Shown: piece after piece, positions 1-64,000 of the stretch
Numbering within the stretch: position 1 is the first letter of the stretch
Layout: each line of letters opens with the position of its first letter
Origin: Tubulanus polymorphus
Taxonomy: Eukaryota; Animalia; Nemertea
Reading direction: 5' to 3'
NCBI RefSeq assembly: GCF_964204645.1
Contig: NC_134031.1
Span: 19,103,910-19,167,909, forward strand
DNA length: 64,000 nt
Made by a program: the position numbers and the translations under genes
Notes under the pieces: model-generated
The model's database searches: none
Told to the model about the DNA's origin: nothing
Seen by the model: the letters and a program-made list of their open reading frames with translations, nothing else

Positions 1-40
1 TAGTTCCCCTATTATATTCACAATTGTTGTTGTGTTTTAG

Positions 41-2197
41 AATAAATGTGCGCGATATTGGCCTGAGGTAGGCGAGACAGCGAACTACGATGCGCCTAAC
101 GGAACGTTTATCATCAGAACCAGCGATGAACAAAATATGCCCGACCTCGTTGTACGACATTTTTACTTATCGATGGAAGGAGAGGTAAAAATCATCGACG
201 GTTTCTGATCGTTTTAAAAATTGTTGTATTGGGATTTTTCTGATAAACGTTTCTCGTATTGTAGAAGGCGTCTCCGCGAAAAATCACGCAGTTATTCTTC
301 AAAGTTTGGCCCGATCACGGAACGCCCACCGATCCCGGTGTAGTGCACAATATGTTGTACGAAGCGAACCAACACCAGCTGCCAAACGCTGGACCTATGG
401 TCATACACTGCAGGTAAACACATGTATTTACCGTGTATCAAATATTTGTAAACATGAACAGTTGTCTGTTTGTCTGTATCTGTAAATGTCTGTAAGTTAT
501 CGTCTGTATCGAAGAAAAACCCGCGATTGAAAGAAATACTGCAAGTAACTATGCTAAAAGAAATGATACCTTGTTTCTCTAAATCGGCCGGTCATTTTCT
601 AAACCACAATAAGATTAGTAAAAAAAAAGGCAGACTAGCTCAATGATGAACGAATAGTAGTAATAAGGTTGAGTGTATTATCGTTTCAGCGCTGGAATTG
701 GTCGTACCGGTACCGTCATTATGATCGACTTACTTTCGAATAAAATTCGCCAGTTGGGTAAGATGTTGAAAACGTATCCATTTCAGGCTGCAGTCGGTAG
801 AACCCACTTAATTCAGATTCCTGGATATTAATCCGGTTTATGATATATCCAGATAAAACATACCTTAGAAGCGTTTATGTATAAATGGACGATAGATATC
901 CAGATTAGATCGACTTATTGGTGTTTGATTGTAGTTTATTTGAAATTGATTTATTTAAATCACTGATAACTGATGAAATGTTTGTTGATATATATAGGTT
1001 TAGAATGTGAGATCGATATACAGAAGACGTTGTGTATTCTGCGTAGTCAGAGACCGGGAATGGTGCAAACCGTCGACCAGTATCGATATATTTATCTCGC
1101 GATGGCGAATTACGTAGACATGATTAAAGTCCGTCTGGAAGAAGAACAGGTTTGTGAACATGACTCGGAGGGTACGGGTTTATGCGGACACCGTTATCTT
1201 GACTAACTACAATAGAATTCCGGAAAGACAGTGTCCTGTCTTCATGGCTTGATTGATGGGGTGTTTGACTATGAATCGAGAGTTGTTGGGTTCAAACCAC
1301 AGTGAACCCATGCTACTTTTCGGTCAGGACACAAAATTCCCCAGCTCACTGGTTTAACAACCCAATTCCGGATGCAAAAACATCAAATTTGATCTCAGCA
1401 GCGCACAGAATACAGAATACTGGTTTTTGTCATATTGGTTGAAGGACTGGTACAATTTTAAGTAGTTCAGATAGAATCTGTTTAAGATTCTGAGAAAATG
1501 CTCAACAGTTGAATCTATATGTGAGATCCTGATATAACTGTTTTGTTTACAGAAAAGTCGAGAAGAAGATGGTAATGAATACGCTAATGTGATGTGTCGG
1601 GGAGGTGTAATAAACGTTATCAATGAAACACCAGCAGCTGCTCCTGCGGCTCCTATAGCTCCTCAACGGTTAGTTATTACTGGTTTATATTCACTGTCCA
1701 CTGGGCCCATTCATGAGCCAGGATCACACGAGTGTTTTTGACCCGGAACAATTGTTCACGCAAGTGCCAAATTGGGCTGGCACCAAAGCACAGGACAATC
1801 GATTGCGCGTGAATTGCAACTGGATCAAGACATGAATTTGTTTGAGCATTATTTAGTAACAAGTGAGTGGTTCGGGTGTGAGCGCGCTCTATAGGCACTG
1901 GGCCAAATCTGACTCAGGCTTGATCCATGCCAATCTGACTCAGGCTTGATCCACGCCAATCTGACTCAGGTTTGATCCACGCAAATTTGAATTGGCCTGG
2001 GCCAAATTGTCTCAGTGTGACCGTGGCTTTAAAGTACGTACATATCAATGATGGGAGGTTGGAATAGGCCACTTGGTGCTTAAAATCACCTACAGTGGGT
2101 TGAAAATCGGCAAATATCAAGTAGAAATCAATTTCCTTTGAAAAGAAGGATTCATATTTAACTTGGTAAAGTTTTTATTAATTTCAGGAAAAAGTGA
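41..2197 (+). CDS. PTPN11: SHP2/corkscrew-like non-receptor tyrosine phosphatase, 3' part (5' exons upstream of window)
   Basis: Exons 41-184, 265-413, 690-757, 998-1149, 1553-1668, 2188-2197 splice in frame (GT-AG). They give KCARYWP, WPDHGTP, IHCSAGIGRTG, RSQRPGMVQT, RLEEEQ|KSRE..NEYANV (compare SHP2 RIEEEQKSKRKGHEYTNI), ending PQRKK*. Orthologue versus paralogue is not resolved. Confidence 0.88.
1243..1380 (+). mobile_element. Possible tRNA-derived SINE fragment in PTP intron
   Basis: A-box-like TGGCTTGATTG and B-box-like GGTTCAAACC at tRNA-like spacing; no intact cloverleaf. Confidence 0.35.
1715..2030. mobile_element. Non-autonomous DNA element with GATCACAC...GTGTGA(C/T)C ends and internal AAATTTGGCCC motifs; contains a 26-bp tandem repeat (about 1906-1990)
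   Basis: Related segments at about 25950-26050, 28766-29005, 42560-42770, 51250-51335 and 53300-53415. Confidence 0.55.
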
Positions 2198-3727
2198 ATA
2201 CTGAATGGTGCTACTAGGTGCGGCTGTTGCTGTGTGTATTTTCTCTGAGTATCTCATGGTGCTTTTCTTTCAAAAAAAGTGATAGTAACATATTATTATT
2301 ATTGTGTACAATATATAAAGGGAGATGATTCGTTGAAGAAGAAATGAGTTCTCATTTTTCCTCGTATGTGTATAAACCAAGAGTGACGCCAGATTATAAT
2401 ATATCAGATATTAATGAAAGAGTTCATAAAACCGATACAGGAATCTATGACTGGAGACGAGGTGGGGCAGGGGAAGAATTGTGTTGTAAAATAAAGTTAG
2501 TTTTATGTTGTGCGTTTATATAATCAAGACATAGTTTTTGCGCTTGGTTTTATAGACTTTTCTTGTTGTCGGGTTCCTACCACTCCTTGAAAACTAAACC
2601 TCGATATTTTTGCCTGAAAAACTCCTTGTATTCAAGAATGACCTGGCTACGAAAAATCACCATCATTACTTAGATAAATTTCCATAGTTGAATAGTCACT
2701 TAATAATCTCTTATTTCTTGCATTTAGTTACTTACGTATTATCAAACGTGAGATGCTCCGGGACCAGTTTTCTTGTAATTGTTTAGATGAATACCTCGAC
2801 AGTTCTTAAATTATGATTCGCTATCTTTCTCACGAAAATCTCATTACCAATCACTTTGTTGATAAGCTGTACTGGTCACTGCTGAGGGAGGATAAGCTAC
2901 GCTGTATTTTTGGGTATTTCTTCAGCAGTGAAGAAGTTCTGTTTCACAGGTTCATTCATTCACAAATTGTTCGTTTTCTCCACTGCAAATGTATTATAAG
3001 TGAGAACCCACCAGTAACTATAGAGTACTTAATTTTTGTATGATGGAATATTTTGTATTACAATAATCAGCTAATTAATGATTAGTTAAAAATCATTTAT
3101 ATTTTATATACTTTGATATATAACGCATGAAAGCAATGAAATACTTCTGTTTTTACAATTACTCCAGTGAAGAGACTATTCTGTGTAACTTAATGAAATG
3201 TAATAATCATTTATAAAAACAGTTTTTGATATATTAATATATTTGAATTATTAATTTCCTTTCTGGGACATGTTCATGATCCGATTAGTGGTTAGATTTT
3301 CTACATTTTCAAACAGCTGAGAATTAAATCCTTTGCCGTGTTTACCCTAAACCCGGCATCTGATTGGTCAGAGCTGGTCACATGGTATTGTCAACGTTGT
3401 TAATCCTAGCTCTAACTTCAGGTCAAGAGTTGACAACTCATTTGAAAGAATGGGCCACACCAAAGGGTTATTATGATTTACTAATTCCTGGTTCTGATTG
3501 GTCTAGAGCTGGTCACCTGGTATTTATACTAACAGACCACATTTGCAGCATGGCCAAATCCAACAGGTTGAATTTTCATTCCATCATTATAGAATATCAA
3601 ATGAATGCTTCATATTGTCCTCTGGTTATGTGGGGAACGAATGGTTTTTAGCGAGTCTATTTAAGTGCTACTTAGTGATTTTGGTAGGGTCAGTCTGTCC
3701 ATGAAAATGAGACCAGTGGTACTATAC

Positions 3728-3852
3728 AGGTTAACTATAGTTTATATAATGCACAAGCTTTCGCCACTTATGTATATTAGTTGCATCACGTGAATGAGAT
3801 GAAACTACTGTTAGTAGCGAAAACTGGTGCGTCAAATAAACTATAGTTAACC
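3728..3852. mobile_element. Short palindromic MITE-like element
   Basis: AGGTTAACTATAGTTTAT...ATAAACTATAGTTAACCT terminal inverted repeat, with imperfect pairing continuing inward. Confidence 0.55.
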
Positions 3853-4072
3853 TATGTTGTATTTATTCTACAACCGGTTAACACGGCTCCTCTACGAAGT
3901 GATCGCGATGGTTTGGCAAATCATGATGAACAGTTGCAATTTCGTGATCGTGACTTTTTTTTCTGCAGCAGAGGAGCTGAAAATTGCCTTACTTTTGTTA
4001 AAGCGTTACTTCTACCAAACCATGGAATAAATATACATCCAAACAATGAATTATGAACAATAGAATATGCAC

Positions 4073-4078
4073 TTTATT
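4073..4078 (-). promoter_or_regulatory. Candidate polyadenylation signal (AATAAA) of the MYND gene
   Basis: TTTATT on + strand about 1 kb past the stop codon. Confidence 0.35.
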
Positions 4079-4244
4079 TCTATCAAAAAGTAACGCAACC
4101 GCAAAATAACAAAATATACATGTAGTCAGAAATGCATCGATACACAATGAGTTCTTTTATGAAAGCACCATTACAAATATAGTTCCAACTAGATTCAAAC
4201 TATGCCCTGATCTAGAATGAATCCTTAACACAGATCTTAGAAAA

Positions 4245-4660
4245 TTTCATCTATTACTAATAAATGCAGTTCAGATATTATGATCAATTACTTATGTACC
4301 AGTATTCAAAATTAAAATCATAGAAAATATCAATTTCAACTTGAATTGCTTAACTACTAAAATTTCAAATCTGGCCTCGGTCAGAAACTAAACATAAGAG
4401 AATAGAATATTCATCTATTACTTATAAATGCAGTTCAGATATTATGATTAATTACTACAGTACTCAAAAATAAAACTTAGAACATATCAGTTTCAACTTG
4501 AATTGCTTTACTAAGTGCTACAAAAATTTCAATTCAGGCCTCAGTCAGATACTTAACATAGAATAGAATATTCATCTATTACTTATAAATGCAGTTAAGA
4601 TATTATGATTAATTTCTATATTACTCAAAATTAAGATTTTAGAAAGATCAGTTTTAACTT
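4245..4660. repeat. About 160-bp degenerate tandem repeat (about 2.5 copies)
   Basis: TCATCTATTACT(A/T)ATAAATGCAGTT recurs at about 4247, 4411 and 4572. Confidence 0.8.
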
Positions 4661-5039
4661 GATTCATAAATGCAACTAAACACCACTGGGCCCAGTCATC
4701 GACGGCGGCCGATCCAGGGTCAACGAAAAGGAGGTGTCCGTTTAAAGAATTTCGCTGCAATTTTGTGGTTGCTAACATACACACTGATTTTTCATATCTT
4801 CTTTAATCGTAAAACAGCGAAATTGCCAAACAAGATATTGATTTTCGGGTAATACAACCTTGACTGGACCCCCATGGAGATCCCCAGATCCGCCACTGAT
4901 TGCCTGGTTATGTTATAATTCATTAGATTGGCCATACGACCAAAAATGGACTTCAAAAGCTCATGATTGAAGCTAAATGAACACCATCAATATATAAGTC
5001 TATTCGGTAGAATGTTTGAAGACAGGTGAGTTTGTTTTT

Positions 5040-7274
5040 CTACCAGGCCTGTAGCGGTTTCACCTCATCAATCATAATACGAACTAAACCATCAGCAGTA
5101 ATGTATCCGGACAGGTAAGCCTTTACACCGGCGACATCTATACCTCCGCTGAAAATTGATAAACGATTCATCAAGAAAACAATCATTTATTCTACATAAC
5201 AGTAGAACATCAGGCATTCCATCGGATTAATGTATATCTAATAGACTCAAATCCACAGATTCTACAGTTAAAATCAGTTCATTTACAATGTATTAACCTT
5301 CAGAGTCAAATTTGAAAACTACGTAACTGGGTCGTACTCGCCAGTTAACCATCGGATAAATACCAGGGCCCAGTTCCACAGTTCTGAGTTAAGATTTGAC
5401 TCTGGGTTAACTCATCGAAAATGAACTAACTTTAACTCAAGGTTAACTCTAACTCACGACTGTGGAACTGGGTTCGGTGTATTTTAACTATGCCGTTTAA
5501 ATTGTCACTATATCAACTATCCATTGGTTAACTTCACAGCTGACCGTCTGCTAGCTGATCTATTATACATGTAGCACTTACTTCGAACCAAATTTGCGAA
5601 CCATTTCGAACAGTTTACAGTATTCAGCAATGCCACCTATGACGTTTTCGCTCACAGCCATCACCTGGAACTTCTTACCTGAAATAACGCGTTTAAAGAT
5701 AAACGAAAAATCGTATGATGACTTTTAACGAATGTGTTTCAACGTCAGTTACGAACCTTGTGGGTAAATCATAATCGGTTTATTATCAGCGACGCTTGAG
5801 AACGGAGGAACCTGAATCTAAAATCAAGAGATTCCAGGATTATAAAACAATTCAATGGAAGGGCACTGTACTTCATTAGATAACCGACAAAATTTTACTT
5901 AACCCGGTATTTCAATCAGTCCCCCATAGAAAAGTAGGTACCCCCTTCTAGCTTCCTTTTTTACACCCTCTCCATCTAACTCTTCCAGTACCCCTCCCCC
6001 AGTTACCCTCCTTCCCTCTAACTGTTCCAGTACCCCTCCCCCAGTTACCCTCCTCCCCTCACTCCTCCAGCCCCCTCCCCAGTTACCCTCCTCCCCTCAC
6101 TCCTCCAGCCCCCTCCCCAGTTACCCTCCTCTCCTCACTCCTCCAGCCCCCTCCCCAGTTACCCTCCTCCCCTCACTCCTCCAGCCCCCTCCCCAGTTAC
6201 CCTCCTCCCCTCACTCCTCCAGCCCCCTCCCCAGTTACCCTCCTCCCCTCACTCCTCCAGCCCCCAGTTACCCTCCTCCTCTAACTCCTCCAGTACCTTT
6301 AAAATCATCATTTTATCTTTTTTACGTTGTAAAACATCCTCTTGAACATTTTTAATTCCATCTTTCATGGCTTTTCTCATCGTATGCGCAAACGAACCTT
6401 GATTCGAGATCGTGCTGACAAAACGCATCTCATTCGGGGTCCGCTGAGGGTCGATGTCCACCCATAGTTGATTCGCGTTAATATCCCCAGTTGCCACGCC
6501 GAGGGTGTTCAGTTTCTTCTGCGCTCGTGCCTCCGGTGATGAACACGTTTTCTTGTGGCTGTCTTTCCAATCCGTACGCTGACATTCCTTACTGCAATAA
6601 CGGGCGACCTTACATCGCGAGCAGACGTGTTTACCCGGTTTCATACGGCACGCCGAACACGGGTCAATTTCTTTTTTCGGCTTCGGCGTCAAAAGCGGTT
6701 TGAAAAAACTCGTAAAACCGTTTTCTAACATCAGCAAACGCGGCGGTAACTTCGATTCGAGATTCTTTAAATATTTCTTATCCAATAAATCGTGGTTCTG
6801 CTTGAATTCTTCGATTAATATTTTCATTTCCTCAGCCGAAGCGGCCGTCACTGATTGAACGCCATTTTTCGGCGATGAACTCATGAATAGTTGCGCGTGG
6901 CGTAGCGAATCTTTAGACTTTCTGTGATGAGCGACACGCACGAGAATCATCGGGTCGGCAGAATCGGGCAGCAGAAACGCTTTCACGCCATTTGTCGACG
7001 TCCTCGGTACGAGGTCGATGGTCAACGCCCGATCTTGCGATCGCGGCTGAATGAGAGCCCGAGTCGTCAATCCTAAATCAACCATTTTAGCGAGGCAGTA
7101 AATACTCTGTCGGGCGTCGTAATGCGCGTCTTCGCCCATACTAGCCCCCTGCGAGGATAAATTAGCCATCATTTTCTCGTTCAGCGAAAACATACCGCTG
7201 AAACTGTCATCCAGAGTTTTAACTTTTGCCGACTTTTTCCACGGCTTCAGGTTGTCAGGATTTATAGCAGCCAT
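5040..7274 (-). CDS. MYND-type zinc finger protein, 414 aa, 4 exons
   Basis: Exons 7274-6297, 5817-5757, 5678-5582, 5148-5040 (1245 nt, phases 0/1/2). MYND motif CSAC..CSRCKVARYCSKECQRTDWKDSHKKTC. C-terminus KIQVP..PIMIY..F...GVKAYL..LVRI..PLQAW*. Confidence 0.88.
5367..5475. mobile_element. PIF/Harbinger-like MITE (family with GGCCCAGTTCCACAG TIR)
   Basis: TIR GGCCCAGTTCCACAGT / ACTGTGGAACTGGGTTC; close sister copy at 19818-19925. Confidence 0.75.
5960..6295. repeat. C-rich 39-bp minisatellite at the 5' end of MYND intron 1 (G-rich on transcribed strand)
   Basis: Unit CCCAGTTACCCTCCTCCCCTCACTCCTCCAGCCCCCTCC, about 8 copies. Confidence 0.9.
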
Positions 7275-8033
7275 CTTGAATATCACTCTGCAATGAGAAT
7301 TACGCAATGTCAACAATCGTGCTTACTTTTAACGTTAGATGATTTTAGGGCTATAATTTTGGGGACATAACATACCCCTGTGCTGGCCAGCGTAGTGAAG
7401 TGGTATACGATAAATCAAATAGATGGCGCAGTGGTGCACTGGTACAAATTACTTTCTTTATCATAATAAAGATTTTCGTTGATAAGGGAATGTACGATAT
7501 TATTATCTAAAGTGGTCATATGTCGAATGATAAACGTCTAATAATAAAAAAAACCTAGAAATAGATTGATAATTCTGGGATTCGAACTTGATGAATCAGC
7601 CGCTGAGTTTCCGGTCGCGCGTGCGCACTTCAGTAGTAAATGTCAAACCCAAAACAGCATTCATTGATGAGCACAAAACACTGAACTGTTTAGTGAATAT
7701 TCAGCTGATAAAGGTAAAACGCCCATTGTTCCCCCAATTGTCATTCTATTGTGGACTGCGACTGTTCGTTTGTCTGGTCGCGCTGGTGTCTTGATAATGA
7801 CTGAGTGACGCTCGTTCAGTGAGTGACGCTCGCTCAAAACTCATTTTCCTTCGATGATTGTCATTTTGATTTTGTCGAGCAGTGCCAGATTAGGCCTAAT
7901 ATTTAGGTCTTTATGTGACACACTTCGACAATGCCTGAAGCTATATGCATTTCCATTTCCTCATCTTTTTGAGACGATATATAAAGGCGGTAAAAGTGCA
8001 GACTTGCACCTCTGGTGATTGACGCAATCTACT

Positions 8034-9327
8034 CACAGGGACTTGTCACAATTGATAGTGAATGAATAAAACCAATATCAATGACCAGGTCCACTATCCC
8101 TGTATAATATAAAAAACAAGGGTGGCAACAAATTTTAAATCTGACAATGACTTCTCCACTTCAATCGACTGTAATTCCAAAAATTCTCAACCGATTCACA
8201 TGAAATAAGCTTTAATACAACCTAGAAGACTTTCTGCTTCCAACGAGCCTTTAACCACTACTCTAGGACAATTATCTCACAACGAAATCACCGTTTTTTG
8301 ACGAGAGATAGCTCAAATTGGAGGTGTACCGATTCTATGGTGGACAGCAAAATGGTCGTATTTTTCACTTCAAACGATGATTTCTATGTGAAATCTTAGA
8401 GATAACCCCAACAAACCATACATTTTTTAAAACTACGCGGTCATACCTGTACGCTTATCTCATTTATTTGTATAATCCACGCGATGGGTGAGCTCGCAAG
8501 CTCAAAATCGAACAAATATACGAAAAAGTCACCTCGCACTATCGCGCTGGCGGCCATTAATCACGTGACGTGCAGGTTCGGGCTATGTTAATAAAACCGC
8601 GACAAGTCTACGTCTGTAGACTTGAAAAAAGGAAATGTTTGCTAATAATACCACCCCTCAGACGAATGTTGCACTATATTTTCATAATACGGATATTTTA
8701 TTAATTAACAGAACTTTTGATAAATTTTGTAATGTTTTTCGAAATCTCTAAGCCAATCAATGCGCGTGAAATATTTAGCCCGTTACTACCATATCACGTG
8801 ATTAATGGCCGCCCAGTTGATGACAAGTTGAACGCCGTGTTCGTCCTCATTTTCGATTTTGAGCTTGTGAGCTCACCCATCGCGTGGATTATACAAATAA
8901 ATGAGATAAGCGTACAGGTATGACCGCGTAGTTTTAAAAAATGTATGGTTTGTTGGGGTTTTCTCTAAGATCTCACATAGAAATCATCGTTTGAATTGAA
9001 AAAAACGACCATTTTGCTGTCCACCATAGAATCGGTACACCTCCATTTTGAGCTATCTCTCGTCAAAAAAAGGTGATTTCGTTGTGAGATAATTGTCGGA
9101 GAGTGGTGGTTGTAGGCTCGTTCGAAGCAGAAAGTCTTCTAGGTTGTATTAAAGCTTATTTCATGTGAATCGGTTGAGAATTTTTGGAATTACAGTCGAT
9201 TGAAGTGGATAAGTCATTGTCAGATTGAAAATTTGTTGCCACCCTTGTTATTTTATTATACAGTTGCAGGGATACTGGTACCCCCATCATTGGTCTCATC
9301 CATTATCAGTCGTGACAAGTCCCTGTG
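8034..9327. mobile_element. Foldback-type non-autonomous DNA transposon with about 550-bp TIRs and 8-bp TSD
   Basis: Ends CACAGGGACTTGTCAC / GTGACAAGTCCCTGTG. Arms about 8034-8585 and 8776-9327. AATCTACT at 8026-8033 and 9328-9335. Confidence 0.9.
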
Positions 9328-9389
9328 AATCTACTGAATGACAGAATCCAGGCTAAAATCTTTCTAGTGAAGATTTAAAAGGCATCTGC

Positions 9390-10026
9390 TTGACCTCACC
9401 AAACTAGTGTCAGAAGAGAGCGCCACAGACACTAAAAACGCAAACAACATTTTCTTGATACTTTGAAATTGCTCACTGGACCGGCTATGAAATATAAATT
9501 GTCATTACAAATTTCTCCATTGCTGAACCCACTGAATTGCAGAACAACTGATGGGCTTGATGAAATTTAATACATCTTAGCTTCACATTACCCTACCCCT
9601 TTTCTTTCACGCGTGCATATGTGTAGGAGATTCCTGAAACCATAGACAGTTTGTTCAATTGAATGAGCTTTGATCGAAAGCCGTGCGTAAAGCCAATGTG
9701 AAAATGAAAAAAATTACACCATTTTTCAGTCTTTTTGTATCTTAGATTTGATCGCACTAGAATTTGATTTATCGTCATTACAATATAATGATAAGGTCAG
9801 GGCTCAGTTTCACAAAAAAGTTAAACTCAAATTTTTGGTGTAATTGCCATTGGTTACTTCATGTTTTCAATGCGGACAACTATTCAAACTTAACCGTTTT
9901 AGGCTAAAACTTTTTCGTGAAACTGGGCCCAGTGTAGATAATTTATTTATCAACGTCAGGTTGTTTACTGAGATATTGAAAGTTTAAAAACAGACAAAAA
10001 GACAACTAAAGTTTGGTCGGCAACTG
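9390..10026. mobile_element. Tc1/mariner-like non-autonomous element (one visible end ...GGTCGGCAACTG|TA)
   Basis: Colinear similarity to 33180-33710; terminus CAGTTGCCGACC flanked by TA in both copies. Confidence 0.65.
9801..9929. mobile_element. Harbinger-like MITE nested in the Tc1-like element, CAG TSD
   Basis: CAG|GGCTCAGTTTCAC...GTGAAACTGGGCC|CAG; empty site visible in the paralogous copy at 33604-33620. Confidence 0.85.
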
Positions 10027-11234
10027 TACCACAGAGTGATTGAAATCAATCACTGCAGATACAACCACTTCCAGGACTGGATGAACTGCTGGACCTGCTT
10101 TTGTTGTGGATAATGATTAACTAATGATTAGAGAGTCCCATGAATTTGTCATTAGTTCGATTGTCTTCATGAAAATGATTTGAAGTATGACACCACTGTG
10201 TTCAGTTTTCTTCAGCATTTGATCCAATAAAGACTGAGGGATTCCCCGGAAAGATTGCAGTACTGGTGTCCCATAGCCTAACCCACAGACTATAACGGAC
10301 TTGTCTCAATTGTTAAATGTTACCGTCAGGGTCCAATATCAATTATTGCCACCAGTATCTTAGCCAGCCTACAGGGATACTACTAGATTTGATCATCGAT
10401 ACTGGTTTTATTCGTTCAAATGCGGCAACCTCTTATAGTTCCCTGCCTGACTCAGGCAACAGTGAAACTAGAAGGGCTACTACAGTGCAGTCTTACCCTT
10501 GGGTTTCTCCTGTGGATAGATAGCTTTCCTAGTCGGTGGACAATGTAAACTATTATTAGCTGACATTGTTATAACTGGCTGCAGTATCTCTTGATATTTA
10601 TTGTAAGTCTCGACTATTAATCAATATTACTAGACTGGAGAGAGATCTATAATAGTCATCATTGTGGAACTTGATACTCAGATCGGACATAAATCGGACT
10701 ATTATTATTGAACTATTGTCAGAGTATTAATGTCAGCCTCATTTTATGGATTGGTTTTAACACATCGATGTTATCCACAATTTACTTGTTCAAGTTTTCA
10801 TTCAGCTAAGAAAATTAGCTCTTAAAAAACTTTCTTCAATTTGAACCTGAAAATCTATAAACAATTTTGATTTTTTGATTGCGTCGTCGATGTTGGCAAT
10901 GAAAGATCTGTCATCGATAATGTTATATTTTGAAAACACTCAATTTAAGTTGCAAGAAAATTGAAAAACTAGGGGCAATAGACATTCTGCCCAATTTATT
11001 CTGCCCAATGTCTGTGTCTGTCTGTCTGTCTGTCTACCTCTCTGTCTAGCTATGTGTCTGTGAAACTTTGATTTTCTAGATCATATATATTTCCCTTGAG
11101 TGAGTAGTTAGTGTCCCTGGTGTCTCTGAGTGAGTAGTTAGTGTCCCTGGTGTCTCTGTTTCTGATATACCCGGTAATATCCGTTCAGAGCGTCGAAGCA
11201 CGCACACAGATTGCGTATAGTACCTGTCGACTAC

Positions 11235-11248
11235 GTATCCATGGTAAC
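11235..11248. promoter_or_regulatory. RFX X-box-like motif GTATCCATGGTAAC
   Basis: Fits GTHNYY-AT-RRNAAC; identical copy at 14023-14036. Confidence 0.45.
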
Positions 11249-11676
11249 TGATTTGTCGGCACCTTGTTGTCGTTGTTGTATTCGTAGCAGATGTTTTTTC
11301 CTGTTGATCTATGTTTATTATAGTTCTACATTCATCGACGGATCACTGGTCAACGCGGCAGTCGACCCCCCCCCCCCCCCCCGTTTCTTTCTTTGACAGC
11401 AATTCCTTTTTTACGTCTATTAAAAATGAAAAATCGATTCGTGAATTTGAAGTAACGTACACCGTTGAATGAAGTCAAATGATTGTAAATCAATGTTTAT
11501 CGAATGTCGATATTTTGACGAGTGTTGTAACGTATTGGATCAAATATTTAATACTACAAGTTCGAAAAGGTTTAAGACTTTTCTCGAGGTTTGATTTATG
11601 CAAGGTGCGGTATCGCAGTTCACCTTTGATTTAATATGTTTCTAATCGAGGCAGAATTTAAATGAAACATCTTATA

Positions 11677-11936
11677 TCACGATTGGTAGAACACTATATC
11701 CGTGTTGACGCGATGAGGAGAGAATCCCACAATTATAATAAAAAGTCCGAAAATGAAACTTCGAGATAGTAGTTTATTTCAACGTTTCGACTATATCCTA
11801 ATAGTTATCTTCAGGAAACTGAAGATGACATTCCTGAAGATGACTATTAGGATATAGTCGAAACGTTGAAATAAACTACTATCTCGAAGTTTCATTTTCG
11901 GACTTTTTATTATCATTGTGGGATTCTCTCCTCATC
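11677..11936. mobile_element. Palindromic Penelope-like insertion A with hammerhead ribozyme
   Basis: Inverted arms 11711-11937, 34-nt tail 11677-11710, TSD GAAACATCTTATA (11664-11676 and 11937-11949). Confidence 0.82.
11831..11870 (+). ncRNA. Minimal type I hammerhead ribozyme motif (mirror copy on - strand at 11777-11818)
   Basis: TTC-CTGAAGA-T-GACTAT-TAGGAT-ATAGTC-GAAA-CGTT-GAA: core, 6-bp stem II, stem I TTC/GAA, palindromic ACGT stem III. Confidence 0.75.
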
Positions 11937-13070
11937 GAAACATCTTATAATAGTGAAATCCGAAATTTCTATCGAGATTATGTGATCTATTTTTTGGTTT
12001 TAGTGGATATGATTTATGAATGATAGACGATGTTTATAGAATAACATCATTAAAATTGAACTAATTTTCACCGGTTTCAGTTTGACAGCTGTGAAACTGG
12101 TTTCAAGCTGTCTAATTAAGAGCTGGGATGTTGTAGTGAGTGTGGAGTTATAGTTTAGTGAAAGGGTTTCGTGTACTCTTTCACCTTCAATGGTTCAAGG
12201 TGATTGATTTATAATTATTGATGGCCGATGCCTTTTAGCTATTTTGATTCCTCTGCTGCAGCGTGTTCTAAAATCTGCCCAGTTACCGGCGAGGCCTGCA
12301 GCAGCTATTACCACGCCACCCTGACCACTATTCAACTCACAACCGACAGGTTGGAATAAGACGTAGCGCTTGAGCAAATTTAGGTATAAAAAAATATTTA
12401 GAAGTATTTAGAAATATCATTTTTAGGAAACAGGAATCCGGAATAACTGGACTCAGTTCTCCATAGTTGTTGTTGATTAAGTTATTTAAAAAAATGATAA
12501 ATTCCTTTTCAGATAATCACCAAATGATCAGCATTTTTATAAATGTAGATATAAATTGGAGGGTTCTTTGACAATCTGAACATTTTGAAAATTTGTTACC
12601 ACTTATGCTGGAGTACGCTTGGGTGTGGATTTGATACATAAACATATTCTGTGAGTTTTTTTTTCAAATTTCAGCGTCTTATTGGTCAACTTCATTTGAA
12701 AATGGCTTAGAAAGACATCAATTCATACACACGCGCACATGAAGTAGATCAACAGTTATAACGCATTATTCATATGGATTACAATTCAAATTCTAGTAAG
12801 TATTACCACTTGTATTCAATGGGGTATCCGCACTGCTACTGTGGCAATTGAGGATCCACGAGGTGTCGCTAGTAGTCATTCAGTCTTCAGCGTTCGATTT
12901 CTTCTTCAATTAAAACTGAATGAACTTTTCTCTTAAATGGATCAATATTCCTAATGAAAACTATACCGATGTCTGAGTAGAAGAATGAAATCGTATATTT
13001 GGTGAGCGCTGTGATGATATACGGATTCGAATGAACTGATTCTGACAATGCAACACTGAGTACTTTGTCA

Positions 13071-13084
13071 CGCCATCTGGTGGG
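13071..13084 (-). promoter_or_regulatory. CTCF-like motif CCCACCAGATGGCG
   Basis: Matches the CTCF core; weaker opposite-orientation match at 12856-12870. Confidence 0.4.
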
Positions 13085-14022
13085 ATAGCCGGTGTTGCGG
13101 GTTACCCATAGTCATCAAATATTGAAGTGTCAAATTAAGTAATGAGGACATAATGAAATATGGAGGAAGTTGTTGAAATACTTTACACGGAAGCTGCATG
13201 AAATTCGATTAATGAAATTAGTCTATTAGAATGAGTTGTATTTCTGATGGCTGTTTACATTATCTCCAGTGAAATATAGGTTATGATGTTATTTTGAATA
13301 ACTGCAAAGAATTGACGATCAATAAAAATGATAGCATTTTCTCGGACCGACATTGTAGGGACTTGTGAAGAAAGGGTTAAACATGCCTAGCTACTTCCAA
13401 AATTATCAAAATACGTCTAAAGATGCTCTAAATCTGTAGGATATCAATATTATTAATTTCTGAACTAGAAAACTTTGAATCAATATCCTTATTTGGTGTT
13501 GTCAATTTTAACGAGGGGCGCGTGATGTTGATGAGTATTCATTAATGAATAATTGATGTTTAGTATGTGCAGAGGTATAATCATCTGAGGTAGAGCGGAT
13601 ACTCTCCCACCTCTGAAATCTACAGCGACCATTTTGGTTTTAGTAATAACTGATCTCAAAGTTGATCGCGGTTTTCAGATATGAACTAGTTTAATCTAGA
13701 AATGCCACGCTCAGTCCAAAAGTCTCTTCTACATTAAGTGAATGAATTAGTAGTATTTCCGATGATGACTTAGGAGGATATGTCTAGTCAAAACATCGAA
13801 AAGAGGCACAGAATTGTTCTACTCGAAGAGGTGAGGGGGGCAGTTCTGTTAGGTACTACTCAAGAGGTGAGGTCCAGTATTGTTGGGTTCTATTCAGAGA
13901 TGAAGGGGTCCGGGTATTGGTGATAAGGATGTGACTAAAAGATGATATGTTTCCCTCTCTCTCTCTTCCCCATCACTGCTGCTGATGCTGCTACGCGATC
14001 TCCATTCTATCAATTTACTGAT

Positions 14023-14036
14023 GTATCCATGGTAAC
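14023..14036. promoter_or_regulatory. RFX X-box-like motif GTATCCATGGTAAC upstream of CAMTA
   Basis: Second identical copy, ahead of the CpG-richer putative first-exon region (about 14400-15035, donor CTCGG|GTAAAG). Confidence 0.45.
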
Positions 14037-15687
14037 AGTTTGATATCGGTGATGGATATTGTGTTCACTGTTATTGTTGTCGACTGTGTTTGATGATGAA
14101 TTCTGTGCCACTTTTTGGCATTTTCTAAATCGAGAAAACACCGGTAACAACTAGCCTGAATTGAACATCTTCCATCTGGATGAAATCAGAAATCTCTTGG
14201 TATCCGGTCGGGATAGTTTCATTTCAATTTGAATAAAAATCTAGTACCCTCGGTAGATACTGAAAAGATCAAGCCCTGCATTGATGCTTCAATTCTGACC
14301 CTCTACAATTTGCAGCACCGAAGTCAAGCGGCTGATATATCGTCACATCACAGACACATTGTTTATAACCGTTCCGTGCTGGTTTCGCGCTGGTTTCTCG
14401 AAGATGTGAAATTTTTTCAGCAGAAATTCTAGATCTCTTCTCTCTCTTGCGCTCTTTACTAAACAGATGGAATCGCGAATCTCTGGTTTAAGAATATCCA
14501 GCTGAATATATTATTACGAATGATTGTTGTTGTTGTTCGGTAGATTTCGAGGTATTCGTCCGGGATATACCGCACGATATTATCATTTCATGATCATTGA
14601 AATTATCAATCGGTTTCGTTCGATATTTCATCATCGTCGTCGTCGATGTTCGATTGAATTGATTTTAGATTATTCATGATTCGGTTGTGATGTGTTAACT
14701 ATTTCCTGCCTGAAGGCGGCGCCGGGCGAGTGAGTGAGCGGTGAATGAATGATGCTGGTATCCGCTGACGACTGCTCCGTGCGACGACAACCTCCGTTTG
14801 AATTCAGTCTCTGTCAATTTTCTAACTCGTTCGAACCGGCAGCAGTTCTCTCTCGATAACGGATTTTTTATATCGTCCGGACTCCGTCAGGTCAGTGTCG
14901 CAGGTGTTCGAACCGGCAGCAGTTCTATCTCGATAACGGATTTTCATATGGTCTGGACTCAGTCGGGTCAGTGTGGCAGGTGTTAAGGATTTTGACGGAT
15001 CAGGGAAGATCGGAGAATTCTGGATTTCATCTCGGGTAAAGAGAGTTCAAATAGTTGAAAATCCATAATAGGACAAATATCTGATTTTCTAATGAGTAAA
15101 TGTTTATGAGTTACATTTCCCTTCATCAGGCGTAGAGCTAGTGATAAAATATTTCGATATTATACTGGTATTTATATAGAAATATGACAAAAGCGAATTA
15201 CAAACAATATTAAATTACCGTGTGACGGACATAATGAGGATAAAAAGTAATTAATTACATATTATCTAAATTACTGAGTAACGAAACCTTAACTAGTAGG
15301 TACCGGTAGTTTTCTTGATTAATTTTCTCTGTTAGAAGATTTTAAAGATTTTGTCTGCTGGCTGTTGCTAATGGAAATGTACTGTACTAGTGTATTGCGT
15401 AATTAACTTGATTGGTCAGTTTACTGATTTGTGCGCTGTAGCTGCTGCTGCTGCTGCTGCTGCAACCTTGGATTCTATCATCAGTAAACAAAATCACATA
15501 CATCATTACTTACTGGCTCAACACTGACCAGTTGTTCTGTTTACATTCTTAGAACCTTAGAACCATCATTTGAAATATTCATTTTAACAATGTGTATCTC
15601 TCTCTCTCTGTGTTGCAGTATGAGGTATGAGAATGATGGATAACATTGTGCAGCCTTAACGATGTAGAGTCAGATAGACCCTGAATT

Positions 15688-18600
15688 ATGGAAGGGTCAA
15701 ATGAAATATCCGTTTCTAAACCTAAGCAAGGTAAGTAACACCTTATATCTATCTATTAGGCATGTTTACACCATTGTAATCGGTGAAAATGTTGTTGTTT
15801 TATATCACTCCTACAGGCATTTTTTTACAAATTCAAAAGTCTTTCCCTCCCGCATAGCCCCCGAGCGTTGCTATAAAGGTCTAAGTTCTACAAAAGAAAA
15901 AATGTTCCTTTATTTATTAGTCATCCCTGATTTTCTGGAATCGTCAGTTATTGGTATCTCTGCAGTCATATCTCTCCCCCCCACCACTAACACTTCAGGC
16001 TCTTATTATTCACGATTTCTTTGAAAACATTTTTTCAATACGGGGTTCGTTTTTTGCCTGCCAGGAAATGGCTGCATATAAAACATCGCGCGCATGATCA
16101 TGTTATCAGATCGTGATTTTCAAATACCGGTAGTCAAATCCCGACCGGTTTTCATGAGCGAAAATGTCTTTGAAAGAATGAATCACTCAAAAATCGTCGC
16201 TCATTTTTTTCTGAAAACATTAACGGCAGAACTTAGTTAAAATAACCCCTTGGAAAGTAATGATTAAACGGTTTACTATAAACCGGAGAATTTCATCCTC
16301 AATTTCAATAATTTCATATTGGATATAATGAACCGTTGATAATGATCTTGTATCGTGCTGCCTTGTAAACCATCGGCTAGAATTTAGAGATTTCTTTCAA
16401 TCCCTGCTAAAAATCCCTTGTGTTTTAACACTTAAAATCTAGTCTCAGCTGGCCATAGAACCTTCTCGTACTCTGCCACATAGAACTCAGGGGCCAGTTG
16501 CACAGTCATGACTTAAGTCTAAAAGTGGTCTTAAATCTTAAGACTGGTCTTAAATTGTTAGATTGGCTATAGAACTAAGTCTTAGACTGGTCTTAAGTCT
16601 AAGCCATGACTATGCAACCGGCCCCAGGGGTAGTTGCACAGTCATGACTTAAGTCTAAAAGTGGTCTTAAATCTTAAGACTGGTCTTAAATTGTTAGATT
16701 GGCTATAGAACTAAGTCTCAGACTGGTCTTAAGTCTAAGCCATAACTATGCAACCAGCCCCAGGAATATATTTTACCTAGTCCGATTAAATCTAGTCCAT
16801 CAATCGATGATGTTTTCAAATCAAATCTCAAAACCCATTTTGTTCATCAAAGCTTTTAGTTAAACCATAGTTTTAGTTTTCCCTTTGTAATATGTAAAGC
16901 CAATGAGCATATTTTATATGGTTTTTAGGCTCAATGAATCATTATTATCATGAATTATTATTAAAATGAACAGATTTATCAGATCCCCTGATGTTCATCC
17001 TCACGTATATAGTGTATTGCATGTTGTTTATTATTTTTAGTTTTTTTGTTTGTATTTTGTGTTTTTAGGTTATTACGCGTTGGTTGAGAATGAATTTCGT
17101 TATGTTCCGTACCGAGAACCGAGAACCCCCGCAGTCACCGGTAGTCGAGCGCAAAAAAAAGGCATGCCGCTTTATATTCATTGATGTGTTGCAATCATCG
17201 GGAAAACGATGCTTGGCACATAAAAAAGTTTTTTAAGACAGAGTCATTTAATCATTGAATGGTGCGAAAAGTGTTTAGTTTAACATAGGCTATAGAAATT
17301 TAGTTCTGATCTTGTCACTTAACATTGACAGGGACTGTATGTTGACATTGACAGGGACTGTATGTTGACATTGACAGGGACTGTATGTTGACATTGACAG
17401 GGACTGTATGTTGGCAGTCTTTGAATGTTGACAGACATTGAATGTTACCGGTCTGTGAATGTCGCCAATCTCTGAATGTTGCCAGTAACTGAATGTTGAC
17501 AGTCTCTGAATGTTGGCAGTCTCTGAATGTTGACAATAACTGAATGTCGCTAGTCTCTGAATGTCGCCAGTCTCTGAAAATTGCCAGTAACTGAATGTTG
17601 GCAGTCTCTGAATGTTGACAGTCTCTGAATGTTGACAGACATTGAATGTTGGCATTAACTGAATGTTGACAGTCTCTGAATGTTGGCATTAACTGAATGT
17701 TGACAGTCTCTGAATGTCGCCAGTCTCTGAATGTTGACAGTAACTGTTCAATGTTATTGAAATCAGAATTGTGTTCATTCAGATTGACGACACTCCTCAG
17801 TCAGTGTTTACACGCTATGTGTATTTCAGTTATATAAACATTGTGACACAAGTTTCAAATGAATTGAATTCCACAGGTCTGTGGTGAACACTGTGGTGAA
17901 TTCTGTCGACCGGGTCTCTAATAATAATTCATTCACCTAATTACAGTAAAATGTGTCAAGCATTGTTCGTCAACTCTCCATCACAACCTAACTAATTAAT
18001 GGATCTAGGCTGATCTACTAATAAACCTTAACTCCCTTCTGATTACGTTATTTAGAATGTGTTCTAGATTTTAACCAGCATTTACGTTTAGCAAAAAGTC
18101 TGTCCTAAATTGGTCTGGTCGATAAATTTTAGGACGAACCAATTGAGAATGACCAAAATGACTTTATTCTAGAGGGCTGTATTTTGCAGGGAGCAGTTTC
18201 GAAAAGTGTCATTTTCGCAAATATTGTCGTGACGCTATAGAACTGCCCTTTTTCAGGTTTTCTCTGCCCCCCAAAGATGCAAATGCTAGGTACCTGTTCC
18301 CTGTTCTAGAATGCACCGTTTTGCTGTGTGATAAGAAACTTCGCATTAATTGCTGTGTTTTGTTTTATTTTGTTTCATTCTAAATGAGTTCAATTGTAGC
18401 TCAGCATAAGGGTTATATTCAGGATGATACAGGGATAAAAGAGGATGATTTATGATGATACAGGGATAATGCAGGATGATACAGGGGTAATACAGGATGA
18501 TACAGGGATAATACAGGATGATACACGGATAATACAGGATGATACACGGATAATACAGGATGATACAGGGATAATACAGGAAGATACATGGATAATACAG

Positions 18601-21600
18601 GAAGATACAGGGATAATACAGGGATAATACAGGATGATACACGGATAATGCAGGATGATACAGGGATAATACAGGACGATACAGGGATAATACAGGATGA
18701 TAGAGGGATAATACGGGACGATACGGGATGATACAGGGATTATGATATTGACAGTCATGTGAATTGCTGCAGCGGTGATAATGAAAAAAAGAAATTATGC
18801 GTATCACGAAATTTTCAGTGATTTGTCGTCATTGAGTGAAGTGAATGTTGTTATTACGAACAAATATAACACTTAGAGTTTGCGTGATGACTGTGTGAAA
18901 TGGAATATAGAACTAGGGAGAAAACCTGTCAATACCTGTCATACACTGAATAAACAGTCAGTTTCATGTTGTTCCTGGTTAGAATTTAACTCATAAAGTA
19001 CCAGGCCCTCGCCTAATTTTAACGATAGGTAAAATTACTCCAAACGAATTGTGGTAGTGACTCTCCTCACTTGCCACAGCATCATTTTGATAGCGTCTTA
19101 GCGTTTATATATCAACGCACTCTAGACACGCGACAGTTTAACTCAGTGTCTGGTCCAGGCCAGTTTGATCCGGGCCAAATTATTGGGGATGATGCGTGGA
19201 TCATTCATGTTTGGCGTCTACCGTGGTGTCAGTGTTTGATGTCTAGGGTGGTATCAGTGTTTGGCGTCTACCGTGGTGTCAGTGTTTGATGTCTAGGGTG
19301 GTATCAGTGTTTGGCGTCTACCACGGTGTCAGTGTTTGATGTCTAGGGTGGTATCGGTGTTTGGCGTCTACCACGGTGTCAGTGTTTGATGTCTAGGGTG
19401 GTATTGGTGTTTGGCGTCTACCACGGTGTCAGTGTTTGATGTCTAGGGTGGTATCGGTGTTTGGCGTCTACCACGGTGTCAGTGTTTGATGTCTACGGTG
19501 GTATCGGTGTTTGGCGTCTACCACGGTGTCAGTGTTTGATGTCTACGGTGGTATCGGTGTTTGGCGTTTACCGTGTTGTGTATCAGTAATGAATGCATCG
19601 GTTTTAATTGAGTCCTGGTATAAATCATTCTCCTCACTGAAAGAGAGAGAGAGAGAAATCGAAACAATCTATAATTATTGACTACATTCACTGGCAATCA
19701 AGAGTACTTTACCATGTAGAATAGCGTCAGTATTCATTGTATTGTCCGCAATAGTTTCCTGTTCGCTGATAATGGCTGTACTGTATACAATAAAGCTGCA
19801 TTAGAGAAATACCTCAGGACCCAGTTCCACAGTCGTGGGTTAAGATTTGAATCTGAGTTAAAACATTGAAAATGAACTAACTTTAACTCAGAGTTTACTC
19901 TAACTCACAACTGTGGAACCGGGCCCAGTAGTCTTCACCTCAAACTATTAAACCCCAATTAGATTCGTTTGAATTAAACGTTATTCGAGTTCGGTGTCGC
20001 ATGAAAATTGTTTTGATGAATTTCGAGGTTGGAGCGCTATCTCGAATGTAAACTTATTAGATATAAAGCACAGAAATTTAGACAAATCTCTTCGTTGAGT
20101 TCTCATTACATATGATACCAGTTGATTCCGGTTAATTACATCGATAACGCTGTATTTATATGCATTTGAATATTTGATGAATACTTTATTCAGATTGCAG
20201 TAAAATGAGACCCCAGCATTGCTGCTGCTGCTGCTGCTGCTGCGGTCTCTTGGGGTGATGATTGACGATATTTATCAGAATTTATTAAATTTGTCGACTT
20301 AATTATAGTAATATCGATTGAATCTTTATTGAATTACGGTGAACTGTTGTGGACAGTGATGGAAGTATCAGTGCTTGGTGATATGTAGCCAGCAGCCAGG
20401 TCAATGTGTTCCAAGCGTTTTTATCGAAAATGCCGGTCAATTCCATTTCTAAAACCGACCAATTCGGACCGATCAATACGCCAATCCAGGTCCACAGACC
20501 ATTTGAATCAGTTGAAATTCAGGTTTTTCTGGTTTATTCAAATATTGTATCGGTTAATAGTTATAGTTATACATTAAGTCTTCGAATATGAAATTTTATT
20601 AGGCTGCCCTAGAATTTAAGTATTTGACGCATATGACTGTAGGATAAACATGCATTGATTTAAAACATACCCGGCCTGGTTTTATTGTAATCTATGTTTG
20701 AAATGATATTTCAGTTGTTTGGATTGGATATGTGTAATGATCGAAATTTGAGCGATGAGTTTGAAATATGACTCGGAGGGCTGTAGAGTTTCATCGGAAA
20801 GTTTCTTAACCAACGAAGATTTAATGTTGAAATCGTCATGGAACAATTTCACTCGTGCGTTTTGATGATTTTGTATTTGATGATTATTTCATGTTTAAAT
20901 CAGTTTATTTTAATCATGTTCTCACGATGGATTAGAAAATGATTAATTATTTTTGGCAAATTAATCTCGTTGCCATACGGTGTCCGGCTTAACGTGGATT
21001 AATATCGACAGAAGATGAATTGCCCTCCTAATAATAACATAATTTCAGTGTCAAGAGAAGGAGGAGATCACAGTTGACTCAGTCACCGCTGGTCTCTCGT
21101 CTATTCACGGTTTAGTTTCATAAAAATGATGAATTCCTAAATCATGAGACGAGAAGATACACAATATCCGTGTAAGATGATAATGAGAGAAATCCCACAA
21201 TAACGAAGCCAAAACGAGAAACTTGAATAGAAGAGTATAATATTTGCGCAACGTTTCGGCTAAAGACTATTAGCCATCATCAGAGTACGCCTGATGATGG
21301 CTAATAGTCTTTAGCCGAAACGTTGCGCAAATATTATACTCTTCTATTCAAGTTTCTCGTTTTGGCTTCGTTATTGTGGGATTTCTCTCATTCCTAAATC
21401 AATTTAAGATGAATGAGTTAATGGAATTATCTTCATGTAGTTAATGGGTTAATGGGAATGAGTTAATGGAATTATCTTCATGTAGTCGCCATACAGTATT
21501 AATATATGCTTGTGTTGTATCAAACTAATGATGATAATGATAAGTTAATCAAATGACCGTTCCGATAATTGATGATGTGAAACGTTTTTCTATTGAAAAC

Positions 21601-24600
21601 TGTGAATTTGTTCGGGAATGGTTTACATCATGATCAGAGTAGCGACTTACCCATAAATCAGGGAGATATCGGGGAATTTTCTTTTCTTTAAAAAAGTCGG
21701 GGGATTTTGTAAATAAGCTAAAAATCAGGAAAAAGCCAGCGATATTTGTTGAGATTGCGAGATCACCGTAAATATCGTGCCGGTTATATAGACGAAACCA
21801 GATCTATCGTGAAAGGGTTAAACATTTTCAAAGTCTTCTTTCAAGATATTTCCAATCACCCGATCTATATACAGTATTTACGTATCGTGAAAACCTATTT
21901 TCAAAACGAACTTCAATAATTTTCGCTCATTTTTAGAATTGACATTAAAAGCGATTTTAGTGAAATACGATATAGTTATATGCGCGTTTAAAAGTTTCCC
22001 GATCACTTCACAGCGATGTTTATTTTCAAAAACGTTTTCCATTACGCGCACAAATCAATACAGACGTCGATAAAGAGTAGGCGAGCAATATTTATTTCAG
22101 GAAACTGATCTCCGATTTATAGTAAACAACTGAATATTATCTGATTGAGTCCCCAGACATAAATATCGGTTATTTTCAGTTAAGACACATTAAATTCAAG
22201 CATTTCTAAAATGATAATCATAACCAAACTACCGTTTTTGGTATAAGTATTTCATGAAAGATGAAGGTGCCTTCGTCGATGGCATCAGTAGCTGGTTCCA
22301 TTGAGACCGGAGTCAAAAAGTGGTCATTGAGTTAAGGGTCGCTAGGTCACTGAGTTAAGAATCGCTAGGTCACTGAATTAAGAGTCGCTAGATCACAGAG
22401 TTAAGAGTCGCTGGGTCACTAAGTTAAGAGTCGCTAGGTCACTGAGTTAAGAGTCACTGGGTCACTGAGTTAAGAGTCCCTGGGTCACTGAGTTAAGAGT
22501 CGCTAGATCACAGAGTTAAGTGTCGCTGGGTCACTAAGTTAAGAGTCGCTAGGTCACTGAGTTAAGAGTCACTGGGTCACTGAGTTAAGAGTCGCTAGGT
22601 GGTCACAGAGTTGAGAGTCACTAGGTCACTGAGTTAAGAGTCGCTAGATCAGCTTGGAAGGTTTACTAGTGTCAAGTCGATAAACTCAATAGTGATGTCA
22701 GATTTTTACGGCGATATAAAAAATGACGATCAATGAAATCAATCCGGAATCAATAATCAACAGTCTCCACCCAGAATTAATCATTGCTCTTTTTCCGTTA
22801 TTTTCCGATGTCTGTTTTTGATGATGAATTATTTATAGAGTAGTAATTAAATGTTGGATATAATTCACTGCGTGCACCGGACATTGTTTATCACTGATTC
22901 GCCTGTTTACTGGTCGTTTACTTTCCCGATGCTGCAGACAATCTGTCGGCTCAGATGACGTAAAGATATGATTAAAACTGAAATCACCAAAAATATCCCA
23001 GTACAGGGGGGGGGGGGCAGTATAGTCATAACATGGTACAGGGGGCAGTATGATAATACCATGGTACAGGGGCAATATAATAATACCACGGTACAGGGGG
23101 CGGTTCAGTGATACCACGGTACATGAGGCAAGTTTAGTGATACCACGATACATGAGGCAAGTTTCGTGATACCACGGTACATGAGGCAAGTTTCGTGATA
23201 CCACGGTACAGGGGACAGTTTAGTGATACCACAGTATTGGGGCGGTTCACCAATACTACAGTACATGTGGCAGTTCACAACGGTACAGGGGCCTCTTTCT
23301 GCTCTCCTCTCTTCTCCTCTGTCTGTTTGTATTTATAGGTAGCACTATGAACTCTGTTCAACTGTTTGATAAATCTCTGTACTATGAAACTGGTTTTTTA
23401 AAATCAATTATTGCACATATTTTCAATGGGAAAAAAACATTTGATTTAAACCTGAATTTTCTGATTGATGGAAACGAAACTAACGAAATACGTTTTATTT
23501 ATAGAAGATGAATGTAAACGCTTTGATGTACCGAAAGCTTTGGATGATATCGTCGTGGCGACCGTATTTCCAACGGAGCAACATCGCTGGAATACTAATG
23601 AGGTTCGTATTTGACCCCGGCCCTCCACCGGCCCTCCAAATCTTGGCTCTTGTCAAGCAGGTAGGGACCCATTTGACGCTAACGTGAATGGTTTGCCCGG
23701 TTGAATACCCCCAGTGTGATAGCGGTTGAGACCAAAGCCAATTCTGGTTGTATAGATCAGTTCAACGCAAGTCTTAAAAACAGTTGTTAGGCATCAACTT
23801 GTGAACCCTGGGACAGCTGTAACAGTTACACAATTGGAGAATTCTGTTGGAATGTCTCGGATTGCGACAGACTGACTGTACTAACATGTGTTGCACCTCT
23901 GACGATCCCAGACACTTATATCAAACTATCCATAATTATCTGTCAACCGAACCAATAACTTCTTCTCGGCCAGATGTTACTCGGGAATTTTTTCGATGAG
24001 TCAATTTTGTATTATATATATTTATATATACACGTCATTCTCTATATATGTATATAGGATAGGATCATGAATTTGTATAGCGCCTTGTAGATAGTAGATC
24101 TATTATCAAAGGTGTTTGTTCTCCATGAACAGGTAATGACTTCATCAGAAATGTCTCAATCTTTCCTTTCCTGGATGTGAGTCAATATCTCGAATTCTAC
24201 CACGATGGATGCGAAATCTTTCTGATGCAGATCATCTGAAATGTGATCAAGTCATAAAACGGACATCAGGCCGGTGCTGAGCTTTTTTTAGGGGCAGTTC
24301 CACTTCAAGAAAAAGGGCCTTTTTTAGATCTTGAATATGATTTTTTGATAGGCTAACCTAAACTTAAACAAAAAACACCTGAGTACATCAATGGATTAGG
24401 CCTACTTTTCATTTTGAAAAAACACGAAAATTTGCTATTATATCGACATTTCGAAAATCTGCGAAATCCCCCGAATCCGAACTTCAAGCTTTCAAGCTTT
24501 TCTTCTGTTACCCAGCGGTGAACTTTATGTGAGTTGTTTGTAAAAGTTTAAGGCTGGAAATGAATATTGATGATGGCCAGAAGCGGCACTGAACAGTACT

Positions 24601-27600
24601 TCATACCGGTGATTTCGTATATAAATCACGATGATTGAATGATTAGTGGTTCGGTTTATCGGTAATCAACATCTTGTATTCACACCTCTCTCTCCCCTCT
24701 CACTCCTTCTTACGACTGACCTGTTCTTGTTTAATACCACACGAGATCGATAGAGATCAACCATAAATCGGTGAGGAATTCAGTGGATAAAATAGCGCTC
24801 AAACCTTGAAATACAAAATATATTTAAACAGATAGAGAGTTAAACAAGAGCAACAGTTGAAATCTTCATTTTAAATGAATTTTATTTGAATCTAAAATGA
24901 AGGTTTAGATAGTTTTGCTATTGTTTAACTAACACTGAGTCAGTTGTGTATGTACTGAGGATAAACGTATAATTGCACTGATTAATTTGATGTCAATTGA
25001 TGTGTAATGATAATACACACCGTATCTATTATATGTATATGATGTGTTAATTGCTCGTCTATTGATGGATGTATGATGTATAGAGGTCTCTGGGGAGGAG
25101 TTTAATGAGGTAACGCAGCGTTATACTCCGCGCGCGCGGTGATACGCCGAGTCAAGTGAACATCCTCTCGACTCATCAATTCCGTCTGCCACTCGCTCCT
25201 CGTAATAAATCAATAATATCTTCTGCTACGGCGACGACGACCGAGCAGACGCCAGCCGGTATCGATGGTGATCATCATTTTTCTGCATTATTGAAAATCT
25301 TTATCCGCGCTCTTCCGTGCGATGTACATCTCGTTAGATCGGGCTTTTAAAAAGATCACTGATAAGTCTTCTGTCGGGGATGATTCAATGGAGTGGTAAT
25401 AGGGTCTCGGACCCCCGCCTTTTCATTCAAGTTGCCCTTCTGTCAAAACAAAGCTGCTTTATATGAGCAGTATATATTTCTATTGTATCTCTCATTCCTT
25501 ACAATAGGTCTTTCAGCTGAAAAAAAGCTTAAAGCTGAAAATTCAAAGTTCTATGATTGTTACGAATTAATCGATGTTTTAAAGCTTTTCAGTTTCTAAA
25601 TTATTCTACCGCTCTATATATGTTTTCATGTTGTTGCTATATTTCAGGAAATCGCGTCTTTGCTGATCGCGTACGATCGACATAAAGAATGGCAGTGCAA
25701 AGACGTGAAACAGTTACCGCACAGCGGTTCGATGTTACTGTACAATCGAACTCACGTGAAATTCCGCAACGACGGCTACTGCTGGAAAAAACGTAAAGAT
25801 GGCCGCACGACGCGCGAGGATCATATGAAACTAAAAGTTCAAGGAGTCGAGGTAACAGACACCCGCCGGAAACAGTAGAATATACGATTACAACTGAACT
25901 ATCTAGAAATAAAATATCATCTGTTGATTACACATGAACAATAGCGGTAATCACTGGACATGATTTGACCCGTGCCAAACAGGCACAGACCCATTTGGTA
26001 CCCATGCGAACGGTTGGCCCCGGTCAAATTTTGTATGATCTCGGCTATTGTATAACGGACACTGCCAAAACCTAGAATCCCATATTCTTATGATTGATCG
26101 TGAAGAATGTTTACATCCAGCGAGGGTGGTGAGAGCCACTTCTAGGTCTTTATAATGTATAAAACAGTTCACTTCAGTTAGAATTATGAACCCTGTATGT
26201 ATTTAATGAACAGCCCTCGACTTTTTCTTATCTAAAAGAGATTAGCAGCTTGTATTGGTAATCAATTAGTACCGCCGCGATCGGTTCCATCAAAATCAAA
26301 ACATAGAAATATCACCCTAATTTGGGCTGCTCTTCCTATTTCTCTAAGACAGTTCAGCGGTGGCTAATTTTTGTTTTTTCTGTTTCTGTTTTCGTTGCAG
26401 TGTATATACGGCAAATACTTTCATTCTGCCATTCTTCCAACATTCCACAAGCGTTGCTATTGGTTACTACACGTAAGTATTCGCCGTATGACGGTGTTGT
26501 GTCGATGTCAACCTCCTCTATCTCCCCATCCCCCCCCCCCATGGCAGTCTGTCAACGACCCCCCTGTGTGTTCAAGTGCTCTTTTGATGAAACAGGGAGT
26601 GCTGTCTCTCCTCTACTCTCTCTCCTGTCTCTCTCCTCTCTCTCCTGTCTCCTCTCTCTCCTCTCTCCTCTCTCTCCTCTCTCTTCTACTCTCTCTCCTC
26701 TCTACTCTTCTGTCTTCTCTCTCTCCTCTCTACTCTCCCCTCTCTCTCTTCTCTCCTCTCTCTCTCCTCTCTCTGTCTCCTCTCCTCTCTCCTCCTTGCT
26801 CCTCTCTCTCCTCTCTCTCGCTCCTATCTATATAGGCAAACTGGTTTCAATTTTCTGCACGTTTTTCTGTGTCGAATTGCCAAAAAAAAACCGTTTAAAC
26901 GATCTCTTCCCCTGAGCTTTGTAAAATAGACAACCTCACAAAGGATCCGGTTCCGTATTGATTGTATTACCCGCAAGCCTGAACGTGTATCATCGTTTCA
27001 AATTTCCTAATATTATAAATATTCGCGTTGTTTTTATTTTTCTCGAACAGAACCCCGATATCGTGTTAGTTCATTATCTGAATGTTCCGTATTCCGATGA
27101 TAATAAACTGTCGATGGCATCACTTCCGATTCTGGGTAAATCTCATTACTGGACGCACGCCGAATTACAAGCTCAATTACGACCTATGTGTGAGTATAAC
27201 GACTGCGAAAATCAAATCTCATGATTCACTGTGACTTTATGTCTTAAGTCGGTTGTAGGTGCGATACCCTCATAACTATGATTTCTTAGTAGAACGATGA
27301 CCACACTCAAACGTGGTGAACGGATAATAAGATAAAATCCCACTATTTACAGATTAAAAGAATTTAAAAACCAGAATTTATTTATTAAATCTAAAATATT
27401 TAAAAGACACGACGTTTCGATCTCACCCTAGAAACCCTGTCACACCTGACGATGATCTCTAGGGTGAGATCGAAACGTCGTGTCTTTTAAATATTTTAGA
27501 TTTAATAAATAAATTCTGGTTTTTAAATTCTTTTAATCTGTAAATAGTGGGATTTTATCTTATTATGATTTCTTAGATTTCGGAAAAATACTCGTGTTCA

Positions 27601-30600
27601 TCCTCAGAGTTTCTATTTGAAGATGGGCTGATGTATGAAATGTCACAACTACTGTCAATCTTGTAGTTAAGCCTTACAGTACTGACTAATGCACTGAGTC
27701 CCTCAAAACTGAAGATTTCAATGAAATCAATTTGAAGGTAGTTTTTGATTGAGTTTTGTTTGTGTCCACTACAGTTTACAGTGTTCATTTCCGACGTTCC
27801 GATCAAGCATCGCCTTCAAAATCTGAACAAGTTGTAAGTATCTCTAAAATCATTATAAGATCTCTCATCCTTCTCTCATAGTGCTAGGAAATCAGGATAA
27901 GTTCCGAATTTCAAAACATGATTTGCTGATTTGAAAATAAAGGGCAACTTTCTTCAGCAATCTTTTATGAAATCACCTTTATCGTCCAGTCAACATTGAA
28001 ATGTTGACTTTCCTGTAGTATGATGGCATCTGTTCATGGCCATCTAAGAAAATTGAAAAAATCTGGAAATTTGATAGTGGGAACAATGAAATCTATTCTC
28101 CTATGAGATGAAGAATATTGTTTGAAAATCTTGTGATGAACATTTTAGCTGCAAATGGAAGAGACGGTCGAATCAATCGTTCAGCAACTTCTCGAACAAC
28201 AAGAACAACGCTTACAACAACAACAACAACACCAGATGGCAGCAGCAGCAGCTCATAAACAACAAGCAGACGATTTAGAGAAATCACGAAATCAGAAAAC
28301 GACGAATACAGTTACAGTTTTACCTCAGGGAGCTACAATAGGTAACTTATCATAATTTTACGGAATCATTGAAGTCAGGTCTTCATTAGTGACTAATCAT
28401 AATTTTACTGAACGTAGTAGAGACTCTTAGCTGGTTTATTTTATAGTAACTCGAAGGTGGTTAACAAATTTCAATTTTCTTTACCTATAGGTGGCAGTAG
28501 TGTGTTAGCAGTTAGTTCAGTTCAGACGTCAAGTAGCGGGGGTCAGTCACTGACGGCGGCGACCCCCGGGACAGCAGCAGCAGGCCTAGCGGGCACGCCG
28601 GTCATTTTAAATCTACAAAATGGCAACGGTTTACTCATCTTCTCAGGGCAAACTATTCAAATTCCCATGACGACGACGACATCAATGGCAGCTAACCACT
28701 CTACTCCACACCATCAGCAACAGCAATCCGTGAGTAACAGTATTCATACTACGTTATTTACAATAGCCGTGATCACACGGAGATGATTTGCTTTGTATCA
28801 GACCCAAGTCAAATTTGGCCCGTGCCTCATTTTAAATGTAAACCACTCACTCGATACTAAACAATACTTAAAGAAATGAAGTGATTCACTTGCAATAATT
28901 TGACCCGTGCTAAAATTTGGTTTGGGCCTGGTCCAACATTTTTGATCGGGCCAAACAGGCCATGTGAACAGGGCCGAATTTGGCACGAGGCAAATTTGGC
29001 CCAGGTCTCAATTAAGTTTGTTCTAATTAAAAATGGACCTAGGATTCCCGTGATGAGTCCAAGCTAAACTGGTCCATGCAGGAAACAAAGATTGATTAAC
29101 ATGATTATGATAACGATAATACATGTAGATATGTTATGTTTGTTCAGGTATCGCCATCTATTGGTAACGATATGAAACTGCAGCGAGACGTCGAGAATAC
29201 CGTCGTCAACAACGGCAGACAACAATCAGCATTTATAAATCACCGAACGATTGAGACTAGCGATACTCGAGCGTATTCCTCGGCGATGGACGTTTATAAC
29301 GACAATAACAAACAAACTCCGGTAACGTGCGACTCTCCGCCGAAAACAGATTCATTCATGGATCTACAGTTAACACACGACGATATCCAGGACGCGTTAT
29401 CCGCGAGTCTACCGGAGATAACATCGTCGAATCATTCGATCGCGAACATGGACGGATTAGAGTCGTCTGCTCCGTCGGGCGCCGTGACGACCAACGCGTC
29501 GAACATCGGAGATTTAAACATCGATGCATTTGATTATTTTCTCGATCTCGAGGATTTAGATGCGATCGAACCGGATTTGTTGCCGACTGCGACCGATAAC
29601 AATGATCACGCCGGACAGCAGACGCATCTGTCGGATTCCGATAAAAAGAATCAGGCGGGAATCGCGAATATAACAGACTATAGTCCGGATTGGTCGTATC
29701 CTGAGGTATGTATCATCAACACCTAATCATTAGTTCCTTTCTATGGTTTACTTGTTTTCTGACCTGCAGCTTATGAACTGACTCCAGGGTCAGCAGCACA
29801 GTCAACACATAGATTTATCAGTCTAAGCTCAGAGTCTAAGCTTAATCTTACTACTTAAGACCATGGAACTGTTGAACTAAGATGGTCTTGGACTGGTCGA
29901 AAATATAACTATGATGATAGCTATTTGACATTGCAACTGAGCCGCTACTATTTTGCCACAACATTCTAGTTTCAATTTCCATTTATTTGCTTTCAATTAC
30001 CGGTATCTCTAAATTCAATATTCAATTATCAGATTTGATTTATCTCTGCATGGATCTGATCTGAATGTAGATTTAAGGATTCTAGGTTTACAAAATGTGT
30101 TTAGTATATATGATTATCTATATAATGTGTGATGTATTTGTAGGGTGGAACTAAAGTGTTAATCACTGGTCCGTGGTACTCGACCACCTCACCATATACG
30201 TGTGTATTCGATGGAGTATCTGTGCCCGCTACTCTAGTCCAAAGTGGTGTATTGCGTTGTGTTTGTCCAGGTATATATCTCAAAACAGAAAACGAGATCT
30301 CGAAATCGAGTCAATAATTTTCGAGCGTTGTATATATTCGCGATGGTTCTATTTTCAGCGCATGCTCCCGGTATCGTGACATTCCAAGTTGCTTGTGAAG
30401 GTTATGTGATCTCAAACGCTTGTTCTTTCGAGTACAGAATACACGAACGTACGAAGCCGTCTGCTGATAAGAAGGCTTGGGTTATTTCTGACGGTACGTT
30501 CCGACACAACTTCCTATTATTTTGATAGATTTTTCTCATACCAATGATGAATATTTTCTCATTGTTTTCAGATAAAGAATTCAAGCTAGCTCTGTTGGAT

Positions 30601-33600
30601 AAGCTCTCTGAGATAGAGAAATGTCTAGTCAAACCGAATTCATCCACTAATTCACAGGTATGTCTACCACTCGTTACTAGTCTGTATTCAGCGGTATGGT
30701 CACCACATCAATCCATGGTTCATGGGTTTGAATGAGTTTCTTAGTCAATAGTTTTTTCCTGGCTTCTTTGTTCATAAAAAGAAACCCCAAATAACTAGTT
30801 ACAATGACAAAAAGTAAAACTATGAGAGTTATCATCCTGTCTCAATTCTATCATAGCCATTTTCAAAATTGTGTCTATCTAACTGTAAACTTTGAAAATC
30901 ACTCATCGAGTTAGTTGAAATATCAAGGCTCTCGTAGTTTTATTTCATAGTTTCGGGTTTCTTTAATTGAATCAGATGGTCACTTGTCTATGGAAACCCT
31001 CAAGTCCTTTAAGAGCGGAAAAGAAATAGGAATGCTGAACCTATTAAACCACTGTGTAGTTAGATTCAGGGATGTAAAATTCTAATGATTGGAAACGAAT
31101 GATTTTCAGATCTCAAAACCGTTAACTACAATGATTGACGCGTTTGAACAGCACTGTATTGATTATTGCGTAGAGTGTAGTTTAAGAGCGTGGTTACCGC
31201 TCAGTCAATTACCGATTTCATCATCCGACTATAAAGGAATGACTCTGTTACACCTGGCAGCGGCGTTAGGATACAGTCATCTCATACAAACGCTGATTAA
31301 ATGGAGGAACGAACGTCCGAGTATTGTGTTAGAATACGAGGTCGACGCGTTATCCCTAGATAACAACTCTTCAACACCATTTGTGAGTATAGAAAGTCTT
31401 TTCATTATGAAGTCATAACTTAGTTCATAAGTGGTAATAAATCTTAAGACTGGTCTTAAGATTGACTGTAGAACTAAAAGAGCTTAGACTGGTCTTATTT
31501 GTTAGACTGGCCATGGAACCAAAAAGAAACTTAGACTGGTCTTTAGGTGTTAGATTGTTTATAGTACCAAAAGGAGCTTAGACTTGTCTTAAGTTGTAAG
31601 ATTGGTTGTAAAACCAAAATCAGCTTAGATTGGCCTTAAGTTGTTAGATCAACCAAAATGAGCTTAGACTGGTGTTAAATCCATGTCCTGATTGTGCAAC
31701 TGTTTCGGTCCTGGTTGGTGAGGTAGATTTAGGGATGATCATATTGAACTCACTGTTTTGAGGTCTATTCAAATTGTATTTCGTGTATTGTAGGCGTGGG
31801 CGTGTGGTTTGAATAAGATTGAAACGTCAGTCGTTCTGTACAGATGGAATCAGAGCGCTGTTAACGTGTGTTCCAGCGACGGAATGATGCCTCTGACTCT
31901 CGCTTCAAACTACGGTAATCGCGCGTTGATAGAACGCATTCAAAAACTACGAACTTCAATCGAGAATTCCTCGCGCGATGTGTTCCGTGAACCGACCGCA
32001 TTCGGCTTCAGTAAATACACGAACAGTTCTCCGCCGCCATCGTTCTCCGGTTTAACGAGTTCCCGCACGACCGTCGAAGTCGCCGCGACGACCAAGGGAA
32101 AGAATAGTTCGTCGTCTGCCGCGAAATCTAAACGCGCCGAACGTCTGCGAAAACGTCTGTCGGTTGAAATATTCCCGAGCGTCTCGAAAACGACCGCCGA
32201 CCCGACCTCGACTGGTCGCAATCTAGACGAGCCGATGTCGGCTAGTCTCCGCTCGGCGAACTCCGACCCGCATCTTACGGCGTCCCTCGACGCGATGACC
32301 TCCAGAGATAATCCGATGTTTTCGTCATCGAATATGGGCGGAGCTAACGATTTCGGGGGCCTGCCAATCACGTTCATGCAGACGGAATGTCAACAACTCG
32401 CGAGTAAAGACACCGAACCGAAACACAGCGCGATGGATACAGGTAAAATATTCACATCCTACCTCGACAGGGATTCAAACCTGATGGCATCGATACATAC
32501 TCTTCTATAGCACAAATCCCTGCCTGAATAGACAAAATGAAAAACACCACCCTGATGATGTCAGAAATGTTTCATTATTAGCCCGGGTTGTTTTGTTTTG
32601 TATAAAGAAGCAATCTTACCGATGCTGCATGTTTTTCATGCTGCTAACCTGGCTTATCGGGCAGGAATTTGCAATTGAGAGATAAGAGAAGATTACAAAG
32701 TTCTGAAGAATTAATGATTATATTTTCGTTATAGATCGTAGTGAGAGTCCATTCATCGACGTCGAGCGAATCTCGTCGGACGAGGACGATCTGAAATCTC
32801 GCCGCGGCGCCGGTGAATCAAGCGCGGCCGGTGATCATAAGAATCAGATGGTAACGTTAGCGAAACAGATTATAGCAGCGATGCCTGAACGAATTAAACT
32901 ATCACCGAGTCGCAGTGACGATAGCGGCATCGTACGGGATCGTAGCTCCTCGTACGGGTCTCTCGTCTCGAATTGTGAAATATCGCAGTCCGTCTGCACC
33001 GACGAATCAGCCATGTCTGCGCCGCTAGGGGGCGCTGATAGCTTAGCATTTGATGAATATAGGTACGTATCGGTATAAGAAAGAAAACCTAAATTTCCCT
33101 GACACTTGACCAAAACATCCCTCATTACATAATATGATATCCTCAATGGGAAATCCAAAATCCTTATTTTCTATCATCTCTGACCTTCACCAAGAATCTT
33201 AGTGTCTGATGTACCACAGACACTAAGATGCGAACGACATTTTCTCGATACTTTTAGATCACTGCAGCTTTAAACCACCAGAAATCCAGTTTCACTAAAC
33301 CGATTGTGAAAAATAAACTATCGTTACAAACCTCATACATTCAGTTTTCTTATTATTATATTCATTTGGAGGTTCATTCATCATAGTCCGTGCTTGATGC
33401 GATATAAATACAGAAATAGCAAAAATGACACCATTTTTTCACTTTGAAACTAGGCATTGTAACACTGTAGTTCGTTAGCAACAAGACAACTTGAGCGATG
33501 CGTGTCTCATCGCTAAACAGCGCATCATTTTTGTATCTTAAATTTAATCGTACTAAAATCAGATTTATCGTCAAAATGTTATAATGAACAAACGTAAGAC

Positions 33601-35989
33601 ATCATAAGGTTAGTGTAGATAGTTTATTCATCAAAATCGGTTGTTTATTTGCTGAGATATCGCAGTTTGAACACGGACAAAAAAGCCGACCAAATTCTGG
33701 TCGGCAACTGTACAGCGAATTTGAATGCACGCGTCTGGGTGGTTGGTTACACTAGGATCGTAGAGCGACGGAGATCACTGGTGGAGACAACCGCTGCCAG
33801 TGCTGGGTGAACTCTGACCATAAATTCCCTGATTAGATTATAAGATACCGGTATCCTCTATGAAGGCTGTTTCTTATCAAGAGGTTCCTTTTGCTACAGC
33901 AAGAACAAGATGCCAAAACTTCCCTGATTTAATTATAAGGTATCCTCAGTGGAAGCGGTTTGTTATTGAGAGGTTCATTTTGTCACTCATCACCAGCAAG
34001 AACAACAAGATGCCAAAACTTCCCTGATTTAATTATAAGGTATCCTCAGTGGAAGCGGTTTGTTATTGAGAGGTTCATTTTGTCACTCATCACCAGCAAG
34101 AACAACAAGATGCCAAAACTTCCCTGATTTAATTATAAGGTATCCTCAGTGGAAGCGGTTTGTTATTGAGAGGTTCATTTTGTCACTCATCACCAGCAAG
34201 AACAACAAGATACCAAAAATTGAAATTCCTTGAATCTTCCCAAATTTGAAGCTAAATCGAAAAAACTTCCCGTGTTTTATTCATGTATCGTTGTTAAATA
34301 TTGTCTATTGATGTAGGTATAGCGCGGACATAGGGACTCCGGCTTCGTCGCTGAGTCCTGACTCCTCGTGTCTTCAGAGTCCTCTCAGTTTCCTGCTCGA
34401 CTCCCCACCGCCGACTATGTCAGAGTTTCAAGAATATTTCAACGCGCCATCGACTTACATGGAGAAAGACTTTTCGCAACTGACTTTATCCGGTAAAACA
34501 ATCGAAGAATGGAAATCAATGTTCGACGTAATGAGGAAAGAATTTTACAGTTTTACAAAATTTTTCGAATTTTCAGACCACGAACAGAGAAGACTTTACG
34601 AAGCGGCGAAGATAATTCAGAATTTCTACCGTCAATATAAAGATCGGCAACAACAACAGAATCAACGTATTAAAGAGATTGAAGCGGCCATCTTGATTCA
34701 GAGTTACTACAGACGTTACAAACAGGTACATATATTACAGTCGTTCCCGCAGTGCCGGGAAATCGGGAAAAACTTTGGAATTTCAAAATTATATTTCCTG
34801 GTTTGTAAACATTTGTAAATATTATATGAGTTTCCTCTAATCTGGGAAATATTCAGAAATATTTGGGAAATTCATTTTACACTTTTTCATGTAGCATTGT
34901 TCCGGAATGTCCATAACTTTTTCCATGTCTCCATGCCTACCAACTGAAGTTTTTTTCAAATCATCAAAAATTAGAAACATTTGAAAAATAGGCTTGGAAA
35001 CATGAACATTCAAATTATGGGGTCACTTTATCTCCATATTCTATTGACGACCAACAAAGTTGAACTAGACATTACCTGTTTGTTGAAATAGACATTACCT
35101 GTTTTCAAGTTTAATGATTTGATACCTCATTATTTCAGTACGCGTACTATAAGAAGATGTGTCAAGCGGCTGTTCTGATTCAGAGTCAGTTCCGTAGTTA
35201 TCAAGTTCAGAAGAAATACAAACGAAGTCGCGACGCGGCGACCGTCATTCAGAATCAATACCGCGCTTACAAAGAACACGAACGTTTTAAAAAGTCACGC
35301 GACGCCGCGAAAATTATACAACAAAGATTTCGATACAGGTGAATATCAGTCGGATTGAGAGGGAAAAGACATCTGCTGATGCTGCCCTGAGTAGCATTCA
35401 GTAGATTGAGGAGAAAAACTAATCTTGTTCAGTATCAGTTTGATGAGACTTTGTCAAATGTGATAGAATACGTTTTCATGTTTTGGTTTTACCTATACCG
35501 TCTGCGTCTGCTTTCTTTTAGTCGGGCCTTTCGGGCTGCTACTGATAGGCAGTGTTACTGCTATGCCCTTTCGAGGAAGTTAACTGACAATGCTATAAGT
35601 CTTGAATTCGGGATAATTGTTGTTTGAATATTTTACAGGAGTCATTATCAGCGTAAACAGGGAGGAGGACAAGACGTGTCTCGATCCATGCAGAATTTAA
35701 TGCGACAATCGGTGGATAGGTAAATATAAAACCATCGTTTCGTCCCCTCCAGCCATCGATCCATCGAGAATCACATTTAACAGTGCATCGTGAGTGACTG
35801 ACCTAGCTGGTTCTAACGACAGTTCTAGCATGCCTACTAATTTAAACTATCCCAGAAAGAGAGAACAAAAAATGGAGAATGCCAAGTTTAGTTTAAAATC
35901 GGATGTGTTTATATTGTTTTCAGTTATTATAACTTCGGTCTATATTCAATGATGAGACCTGAGATTTGGGAGAGGTAAAACACGATATA

Positions 35990-36020
<31 letters not shown>

Positions 36021-38507
36021 GTATATTTAATATAAACATTATTTCCTCAACTAATCGCAGTACTGTATTATTACTACTGTTCACACTATTACTACACCAC
36101 TATCCCTTCAACCTCAGTCAAACAGCTTCAAATATAACCAAGTTATTTGTTGTATTTTATTCATCTATTGTAAAATGGCTGAACTTCAACCCTTGGTGCT
36201 CTAGGTGAAGTCATAATTCTTTGGCTGAATGTTGTATGACACCAGGATTAAAGTTTAGATAACTATTCAAATAGCTTCTAATCTACGTAACTTGCTCCTG
36301 GTCTATAAAACTGGCCCCTACTCTGTAAACTCAAAAGGTTTGGCTAAGATGTCCTGGTATTGTGATAACTTTCTTACTGGTCTGTAGTTCAGAGGGATAG
36401 ATAACAGTCATAACCGGGATCATTTTTTCCCAAGAAGCAGTAAATCCTGCAAAGAGAAAACTTAGTCGATTTTTTTGGTCCTGTTAACTAGAAAAAAAAA
36501 CAAGCATTTTAGAAAATACTGAATTAATCTTTTTTTTGTATTTGTTGTAAAGGTTTCATTAGTAGCGGTAAAAATGTCAATATTTTTCCCCCAAATCTCA
36601 ATGTGTTCATTTATCAAATGCACCAATTGGACCCACAACAACAACATCTTACAACCCTCGTTTTATATACATTTTTAACTGTTACTTATTTTCTAAAAAA
36701 AAAGATTAACTGAACTTTTTTCTCACTGTGTGTTTTATATTTATTGATAGATTTTAAACAATTTAAGTCAGAAACTTCAGGATCCAGTTCCACATTTGAG
36801 AGTTCGAGTTGACTCAAAAATAGTTCCTTAAACTCTGAGTCAAATTTTTAAACCCTAGAGAGCCAACTCCAAGGAGGAGGAGCAAAATAAATATTGAAAC
36901 ATACCAATCCCCTTAGAATTAGGTTCGAAAACAAAAACAAGAATAGTAAAAAAAAATTTTACTAATAATGAGAGCATAGAGCGTTGACCTACGTAGCCAG
37001 TAGTAGGAGATAAGATACAAGATCCCCAGGCCCTGGGTTCCAGGGTCTTACAAATGCATTCCCTATTACTTATCTTACTGCTTAATAGACACCTAATACA
37101 TCCAAATTCACGATAGGCGCTCTAGGGCTAACTCTGGACTGTGGAACTGGGTTCACTATCGCAGCTGTATTAGTTTAATTCCATATTTCAAATGACCGGC
37201 GATGCAACTGAAATGATTTAGTCTTTTAATGTTGCACATATTGATATCACTGAGCAACTGATCGTAAACATGGAAAGGATATTTGGGAAACAACATTTAC
37301 GGCCCTAGAATATAATATCTAGAATTAAGGTAGAAACGGAAGCTTTTATCTAAACACTGAATTTATAATGATATTTCATCATATATTCACTTAACGCTAC
37401 ACAGTAAAATCTGGGAATTAATGCATGCAGTTCGGGTGAGTGAGAGTGATCCCTGCAGCTTATCATATCGACGGCTAGTTAGAAATCATTGACCATTATA
37501 TTAACGCTGACCCATTTCTCAGACAAGATGTCTGCCTATGTAAATCCTCGTCATGACATAATACTCATGATAACTTTTCTTAACGGGTATTAATGATTAT
37601 GTCATTGGTGGAATTGTTATGGCAGCCATCATTGTTGTTTTGCAGTAATGAGTCAATGATTTCTGACCCCTTGTAATCGATGTGATCAGTAACAGTATGG
37701 TATATATATACATGTAGATACTCAGTAGTCAATGTAGCATGAGTTTTTATTTATGAATTTTGTGGTGATTTTAGTTTTTATTTTAGTTGAATGTTTGAAG
37801 GCAGGTTTTCGAGCAGTTCTATTATTTCATCACGGCTTATTTACTGCTGCCTAGCTTCATCTGTGGTTCAATTCCTGTAAACTGTAAATCTAGTCTGGTT
37901 TTTATATCAATCAATATATGTAGAAAAGTCTTTCTCAGTTCATTTTTTTTAGTTTCATGAGTAGATTGTTGTAATTAATTGATATTTCTTCGAAAATTTC
38001 TCTTCTTACTCTTATAGTGCATTTATAGTAGCTAGCTATGTGTAGATGGTAGTAAATTTGTAAAATGTCATTTTTAATATGTGGTCCAAAAACTACCCTC
38101 CGTGCCCAGTTCTCGAGTCAACACTTAGGTTAGTAATTTTAGTAAATCATGAAATTAAGAACGAGTAAAACTAAGCTTATAAGTGTCGACTCATGAACCA
38201 ACCCCCGAAAGGTTATTCTTTCACAGTTCTAAATGAATCTATATATCATAAATTGATATATTTTCTTGTCTTTTTTTCCAGCACCGAGAACGAAGCAAAC
38301 GAGAACGACTGCAACGACAAAGCAGTAACTCCAGTCAGTGATCAGCAGACGCCGCTTGCTCCAGTCAGTGATCGGCAGACGCTGTCCGCTCCAGTCAGCG
38401 ATCGGCAGACGCCTGAACAGACGCAGCCTGACGCGGAACAGACTGTATCAGAGTCACCTCAATCAGAGAGCGGTGAAATTACTGATGAGATTCCCGGAAA
38501 TAACTAG
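15688..38507 (+). CDS. CAMTA: Calmodulin-binding transcription activator (CAMTA), about 1344 aa, 20 coding exons
   Basis: Exons 15688-15730 (inferred start [14 protein letters not shown]), 23505-23602, 25648-25851, 26401-26472, 27051-27189, 27775-27833, 28149-28341, 28491-28729, 29148-29705, 30144-30270, 30359-30493, 30572-30657, 31110-31382, 31794-32442, 32735-33062, 34317-34492, 34577-34725, 35139-35338, 35639-35719, 38282-38507, all phase-compatible. CG-1 ([50 protein letters not shown]), TIG ([21 protein letters not shown]), ankyrin ([13 protein letters not shown]) and IQ motifs. Confidence 0.95.
16491..16760. mobile_element. Tandem dimer of a Harbinger-like MITE, CAG between and flanking the copies
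   Basis: Copies 16491-16624 and 16628-16760, TIR GGGCCAGTTGCA / TGCAACCGGCCC; relatives at about 31417-31702 and 58528-58693. Confidence 0.85.
17322..17750. repeat. Compound minisatellite (17-bp TGAATGTTGACAGTCTC and 25-bp units)
   Basis: Direct inspection; explains repetitive ORFs at 17290-17689. Confidence 0.9.
18420..18745. repeat. 21-bp minisatellite GATACAGGGATAATACAGGAT
   Basis: About 15 copies; explains repetitive ORFs at 18346-18807. Confidence 0.9.
19209..19580. repeat. 60-bp minisatellite
   Basis: Unit TGTTTGGCGTCTACCACGGTGTCAGTGTTTGATGTCTAGGGTGGTATCGG-like, about 6-7 copies. Confidence 0.85.
19818..19925. mobile_element. Harbinger-like MITE with CAG TSD
   Basis: CAG|GACCCAGTTCCACAG...CTGTGGAACCGGGCC|CAG. 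Confidence 0.8.
21145..21392. mobile_element. Palindromic Penelope-like insertion B with hammerhead ribozyme (CAMTA intron)
   Basis: Inverted arms 21182-21283 and 21291-21392, 7-nt spacer, 37-nt tail 21145-21181, TSD ATTCCTAAATCA (21133-21144 and 21390-21401). Confidence 0.85.
21288..21327 (+). ncRNA. Minimal type I hammerhead ribozyme motif
   Basis: CGC-CTGATGA-T-GGCTAA-TAGTCT-TTAGCC-GAAA-CGTT-GCG. Confidence 0.78.
22323..22650. repeat. 23-bp minisatellite GGTCACTGAGTTAAGAGTCGCTA
   Basis: About 14 copies. Confidence 0.9.
22995..23292. repeat. About 29-bp degenerate minisatellite (GTGATACCACGGTACA core)
   Basis: About 10 copies. Confidence 0.8.
26605..26825. repeat. CT-rich low-complexity tract in CAMTA intron
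   Basis: Direct inspection; yields spurious Leu/Ser ORFs. Confidence 0.9.
27290..27566. mobile_element. Palindromic Penelope-like insertion C with hammerhead ribozyme (CAMTA intron)
   Basis: Inverted arms spanning 27324-27566, 34-nt tail 27290-27323, TSD TATGATTTCTTAG (27277-27289 and 27564-27576). Confidence 0.85.
27442..27483 (+). ncRNA. Minimal type I hammerhead ribozyme motif with GUC cleavage triplet
   Basis: ACAC-CTGACGA-T-GATCTC-TAGGGT-GAGATC-GAAA-CGTC-GTGT. Confidence 0.8.
33180..33710. mobile_element. Second copy of the Tc1/mariner-like non-autonomous element
   Basis: Similar to 9390-10026; ends TGGTCGGCAACTG|TA. Confidence 0.65.
33823..34220. repeat. About 100-bp tandem repeat (3 near-identical copies plus 1 diverged)
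   Basis: AACTTCCCTGATTTAATTATAAGGTATCCTCAGTGGAAGCGG... repeated. Confidence 0.9.
36781..37154. mobile_element. Harbinger-like MITE interrupted by a piggyBac-like MITE (36853-37127)
   Basis: Outer ends GATCCAGTTCCACA / TGTGGAACTGGGTTC; inner TIR CCCTAGAGAGCC / GGCGCTCTAGGG with TTAA-like flanks (TAAA, CTAA). Confidence 0.7.
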
Positions 38508-41500
38508 ATTAAAATCTAGAAAGAAAAAAACATTTGTGACCGTTGATTAAGTATGCAAGCAACCCGTAGGTAGGACGTTGCCATCAAAAGTGTATGATCT
38601 TCGTCCATGGCTAGGTAGCTATTTCAACAAAGCGTATGTACTTAATGAATCCAAATACACCAAGTTTCACTAGTATTTGGTCTTTTTTATTTGACCTGGC
38701 CGACCTGGCAAAATTCCTAATGATTCTAGGGATTTTGTCTACATCCAGCCTTTATGATGGTTATTTTTGCTGACAACCAAAATAACAAACAAGTCAAATA
38801 CATGAATAGCAAAACCTTTATTACACTCAAGACCAATAGACAGATCAATAGCTTGCAGATGTGTATGTTTGTGTTTGTCAATGAGAAGGTGAAATATTGT
38901 CATAAGGTGTCATGAACGATATAGTGTAAAGAACCTAGAAAAAGCTCTATTTTTTGTGTGCGTACTTAAAGAACGGTCAGTTTTCTACCTATGGTTTTTC
39001 CCTGTATCTGTGTAGATATAAATACATGAATAAACATATATGTGTTAATATGCAATAACTACCAAATAATATGAACAGATGATATTTTTCTCGATGAATT
39101 CAGAGACCAACGCCTCACATATATCTCTCCTGATACTTTCTGTGACGTGAATGAAGTCGTCATGCTGCTACTGTGCAACTCGCTTGGCGCGCCTTTCAAG
39201 AAACTTGTCCCGAGCATATTTCATTAGATTTTGACGTAGAAATGTCAGAGATGTGATTGTAATATATAGAAAAGGTGTTTAATAGCTGTGTAGAGAGGTT
39301 TATGAGTTGCATTACTTAACGTAGAGTTAGAATCCCTTTATTTTCGATGAAAGTCCCAGCGTCAAAGTTCCAATGTTAAACAACCAGCTCCACGCTCTAC
39401 CGCGCGCACTCACAACTACTGAGCACTTATTACATACTAGTATATATATATAGATATGCACCCTTCGCTTGATGCCTGAATACGTATCAGTCGAGAAGAA
39501 GGATCCGTTTTTACGAAATAATCGCTGCCTTTTACATATGTAAGCGGCCTTTCATTAAGTCCATGTACGTAGAGGGTCAAAAGCCTATTTCCCTATTACA
39601 TAGTGCTTGAAATCACGTAAATTGGGAAAAGTGAGTTTGAAATCGGTAAATACATCATGAATGGCCCCTTTGTCCAATATTGTGAATTTAGCCGGGGTTT
39701 TATAAGTATGAATTTTTGTCTGTCGACGGTTGTGAAACTTTTCAATATATTTCCGTTCATGAAAAACGAAATGATCCGCAGACAAAATTTTCATCAGTGA
39801 AAAGCCTCAAATTATTTCATCCGTCTTGTAAAATACGCACAGTAAACGATGATTTTCTCCGATGTATTTTGTCGTCCACAATCAATTATTGTCCGTCTGC
39901 CATACGATGATATGATATATAACGTAGCCAGGTCGATATCTGGTTCGTTTCTCTTTGTTGGCGTTATCGAAATGACTTGTTATGTATCGTACTTAAAGAA
40001 AACCGTTAGATCTTACTGCAACTATGTGTTCGTGTAAATATGATAAAAGGTGTGAGGTGATCGATCAGAATATCTAAATATTTTTCGGCTATTGTGTTTG
40101 AAAAGTGGTTGTTGTTCATTCTGTAAATTCTATTTATGATAAGCAATTATTACACGCGGGGTAGAAATATGAACGCTTTGAGGTCGATTTGTGAGTTTTG
40201 GCATTTTCAATAATTTCTAACTAAGGAACTAAATTTTTGGGACGTAGATGGAACTGAATTCGACATCAAAGTCAAATTAATTAAACTCACAAATGTTAAT
40301 ATCAGGAGCCAGTTTTATAGCTCTCAGTTTGACCATTCGGTTAAAAGATCGAAAATGAACTAACTGTTAACTCATATCGTCAATTTGAACCCTATCACTG
40401 AGGAACCAGGTTCAGTATGCTAGATGGCTGTGTATGAAAGTGTGGGCATGATGTGTCTAACACGAGGCATATTCCACAAGTTGTGGATGATTTGAATCAA
40501 ATTTTCTGAAATGATAAATTTGTAATCGGTTCCAGAGGTCAAGAGACTGAAAACTGCTGCATCTAAATTGAATTCAAAAATACTGAACTATGTCACCATA
40601 TTGTTGCCGTTTCAATAACTCAACTCAACTCGCCCACAAGTCGACCTAAGCATTTACCCCCAACAATTTATGTACTTACTGTACATAAAAGTCATATATT
40701 TGTATTCAAGTATTTTAAGGATTCGGGCATTATTCGATCAGTCTGATATTACTACTGGTGGTGACGATTAGATATTGTAATGACTGATTTTTGTTTGTGT
40801 TTCTAGTGAGAAAAAAGTGAATATATGTAACTATAAGAACTCTGTGATTCATTCGCGAAAACACGGCAGAAAATCAAGTGGTTGCCCGCCAAATACGTTG
40901 CGTAAAACATCGGCTACTTCGATGCCAAAAACTGTTCACTAGCGACAACTATTATCAATCATGTAATCAATTAGTCGATCCAAATGGACGCGACACATGA
41001 TACCAAATTAGGTGACAAGTTGATGAACGCGGAATTACTGGCGCGCTCGGCGGCCTTGTTGCCGTAACCGCGTGAAATACGCTCGGGTGTATTTGTTGCT
41101 GCGTACTTGTCGCTAGTGTGCGGCCGTTGTCAAACTACTCTCCCGAGTTGTGATGTATGGATATTAGTAACTTGTTCCTCCTCGATGATAGTGTTATTTG
41201 AGTGTAGATATAGTCTATAAACTGTAATGTTATTTATTGTACATAACTTTAAAAGAATACCAACTTTACCCTATCTCTCAATTTATCCATATCTATATAT
41301 GTATATTGTACGTTCATCCAAGTTTTTCCTCGTACGTCCCGTCTTAAAACTTCTCCAATTTTTCTAACTATAAAATACATAATCGACGTAGTATCATATA
41401 TTTATACCCGAAAGTGTAAATATCACGATGCTGCCTCCTCGTCAAATATACAGTTATCTATTTATTACATATGCAGGGATGGCGTGGAGGTTCGGTCTGG

Positions 41501-42346
41501 ATATGTGATCACTCCCGCCAAGTCGAGGGTAAGGGGTAATGTTCGCATGCATGTAATAAATCGATGACACTGCTTATATTTCTATTAATTGCCAGAATTC
41601 GTAATTGTTTTTGTTTTTCATGTTTTTAATAATTCTACGTGTATTTCTTGTATATTTTTCTCTCTCCCTGTTCTTGTTCCAAACTGTTTTTCCCGCATGC
41701 AACAGCAGCAGCAGCATCGGAACCGGCGAAATTCATGATTTTGTGATGAAGTTTTTCAATACGTTGTTTTTTTCGTAATTGTGTTTGTACATATACGATA
41801 TATCCATCCATATCTATATATTGAATTATTATTGCTATATATTCAAATTTAAATCCTCGATTTGTTGAAGAATTCGTTGTTCCATAATTCATCAACAGTC
41901 GTTATTTTACTGTATATTGTTTTGATCAGATTGATAAGAATGATTATTTATGATGCCATATTTTCATACCGAGCTTGAATTGACCCAGTTTCATGCTTGT
42001 TAAGTTGAAGATTGACCAGAAACATAAGCCGCGTCTACACTACGTTATTAAGAACGTTCCGAATTAAGCCTGCTCCAACTTAAAACTGGCATTTACACAC
42101 TGGAGATTGATTGAAACTTTCGTGAATAAAATAATTATGACCCTCCTCAGTCAGGCTTTGCTTGTAACTATGGAACTGGGTCCATGAGCTTGATTTTGAA
42201 AATTGTCTCTGGTGTTTCAAAGTTTCTGATATAATTATTTTGTGATATTAATGTGTAATGTAAATACTGTAGAGTTGATTTGATCCATTCTTCTCATTTG
42301 ATAAACTTTTCCTCATCATTGCTTATCGTATCTCACAGTTTTATAT

Positions 42347-42514
42347 GGGGTCATTCATTTATTACGTACGCATTAGGGTAGGGGGAGGGGTCAGTGCAAT
42401 TGCGTAATGTAATGCTTAATGTATATGAGAAAATGGCCGATTTTGCGTACAGAGGGGGAGGAAGGGGGTTGAAAAATTCAAATTATATGCGTACGTAATC
42501 AATGAATGATCCCT
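42347..42514. mobile_element. Tourist/Harbinger-like MITE
   Basis: TIR GGGTCATTCATTTATTACGTACGCAT / ATGCGTACGTAATCAATGAATGATCCC. Confidence 0.75.
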
Positions 42515-45500
42515 AATTGAAAGTCACTGTTTCTGTAAAGGATGATTTTCCCCATACCTGCCCGGACCAAACCCGTCAAATTAGGCACATTCACAGGTAA
42601 ATGACTCATTCACTATCAAAATGATGCTGTGGCAAGCAAGGCGAGACCAGTTACATGTAGCACGTAGAAACTTGACCTGCACTAAATTTTGAGCAGACCA
42701 AATATGGCCCTTGTCAGCCTTTGAACAGGTTGATTAGCCATGGTCTAAAATGCTTGTGTGATTGCGGCTTAGGTTTTGTTACCGATATCAAGGAAAGATT
42801 CTTCTTCAGTGGTTTGATGTCTGAATAACTGCAATCTTTTGTAGAGGTGGTCTATAATTATAGTTTCTCTAGTATCACTAGTTTTAGTGCAATCATTTCA
42901 AAAAGATACCAAAATTTCATCGTGATATCGTTGGCTTCGGTGAAATGTTCGTTTTGGAAACTTTTTGCTTCTTTGTTCGCAATTTTTGTAATAAAGGTCC
43001 TCGAAAGGTTTTTCCACGTGGAGAAATACCAGCACACAGCGTCGACACAGGTCGTCATATTTTAAAATGAATATAAATTGTATAGAATGTAGTTTAACAA
43101 TTAGCAGAGCCTATATATAAATCATAACCATATTTATCGATGAAATTTGTTATTTGAGAAAAAAGTCGTTTGTGGATCTTCTTGATGAAGCCAGAGAAAA
43201 TTTTATGTACGTACAATTCGAGGTTAGAATTTGAAAAATTTTGATCTTTCATATTTATTGAAATTTGTAGAAAGCCCTGGTGGCTATATAGCGTTGTATT
43301 AGCTGAAAATTCATGTAGCGTCGATACTGGTAAATTGTGAACTAATTCTGGGACCAGTTTCACTAAGACTGAGCTGCCGACTGTTCCTAATTTTCAGTAT
43401 TTTATAATGAGAAATACTGATTTGATTTGTTCGATGCATACAGAAATATGGAAGAAGTTACTGAGGGTCTGACTGTTGATTATTGATTAATTTGGACACT
43501 TTCTTTCATATTTCGATGAAATGTTACTGAAAAAAATTCAATTTGTTACCGATTGCACTTTTCAGAGGTTGGCAGCTCTGCAAAGAAGTTATTGAGACTA
43601 AGGCAGGTTTTGATTGAATGTATTCCGGTATAAGAATTACAAACTCTGCTGCTTCTATCACGTTTACAGATTCTGCTATTCCGGAATTAGGTAGAGCATG
43701 TTGTTCCAAGCGATATGGCACCAGCAGAGAATTCCGCAATCGGTAGAGACCAATCGAAACTTGCGTAAATTTTCATTTCCGTTGTTATATCTATTGCTTT
43801 CGTGAAAAAGCGGACCCAGAATTTAGGAAAATTGCATAAATAAAGTCTTCATTCGATACGCAACAATAATCCCGGTGAAACAGGGTTGTTCCGTCTGATG
43901 GAGCGAGACGGAAATATTTTGGCCTTTTTAGTTTGAAAGAAGTGTCTTAAAAGTTCAACTAGAGCAGAAATCAACTTATGGCAGTGCTCACTTCGGTAAC
44001 TATCAGAGACACATATCATTTCTGTTTCAGAGTGTCAGTTGCGTAGTTGTGCATTGTAAAATTGAACTGATTTAAGTGCACTTCATCGTTTAATCGACAA
44101 CAGGCCAAAAATTTGCTACCAGCCATTTATCGCAGACGCGCGAAGTAAAACTCTCTCTGCGATCGGTAAAATTTTGCTCGTTACAAGCAGAAAATCAAGA
44201 GATTATTTCAGATAACCTGGTGAATAGGATATATACCTAATAAACACGAAATATACTGTTACACAAATTCATTTGTAAATTGTAAATAATGAAGAATGAA
44301 TTTTGTGCGTTGTTGTACACTTTGAAGCCTTATCTCGTTATTATAATTATTATAGCTGTAATATCGGCTAGTGTTAGCATTTTTTATATTTTTCTCTGAC
44401 ATTTATCATTGTTGTTGTTACCGTGGTTACTACCGGGTTATCCGCCTGCCAAATTTGTTCGTCAACTCGTAGTAGTGGTATTTATTAATAGTAGTAATCA
44501 AAAATTGTAAATGATGATTATGGATATGATTTCATCATTCGAATGAGATTGTGAACTGTGTAAATGCTACTACTGTAGAATTATTTTTGAAGATCTGTTA
44601 TTAAAGAAATATTTCGAATTTTTTTCCAGTTCATCGGTATCAATGTACTATGTTATTGTAATTTTATGGATTAATTAAAAGCGATTACGTTCTAAAATGT
44701 AACTTTGCGGAGTTGAAGTGAATTCTTACGTCGACTGGATATTTGGTCTCAAATAGTAAGCATTGTTCTTGCAATTGAGAGAATCGCGAAGGAGTTTCTT
44801 TAAATCTTACTTCATTTCCTCCTTTGGCATGTGAGTTATCACTACGCTGTCACTTTATCGATGTTAATTACAATCGCTAGAATAGTTCTCAAAATATTGG
44901 TCTCCTTCAACAAAGCTTTTAAATTGATGGAATAAAATCATATTGATGATTACAATGTATGGAAGATGACAATGTCAATTAAATCTCGCATCGTTGACAC
45001 CATCTAGACCCTGAGATTTTACAAATAAAACAAGTTGATTCCATCCAATAAATATCAAAACATGTCATACCATTAGTCTTATTTGTTAAATTTTTAAATT
45101 CATCAGCTCAATTTTCTATTAATTTGATAAGAAATAATAATACATAACAAAAATATACATGGTCAGTTGTTGCCCTTTTATGAAATGTCTATCCGACATG
45201 ATTTTCATTGGAATAACTGTCCTGGTTTAAATACCCTTCAGGATCTATTCAGGGTCAAATACCCAATTCTTATACTTAATAGAGGAGCAAGAGATGACAA
45301 GGGATGCAGGAACAACAACCGATTTCAACTACAAACTTGTCCCGAAGGATATTCTTCACATCCAAACATTCAACTTAAAACACAGCTTAAATAAATGATA
45401 ACAACATGGATTTCATCTTTGATGAACGTACATGATTACTTCGTGAGTTCGTTGAAAAAATAGGTTATGGGTACAGTCAAGATAAACTTAGTTCTAAATT

Positions 45501-47195
45501 CAACAGCAAGTAAAAACAACACATAAGATAAAATATAAATCAACAAATATCTATAAATATTTGTAGAAAAGCTTTAACTATTCTAATTAAATTGCATGAG
45601 TTATTGGTATAACTTTACTTTAAAAGCATTGCTCTTTAGTAAAAAATATTGGACGGAATTTCTAGTACATAATACATGCATATTAAATCTCATTGCCACC
45701 ACAGACATATGGAAGCCTTTTAAATTATTCACCTCAAATGAAAACTATCAGGGACTTGGATCTTGGATTACACTGTTGTGTGCTTTAACGTGACTTCAGA
45801 CCCAGTTGCACAGTTGTGCGAGTTTGATTTGGCTCTGGATCCAGTGGCTTAGTTTGACTTTGAACCCAGTTCGACAGTTCTGCAGGTTGTTGGATTTTAC
45901 TCTGGACCCAGTAACATAGCTCAGTGGACTCCGGAGTAAATACATGTATCAGCAAATAGAGCCCTCACAACTGTCGGTCAATTCAGATGAATTCAACCCA
46001 GATCCAGCGGCAACTTAAACCCACATTTGTATAGAACTGGGTTCAGAAGACGTGCATTCCAATCCATCCTAGTAAAGATTACTCGCGACAAACAGATAAC
46101 TTTTGAGTTAAATAAAAACGCCCAATAATCGTCTGACCCGGTGATCAGACCTGGGAGTAATCATTTGAAATGCTTACTCCAAGATCAGACCAAGGTTAGC
46201 CACAACTATTGGATGGTCTATCAGTTTTAGAAGGAAGTTGTAAAGCAGTCAGCAGGTTTTCTAAATAACTGTTATTGCTACCATAACTAATTGCGTAAAT
46301 AGTTAATAATCAATATATCAATGATTATCTATATCAATTTTATAACCCTGAGCAACTGTGTATGTGGAGTATCTTTTTATTTAATATAAGCCTCATCTAA
46401 TAAGTGATTCATAGATTCAGTTATGCTGGTTGCATGTTTATGATAACATCTTAAAATCTTCTCAATCTTCCTACGTTTAACAAACAGCATAACAAACAAT
46501 TGATTTGAATGTGATAAGTTGATTATTCACACAGCACTGTCTCGTTAATGAGATATTTGATACCGTATTGGTTACGTTAGAAATTGTTTCATTCATCGAA
46601 TTCTAGTCTCAACTATCACTGCAAAACACTACCTGTTTTAACTAAACTTCTGACATCCATCTAGAATTCTACGCAAACCAAACGCTGCAAAAAGTACTAA
46701 CTTCTAACACTAACCAAGCTGAAGGTTATGATGCAATATTCTTAAGATGGGAAAAATATGTTCAAAATCTAGTCATGTCTATAAAACCTTTCACTCTTTC
46801 AAATATATCACAGTAAGCTTTGACTCTGAAGTGGTTATTTCGATAGTTATGATCTAAGAAAAGATGACAGGAATGTTTTTAGTAAACTCATAATAATAAT
46901 ATCGAGAACGACAACATTGGAAGAAGCGCCAATATGACAGAGGCCTTTGAAAAACAAAGTATAAAACCTAAAAGTTGCTCTATAAGTAAATAGTCATCGT
47001 ATATATGCTGCTATCATTAAAACGCTTGATATTTCAACTATAAAACGTGATGATCATCGGTGGAAAGGTTTAAGTCAAGTACTGGAATGTGCTGAATAAC
47101 GATACTATGATGTGTAAGATGAGATCATTTAACACGTAATCAATTCAATAAATCAGTTGATCGTCAGTAACTGATAAATGGTTTTGTGTTTATTA

Positions 47196-50100
47196 TTAGT
47201 TACCGCGTGAACTGCTATCTGCTTTACTATTCCTTCTACTCGTTTTACCGTTACCTGTGTCACCGTGAGTCATCTTTAATTTGACGGAATCGGAGCCACT
47301 CCCGCCCCCTGACGACTGAATCGCCGTCGCCTTCGTACTGGTCGGTTTCTCAGCTATAGACGAAGAGGCGTTGCTAAACGACGAACGGGCGTTGATCTTT
47401 GGGAGATTGATGGCTTGATGGTAGGGACTAGAGTTAGCGCGCGGTCGCACGCTCAATTCGACCGGTTCTTTGACCGGTGAAATGCTGCCGCTGCGGGTTT
47501 GCCGAGCCGGAGAGACGGAAGCTCGTCGGGAAGACGTCGTCGAATCGCGACGTTGTTGATCTCCGTTGTAGATCAGTTCGAACGTATGCGACGTTTTCAG
47601 CGGAAGTATCGGCTGGTTTTTACGCGCCTTGTCGAAACATTCCAAACTCATCCCTGCAAAAAACGGACACAAACATTAAATAATTATACAGAAACATAAA
47701 AACATTGATTATAGAGTATTAGAGTTTGGATCAGGCAATGTGTTATAATAGGTTAGGCCAAGTATAGTTAGTTACCTAATTGTTGGTGGTAAGCTTTTCT
47801 AATCGGATGGGCTTATACCAACATGTGGTTTGTGAAAATATTTGGTCGTGAAACTAAACCACAGACGGGTTACTGACTTGGTGAAAAAGCAATGAGCTGG
47901 TATCTAGTGGGGTCTAATGTTTAGAGCGCTTTGCTAACACTCCCGCGTTTTTGAAGTTGAATTCCGATTTTTGTGAATGTCACTTTAAAGTACAGCCCAT
48001 GAAATGGGAGCTAGAAAAGATCGCTCTTCCGAAGTTAAAGTCATAACTTAAGTCGAACTGGATCCACTCACCTATAGTCTGTTCAATAATAGGTGGCAGC
48101 ACATCCTTCAACACTTCGCAGTTTATATTCAATGCAGGATTGATATTGATTTCGATCAACCAAACTTTCATGTTGTCATCGATCATAAAATCGAATCCGT
48201 AGATAGCGAAGAATCCGACTTTTGAGCCGAGTTTGTGTCGAACGCACTCAAAACAATGACGCATTATCTTCTGCATTTGTTTCTGAAAATACAAACTAAG
48301 TCTTAACAAAATTTTTCTGGTCTAAAATGTTAAAATCAATTGATTTTTCATGAATCACGTATTGATAAAGAAACACGCGTTCAATGGCAAAATTCCAAGT
48401 TTTCCCTAAGTTTTAGCCAAAATTTGTCAAATTCCCTGATTTTTTTAGAATCACTTAGTTTTCCACGTTTTTGGGAAAATTGGTTAGCCACCCTGTATGA
48501 AATCAAAAGCCAGTCTTAAATCTAAGCCTCGACCCAGGGCACACAGCTGACACAGGGCACACAGTAGAAGTATGAACTGAATGTCACTAATCATTCAAAT
48601 CAAAGCTGAAAACGTTCGTTTTCAAAAGAATTGACATTTTCATGTGTGTGACTCGTTCATAGGAAGTACATTAAACATTGCCTTCCAGTGAAAAAGGCAC
48701 TTTAAAACTTAAAGCATTATCACGAGCATCTTCTTCATACTTACGGCTAATACATTAAAAACCCAGTCTTTCTGTAAACCTTTCTCAGGAGCGACTTTCT
48801 CATTGATATATTCATTAAAACGTTCCTCGCTCCACACCGTGTCTTCCTTCATTTCTTTATACATCGGATCTTTCTTTTGAATATACTGTTCAAAATACAA
48901 AACCACATACAGAATGAATCAGTCATAATAAGACTATTAACCCCTTATAGGTTTTGGACGTATCTTTCACGTCAATAGAAGTTCAATTTAACCCTTTCAG
49001 TGCTCACTAATACCCTAAAGTGCGGGAGATAATTTGAATTTTTTTTAGACATTCCAGCCCAGTGTGTCGAATTACGGGCTGTAGTGCGTCTACACAGTGC
49101 AGTGTATTGTTATTTACTAAGTGTTTGACAGGTACTGCCATCATTCATTAGAGATAAAAAGTAATTACTACTAAAATCTGTCACGGAATGGAAATTTTCC
49201 TCTGATTCAATAGATAAACTCACAATGAGATCGTTATGTCTTTATTACTAGAACAGACCATCGCTGATTTATACACCGCACTGCAGTGTAAACACACAGA
49301 AAGGGTTAACCGTAGCTATAAATGAGTACCTGATTGGTAAGATGAGTTGTCATATCCGCGTCATCTTTATTATATTTATGAATCGACAGACGTAGATATC
49401 CACCGTGGTAGTATAACATGAACGGACTCGTACTGGGAATCATCATATACGCGCGGATATCGAACTTCTTACCCTCAACGAGTAACGGATCGTTGATGTA
49501 CCTCTGAACGATTCGCGGCATTCGTCTGATCGTCAACTTGCGTCCGGGTTGATTCTCCGAACGCTCGTCTCGTTCTTGTATCGTTTTCTTTATTTCGTCC
49601 AAGTTGCGAAACAAATAAATGCCTTTCCCTTGATTCAGACCGGTCGGTTTACAAATCCATATTTCACCATCTGCAGAAATAAACAGTGAACATTCTAAAT
49701 ATTTACTTTAATCAGTCGAAAAGGTTGGTTACACTGAACATGTAAACAACCAAAATGAGCCAAGACCAGTCTTACATCTTCAAATGGACCCTGTACCTTA
49801 CTGATATGAGTGTTGGCTTAATAAAAAAAGCTCAGTTAAACATAAAAAAGTACATTTCGATTTCATCAAAAGTTTAAGCTTAACAAGGTTAAGTTTTTAT
49901 TGGTGTCTTCATTGAAATCATGAAGTAACAAATAAACAAATATTCGAAGTCTGCTCCTGAGTTTATTATTTTCTAAGGTGGATTTGATTCTATTCCAGGA
50001 GTGCTATCCAAGTAAGGGTCCGATAAGAACGACTGAACCAGTTGAATATCTCCTAATCTCATTATCACACTCACCATTGTAGGTTTCTAAAAATCGTTCC

Positions 50101-53100
50101 CTCTCATTTTTGTCGTCGATGTTATAAGTTTCCGGGAAGATGTCGGTGAATTTAAGTCGCGCGCGCGATTTTTTCAACGTCGACATCACTCGTTCGTATT
50201 CCTTCAATGAATTAATCAATCCGAGTTTATTCGTCAGCATTGAACAGTTCGGTATATGATTCACTAATTGTTCACCTACAAATAACGAAGATTTCCTTCA
50301 TACCTTTTACATGTACATAGCAATATTTCAACTGTTCCAGCCAAGTTTCACAGTTTTGCGTCAAAATTTGTAAATGTTCAATGAAATCTATGAGCTCCAA
50401 AGACAGAGTGGCCACTTTTAATTGACTAAATGAACCAAATTTAATACTATCTAAGGTATCTTGCATTGATCCAAAATAGGGGACAAAAAAAGAAGCAAAA
50501 CTCTGTGAAGTAAAAGTGCTGTAGCTTGATATCATTATAGTAAATGGACCACAGGAGGCGCTTAAGGAAAGAAAATGGTTTAACTGAATATCAGGCACTA
50601 TAGCAACTGAATTTCTGTTCTTGATGTAAAACAAGAGTTCATGATAGCTAGAGAGTTTTTCAATTTTTAAGTTTCAGATTAGTTTAGAGCTGGTTTCATT
50701 TTCTCGCGTACGCGAAATTACCTTCTTTGAACGTGTTGAAGTTAATAGCACCTTTAGACTCAGTCCATTTGAGTTTGAAATTATCACAGTATTTGTCGGT
50801 TGTACGTTTCCAACCTAAAGCCAGGAGTGGTGTCTCTACCCTGCAGCAGAATGATATACATAAACAAAGGGGTCAATGAATGAAGCCAGGAAAAAAGTAC
50901 GACGAATAATTTTGAGATTGAAATGGTTGAAACTAACAGCGAAACTCCATTGTGTCCACCAATATAAAACACCGGTGTCTGATTCGCTGAAATCGATACT
51001 TTAGGAGCTCGATCTCGTTGTTTATCGGATGGTTTCGACTGACTCGTAGCGGCAGCAGCAGCAGCAGCAGCTGTCATCGCAGCTGCTGCACCAGTAGTGG
51101 ATGATGTCATCATTGTCGTCTGGCGGTCATCTTTCCGCGATGGAGAAGTTTGTAACTTACGTGGAACTGCAAAAACAAAATTAAATGCAATTAAACAGTT
51201 GTAGATGCATCAGGTCCATGTCTACAGTTGCACTTCAAATACAATAATTTGACCAGTGCTCAAATTTGGCTCAGGCCTGGTCACATATTAACTTTTGCCA
51301 AATGAGGCCCGAATAATGCTCATGTAACCACGGCGCTTGACCAGTAATATCATTAATTTCCTATTTCTATCATATATCATCGTCACCTAAATTCAATCGA
51401 TGATAAAATTAATATCAAAATCATCATCATTATTACTATAAAAAATCTATGATGAAAATAATATCTTGAAGTCCTCAAAATATACTATATTCCACTTGTT
51501 TTAGAAAATACAACTTTAAAGTCATTCCATAAGTCAACGTTTATTTGTGATAGGTTTTGTATGGAACTGGCACCTAATCTTCAATAAAATATCTCAAGCA
51601 GAATTAGTTTTGTTTTTAATTTCTGATCGCGTTGACTATTTCAATCGGATAATTGATTACCCGCGGCGTCAATCACAGAATCACGAGTTCATCGGGTCGA
51701 AACGACAGAAATAATCCTCGAGGTCACGCGGAGCCGAAGAAGCGTTTACACGTCGCTAAGCAACTGTGGTAAACAGACGAGAAATCCATCACTGCGACGA
51801 ATGGCATCGAAATGCAATTGCTTTTAAAAATCTCTATTGATCTCGATGTTGAGAGAGAGAGAGAGAAAGAGAGGTATTCGCTGTGACTTTATAATGGAAA
51901 TCAGATTGATTAATTTAAATTCACGAAGCATCAATAAAATCACTTTGAATAATAACCTAAATTTGAAATGATCATCAATTACTAGTGAACAATGAGTCTC
52001 ATTGTTCACCTGATCCCGGCGACCGGCTGGAGTCATTTCAATTTTGATTCAATTTTCATACAAGAATGCCAACCATTCCCCGCATCAATGAAAGACCTTC
52101 GCGATTCATACTTAGACCAAAGTGATTTTGATTTTGTTTTCCTAATTAGATGAACTATGTATCATTTGAAACATCAAGAGATGAATTGAGTGTTCAGGTC
52201 AGGTGTCCACACAGGTTAGGTGTCCATACAGGTCAGGTGTCCACACAGGTCAGGTGTCCACACAGGTCAGGTGTCCACACAGGTCAGGTGTCCACACAGG
52301 TCAGGTGTCCATACAGTTCATGTATCTAGAGGCTGCTACCGATGTCACTTCAAAAATAACACGCTCAGTGGATTTCTCACAATATGAATGTTCTCCTGTC
52401 AAACTAATGGCAAGAAAAATATTTTGTAGTAAAACGAAACTAAAAGAGGTTTTCATTGCTAAATATCAGCGGGTCAATCTACATTATAGCCTGCATATCA
52501 TTCAAATCAAACCTTTGTAGTTAAATGCCAAAGTAAGAAGTCTCCCGATCTTCCATAGTTTCAAAGACAATAACAATCTGTTGGCAAGTAACAAGGTCCG
52601 TGTGACCAAATTCACCGAGTTAAAGACAAGTCACAATGTTAATATCCGTAAACTACCTGAAATCACTCCATCATTGAAACTGGTATCCTCCTGAACTATA
52701 CTAGAAGTTGTGCCCATTTTCTGTTGAAATCAATCGCACTCGAACGAACGGTGTAAAATCCGTGCCGTCTACTAAACAAACTCCAATTAAACAAAACCAT
52801 AGCTACAAACATTTATACATACATACCCGATGACATTATTATCGCACATAATTCATCGTGATTTTTTGCAACGATTGAAGAAAGTTAATTCAGTTATGGA
52901 AGGTTTATTCAGTGTAGCAGTGTGTCGCGGCGAACTGGTTTTAATGATTCTCTATAACGCCGTGAACCGAATGCTAAACTTTGTTTCCTAGTTTTACATT
53001 AACATCATTAGCCTATTAAAACTCACTACCTCGCGGTAATCTGTGTCAAAATCTCATTCAGTAATACACCGGTGAAAAATCATTTCGAAATATCGTTTCA

Positions 53101-56100
53101 CCAAATCGAGCTATAGTCGACATTTGTTTAAAACCCGACCCTTCGTTAACGTTAAATCTTTTATATTTTGCGTACGCACTTTATGAAACTTTTCTAGTCG
53201 CACCAATCACAGTAACGCTTGAATTCAAACCACAACTTCGGGACTTCCGAAATATGTCCTCGTTTTTTCATCAAAAGCTGCCATTACATGACCTGGAACA
53301 CTGTCCACACAGGTGCCAAATTGGCCAGTGTCTGTTTGGCGCTCTCTAATTAGGCACGGACCAAATTTGGCTCAGGCCTGGTCCGTGCCGAATAGTTTTA
53401 GTGTGATCGCGGTTTAAGTGTCCATGAAATTCCTCATTAGATTAGTAAACATGAAGTCAAATATTACTTTCGCTACTAGTGCAATAGTAGTGGTAGATGA
53501 AATACAGTGTGAAAAACCAGTTGATTATTGAAAGATCGTTGTTTTTTATCATCAAATATAAGAAACATATTTCTCAGTACGGGTTGCCTGTCAGCGTGCC
53601 TATTCATACCAGTAATTGAAATATAGACACAAGATTCTTTGTTATAGAATATATAACGTGACAAGTTTTTTCACAAGCTCTAGATTCCAGAAAAACCGGT
53701 ATCTATCATAATTCATATCGAAAACAATCAGAAGAAAATGTAAAGCAATATTTATCATATCAAGGTATAGAGAATATTGAAAAGGACTCTCGACCTGTTT
53801 TATTTGTCTTCAGATCCCATTCCTCACTGATATTTGACTTAACTAATTAAATTTGGAAACAATAATCAATTGACTTTCGTATCAGGAATGAAATCAATTC
53901 ATTTTCTCAATAATTTGCCTCACAATTCAAATATTTATCTATAACAAAGCTAACAACAGCCCTACAACTCTGGATCGGATTTCATACCTAATCTTTAACA
54001 GACCAAACTCTCCCTCTCTCCCTCCATATTACACAAGGCTCTTCCTCCCTTTCTGCCACCAGATCCAACCAAACCTCTTACCAAACTTTTCCCATTGCAG
54101 CCTCACCCAATTCCAGTACCCAACTCTCCAACTATCAGTTCTAGTACCCAACTCTCCAACTATCAATTCCAGTACCCAACTCTCCAACTATCAGTTCCAG
54201 TACCCAACTCTCAAATTATCAGTTCCAGTACCCAACTCTCAAACTATCAGTTCCAGTACCCAACTCTCCAACTATCAGTTCTAGTACCCAACTCTCAAAC
54301 TATCAGTTCCAGTACCCAACTCTCCAACTATCAGTTCTAGTACCCAACTCTCCAACTATCAGTTCCAGTACCCAACTCTCCAACCATCAGTTCTAGTACC
54401 CAACTCTCCAACTATCAGTTCCAGTACCCAACTCTCCAACCATCAGTTCTAGTACCCAACTCTCCAACCATCAGTTCTAGTACCCAACTCTCCAACTATC
54501 AGTTCTAGTACCCAACTCTCCAACTATCAGTTCCAGTACCCAACTCTCCAACCATCAGTTCTAGTACCCAACTCTCCAACCATCAGTTCTAGTACCCAAC
54601 TCTCCAACTATCAGTTCTAGTACCCAACTCTCCAACCATCAGTTCTAGTACCCAACTCTCCAACTATCAGTTCCAGTACCCAACTCTCCAACTATCAGTT
54701 CCAGTACCCAACTCACCCCTCAGTTCAGTGTTCTGTGATCTGATTGAATACTTACAATGACCGCTATTAGCAGAAACAGAGAACCTACGACAGTAACTAG
54801 CCAACGTATCGTTCAGATAATGATTCGTCGGTTTCTCCGAGCCGTCCGTCGAACAGAAATCACCGGTTCTCGATCGGCGGCGAAGAAGTTTAATTCGTCC
54901 ATCATCGGACGGTAGATAAATATCCCAAGCTTCTAACAAGTGGTTGAACATCGCGGTTGAATGACCGTTAACTCGATCACAGCGACGTACATCGGGTAAA
55001 TTGAGTTCAATCATCAACTTCGTCTCGATCTCAATACACCAGCAACCGGTTCAATATCATATACAATCAGCTATATTCGTCTTTTTAATTCGGTTCGATA
55101 AATCACATTAATGTACCATCGATCGTGCTTCCTCGTGCATACATCACCGTCATATACAATCTAATTCCACAATAAAGAAACAGTCTGGAATGTTTCCAAA
55201 ATGTTTCCGAAATGTTTCCTCGAGCTGTTGATGTTTCGACTATATTCTAATAGTCATTTACAGGAAAACTGAGGTTACAACAAAATTATGAAATATTAAT
55301 ATGTACCATCCATAATGAACCTATCCTAATATTTTAGTGTGATTGCTTCATTAGTCTGTCATTGCTCTGGACTGTAATTTTGTAGAAACTTTAGAATTCC
55401 TGAAGATGACTAATTGGATGAAATAAACAAATAGCTCAGGAAAACATTTCAGATTTTGTTTTTCTTTTATATAGTGGAATTTGATCATTTTTTTTTCTCT
55501 GAATGTTTCATCAAGATTAACATCAGATTCATGTTGCATCTCACATTCACCAGGAAACTGGTGCTATAAGCTATAATTACAGTCACCTCTAATACTCTCC
55601 CCCTCCCCCTCCCTTGAACTGGAAAACTTATAAATACAATCAAATTCACTACTGCCTCCTGGTTCTTATTTTACAGAAACTATTGTAATCATGATTTATC
55701 ATAATCATTCAATTCATTGAGAACAAACAGGTCGTCATTTTAGTAAATCATAACTTACAGTAGTTTTTGTGAAGCTAACCCCGAGATAATCGACAGCAGA
55801 CTGATTTTTTCAAAATGATCCTTCCACTAGTTTCTAGAACTTCATGTCGCTGTTGCTCACAAGTCGTCGTCAGCTGTTTTCGTACAAATATTAGAACCAT
55901 TTTTTTGTTTGGTAGAAAAATGCTCAATAGCATCGAGATTATATTGGATTTGTGATGTATTGTGAGAAGCACGTTTTACGATGATGATGATGATGAATTG
56001 CACCGCATTTCACATTCACCAGGAATTATAGGTAATAACCTCTAAATATCCCGACCGATTGCCAACAGAAGCTCGAGGTATACAATTTTCCAAATGGCGA

Positions 56101-58325
56101 AAAAAAATACAACCACTTGTACATGTTATCTTCTGTTAGTAATTCAAGGCCTTCTACACCAGTCTCAGAATGCATTTTCTGTCGACTACTTTTGCAAAAT
56201 ATTCTGGGGGATTCAGATTCCTGAGATTTCCTACAGATGCTCCGCGCTTTAGGCACCCCAAATGTTGGCTTCACCACTGTATGAATTATCAGGATGAAAA
56301 TCGCACCCCAAACACAGGGCTTTTATAGCTATTTAGGCCAAAAAATTGATACTTTGTTTCTCATTTCTGTTGAGCAGGTCCGGCTGCCTATCTACAGTGT
56401 ACTTTACGTTTTTAATATCACGATCAGGCTAACCATAACAGACCCAGCAAAAACAAACCAATTACATTTTTTTAGCAGTTTACAAAAGTGACTGGGCTGA
56501 TTAGGAGAAACAAGGTCGCATTTACTCAGCCTTACATAGTTTTTAGGGTTCAACCAGTCCAACTCAAACTGCGGAACCGCTGGGTTAGAGCTAGTCGCAG
56601 ATTCTTCATACGAACTAAAACCCATTTACGCCGCAAATGACGAAACCTTAAGAAAATATTCTCGATAATCGATGACGGATCGACGAAAAAAATAGAAACC
56701 AAAAAATATTTCCCTTCGTTACGCGACGAAACTTCGATAGATTCATCGATGAAATATCGAAACAACAGACAAAACACATCGAGAATAAATAGCGACATGC
56801 GTGTGTAACTATAGCTACTAATCACTGAGAACTATTAAACAATCCATCTTACATCACGCTACCACAACAACTACGTGCTCCAATACGATTGGTCAGTTGT
56901 ACCGTTACACGCTGCGCGCTAAGCAACCGGCTGTACTCATAATTATCAAACTTATAAATGATTCAGAAATAGAGACGCACGAGATGAAGTCCCCGCACAT
57001 GAACTATTGTTCACTAAACCGCAATGTTGAGGGTTAAGATTAACTTTCACATTTCAGTTCGGCATCAGAATGTTTACCAATGGTTCCCACCGATTACACA
57101 AATTCAAAATCAAAAGTTTTTCATGAGCGACTTTACAATTTTCCCAAATAGAAATGAATAGATACCAGCAAACTTACTGGTCCCGCGAGCTAGAGTTCAG
57201 AGAAAATATCAAATCAAGCCAAAAAATCTATCAATCAATTTAAGATCAGTCTAAACAAATATCAAACATTATCAATTCTTATCAATTCATAAACGAAATA
57301 AAAAACCTTCGTTAATTCGATTAGGCCTATAAGAATGTGCCGATAATCTCTTACCTGATTTCATAGTGAGACTGTTTGCACATGATAGAGAAATGATCTA
57401 ATAAACAGAGTCAACGCCTCCATCATTGAACAGCTATCATCCAATCAAACTGTTCAATAATACTCTCCACTCAATCATCTATCATTACAATCTACGTTTT
57501 GTCTTCAAAATTCTGATGTGCGCCAAACTTTCATATCATAGACTAAAATACATGGTACCTTTCTGACACCTATATTTATATAGACTCTTAAATTCAATGA
57601 GGGACATTTCATCCCGCAGTAAGAACGAAAAATAGAGTCCGAAATGTTTCCCGGAGGTAGTAGAATCTTCAGATTTCTGGAATATGGTAGAAACATCGAA
57701 TAAACTGAACCTCGAAGAAATAAAGTGGATTTCTTTCTTAATGAGGTATTCCATATTATCATTACAACACAGATAGACTTATCATTGAGAGAAACCCATA
57801 ATATCTATTTAAACAACTACGGCTCAAGGAAACATTTTGGACTCCTATTTCTTCTTCTAAATGAAGTATTTTTATATATTATCGTTACGCGGACTCAGAA
57901 TGTTTTATCAATCGTTTTTTCATGCTACCCGGAGACTGAAGCATCCATTTAGATATTCATAAAACTACAACTTGAAAATGAACTCGGAAATTCTGTCCAT
58001 CATCCTACAGTTCATATAAGCAATACATGACAGTTCTGATAATTCACGTGCTAATGTAAATTCAACGTTCATCCTCTGATAAGCACAGTCATTCATTAAT
58101 CTAATTATCACTTATCTAAAAAGATTTTTTTTCGATTTTTCATTGATTTTGAAACCCAGTTCTGGAGACTTACTCGATATTACGAACACCTACGTACCAT
58201 CAGGCCCTATATCCGATATATGTGGAATAATGCGGTGTATGCCTGACCCGACGAGACCTCTCTATTACAGTAATCTGATTATATGTATTTCCATAAGGCA
58301 GATAATAGGATTTATTAGGCTATGA

Positions 58326-58365
<40 letters not shown>

Positions 58366-61300
58366 GCCGAACTGGCAGAGTGGATTTAACATATAGATTC
58401 AATAGGATTGAGATCATTATGCGTAAAAAGCCTGTTTGTAATCAGTGCTAATCGCGATATATTTCAGTGTCCCCAATAAATAAACACCGGATCAACTTTC
58501 TGTGCGCTAATCTACTCTTTGAAAATGTGGGCCCTGTTGCACTGTTATGGCTTAGATTGAAGACCAGTCTTAGACTACGTTAGCTTTTGGCCAATCATAA
58601 GAGTAACTGCTCTTACAGCATAAGAGCAGACTGAGACAAATTTCACAACTTAAAATCAGTTTTGACTTGAAGTCACATCTATACAACCGACCCCGGGGAG
58701 GTTTTAGTTACATGTGAGGGTGAGGAAACTGGATATAATGGAGATAACGCTTCTTCTAAATAGAGGCCTATGAATCTGAGGGGATACGAAATGAAACTCT
58801 CGGGGCGGGGAAAAGAAAGTTACATTATACAAATAAAGGTAAAACGGTAAAAAAAACTTATCATAATTTTCATGAAATTGTTCGTAGATTTCATCCCCTG
58901 AAGCGGCTAAAACACTGCAACCGCGCGTCGATAAACGCTACTAACCAAACAAAACCTTACGGCGAGAATCATTTAAAAAAATTTCATCACTGTCGGAAAT
59001 TACAACACAAAAACGTCGTCGTCGTCGCTCGCGCTCGGCTGTTAGTGGAATACACCCGACGTTTGAATACGAAATTTCATTCGCGCCCAAAAAAACCCGG
59101 CGTGGTTTATTGACGTAGAGATCATTGTTTACATTCGTCGTAGTCGTCGTCGTCTGCCGGTGACAACAATACCGCGATTCAACTGCGTCTGCTGCTACCA
59201 ATAGCAACCAGATATACAACTCAATTTAAACATTCGAACTAATGCGGCACCGATATCAATGATCGCTCTGTGACTACGACCTAGCACGATATTTAACGTT
59301 TTATAGAAATTTAGGTATCCATTCGGCCAACCAAACAAACATTTGAGTCAATTACAGCAAAACCTCTATGTATCTTTGCCGACAGTTTTAGAGGTGCGGC
59401 CATCCCTTTCACTTTTACATCCACCCCTCTGAAAATTAGTCATCCCTTATAAGATATCTGCTACCCCTCTAAAAATATGATGACAATTCTATCAATGCTT
59501 ATAATGATTATCACCGCTAACTAGCAAGTTCATCTAATTTGAAAAAATAGCGGAATACATTTTTTCGGAGACCAAAATCTTTGCTACTTCAGCAGCCACA
59601 ATGTTATATGCTAAAGAATAAAGAATGAATGAATGCAGCCCCTCTAACCCCCCCCCCCCCCCACTAGCCCCCTCCCCCTGTTGATAGAGAAATATATGAA
59701 TTATATAAAAACATGAATGCAGCTACATTGCACAAACTGATTAATTCAATAATTATACAGCAAACTTTGTGAATTACTGAGAAAGTTGAGTCAAAATGAA
59801 TCGAAGTTTAAAAGCAATTTGATGTTTCTACGATAACTTCAATCTGTCTATTGAAATTATTGATATTCTGATGAAACTGATGACGATGATGAAATCTGAG
59901 TTCTCAGTCAGACCATATCAATTCAAAGATTATTGTTCGAGTCATTAAAAACAGATTTGGACTTCCAAAATTCCCAAATTTAGTTACGATTTAGAGGTTC
60001 AACATTTGAAATGAACTTACTTCAATCCTATAATAAGGGTTTATCTATAACCAACAATCACGGAGCTGGGGTCAACTATCAGAAGATTTAAATCCCAACC
60101 CAGTTCTACAGTTATGAATGAAATTTGACATTCAAATCAAATTGTCATTATCAATATACAATTGTGGAGCACCGGTACGGTGAAAATATGTGACTTACAG
60201 AACTGTGTTATCGTATCATCATCAACTAATCCTAACCTGACTTCCCCCTTGGAACAAACCCTGGAGTATCGTAAGCTTTTTTGAAAGTGGGATCAGCGAG
60301 AGGAGACACTTACATGATTTATCATCTAACTTGCAATCAGAGCGAGTTTGGTTGATTGTTTTAACCGGTGATTTCGTTCTGTGTTTCTGTTGTTGGTGTT
60401 TAGCGGTTGTATTTGTTTTAGGAGCAGCAGACGAACTCTTCGCGTTACTCTGTGAATCTCCTGCTCCTTTCAGCGGCGACGATGAGTTGTCACTCTGAGC
60501 AGGAGATATTAAACAACTCGTTGGTTTCTCCTGATTACAGCCGCCGACCAGTTCACCCTCCTGAACATCCGACGGAGCTGTATCATTATGAGCGGCGTTC
60601 CCGGATGAAATCGGAGTCGACTCCAGAGTCGTCAGTCGAGGTTTTGCTCCGTAATCGGTCGCGAGCGTCGCTTCGTCTTTAATTACGATTTCCTCCTTTT
60701 CATCCTCGTCGTCATCATCTGAACTTTCCATTACGTTCAGTTTTTCCAGAACTTCGATTTCCAGATTTTCATCGTCGTCTTCAGATCGTTTGCAACCTTC
60801 AGGAGTTGAAGCGGCGCCATCTTCTGGCAAATACAAGATGAAACTCGGCTCAGACGTCATCTCGGCGTTTAAACCGAAACCGGACGCGGCGATCGAATCT
60901 ATCGCCGATTCGTCGATTTGCCGATTCGATTTCAATGATTCGTAAGCTTGTCGACGTTTTTCGGCGAGTTCATCGGCGTCGTGTGATTTCACTAATTCAT
61001 CGTCAGTGTCGCCGGCATCTAACGCATCATCCTCGCTTTCATCGTCGCTCAAAGCGAATATCGACCTGGACGACGGAGGTTTCTTGAATTTCGATTTTTT
61101 CCACGGATGTGTCGGGCAATAACTGAAATTTAGAATCGTCTTGAATATTCAGAATCATCAGCAAAGTTATTCAGGAAAATCTTTATTGCAAAAACCATTT
61201 TTTTCTAGCTTGTCTTATCACGGGGAACTGGAAGGGCAGGGTCCGAAAAAATGTTGTTTTTCTTCGGGGGAAAGAAAGAAGCCATGCGACAAGCATGGGT

Positions 61301-61938
61301 TCCCCCCCTCAGGGTGGCCACTTTTATTTGACTATTCCCAGACATGTACATTGTTTTCCCTGATTTGATCTGTTAAGAATCTAATCAATTAACACAGTCA
61401 AATACAAAAGACATAGACGTAAACTGTTTGATTTTACACCCGATCTAGCGATCTCAACAAATTTCCCTGAACTTTTCCTGATTTTTGGCTTTCCCTGTCT
61501 TTTTATAGAAAAGAAATTCCCTGGTTTTTCCCTTATATCCAGGTAAGTGGCGCCACCCTGCAAGTTTTTGAGCTTGTTTAGGTACAGAGGCAGATGGAGG
61601 CGGATCTAGGAATATTCGAAGGGCAGGGTCTGAAATAAGGGTATTTGTCGGGGTAATGAGGCCATGGTTAACTAGATCCACAGCACTCTGTGGAGACTCG
61701 ATAGTGGTTTTAGGGGGATATCAGGAACTATTACTATCTTTCACTCACCTTTTGCAAATACCCATCAACCAAGTATCAATAGATTTGAAGTGATATTTGC
61801 ACGAATGATACGCCGTAGCCTTGAACTTATAACTATCGAAAACTTGTACTTTTCCCTTCTGCCACCGGGCGCCGATCGTTTTTATACCGTCACCCGCCCA
61901 GATCTCGACGTGAACCATGTTGTGACGCTGTTTCTTCG
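47196..61938 (-). CDS. TTLL10: TTLL10-like tubulin polyglycylase with N-terminal NlpC/P60-like module and acidic linker (5' end beyond window)
   Basis: Exons 61938-61749, 61122-60314, 51166-50938, 50840-50722, 50275-50075, 49670-49330, 48885-48745, 48282-48072, 47653-47196, all phase-compatible. TTL motifs VNHIPN..LTNKLGL, FPETY, WICKPTGLNQGKGI, VQRYINDPLLVEGKKFDIRAY, HLTNQ, YGFDFMID..VWLIEININPAL. The join 60314 to 51166 is inferred. Confidence 0.88.
48992..49305. mobile_element. piggyBac-like MITE with TTAA TSD
   Basis: TTAA|CCCTTTCAGTG...CACAGAAAGGG|TTAA. Confidence 0.8.
51752..51764. promoter_or_regulatory. RFX X-box-like motif GTCGCTAAGCAAC near a candidate internal TTLL10 promoter
   Basis: Lies in a CpG-richer patch about 90 nt upstream of a - strand donor (GCCGCGG|GTAATC at about 51660); similar GCGCTAAGCAAC at about 56915-56927. 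Confidence 0.45.
52195..52315. repeat. 18-bp minisatellite CAGGTCAGGTGTCCACAC-like
   Basis: About 6 copies. Confidence 0.9.
54105..54715. repeat. About 28-30-bp minisatellite TTC(C/T)AGTACCCAACTCTCCAACTATCAG
   Basis: About 20 highly similar copies. Confidence 0.92.
54756..55014 (-). CDS. Candidate alternative first coding exon of TTLL10 (MIELNLPDVRR...ANSGH)
   Basis: ATG at 55014, 259 nt open, strong donor T|GTAAGT in phase 1 matching the acceptor at 51166; CpG-rich like true exons here. Confidence 0.55.
55121..55300 (-). mobile_element. Single-arm, decayed Penelope-like insertion D related to element A
   Basis: TSD ATGTACCATC (55111-55120 and 55301-55310). - strand reads CTGTAAA-T-GACTAT-TAGAAT-ATAGTC-GAAACATC, and the AATTCCACAATA motif is present. 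Confidence 0.6.
58328..58362. repeat. (TA)n microsatellite
   Basis: Direct inspection. Confidence 0.95.
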
Positions 61939-63629
61939 CTGAAATAGATGAGAAAAAATTTCCTAATTTCTAATGTTTTCCCAATGAACTCAATATCTCC
62001 GAGGGTCGTTCAGAGCGAGGCAAAAACTAATAACACAAAGACACCAGGGGTCGGCTTCTCAAACCGAATTACAACCAAATAACAATTGTTGAAGTCATTG
62101 AAGGTTGTGAAGGTTACATAAATAACTAATCATAATTTTGCTTTGCGAAACTATCCCCTGGGTTTGAAAAGAGTCTGGAATGACCTTTGAATATCTTAAT
62201 ATGGAGGAGAATTGAGTGGCCCCAGGGATGTTGTTTTACCAACTAGCATATAGATAGATACAATATAATTTATCTATCCTGACTACAATTAGTGGTATGA
62301 GGAAATTGATTTTCACAAGGTAGTATATGTCTAAATACATTTTACAATTAGTAAATGTACAATTCTCGATTTGAACTAGACAGTGCTGCCGTCAGTGGCA
62401 TTTCGACTAACTAATCCATCATTCTTGGGGGCTTGAAAAACAGCTGAATGGCAGACATTCAAACCAGCACGATATCTACGCAATCTTTTTTAACCGAACT
62501 GTCAATCATAATCTGCGTCTATGAGTTATTTAAGTCCAAGTATTTCATTGTAGAATCGCGTGCATGCTATTTTCACAACAGGAAACTACAGTGTTTTATC
62601 TGAGGCAGTTTTCCTACATTATCTCGCTCTGCGTACACTGAATAGTTAACGTTCTTTAACATGAAATAAAGAAAATGCTTCATGTTTAAAAAGTTTATCC
62701 TTCAACACACTGTTTTACAGGTCCCGGACACAGTCAGATGAGGTCGAGATTTCACAGAACATTTGATAGATGAAATCAAAACCAAATCTATGGAAATCCT
62801 CACAATTGTGGAACTGGGTTCAGAGACAATAGAAATCGACACAACTGTGAAACTGGGTCTAGTTTCAAATAAGACCCACGTAACTGGTGAACTCCGAGAC
62901 AAAGCCCAGTGGAGTCAGCTTTAAATAAATCATTGATTAATTTTTTTCTCTTGTGTCGCTTTATTCGGTTCACATTGAATACAGGATATGAAGATTTTTT
63001 TCTCACTTCAATGAGAGAATGCTGGATTAGATCAGCCACTCTTATAACTATGTGTAGGTCTAATGTCAATAATCATTGTTTATTGTGTGACCTATTGTAT
63101 TGAATAAACTAGATAGGTGAACTAATACATTTTTTAACCACTACTAATACAATGCTAACACTTTGTATGTATTTGGGTTGCATATCCTCCAGTGCATCCA
63201 GCATACAGACTATACACCTTCATCCTAAAAACTCTGAAGTAAAGACCAACAGTATTCCCCTTCCCCAGTACATAAATTTGACAATTCTCAATAATGTCTG
63301 GTTCAGATTCATCAGCTTTTAGAAATAATGATTCTACAACTACTCGACCATTCATTCGCCGACATCCATCTTTTGAACGCTAAAAGGCTTTCAAATACGT
63401 GAACCGAGTAAAACTGAATTTATTACTACAATGATTTAGAGGTGAAATGAGTGCATTCTATACGAGAGAGAAAGAGTCCGTAGTTCATTTACTACACATG
63501 TTTATAAACCACACAACTAACCACACAGTTTTACCACATATCAACTACAAAGCTGGAAAATCCCCTCGAAACCTTCATTCATCATCTGTGCTTCATTTAC
63601 TATCTTCAACGATAGAGTTGTATAAGTTT

Positions 63630-63910
63630 GAGAAGCCAGTTCCACATTTAGATGAATTCCTTTCTGAACACAGTTCCACACGAATACGTGCATTGAATTT
63701 GCGGACTCAGTTCCACAGTTCTGTGGGTGGAATTTGACTCTGAACCCAGTTCCACAGTTGTGTGGGTTCAATTTGGCTCTGAAGTCAGTTTCACAGTTGT
63801 ATGGGTTAGATTTGTCTCTGGACCCAGAGTTCTCAATTATTATTGGAGTTTAATTAGTTTATGGATCCAGTTCAGTTCTTAAATTGACTTCGGACCCCTT
63901 CTCCAGTTGG
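63630..63910. repeat. Tandem array of Harbinger-MITE TIR-like units (GAACCCAGTTCCACAGTT, about 38-40 bp period)
   Basis: Repeated TIR-like units; similar array at about 45795-46045. Confidence 0.65.
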
Positions 63911-64000
63911 TTTATAATATGATTTTGACAGTGGACTCTGCGCACTTCCAGACAGTAGTCATGATGTTTCAGGTAACCATCTCTCAGGCGATTGTTGTGT

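Follow-up and report, generated by a model that had tools for sequence, protein, structure and literature searches.

Results

Architecture of the insertions

The stretch of Tubulanus polymorphus DNA analyzed here (64,000 nucleotides; hereafter the window) contains three insertions, A, B, and C, of 248–277 bp each. Every one of them is bounded by a target site duplication (TSD) of 12–13 bp and consists of two inverted arms of 102–109 nt that are 98–100% complementary, together with a tail of 34, 37, and 34 nt, respectively, which is present on one side only (Table 1). The paired arms span 11711–11817 and 11831–11937 in A (107 nt, 98%), 21182–21283 and 21291–21392 in B (102 nt, 100%), and 27324–27432 and 27458–27566 in C (109 nt, 100%); the right arms of B and C share their final 3 nt with the TSD copy, which makes this boundary ambiguous by 3 nt. 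The initial annotation had described three fold-back insertions with TSDs, a one-sided tail, inverted arms, and a hammerhead, and the coordinates confirm each of these features. Because the ORFs near A, B, and C gave no Pfam match, the insertions are considered to lie in non-coding DNA.

Table 1. Features of insertions A, B, and C, with positions counted from the first nucleotide of the window
Feature	Position	Strand	Remarks
A left TSD (13 bp)	11664-11676		Direct repeat, exact, with 11937-11949
A tail (34 nt)	11677-11710	-	PLE leader stretch, RT start site 1 to site 2; ACACGG..GTGT box
A tail-bearing arm, antisense PLE leader	11711-11817	-	Reverse-complement hammerhead at 11782-11814; 96% to parent L076
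A junction filler	11818-11830	+	Hammerhead start partly re-copied in sense; differs in each genomic copy
A tail-less arm	11831-11936	+	Ends at RT start site 1; 99% to parent L076
A sense minimal hammerhead in tail-less arm	core C3-H17 11834-11867	+	Helix I, 11831-11833 with 11868-11870
A right TSD	11937-11949		Repeat of left TSD
B left TSD (12 bp)	21133-21144		Repeated at 21390-21401
B tail (37 nt)	21145-21181	-	Same sequence as 3' end of RT/GIY-YIG element in L071
B tail-bearing arm	21182-21283	-	5' end at CUGA of core (+8)
B tail-less arm	21284-21389	+	Starts at predicted +1 (AGTACGC); sense hammerhead core 21291-21324
B bases common to arm and TSD	21390-21392		Arm/TSD overlap
B right TSD	21390-21401		Repeat of left TSD
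C left TSD (13 bp)	27277-27289		Repeated at 27564-27576
C tail (34 nt)	27290-27323	-	From repeat analysis and box comparison across families
C tail-bearing arm	27324-27432	-	Truncated within hammerhead helix II (start ~+17)
C junction filler (7 nt, untemplated)	27433-27439		From ungapped walk against parent
C tail-less arm	27440-27563	+	Starts at Inr-like TCACAC; sense hammerhead core 27446-27479; 98% to parent L078
C bases common to arm and TSD	27564-27566		Arm/TSD overlap
C right TSD	27564-27576		Repeat of left TSD

The minimal hammerhead

The pattern CTGANGA-N14-24-GAAACGT was found five times in the window, each time within A, B, or C, against an expected 0.03 matches, and 0 of 100 shuffles reached five. 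The core is kept in all of the five Penelope-like element (PLE) families compared in this genome. Across these families, a covariation sample of only five sequences, pairing holds in 96% of cells (slid controls, 26–44%), and compensatory changes on both sides are seen for 8 of 10 pairs, which upholds the proposed covariation of stems I and II. There is no helix III hairpin; four of the five families have the palindrome ACGU (15.2–16.2, dimer-permitting), and the fifth, represented by an old copy, has ACAU. As had been proposed, the motif is the minimal, dimer-type hammerhead of PLE pLTRs, and the predicted cuts after 11867, 21324, and 27479 are correctly placed at H17 of this motif. Two other details of the original description held in part. 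The loop II consensus TAGNNT retains its TAG in four of five families but its final T in only three of five, and a sense core is indeed present at the fold of all three insertions, but the tail-bearing arm of C has no CUGANGA core and ends inside helix II.

Covariance models, which had been suggested as a check, missed the hammerheads: the Rfam hammerhead models gave no match at the gathering threshold and, with element A, none even at E up to 10. Such an outcome is to be expected of the helix-III-less minimal form, as these models require helix III. The only Rfam matches at E up to 10 were spurious ones, of miRNA or sRNA hairpin models to the palindrome.

Parent elements

The tail and arm of B correspond to the 3' end of a 2857-bp tandem unit in L071, with 94% identity over tail plus arm; L071 contains 2857-bp direct repeats and a 151-nt inverted terminal copy. 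Its ORF (3313–5703, minus strand; 796 aa) encodes RVT_1 (E 3.7e-12), with a GIY-YIG domain (E 4.6e-6) at the C terminus, and a PDB sequence search with this ORF gave no match. The ORF of the B parent was the one translated, and its relatives for A and C were matched via protein search, which revealed intact copies of the B-parent family and of families at 68%, 57%, and 55% protein identity. Insertion A is 96–99% identical to the 3' terminus of the 68% family (L076), its tail being the parent sequence continuing past the arm end, and C matches the 55% family (L078) at 98%. Judged from these sequence matches, A, B, and C are derived from three distinct autonomous PLE families with ~55–68% protein identity to each other. 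The derivation from PLEs and the parent elements with reverse transcriptase and GIY-YIG domains, both of which the initial annotation had anticipated, were therefore found, with each insertion matching the 3' or leader end of a different family. Further, the architecture itself (inverted copy, one tail, and TSD) is the PLE insertion signature.

The conserved 3' module of the leader consists of a GTGGGATT..TCT..ATC box followed by the ACACGG..GTGT box of the tail, the latter being conserved in five families. A hairpin formed by ACAC..GTGT was no more stable than those of shuffles, and we retain this element as a conserved sequence box only. In the B parent, the hammerhead and the module at which reverse transcription (RT) starts all lie in the leader, directly before the ATG.

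Genomic copies

A first look across the genome gave ~1200–1600 candidate matches per family, which are candidate counts and not copy numbers. In 61 copies (10 of A, 21 of B, and 30 of C), the arms and tail align and the junction is unique to each copy; the junctions of 12 further copies sampled by arm were likewise all different. The fold-back is therefore rebuilt de novo at each insertion. The sample is small (61 + 20 copies) and was partly chosen by similarity to the copies in the window. In terms of word depth, the ratio of fold-backs to ORF-bearing copies is of the order of ten or higher.

The two arms of a copy are independent cDNAs. The tailed and tail-less arms start at +8 and +1, respectively, in window copy B and at +17 and -2 in window copy C; thus, each arm has templated sequence absent from the other. 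At the same time, in the diverse family B, the median arm identity is 0.989 within a copy compared with 0.913 between copies, indicating that both arms come from the same source. The arms of family A are ~99% identical among the 10 copies compared.

When fold-backs were sampled by the arm alone, ignoring the tail, exactly one tail was present in 12 of 12 (the first half of the arm-sampled set), an outcome with a probability of at most 2.4e-4 under independent site choice. Consistent with this, no two-tailed mini was seen among ~35 tail-sampled ends. The ends of long or single copies use either RT start site. TSDs measure 9–16 bp (mode 13, plus one of 20 bp), and the target is 68% A+T and symmetric, of the form AAAC/TSD/GTTT, with an excess of A at -4 to -2 and of T at +2 to +4 (p 1e-5 to 1e-8). 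Symmetric targets and arm-specific templated sequence fit RT primed from both nicked strands.

Fold points

Each of the three parents has an 8-nt TATA box, then 21 nt, and then an initiator-like TCA (the TCA 31 nt after TATA); in a fourth family, a 6–7-nt TATA-like box is located ~30 nt upstream of TCA. The 5' ends of the arms cluster at -2 to +9 relative to the A of TCA, though the parent sequence extends further upstream, and L072 and L075, which have a single arm, begin at +4 and +8. These ends were mapped by an ungapped walk, in which values of +21 and above (21, 27–31, 35, and 41) are artefacts caused by point mutations or indels close to the anchor; coordinates in family C were mapped on a composite of the L078 parent arm and the tail of the window copy. 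Across the sampled copies, the fold points adjoin the ribozyme, as had been expected genome-wide, with an exact junction that differs in each. Among DNA contigs from this species, the depth of parent words rises ~10-fold at position 433, more than 100 contigs break at 432/433, and the depth peaks over the ribozyme itself.

The one sequencing run presumed to be RNA contained no words of the parent. From the TATA/Inr motifs and the ends of the DNA copies, the fold point is most likely the 5' end of the RNA, that is, the transcription start, for which TCA is the predicted site. Because many arms reach T(-2) and not A(+1), the start can be placed only to within ~3 nt. Extension further upstream is seen in a few arms (to -30 in L093), which indicates that longer templates are sometimes used. 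In family C, the tailed arm often ends inside the hammerhead (+5 to +19), and RNA structure or the helix-II palindromes may therefore influence the position of the joint.

Discussion

No other class of retrotransposons is as poorly understood as PLEs, and we know of no accepted explanation so far for their tandem, inverted, and tailed insertions. With a probability that we put at about 0.75, A, B, and C are dead-on-arrival insertions of autonomous PLEs, each composed of two head-to-head cDNA copies of a short RNA leader. Such a leader would begin where transcription starts within the pLTR, take in the minimal hammerhead and a ~60-nt spacer, and end with the conserved 3' module, in which RT would start at two adjacent sites 34–37 nt apart. 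The PLE endonuclease would nick both target strands 5' of (G)TTT, 12–14 bp apart, and both nicked 3' ends would prime RT, one at the distal site, giving the tail, and the other at the proximal site. Synthesis of each cDNA would run off the RNA at its 5' end or close by, and the cDNA ends would be joined via microhomology or filler. The simplest way would be a template jump, in which synthesis passes from the end of the RNA to the other cDNA, yielding the fold. We infer the priming by both strands and the order of these steps. The hammerhead would stand at the fold probably just because it is located at ~+8 to +41, at the 5' extremity of the transcript, and not by cutting or blocking.

More tentatively, and as a model that we would sooner bet against than for, a single RNP made up of a dimeric PLE protein and one leader RNA might offer the two nicked strands to the two start sites, so that one strand would always use the distal site and the other always the proximal one; once synthesis has run off the capped 5' end, one of the cDNAs would jump to the other. 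If true, this would account for the obligate single tail, the near-identical arms even in a diverse family, and the symmetric target, and the inverted and tailed architecture of PLEs would be a direct read-out of enzyme geometry. A point against the two-cDNA reading as such is that both strands could use both start sites in vitro (PMC11167929), a finding that would not on its own lead one to expect the strict one-tail rule.

We weighed the two-cDNA reading against other origins of the fold. The initial annotation had suggested that the hammerhead defines where the RNA template ends or where RT folds back; it might do so through self-cleavage, through a block to RT, or through a dimer of leader RNAs on which the cDNAs converge. 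The fold does lie ~15 nt or less from the core in all families, one arm of family C commonly ends in helix II, the ACGU helix-III palindrome implies RNA dimers (PMC4209133), and same-source arms within a copy would be expected of leaders paired from birth. However, cleavage is predicted 34 nt downstream of C3 and none of the 81 copies has an arm starting there, and word depth is maximal over the ribozyme; further, a block to RT, which proceeds 3' to 5' on the template, would leave ribozyme-less arms, but the arms contain the whole ribozyme and stop just upstream of it, at the predicted start (TCA after TATA). Hammerhead mutants also insert normally in vitro, with no reads ending at the cut site (PMC11167929). 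We therefore regard it as unlikely that the hammerhead sets the fold point. Snap-back of a single, self-priming cDNA, which is then copied into the second arm, has been proposed for the palindromic junctions of rotifer PLEs (PMC3846280) and would suit both the near-identical arms and the palindromic microhomology at some joints (for example, TCAG/CTGA and GTAC in family B). But many copies (L011, L041, L043, L046, and others) have arm-specific templated sequence, the tail in one arm and extra 5' nucleotides in the other, so neither arm can be a copy of the other, and the symmetric target motif indicates two equivalent nicks; this route is very improbable.

Hardly any credence is left for the idea that the fold-backs are true non-autonomous elements, MITE- or retrozyme-like, whose whole hairpins are transcribed and retrotransposed by PLE proteins, although non-autonomous derivatives of PLEs are known (PMC8557442; bioRxiv 10.64898/2026.07.22.740005) and the high number of first-look candidates and the uniform overall length would agree with it. 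Against it, the TATA box lies outside the element, which leaves it without a promoter of its own, the junction is unique in every copy, the arms are near-identical within a copy compared with ~9% divergence between family B copies, and the repeats are inverted, not tandem. Rather than subfamilies of one family of mini-retroelements, as initially described, the insertions are thus by-products of three PLE families. An assignment to MITEs or fold-back DNA transposons was rejected, given the variable TSD length (9–16 bp), the extra 34–37 nt at one end, the differing junctions, and a parent that is a retroelement.

Overall, under the reading of paired leader cDNAs, the two sites at which RT began, the 5' end of each template, the joint, and the target can all be read from a single fold-back. 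The natural copies agree with the only in vitro study and add the constraints that the fold lies at the predicted transcription start, that the cDNAs are independent yet same-source, and that each fold-back has exactly one tail. For annotation, such copies should be masked as PLE fragments and not as MITEs, retrozymes, or miRNA hairpins, the last because Rfam miRNA models match them spuriously.

LINE-1 twin priming, which is said to have been described by Ostertag and Kazazian in 2001 as a source of inversion and 5' truncation, resembles the insertions studied here in that both nicked target strands prime RT and an inverted segment results. In twin priming, the second primer pairs with an internal site of the same RNA and part of one copy is inverted, whereas here dedicated adjacent starts near the RNA 3' module would lead to two near-complete head-to-head copies.

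The min-HHRs of metazoan PLEs were characterized by Cervera and de la Pena (2014; PMC4209133), who already reported dual min-HHRs about 100–700 bp apart on opposite strands. Their features recur here: the core CUGANGA...GAAA, the G10.1-C11.1 pair, a helix II of 6–7 bp, an open helix I of 3–4 bp, an ACGU palindrome in place of the helix III hairpin, and many covarying families in one genome. We see no essential difference, cleavage in the present case being a prediction. Animal non-LTR retrozymes (PMC7229834; bioRxiv 10.64898/2026.07.22.740005) are likewise short, ORF-less, hammerhead-bearing, and derived from PLE pLTRs, but they form head-to-tail arrays giving circular RNAs. Each of A, B, and C is one inverted pair whose ribozyme would be held in a long hairpin, and the retrozyme assignment suggested at the outset was discarded. 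Elsewhere in the genome, 69-nt tandem hammerhead arrays, seen as contig joints, are retrozyme-like relatives unlike A, B, and C.

The closest experimental counterpart is Poseidon PAc of Anolis carolinensis (Frangieh et al. 2024; PMC11167929), whose protein nicks and extends both strands at AT-rich sites in vitro. [quoted passage not shown] In PAc, hammerhead and start codon overlap and the RT sites fall within the ORF, whereas both hammerhead and RT sites precede the ATG in the B parent; the in vitro study did not report the strict rule that every fold-back combines one distal with one proximal start.

Canonical EN+ PLEs (e.g. Pen2a_Av of Adineta vaga; PMC3846280; PMC8557442) share with the insertions a parent with RT and C-terminal GIY-YIG domains, partial tandems, an adjoining inverted 5'-truncated copy, a tail of 30–40 bp at a single end, a short variable TSD, TATA plus Inr in the pLTR, and palindromes or microhomology at the inverted junction; for A. 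vaga, the described features are a pLTR in inverted orientation, a tail of 31 bp on one side, and TATA/Inr within the pLTR (PMC3846280). They differ in that the commonest product here is the leader only (~105–150 nt) on both sides, without an ORF, that the arms begin at the Inr and exclude the promoter, and that the TSD is longer (mode 13 compared with 8–10 bp). All canonical features tested, namely, parent ORF, terminal match, tandem or inverted copy, one tail, and TSD, were found, the parent ORF and the tandem in L071. In conclusion, the results all fit published PLE biology (min-HHR, inverted pLTR, tail, and two RT start sites), and A, B, and C belong to an element type that is already known, in which the PLE insertion mode is here unusually clear.

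Fold-back insertions A, B and C derive from Penelope-like elements

The three insertions described in the initial annotation are present in the window with the architecture noted there, namely direct repeats, a one-sided unpaired stretch (the tail) and complementary arms, which are inverted copies of a leader. A hammerhead-core pattern matched five times in the 64-kb window, always within A, B or C, against 0.03 matches expected from shuffles. A 34-nt piece at 55233-55266 (minus strand), 91% identical to the leader start of family A, where the 5' half of the hammerhead lies, adjoins neither arm nor tail.

Fold-back insertions in the window
Element	Position	Flanking exact direct repeat	Unpartnered leading stretch	Arm length	Arm complementarity
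A	11677-11936	13 bp	34 nt	107 nt	98%
B	21145-21392	12 bp	37 nt	102 nt	100%
C	27290-27566	13 bp	34 nt	109 nt	100%

A whole-genome search gave 1182, 1157 and 1588 first-look candidates for A, B and C, respectively; the full-length copies scored were 80-97% identical, and the tail was one-sided in all. Some matches to B consisted of the tail and a single arm only, spaced 2857 bp (locus L071), and this locus comprises a partial tandem, a 796-aa ORF with RVT_1 and GIY-YIG, and an inverted terminal copy, the layout of a classic Penelope-like element (PLE). A protein search revealed several intact copies of family B, together with many intact copies of families at 68%, 57% and 55% identity to it, which carry their own hammerheads at their 3' ends. 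Element A is 96-99% identical to the 3' end of the 68% family (L076), and C shares 98% identity with that of the 55% family (L078). With these parent loci identified, the proposed link to PLEs was right, and A, B and C belong to an already known kind of element.

Further PLE material was observed elsewhere. Two more old one-tailed fold-backs (L036:654-905 and L036:1200-1421; B-like at 74-75%, C-like at 87-93%) are at most 900 bp from a third, a local clustering of PLE fragments. Family A has two single-arm copies separated by 146 kb (L082, C2:14950691-14951413; L083, C2:14804843-14805565) whose matches are the same in coordinates and identity, suggestive of a segmental duplication spanning the insertion. 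In run X5, labelled as another organism, 46% of the words sampled from the end of the family A parent were present; a related species therefore has a near-identical PLE, through recent common descent or transfer.

The hammerhead covaries across five families

A fourth hammerhead came from the 57% family (L077) and a fifth from another unit in L071. The core is invariant across the five families, with one bulged T after A9 and a constant G10.1-C11.1, and pairing in helix II (6-7 bp) and helix I (3-4 bp) is kept through compensatory changes. As the initial annotation had held, the ribozymes covary: 96% of cells are paired, compared with 26-44% in slid controls, and both sides have changed in 8 of 10 pairs. 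Helix III consists solely of the palindrome ACGU. The fifth unit (L071:1-133 and L071:2562-2623, both minus strand), beside the family B tandem, has a 7-bp helix II, a 10-nt loop, ACAT in place of ACGT in the DNA, and a much shorter spacer ahead of the conserved GTGGGATT box.

Rfam hammerhead models did not match the insertions, and the only Rfam matches to the palindrome were spurious miRNA-type hairpins: the plant and animal precursor models MIR5512, MIR161 and mir-788 matched window 11763-11888 with E values of 1e-4 to 4e-11 and scores far under their gathering scores. PLE fold-backs could be mistaken for miRNA hairpins in annotation.

Arm ends cluster at the predicted transcription start

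In each parent of A, B and C, exactly 21 nt separate an 8-nt TATA box from a downstream TCA (TCATTA, TCAGTA, TCACAC); the fourth family has a TATA-like box of 6-7 nt and TCATTC ∼30 nt downstream. The hammerhead core starts 4-7 nt past TCA. Taking the A of TCA as +1, arm 5' ends cluster at -2 to +9 (+4 and +8 in single-arm copies), and in most copies at least one arm reaches TCA, while the parent sequence goes on upstream for ∼300 nt. In same-species DNA contigs, word depth on the A parent rises ∼10-fold exactly at 433 (predicted +1, 430), over 100 contigs depart from the parent sequence at 432/433, and the depth of the hammerhead-arm segment is 20-100 times that of the ORF and 3' UTR. From these sequence features we infer that the common arm end is the RNA 5' end, that is, the predicted transcription start. 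Longer templates are occasionally used, because one arm of L093 extends to -30.

The initial annotation proposed that the hammerhead defines the end of the template. This is not the best reading, as the whole motif is present in the arms and no arm begins where cleavage is predicted; had the hammerhead blocked the polymerase, the arms would lack the motif. Rather, the position of the ribozyme at +8 to +41 of the predicted transcript most probably explains why the fold adjoins it. RNA dimerisation may help to bring two leaders together; the ribozyme is dispensable for insertion in vitro (PMC11167929).

Each insertion is rebuilt from a single-arm template, with probable priming on two strands

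Snap-back synthesis, in which one arm is copied from the other, is argued against because in many copies each arm has templated sequence that its partner lacks: the tailed and tail-less arms start at +8 and +1 in B, and at +17 and -2 in C. Reconstructed targets are symmetric, with A-rich sequence ending in C before the target-site duplication (TSD) and (G)TTT after it (p 1e-5 to 1e-8), and TSDs are 9-16 bp long (mode, 13; one copy, 20 bp). This indicates that the two strands are nicked 12-14 bp apart, each within one shared motif, and that each 3' end carries the TSD.

Site 2, a single fixed position, is where every tailed arm ends, and the tail-less arm stops 32-38 nt before it, at site 1, directly after the box GTGGGATT..TCT..ATC, conserved in 5/5 families. 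Another conserved box lies in the tail (ACACGGATATTGTGT; in C, a covarying equivalent), and as a hairpin this tail box had no unusual stability. Among 20 loci picked by a 63-nt arm segment alone, 12 were fold-backs, every one with exactly one tail (P ≤ 2.4e-4 under independent choice by the two ends), and no two-tailed mini-element was found among tail-sampled ends. Long or single copies have their 3' end at site 1 in three cases and at site 2 in five. The simplest reading, tentative and put at rather less than even odds, is that one RNP presents two primers to both sites of one RNA; if true, it also accounts for same-source arms.

Alignment of 61 copies (10 A, 21 B and 30 C) revealed conserved tails and arms and a different junction in every copy: the arms abut directly, overlap by 1-4 nt where a small palindrome occurs, or are separated by a filler of at most ∼25 nt, often a short re-copy of the hammerhead start. 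Twelve additional arm-sampled copies behaved in the same way, and the filler of arm-sampled copy L091 is 83 nt. The fold-back elements have no promoter, and in the diverse family B median arm identity is 0.989 within a copy versus 0.913 across copies. The copies therefore do not come from a fold-back master; a single-arm template gave rise to each. Accordingly, of the labels first applied, the PLE link stands, whereas "mini-retroelement" and "retrozyme-like" are not the best readings, the former because every copy has its own junction and no promoter.

At L071:7944-8135, a long family B insertion with tail sequence on both ends starts at its 5' end with a complete inverted leader, 9 untemplated nt and a 32-nt sense hammerhead start, followed by a jump to mid-ORF; a single event thus combined a template switch with a junction of the mini fold-back type. 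At L076:432-481, many DNA contigs link position 481 back to 432 via a 19-23-nt linker, forming tandem arrays of a ∼69-nt unit that is essentially a single hammerhead. Because short stretches of the RNA 5' end recur as re-copies in fold-back junctions, reiterated template jumps are suggested as a possible origin of this array.

Comparison with known PLEs

A, B and C are informative as naturally occurring records of how PLEs insert. A tail usually at one end was already known (PMC8557442, PMC3846280), a TATA/Inr pair has been described in the PLE pseudo-LTR of Adineta vaga (PMC3846280), and paired minimal hammerhead motifs on opposite strands, 100-700 bp apart, have been mentioned (PMC4209133). 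The defining features described for the dimer-dependent minimal hammerheads of metazoan PLEs (PMC4209133) exactly match those of our five families. [quoted passage not shown]

What the first reader, a model, noticed from the sequence alone, without database searches (positions are those of the whole stretch)
60314..61938. NlpC/P60-like papain-fold module spliced in frame to the TTLL10 glycylase: a possible writer-eraser fusion
Seen: exon 61938-61749 encodes KKQRHNMVHVEIWAGDGIKTIGARWQKGKVQVFDSYKF..KSIDTWLMGICKSYCPTHPW. An acidic low-complexity exon follows, and its phase-1 donor matches the first TTLL10 acceptor (51166). Known: NlpC/P60 hydrolases have an HVxIYxGxG..IHA strand bearing the catalytic His, and many cleave gamma-glutamyl linkages. 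Tubulin glycylation branches from a Glu gamma-carboxyl, and vasohibin is a precedent for a papain-like tubulin-tail enzyme. Inference: this may be a hydrolase for tubulin side chains coupled to a glycyl ligase. The catalytic Cys exon would lie outside the window. The C-x3-C-x2-H tail may bind metal.
Basis: partly seen in the sequence, partly recalled or inferred. Interest (0 to 1): 0.8.

Follow-up and report, generated by a model that had tools for sequence, protein, structure and literature searches.

The report
Peptidase domain fused to tubulin glycylase
In this ribbon worm the tubulin polyglycylase TTLL10 is very probably made as one protein with an N-terminal cysteine amidase of the bacterial cell-wall-hydrolase (NlpC/P60) type; similar fusions run from ciliates to salamanders and none turned up in birds or mammals, so the domain is a credible candidate for the still unknown enzyme that removes glycine chains from tubulin.

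Summary
Window 61938-61749 and 61122-60314 (minus strand) are two exons of one gene of about 56 kb, NCBI LOC141908801 of Tubulanus polymorphus (1066 aa). An RNA-derived contig joins 61749 to 61122 exactly. It leaves exon D at 60314 and runs on for 550 nt. The RefSeq model joins 60314 to the TTLL10 exon at 51166.

The N-terminal domain folds as NlpC/P60 (AlphaFold pLDDT 92.6; VIA Z 12-13). Cys and His are invariant in 140 of 140 relatives, but the canonical third-residue position holds Ile/Gly. The C-x3-C-x2-H tail is about 91% conserved.

The NlpC/P60-TTL fusion is not local. 93 of 236 collected homologues carry both domains, from sponges, cnidarians, molluscs, echinoderms, sharks and salamanders to ciliates. 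Many come from transcript assemblies, with linkers as short as 39 aa. Free-standing copies exist in Ciona, Monosiga, rotifers and reptiles. No bird, mammal, frog, arthropod or nematode name appeared.

The function is inferred. I read it as an amidase acting on tubulin-tail side chains, most likely a deglycylase, by analogy with trypanothione synthetase-amidase. I found no paper describing this fusion.

The parts
61749..61938 (-). Exon C of the NlpC/P60-TTLL10 gene (P0001 residues about 168-230). It holds the basic loop KKSKKQRH, the catalytic-His strand MVHVEIW, and the strands up to DTWLMGIC.
   Evidence: Translation; splice sites; RNA contig X2 record 13 covers exactly 61749-61938; H177 and E179 invariant in 140/140.
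61123..61748 (-). Intron of 626 bases, GT..AG on the minus strand. It contains a high-copy repeat at about 61200-61600.
   Evidence: Joint 61122/61749, 'skips 626', ends CT..AC on the plus strand, in X2. Word depth is 500-2300 there against about 20 nearby.
60314..61122 (-). Exon D. It holds the end of the NlpC/P60 domain (C229-x3-C233-x2-H236-x-W238) and then an acidic, low-complexity, probably disordered linker (pI 4.5). It ends in a phase-1 donor.
   Evidence: Translation; RNA contig aligned 60314-61122 and ending exactly at 60314; conservation of C/C/H/W; pI.
51167..60313 (-). Intron of about 9.1 kb between the linker exon and the first TTLL10 exon. No convincing ORF was seen inside it.
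   Evidence: No X2 contig depth at 59800-60199, and the X2 contig's remaining 550 nt do not lie in 56000-60313; ORF list; RefSeq model P0001.
47199..51166 (-). Seven exons encoding the rest of the linker, the TTLL10-type TTL/ATP-grasp ligase domain (P0001 about 576-935) and a Ser-rich C-terminal tail. Approximate exon matches: 51166-50934, 50839-50720, 50276-50055, 49725-49324, 48888-48688, 48282-48070, 47654-47199.
   Evidence: tblastn of P0001 on the window; Pfam TTL PF03133 at 194 bits; acceptor sequence.

Best explanation
SHOWN: the finding is the middle of one minus-strand gene of about 56 kb. Exon 1 lies at G000:C7:19207339-19207497. Exon A lies at L009 5196-5346. Exon B, with the catalytic Cys, lies at L009 4100-4306, which is 4.1 kb past the window end. 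Then come window exons 61938-61749 and 61122-60314, followed by seven TTLL10 exons from 51166 to 47199. The gene encodes a 1066-aa protein with three parts: (i) a basic (pI 9.6) NlpC/P60-fold Cys-His domain at residues about 74-240; (ii) an acidic disordered linker; (iii) a TTLL10-type ATP-grasp ligase. The same NlpC/P60-TTL architecture occurs across animals and in ciliates and other protists, and the domain also exists free-standing. INFERRED: the N-domain is an active cysteine amidase that works on the acidic C-terminal tails of tubulin. It most likely hydrolyses the amide bonds of the glycine side chains that TTLL3/8 start and TTLL10 extends, either at the gamma-glutamyl-glycine branch or at Gly-Gly bonds. 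That would make TTLL10 a bifunctional ligase/amidase able to set or limit chain length, as trypanothione synthetase-amidase does with a papain-like amidase joined to an ATP-grasp ligase. I put the fused gene architecture at about 0.9. I put 'hydrolase of tubulin-tail side chains (Gly or Glu)' at about 0.55, and deglycylase specifically at about 0.35.
For: Gene and fusion: the exon phases fit. An RNA contig uses both splice sites of exon D and continues 550 nt. P0001 equals the model and maps collinearly on the window. The gene is single-copy in the genome. 93 of 236 collected homologues carry both domains, with linkers of 39-1629 aa. Many come from transcript assemblies with no room for introns, for example 926 aa on a 3040-nt contig, plus MMETSP/TSA 'complete' ORFs. 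Fold and active site: AlphaFold pLDDT 92.6, pTM 0.87. All top 50 Foldseek hits are NlpC/P60. VIA Z is 12-13 over 113-134 residues at 2.5-3.3 A. The family profile hits gamma-D-Glu-L-diamino-acid endopeptidases 3npf and 3pvq at E 3e-5 and 2e-4, aligning LDCCGLVR with VDCSGLVR and HVEI with HVGI. C110, H177, E179, N133, Q134, Y136 and R115 are invariant in 140/140. Substrate logic: the domain is strongly basic with a conserved K/R loop next to the His. The nearest characterised relatives cut amides made by a Glu gamma-carboxyl, which is the chemistry of tubulin branch points (established knowledge). No enzyme that processes glycine chains is known (PMC12340829). Precedent for a papain-like amidase plus an ATP-grasp ligase acting on one bond: PMC2427367. 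Bacterial ATP-grasp peptide ligases are linked to papain-fold peptidases predicted to reverse the tag (PMC3495828). In a turtle the free-standing gene sits 4.5 kb upstream of a TTL gene on the same strand.
Against: No catalytic or substrate data exist. The canonical third triad position is non-polar (I189/G190), so the active site is remodelled and could serve other chemistry. Pfam NLPC_P60 scores below its gathering cut-off for this protein (19.7 against 23). The far side of the 60314 junction was not observed in reads, because the stretch limit and the single read-laying run prevented it. P0001 is a computed model of the same genome. In Ciona and Monosiga the free-standing gene is not next to a TTL gene, so the link to TTLL10 is not obligatory. 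Mouse and Xenopus TTLL10 work as polyglycylases without this domain (PMC12340829). A ligase and an opposing hydrolase on one chain need regulation that is not evident here. For protist fusions the TTL domain is only 25-35% identical to this one, and its subfamily was not established.
Confidence: 0.5

Rival explanations
1. The domain is a deglutamylase or gamma-glutamyl branch remover. It would clear glutamate side chains from the same tail glutamates so that glycylation can take over; it would not remove glycines.
For: Its nearest characterised relatives cleave gamma-glutamyl amides. Glutamylation precedes glycylation on axonemes and recruits TTLL10 (PMC12340829). A fused enzyme that swaps one mark for the other avoids a futile cycle.
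Against: CCP carboxypeptidases already account for deglutamylation, including branch points (PMC12340829; PMC4230590). Nothing in the sequence discriminates Gly from Glu as the leaving group.
Confidence: 0.2
2. The domain is not a hydrolase of tubulin marks. It could be an acyl- or amido-transferase (as in the LRAT/PLAAT branch of the superfamily), a redox-regulated switch, or a binding module that docks TTLL10 on modified tails or on another substrate such as NAP1.
For: The canonical third residue is missing, and there are new invariant residues (second Cys C111, E179, R192). The superfamily includes transferases and non-catalytic members; RipD, for example, is among the fold hits.
Against: Cys and His are invariant in 140/140 sequences across eukaryotes, which argues for catalysis. 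Free-standing copies show the domain acts as an independent unit, so it is not merely a docking piece of TTLL10.
Confidence: 0.2
3. These are two neighbouring genes wrongly merged: an NlpC/P60 gene that ends in or after exon D, and a TTLL10 gene that starts at the in-frame ATG ATG about 50 bases into the 51166 exon.
For: An in-frame Met-Met lies early in the TTLL10 exon. Some species have separately annotated genes in the same order (turtle). Several mollusc models lack the TTL part. The junction's far side was not seen in reads.
Against: The RNA contig leaves exon D exactly at the 60314 donor, with no read-through coverage at 59800-60199, and continues 550 nt elsewhere. The phases match. Fused ORFs occur on intron-free transcript contigs of many species, and in protists with linkers of only 39-70 aa.
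Confidence: 0.07
4. The domain is an antibacterial or peptidoglycan-directed hydrolase acquired from bacteria, like the domesticated amidase effectors of ticks, and is unrelated to tubulin.
For: All structural neighbours are peptidoglycan hydrolases.
Against: The N-terminus (MDEELQKRETTSAEK...) is hydrophilic and has no signal-peptide-like hydrophobic stretch. The domain is fused to a cytoplasmic ligase. It is ancient and 45-72% identical across eukaryotes. It was not seen in arthropods or nematodes, which were also missing from the TTLL10-type fusion lists.
Confidence: 0.03

Closest known systems
Bacterial NlpC/P60 (MEROPS C40) DL-endopeptidases, especially the YkfC / dipeptidyl-peptidase VI group (PDB 3npf, 3pvq), RipA/RipB, SagA and CwlO
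   Same: Same fold (Z 12-13). Same order of elements. Catalytic Cys at the start of the helix in a D-C-x-G-L-V-R motif. Catalytic His on an H-V-x-I-aromatic strand. The G-D-L-V-F strand and the Q-A-Y motif are shared.
   Different: This protein is eukaryotic, cytoplasmic and basic. It has a second invariant Cys (DCC), Glu in place of Gly after the His (HVE), no polar residue at the canonical third position, and an added conserved C-x3-C-x2-H-x-W tail. It is fused to a TTL ligase. It usually scores below Pfam's cut-off.
Trypanothione synthetase-amidase / glutathionylspermidine synthetase-amidase
   Same: An N-terminal papain-like Cys-His amidase and a C-terminal ATP-grasp C:N ligase sit on one chain, making and breaking the same amide bond. 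The conflicting activities are regulated by domain arrangement (PMC2427367).
   Different: That amidase belongs to the CHAP branch and did not appear among the fold hits. The only CHAP hits were phage lysins at Z about 7.7. Its substrate is a small metabolite, and its ligase is not a TTL. The resemblance is therefore an independent, analogous fusion; the two are not homologous.
TTLL10 of mouse and Xenopus (the characterised polyglycylases)
   Same: The C-terminal ligase domain is 45-50% identical to vertebrate proteins named TTLL10 that carry the same fusion.
   Different: The characterised enzymes were studied without any such N-domain. The Xenopus tropicalis construct spans residues 105-570 (PMC12340829). 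No mammal, bird or frog name appeared in three searches for the N-domain.
Known tubulin-tail erasers: vasohibin-SVBP (papain-like detyrosinase) and CCP (M14) deglutamylases
   Same: These are hydrolases that reverse marks written by TTL-family ligases. Vasohibin shows that a papain-fold Cys enzyme can act on tubulin tails (PMC10318531).
   Different: They belong to different families: the transglutaminase-like cluster and the metallocarboxypeptidases. None is fused to its writer, and none removes glycine.

Membership tests
NlpC/P60 superfamily (Pfam PF00877 / clan CL0125, MEROPS C40) | Papain-like alpha+beta fold, with the nucleophile helix packed on an antiparallel sheet | tested here: met
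   AlphaFold model pLDDT 92.6. The Foldseek top 50 are all NlpC/P60. VIA Z 12-13, 113-134 residues aligned, rmsd 2.5-3.3 A.
NlpC/P60 superfamily (Pfam PF00877 / clan CL0125, MEROPS C40) | Catalytic Cys at the helix N-terminus, preceded by Asp (D-C-S/x-G) | tested here: met
   LDCCGLVR on exon B (L009 4100-4306). D109 is conserved in 139/140 and C110 in 140/140. The motif aligns with VDCSGLVR of 3npf.
NlpC/P60 superfamily (Pfam PF00877 / clan CL0125, MEROPS C40) | Catalytic His at the start of the H-V-G-I-Y strand | tested here: met
   HVEIW in window exon 61749-61938. H177 is conserved in 140/140. It aligns with HVGIY of 3npf.
NlpC/P60 superfamily (Pfam PF00877 / clan CL0125, MEROPS C40) | Third polar residue (His, Glu, Gln, Asn or Asp) on the following strand, the 'IHA' position | tested here: not met
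   The equivalent strand reads T-I-G-A-R. I189 is Ile/Leu/Val and G190 is Gly in 134/140.
NlpC/P60 superfamily (Pfam PF00877 / clan CL0125, MEROPS C40) | Sequence score above the family's curated threshold | tested here: inconclusive
   P0001 scores 19.7 bits against a cut-off of 23, and one relative (P0031) scores 23.6. A family profile reaches NlpC/P60 structures at E 3e-5.
NlpC/P60 superfamily (Pfam PF00877 / clan CL0125, MEROPS C40) | Cys-dependent amidase or peptidase activity | not testable with these tools
   This needs enzyme assays.
TTLL10 (tubulin polyglycylase, TTL family) | TTL / ATP-grasp ligase domain | tested here: met
   PF03133 at 194 bits, residues 618-915. PDB TTL and TTLL3/6/7 hits.
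TTLL10 (tubulin polyglycylase, TTL family) | Orthology to vertebrate TTLL10 as opposed to TTLL3/8 or the glutamylases | tested here: inconclusive
   The domain is 45-50% identical to proteins that NCBI names TTLL10 (Latimeria, Ambystoma, Polypterus) and that share the fusion. No tree with other TTLL clades was built. For protist fusions (25-35% identity) the clade is open.
Bifunctional amidase / ATP-grasp ligase (GspSA, TryS type) | N-terminal papain-like amidase and C-terminal ATP-grasp ligase on one polypeptide | tested here: met
   precedent in PMC2427367.
Bifunctional amidase / ATP-grasp ligase (GspSA, TryS type) | Homology of the amidase to the CHAP domain of GspS/TryS, and action of both domains on the same bond | tested here: not met
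   The fold neighbours are NlpC/P60 proper. No GspS or TryS entry is among the 50 best. Whether both domains act on the same bond cannot be tested here. This protein therefore resembles that family in architecture but is not a member of it.

The most novel reading that the evidence does not exclude
This conserved eukaryotic NlpC/P60 branch, whether fused to TTLL10 or free-standing, is the long-sought tubulin deglycylase. On this reading it is ancient in ciliated eukaryotes and was lost in birds and mammals, which would explain why work in mouse and human never found one. TTLL10 would then be ancestrally a self-editing ligase/amidase that sets polyglycine chain length.
Probability: 0.3. Interest if true: 0.92.

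Novelty: new variant of a known kind. Interest (0 to 1): 0.8.

Why it matters
Glycylation is the one major tubulin-tail modification with no known eraser. [quoted passage not shown] This gene carries a catalytically intact-looking cysteine amidase whose nearest characterised relatives cut gamma-glutamyl amides. Across much of eukaryotic diversity that domain is fused to the polyglycylase itself, yet the versions studied so far (mouse, human, Xenopus) lack it. That yields a concrete candidate with named catalytic residues (C110, H177) that can be tested with existing in vitro glycylation systems. It also changes the picture of TTLL10's ancestral architecture. Databases already label some members 'NlpC/P60 domain-containing protein'. 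However, I found no paper linking NlpC/P60 with TTLL10, tubulin tyrosine ligase or glycylation.

Tried and rejected
1. Pfam, PDB sequence search and the Atlas on the 62-aa window exon alone gave nothing usable. The exon is too short, and only the upstream exon and the family profile gave signal.

The spliced protein was examined only as P0001, which the protein search returned.

3. Read laying was limited to 6000 letters and one call. The junction partner in RNA remains unseen.

4. Runs X1, X3 and X4 look like DNA, because their contigs cross splice sites and introns. They say nothing about expression. Only X2 shows spliced contigs.

5. The idea of a paralogous free-standing copy in this genome is rejected: all matches belong to this one gene.

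6. The idea that free-standing genes elsewhere are always split annotations of a fusion is rejected. Ciona and Monosiga have unrelated neighbours, whereas the turtle does have a TTL gene next door.

7. Iyer et al. 2009 on amidoligases could not be read because it is not held. An earlier mention there or in other subscription papers cannot be excluded.

Full report
**What is in the sequence**

On the minus strand, 61938-61749 is an exon bounded by an AG acceptor and a GT donor. It reads KKQRHNMVHVEIWAGDG...DTWLMGICK. After a 626-base intron, the exon 61122-60314 continues with (S)YCPTHPW and then 260 codons of acid-rich, low-complexity sequence. It ends one base into a codon before GTAAGT. The acceptor at 51166 supplies the other two bases (T+TT = Phe). 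It opens into a frame that runs into the conserved start of the TTL domain, PVFYIGG.

**The rest of the gene**

The window is G000:C7:19103910-19167909. I fetched 20 kb beyond its end.

- 4.1 kb upstream lies an exon (L009 4100-4306) reading ...PKFLDCCGLVRQ...KPGDLVFISGIY. This carries the NlpC/P60 nucleophile motif and the GDLVF strand.
- One exon further up (L009 5196-5346) encodes the helix ending AKKYFGVPYKRKYW.
- The phases of all four exons interlock.
- The first coding exon lies a further 36 kb upstream, at C7:19207339-19207497.
- The genome holds no second copy.

The joined protein entered the session as P0001, returned by the representative search with exon B as query. It is 100% identical over that exon and 1066 aa long. 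NCBI names it 'uncharacterized protein LOC141908801 [Tubulanus polymorphus]'. It maps collinearly onto window exons C and D and onto seven TTLL10 exons down to 47199.

**Transcript evidence**

Of four runs that hold the stretch, X2 behaves as RNA. One contig of 1886 nt covers exactly 61938-61749 and 61122-60314, with the 626 bases skipped. X2 has no contig depth at 59800-60199, just beyond the donor. The contig's last 550 nt find no place in 56000-60313. So the 60314 donor is used, and the transcript goes on for at least 550 nt on sequence further away. That step rests on the RefSeq model and on comparative evidence.

**The fusion is general**

- The 68-aa Cys exon finds 285 proteins at E <= 1e-10.
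- Among the 236 relatives collected, 93 carry both the N-domain and a TTL domain, separated by 39 to 1629 residues.
- Named carriers include nemerteans, gastropods, bivalves, annelids, a brachiopod, corals, sea anemones, hydrozoans, four sponge classes, echinoderms, a hemichordate, a shark, sturgeons, Polypterus, coelacanth, caecilians and salamanders.
- Outside animals the carriers include Tetrahymena and several protists from MMETSP and EukProt.
- Many are from transcript assemblies with no room for an intron, for example 926 aa on 3040 nt. In protists the two domains are only 39-70 residues apart. Read-through annotation artefacts therefore cannot explain the pattern.
- Free-standing versions of 250-480 aa also exist, in Branchiostoma, Ciona, Styela, oysters, rotifers, a flatworm, choanoflagellates, ciliates, turtles, geckos and snakes.
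- In Ciona and Monosiga the neighbours are unrelated.
- In the tortoise Gopherus the gene lies 4.5 kb upstream of a TTL gene on the same strand.
- In three searches no bird, mammal, frog, arthropod or nematode name appeared. These searches were limited by length window and list size, so this is an indication and does not prove absence.

**What the N-domain is**

- Pfam gives only a sub-threshold NLPC_P60 match (19.7 bits against 23). This probably explains why precomputed annotations of these proteins list only TTL.
- A 71-sequence alignment (A1) gave an AlphaFold model with pLDDT 92.6 and pTM 0.87.
- The 50 best Foldseek matches in the PDB are all NlpC/P60 enzymes.
- The VIA second look gives Z 12-13 over 113-134 residues at 2.5-3.3 A, with Trichomonas NlpC1, BCE_2878, MAP1272c, SagA and RipB.
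- The family profile reaches the gamma-D-glutamyl-L-diamino-acid endopeptidases 3npf and 3pvq at E 3e-5 and 2e-4. It pairs LDCCGLVR with VDCSGLVR and HVEI with HVGI.
- Across 140 domains, C110, C111, R115, N133, Q134, Y136, H177 and E179 are invariant.
- C229, C233, H236 and W238 are kept in 127-134 of 140. They lie in a confidently modelled segment (pLDDT 92).
- The canonical third triad position is non-polar (I189/G190). The site has therefore been remodelled relative to the bacterial enzymes.
- The domain is strongly basic (pI 9.6), with a conserved Lys/Arg loop just before the His. The linker is acidic (pI 4.5).

**How it probably works (inference)**

A basic Cys-His amidase, tied to or co-inherited with the enzyme that lengthens glycine chains on tubulin's acidic tails, most plausibly hydrolyses amide bonds of those side chains. 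The chemistry of its nearest relatives is cleavage of an amide made by a Glu gamma-carboxyl. That matches the branch point of glycylation and of glutamylation.

A papain-like amidase and an ATP-grasp ligase that oppose each other on one chain have a solved precedent in trypanothione synthetase-amidase (PMC2427367). Bacterial ATP-grasp peptide ligases are linked to papain-fold peptidases predicted to reverse their tags (PMC3495828). The field states that no glycine-chain-processing enzyme is known (PMC12340829).

Against this reading:
- There are no biochemical data.
- The third triad residue is missing.
- Mouse and Xenopus TTLL10 work without the domain.
- The unlinked free-standing genes show that the tie to TTLL10 is not obligatory.
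- Deglutamylation, transfer chemistry or a binding role remain open.

**Novelty**

The domain is a divergent eukaryotic branch of a known superfamily, fused to a known ligase. Some database entries already carry the automatic name 'NlpC/P60 domain-containing protein'. Full-text searches for NlpC with TTLL10, with tubulin tyrosine ligase or with glycylation returned nothing. A broad classification of papain-like enzymes does not mention the fusion. Subscription literature could not be checked. I rate it a new variant of a known kind, of high interest because it makes the deglycylase question directly testable.

Noticed in passing
window 63630-63880 (also L001; copies on G000 contigs C4, C6, C8, C9, C10, C12, C22, C37): A stretch of about 120-250 bases has more than 120 matches at 70-89% identity elsewhere in the genome. 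Many are in overlapping tandem register, especially on C10, C9 and C8. It looks like a satellite or tandem-repeat family with one short array upstream of exon C.
   Followed up: no
window 61200-61600, 56200-56400 and 59400-59600: Contig word depth in all four runs jumps to hundreds or thousands against about 20-30 nearby, with many short joints and loose ends. These look like high-copy interspersed repeats inside the two introns.
   Followed up: no
L009 3041-3526 (window-equivalent about 65040-65530): A CT/GA-rich simple-sequence tract gives long Ser-Leu and Arg-Glu pseudo-ORFs on both strands, inside the intron between exons B and C.
   Followed up: no
G000:C7:19171256-19207338: The first intron of the gene is about 36 kb, far longer than the others. 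Its content was not examined.
   Followed up: no
window 60394 and 60522-61110: Run X4 lacks 3 bases at 60394, an in-frame indel in the low-complexity linker. The X2 RNA contig differs from the reference at 10 positions of exon D. These are probably allelic variation in a fast-evolving linker.
   Followed up: no
P0001 residues 110-111 and the family alignment A1: The residue after the catalytic Cys is also an invariant Cys (DCC, 140/140). Bacterial NlpC/P60 has Ser there. It might be a redox or metal site next to the nucleophile.
   Followed up: partly
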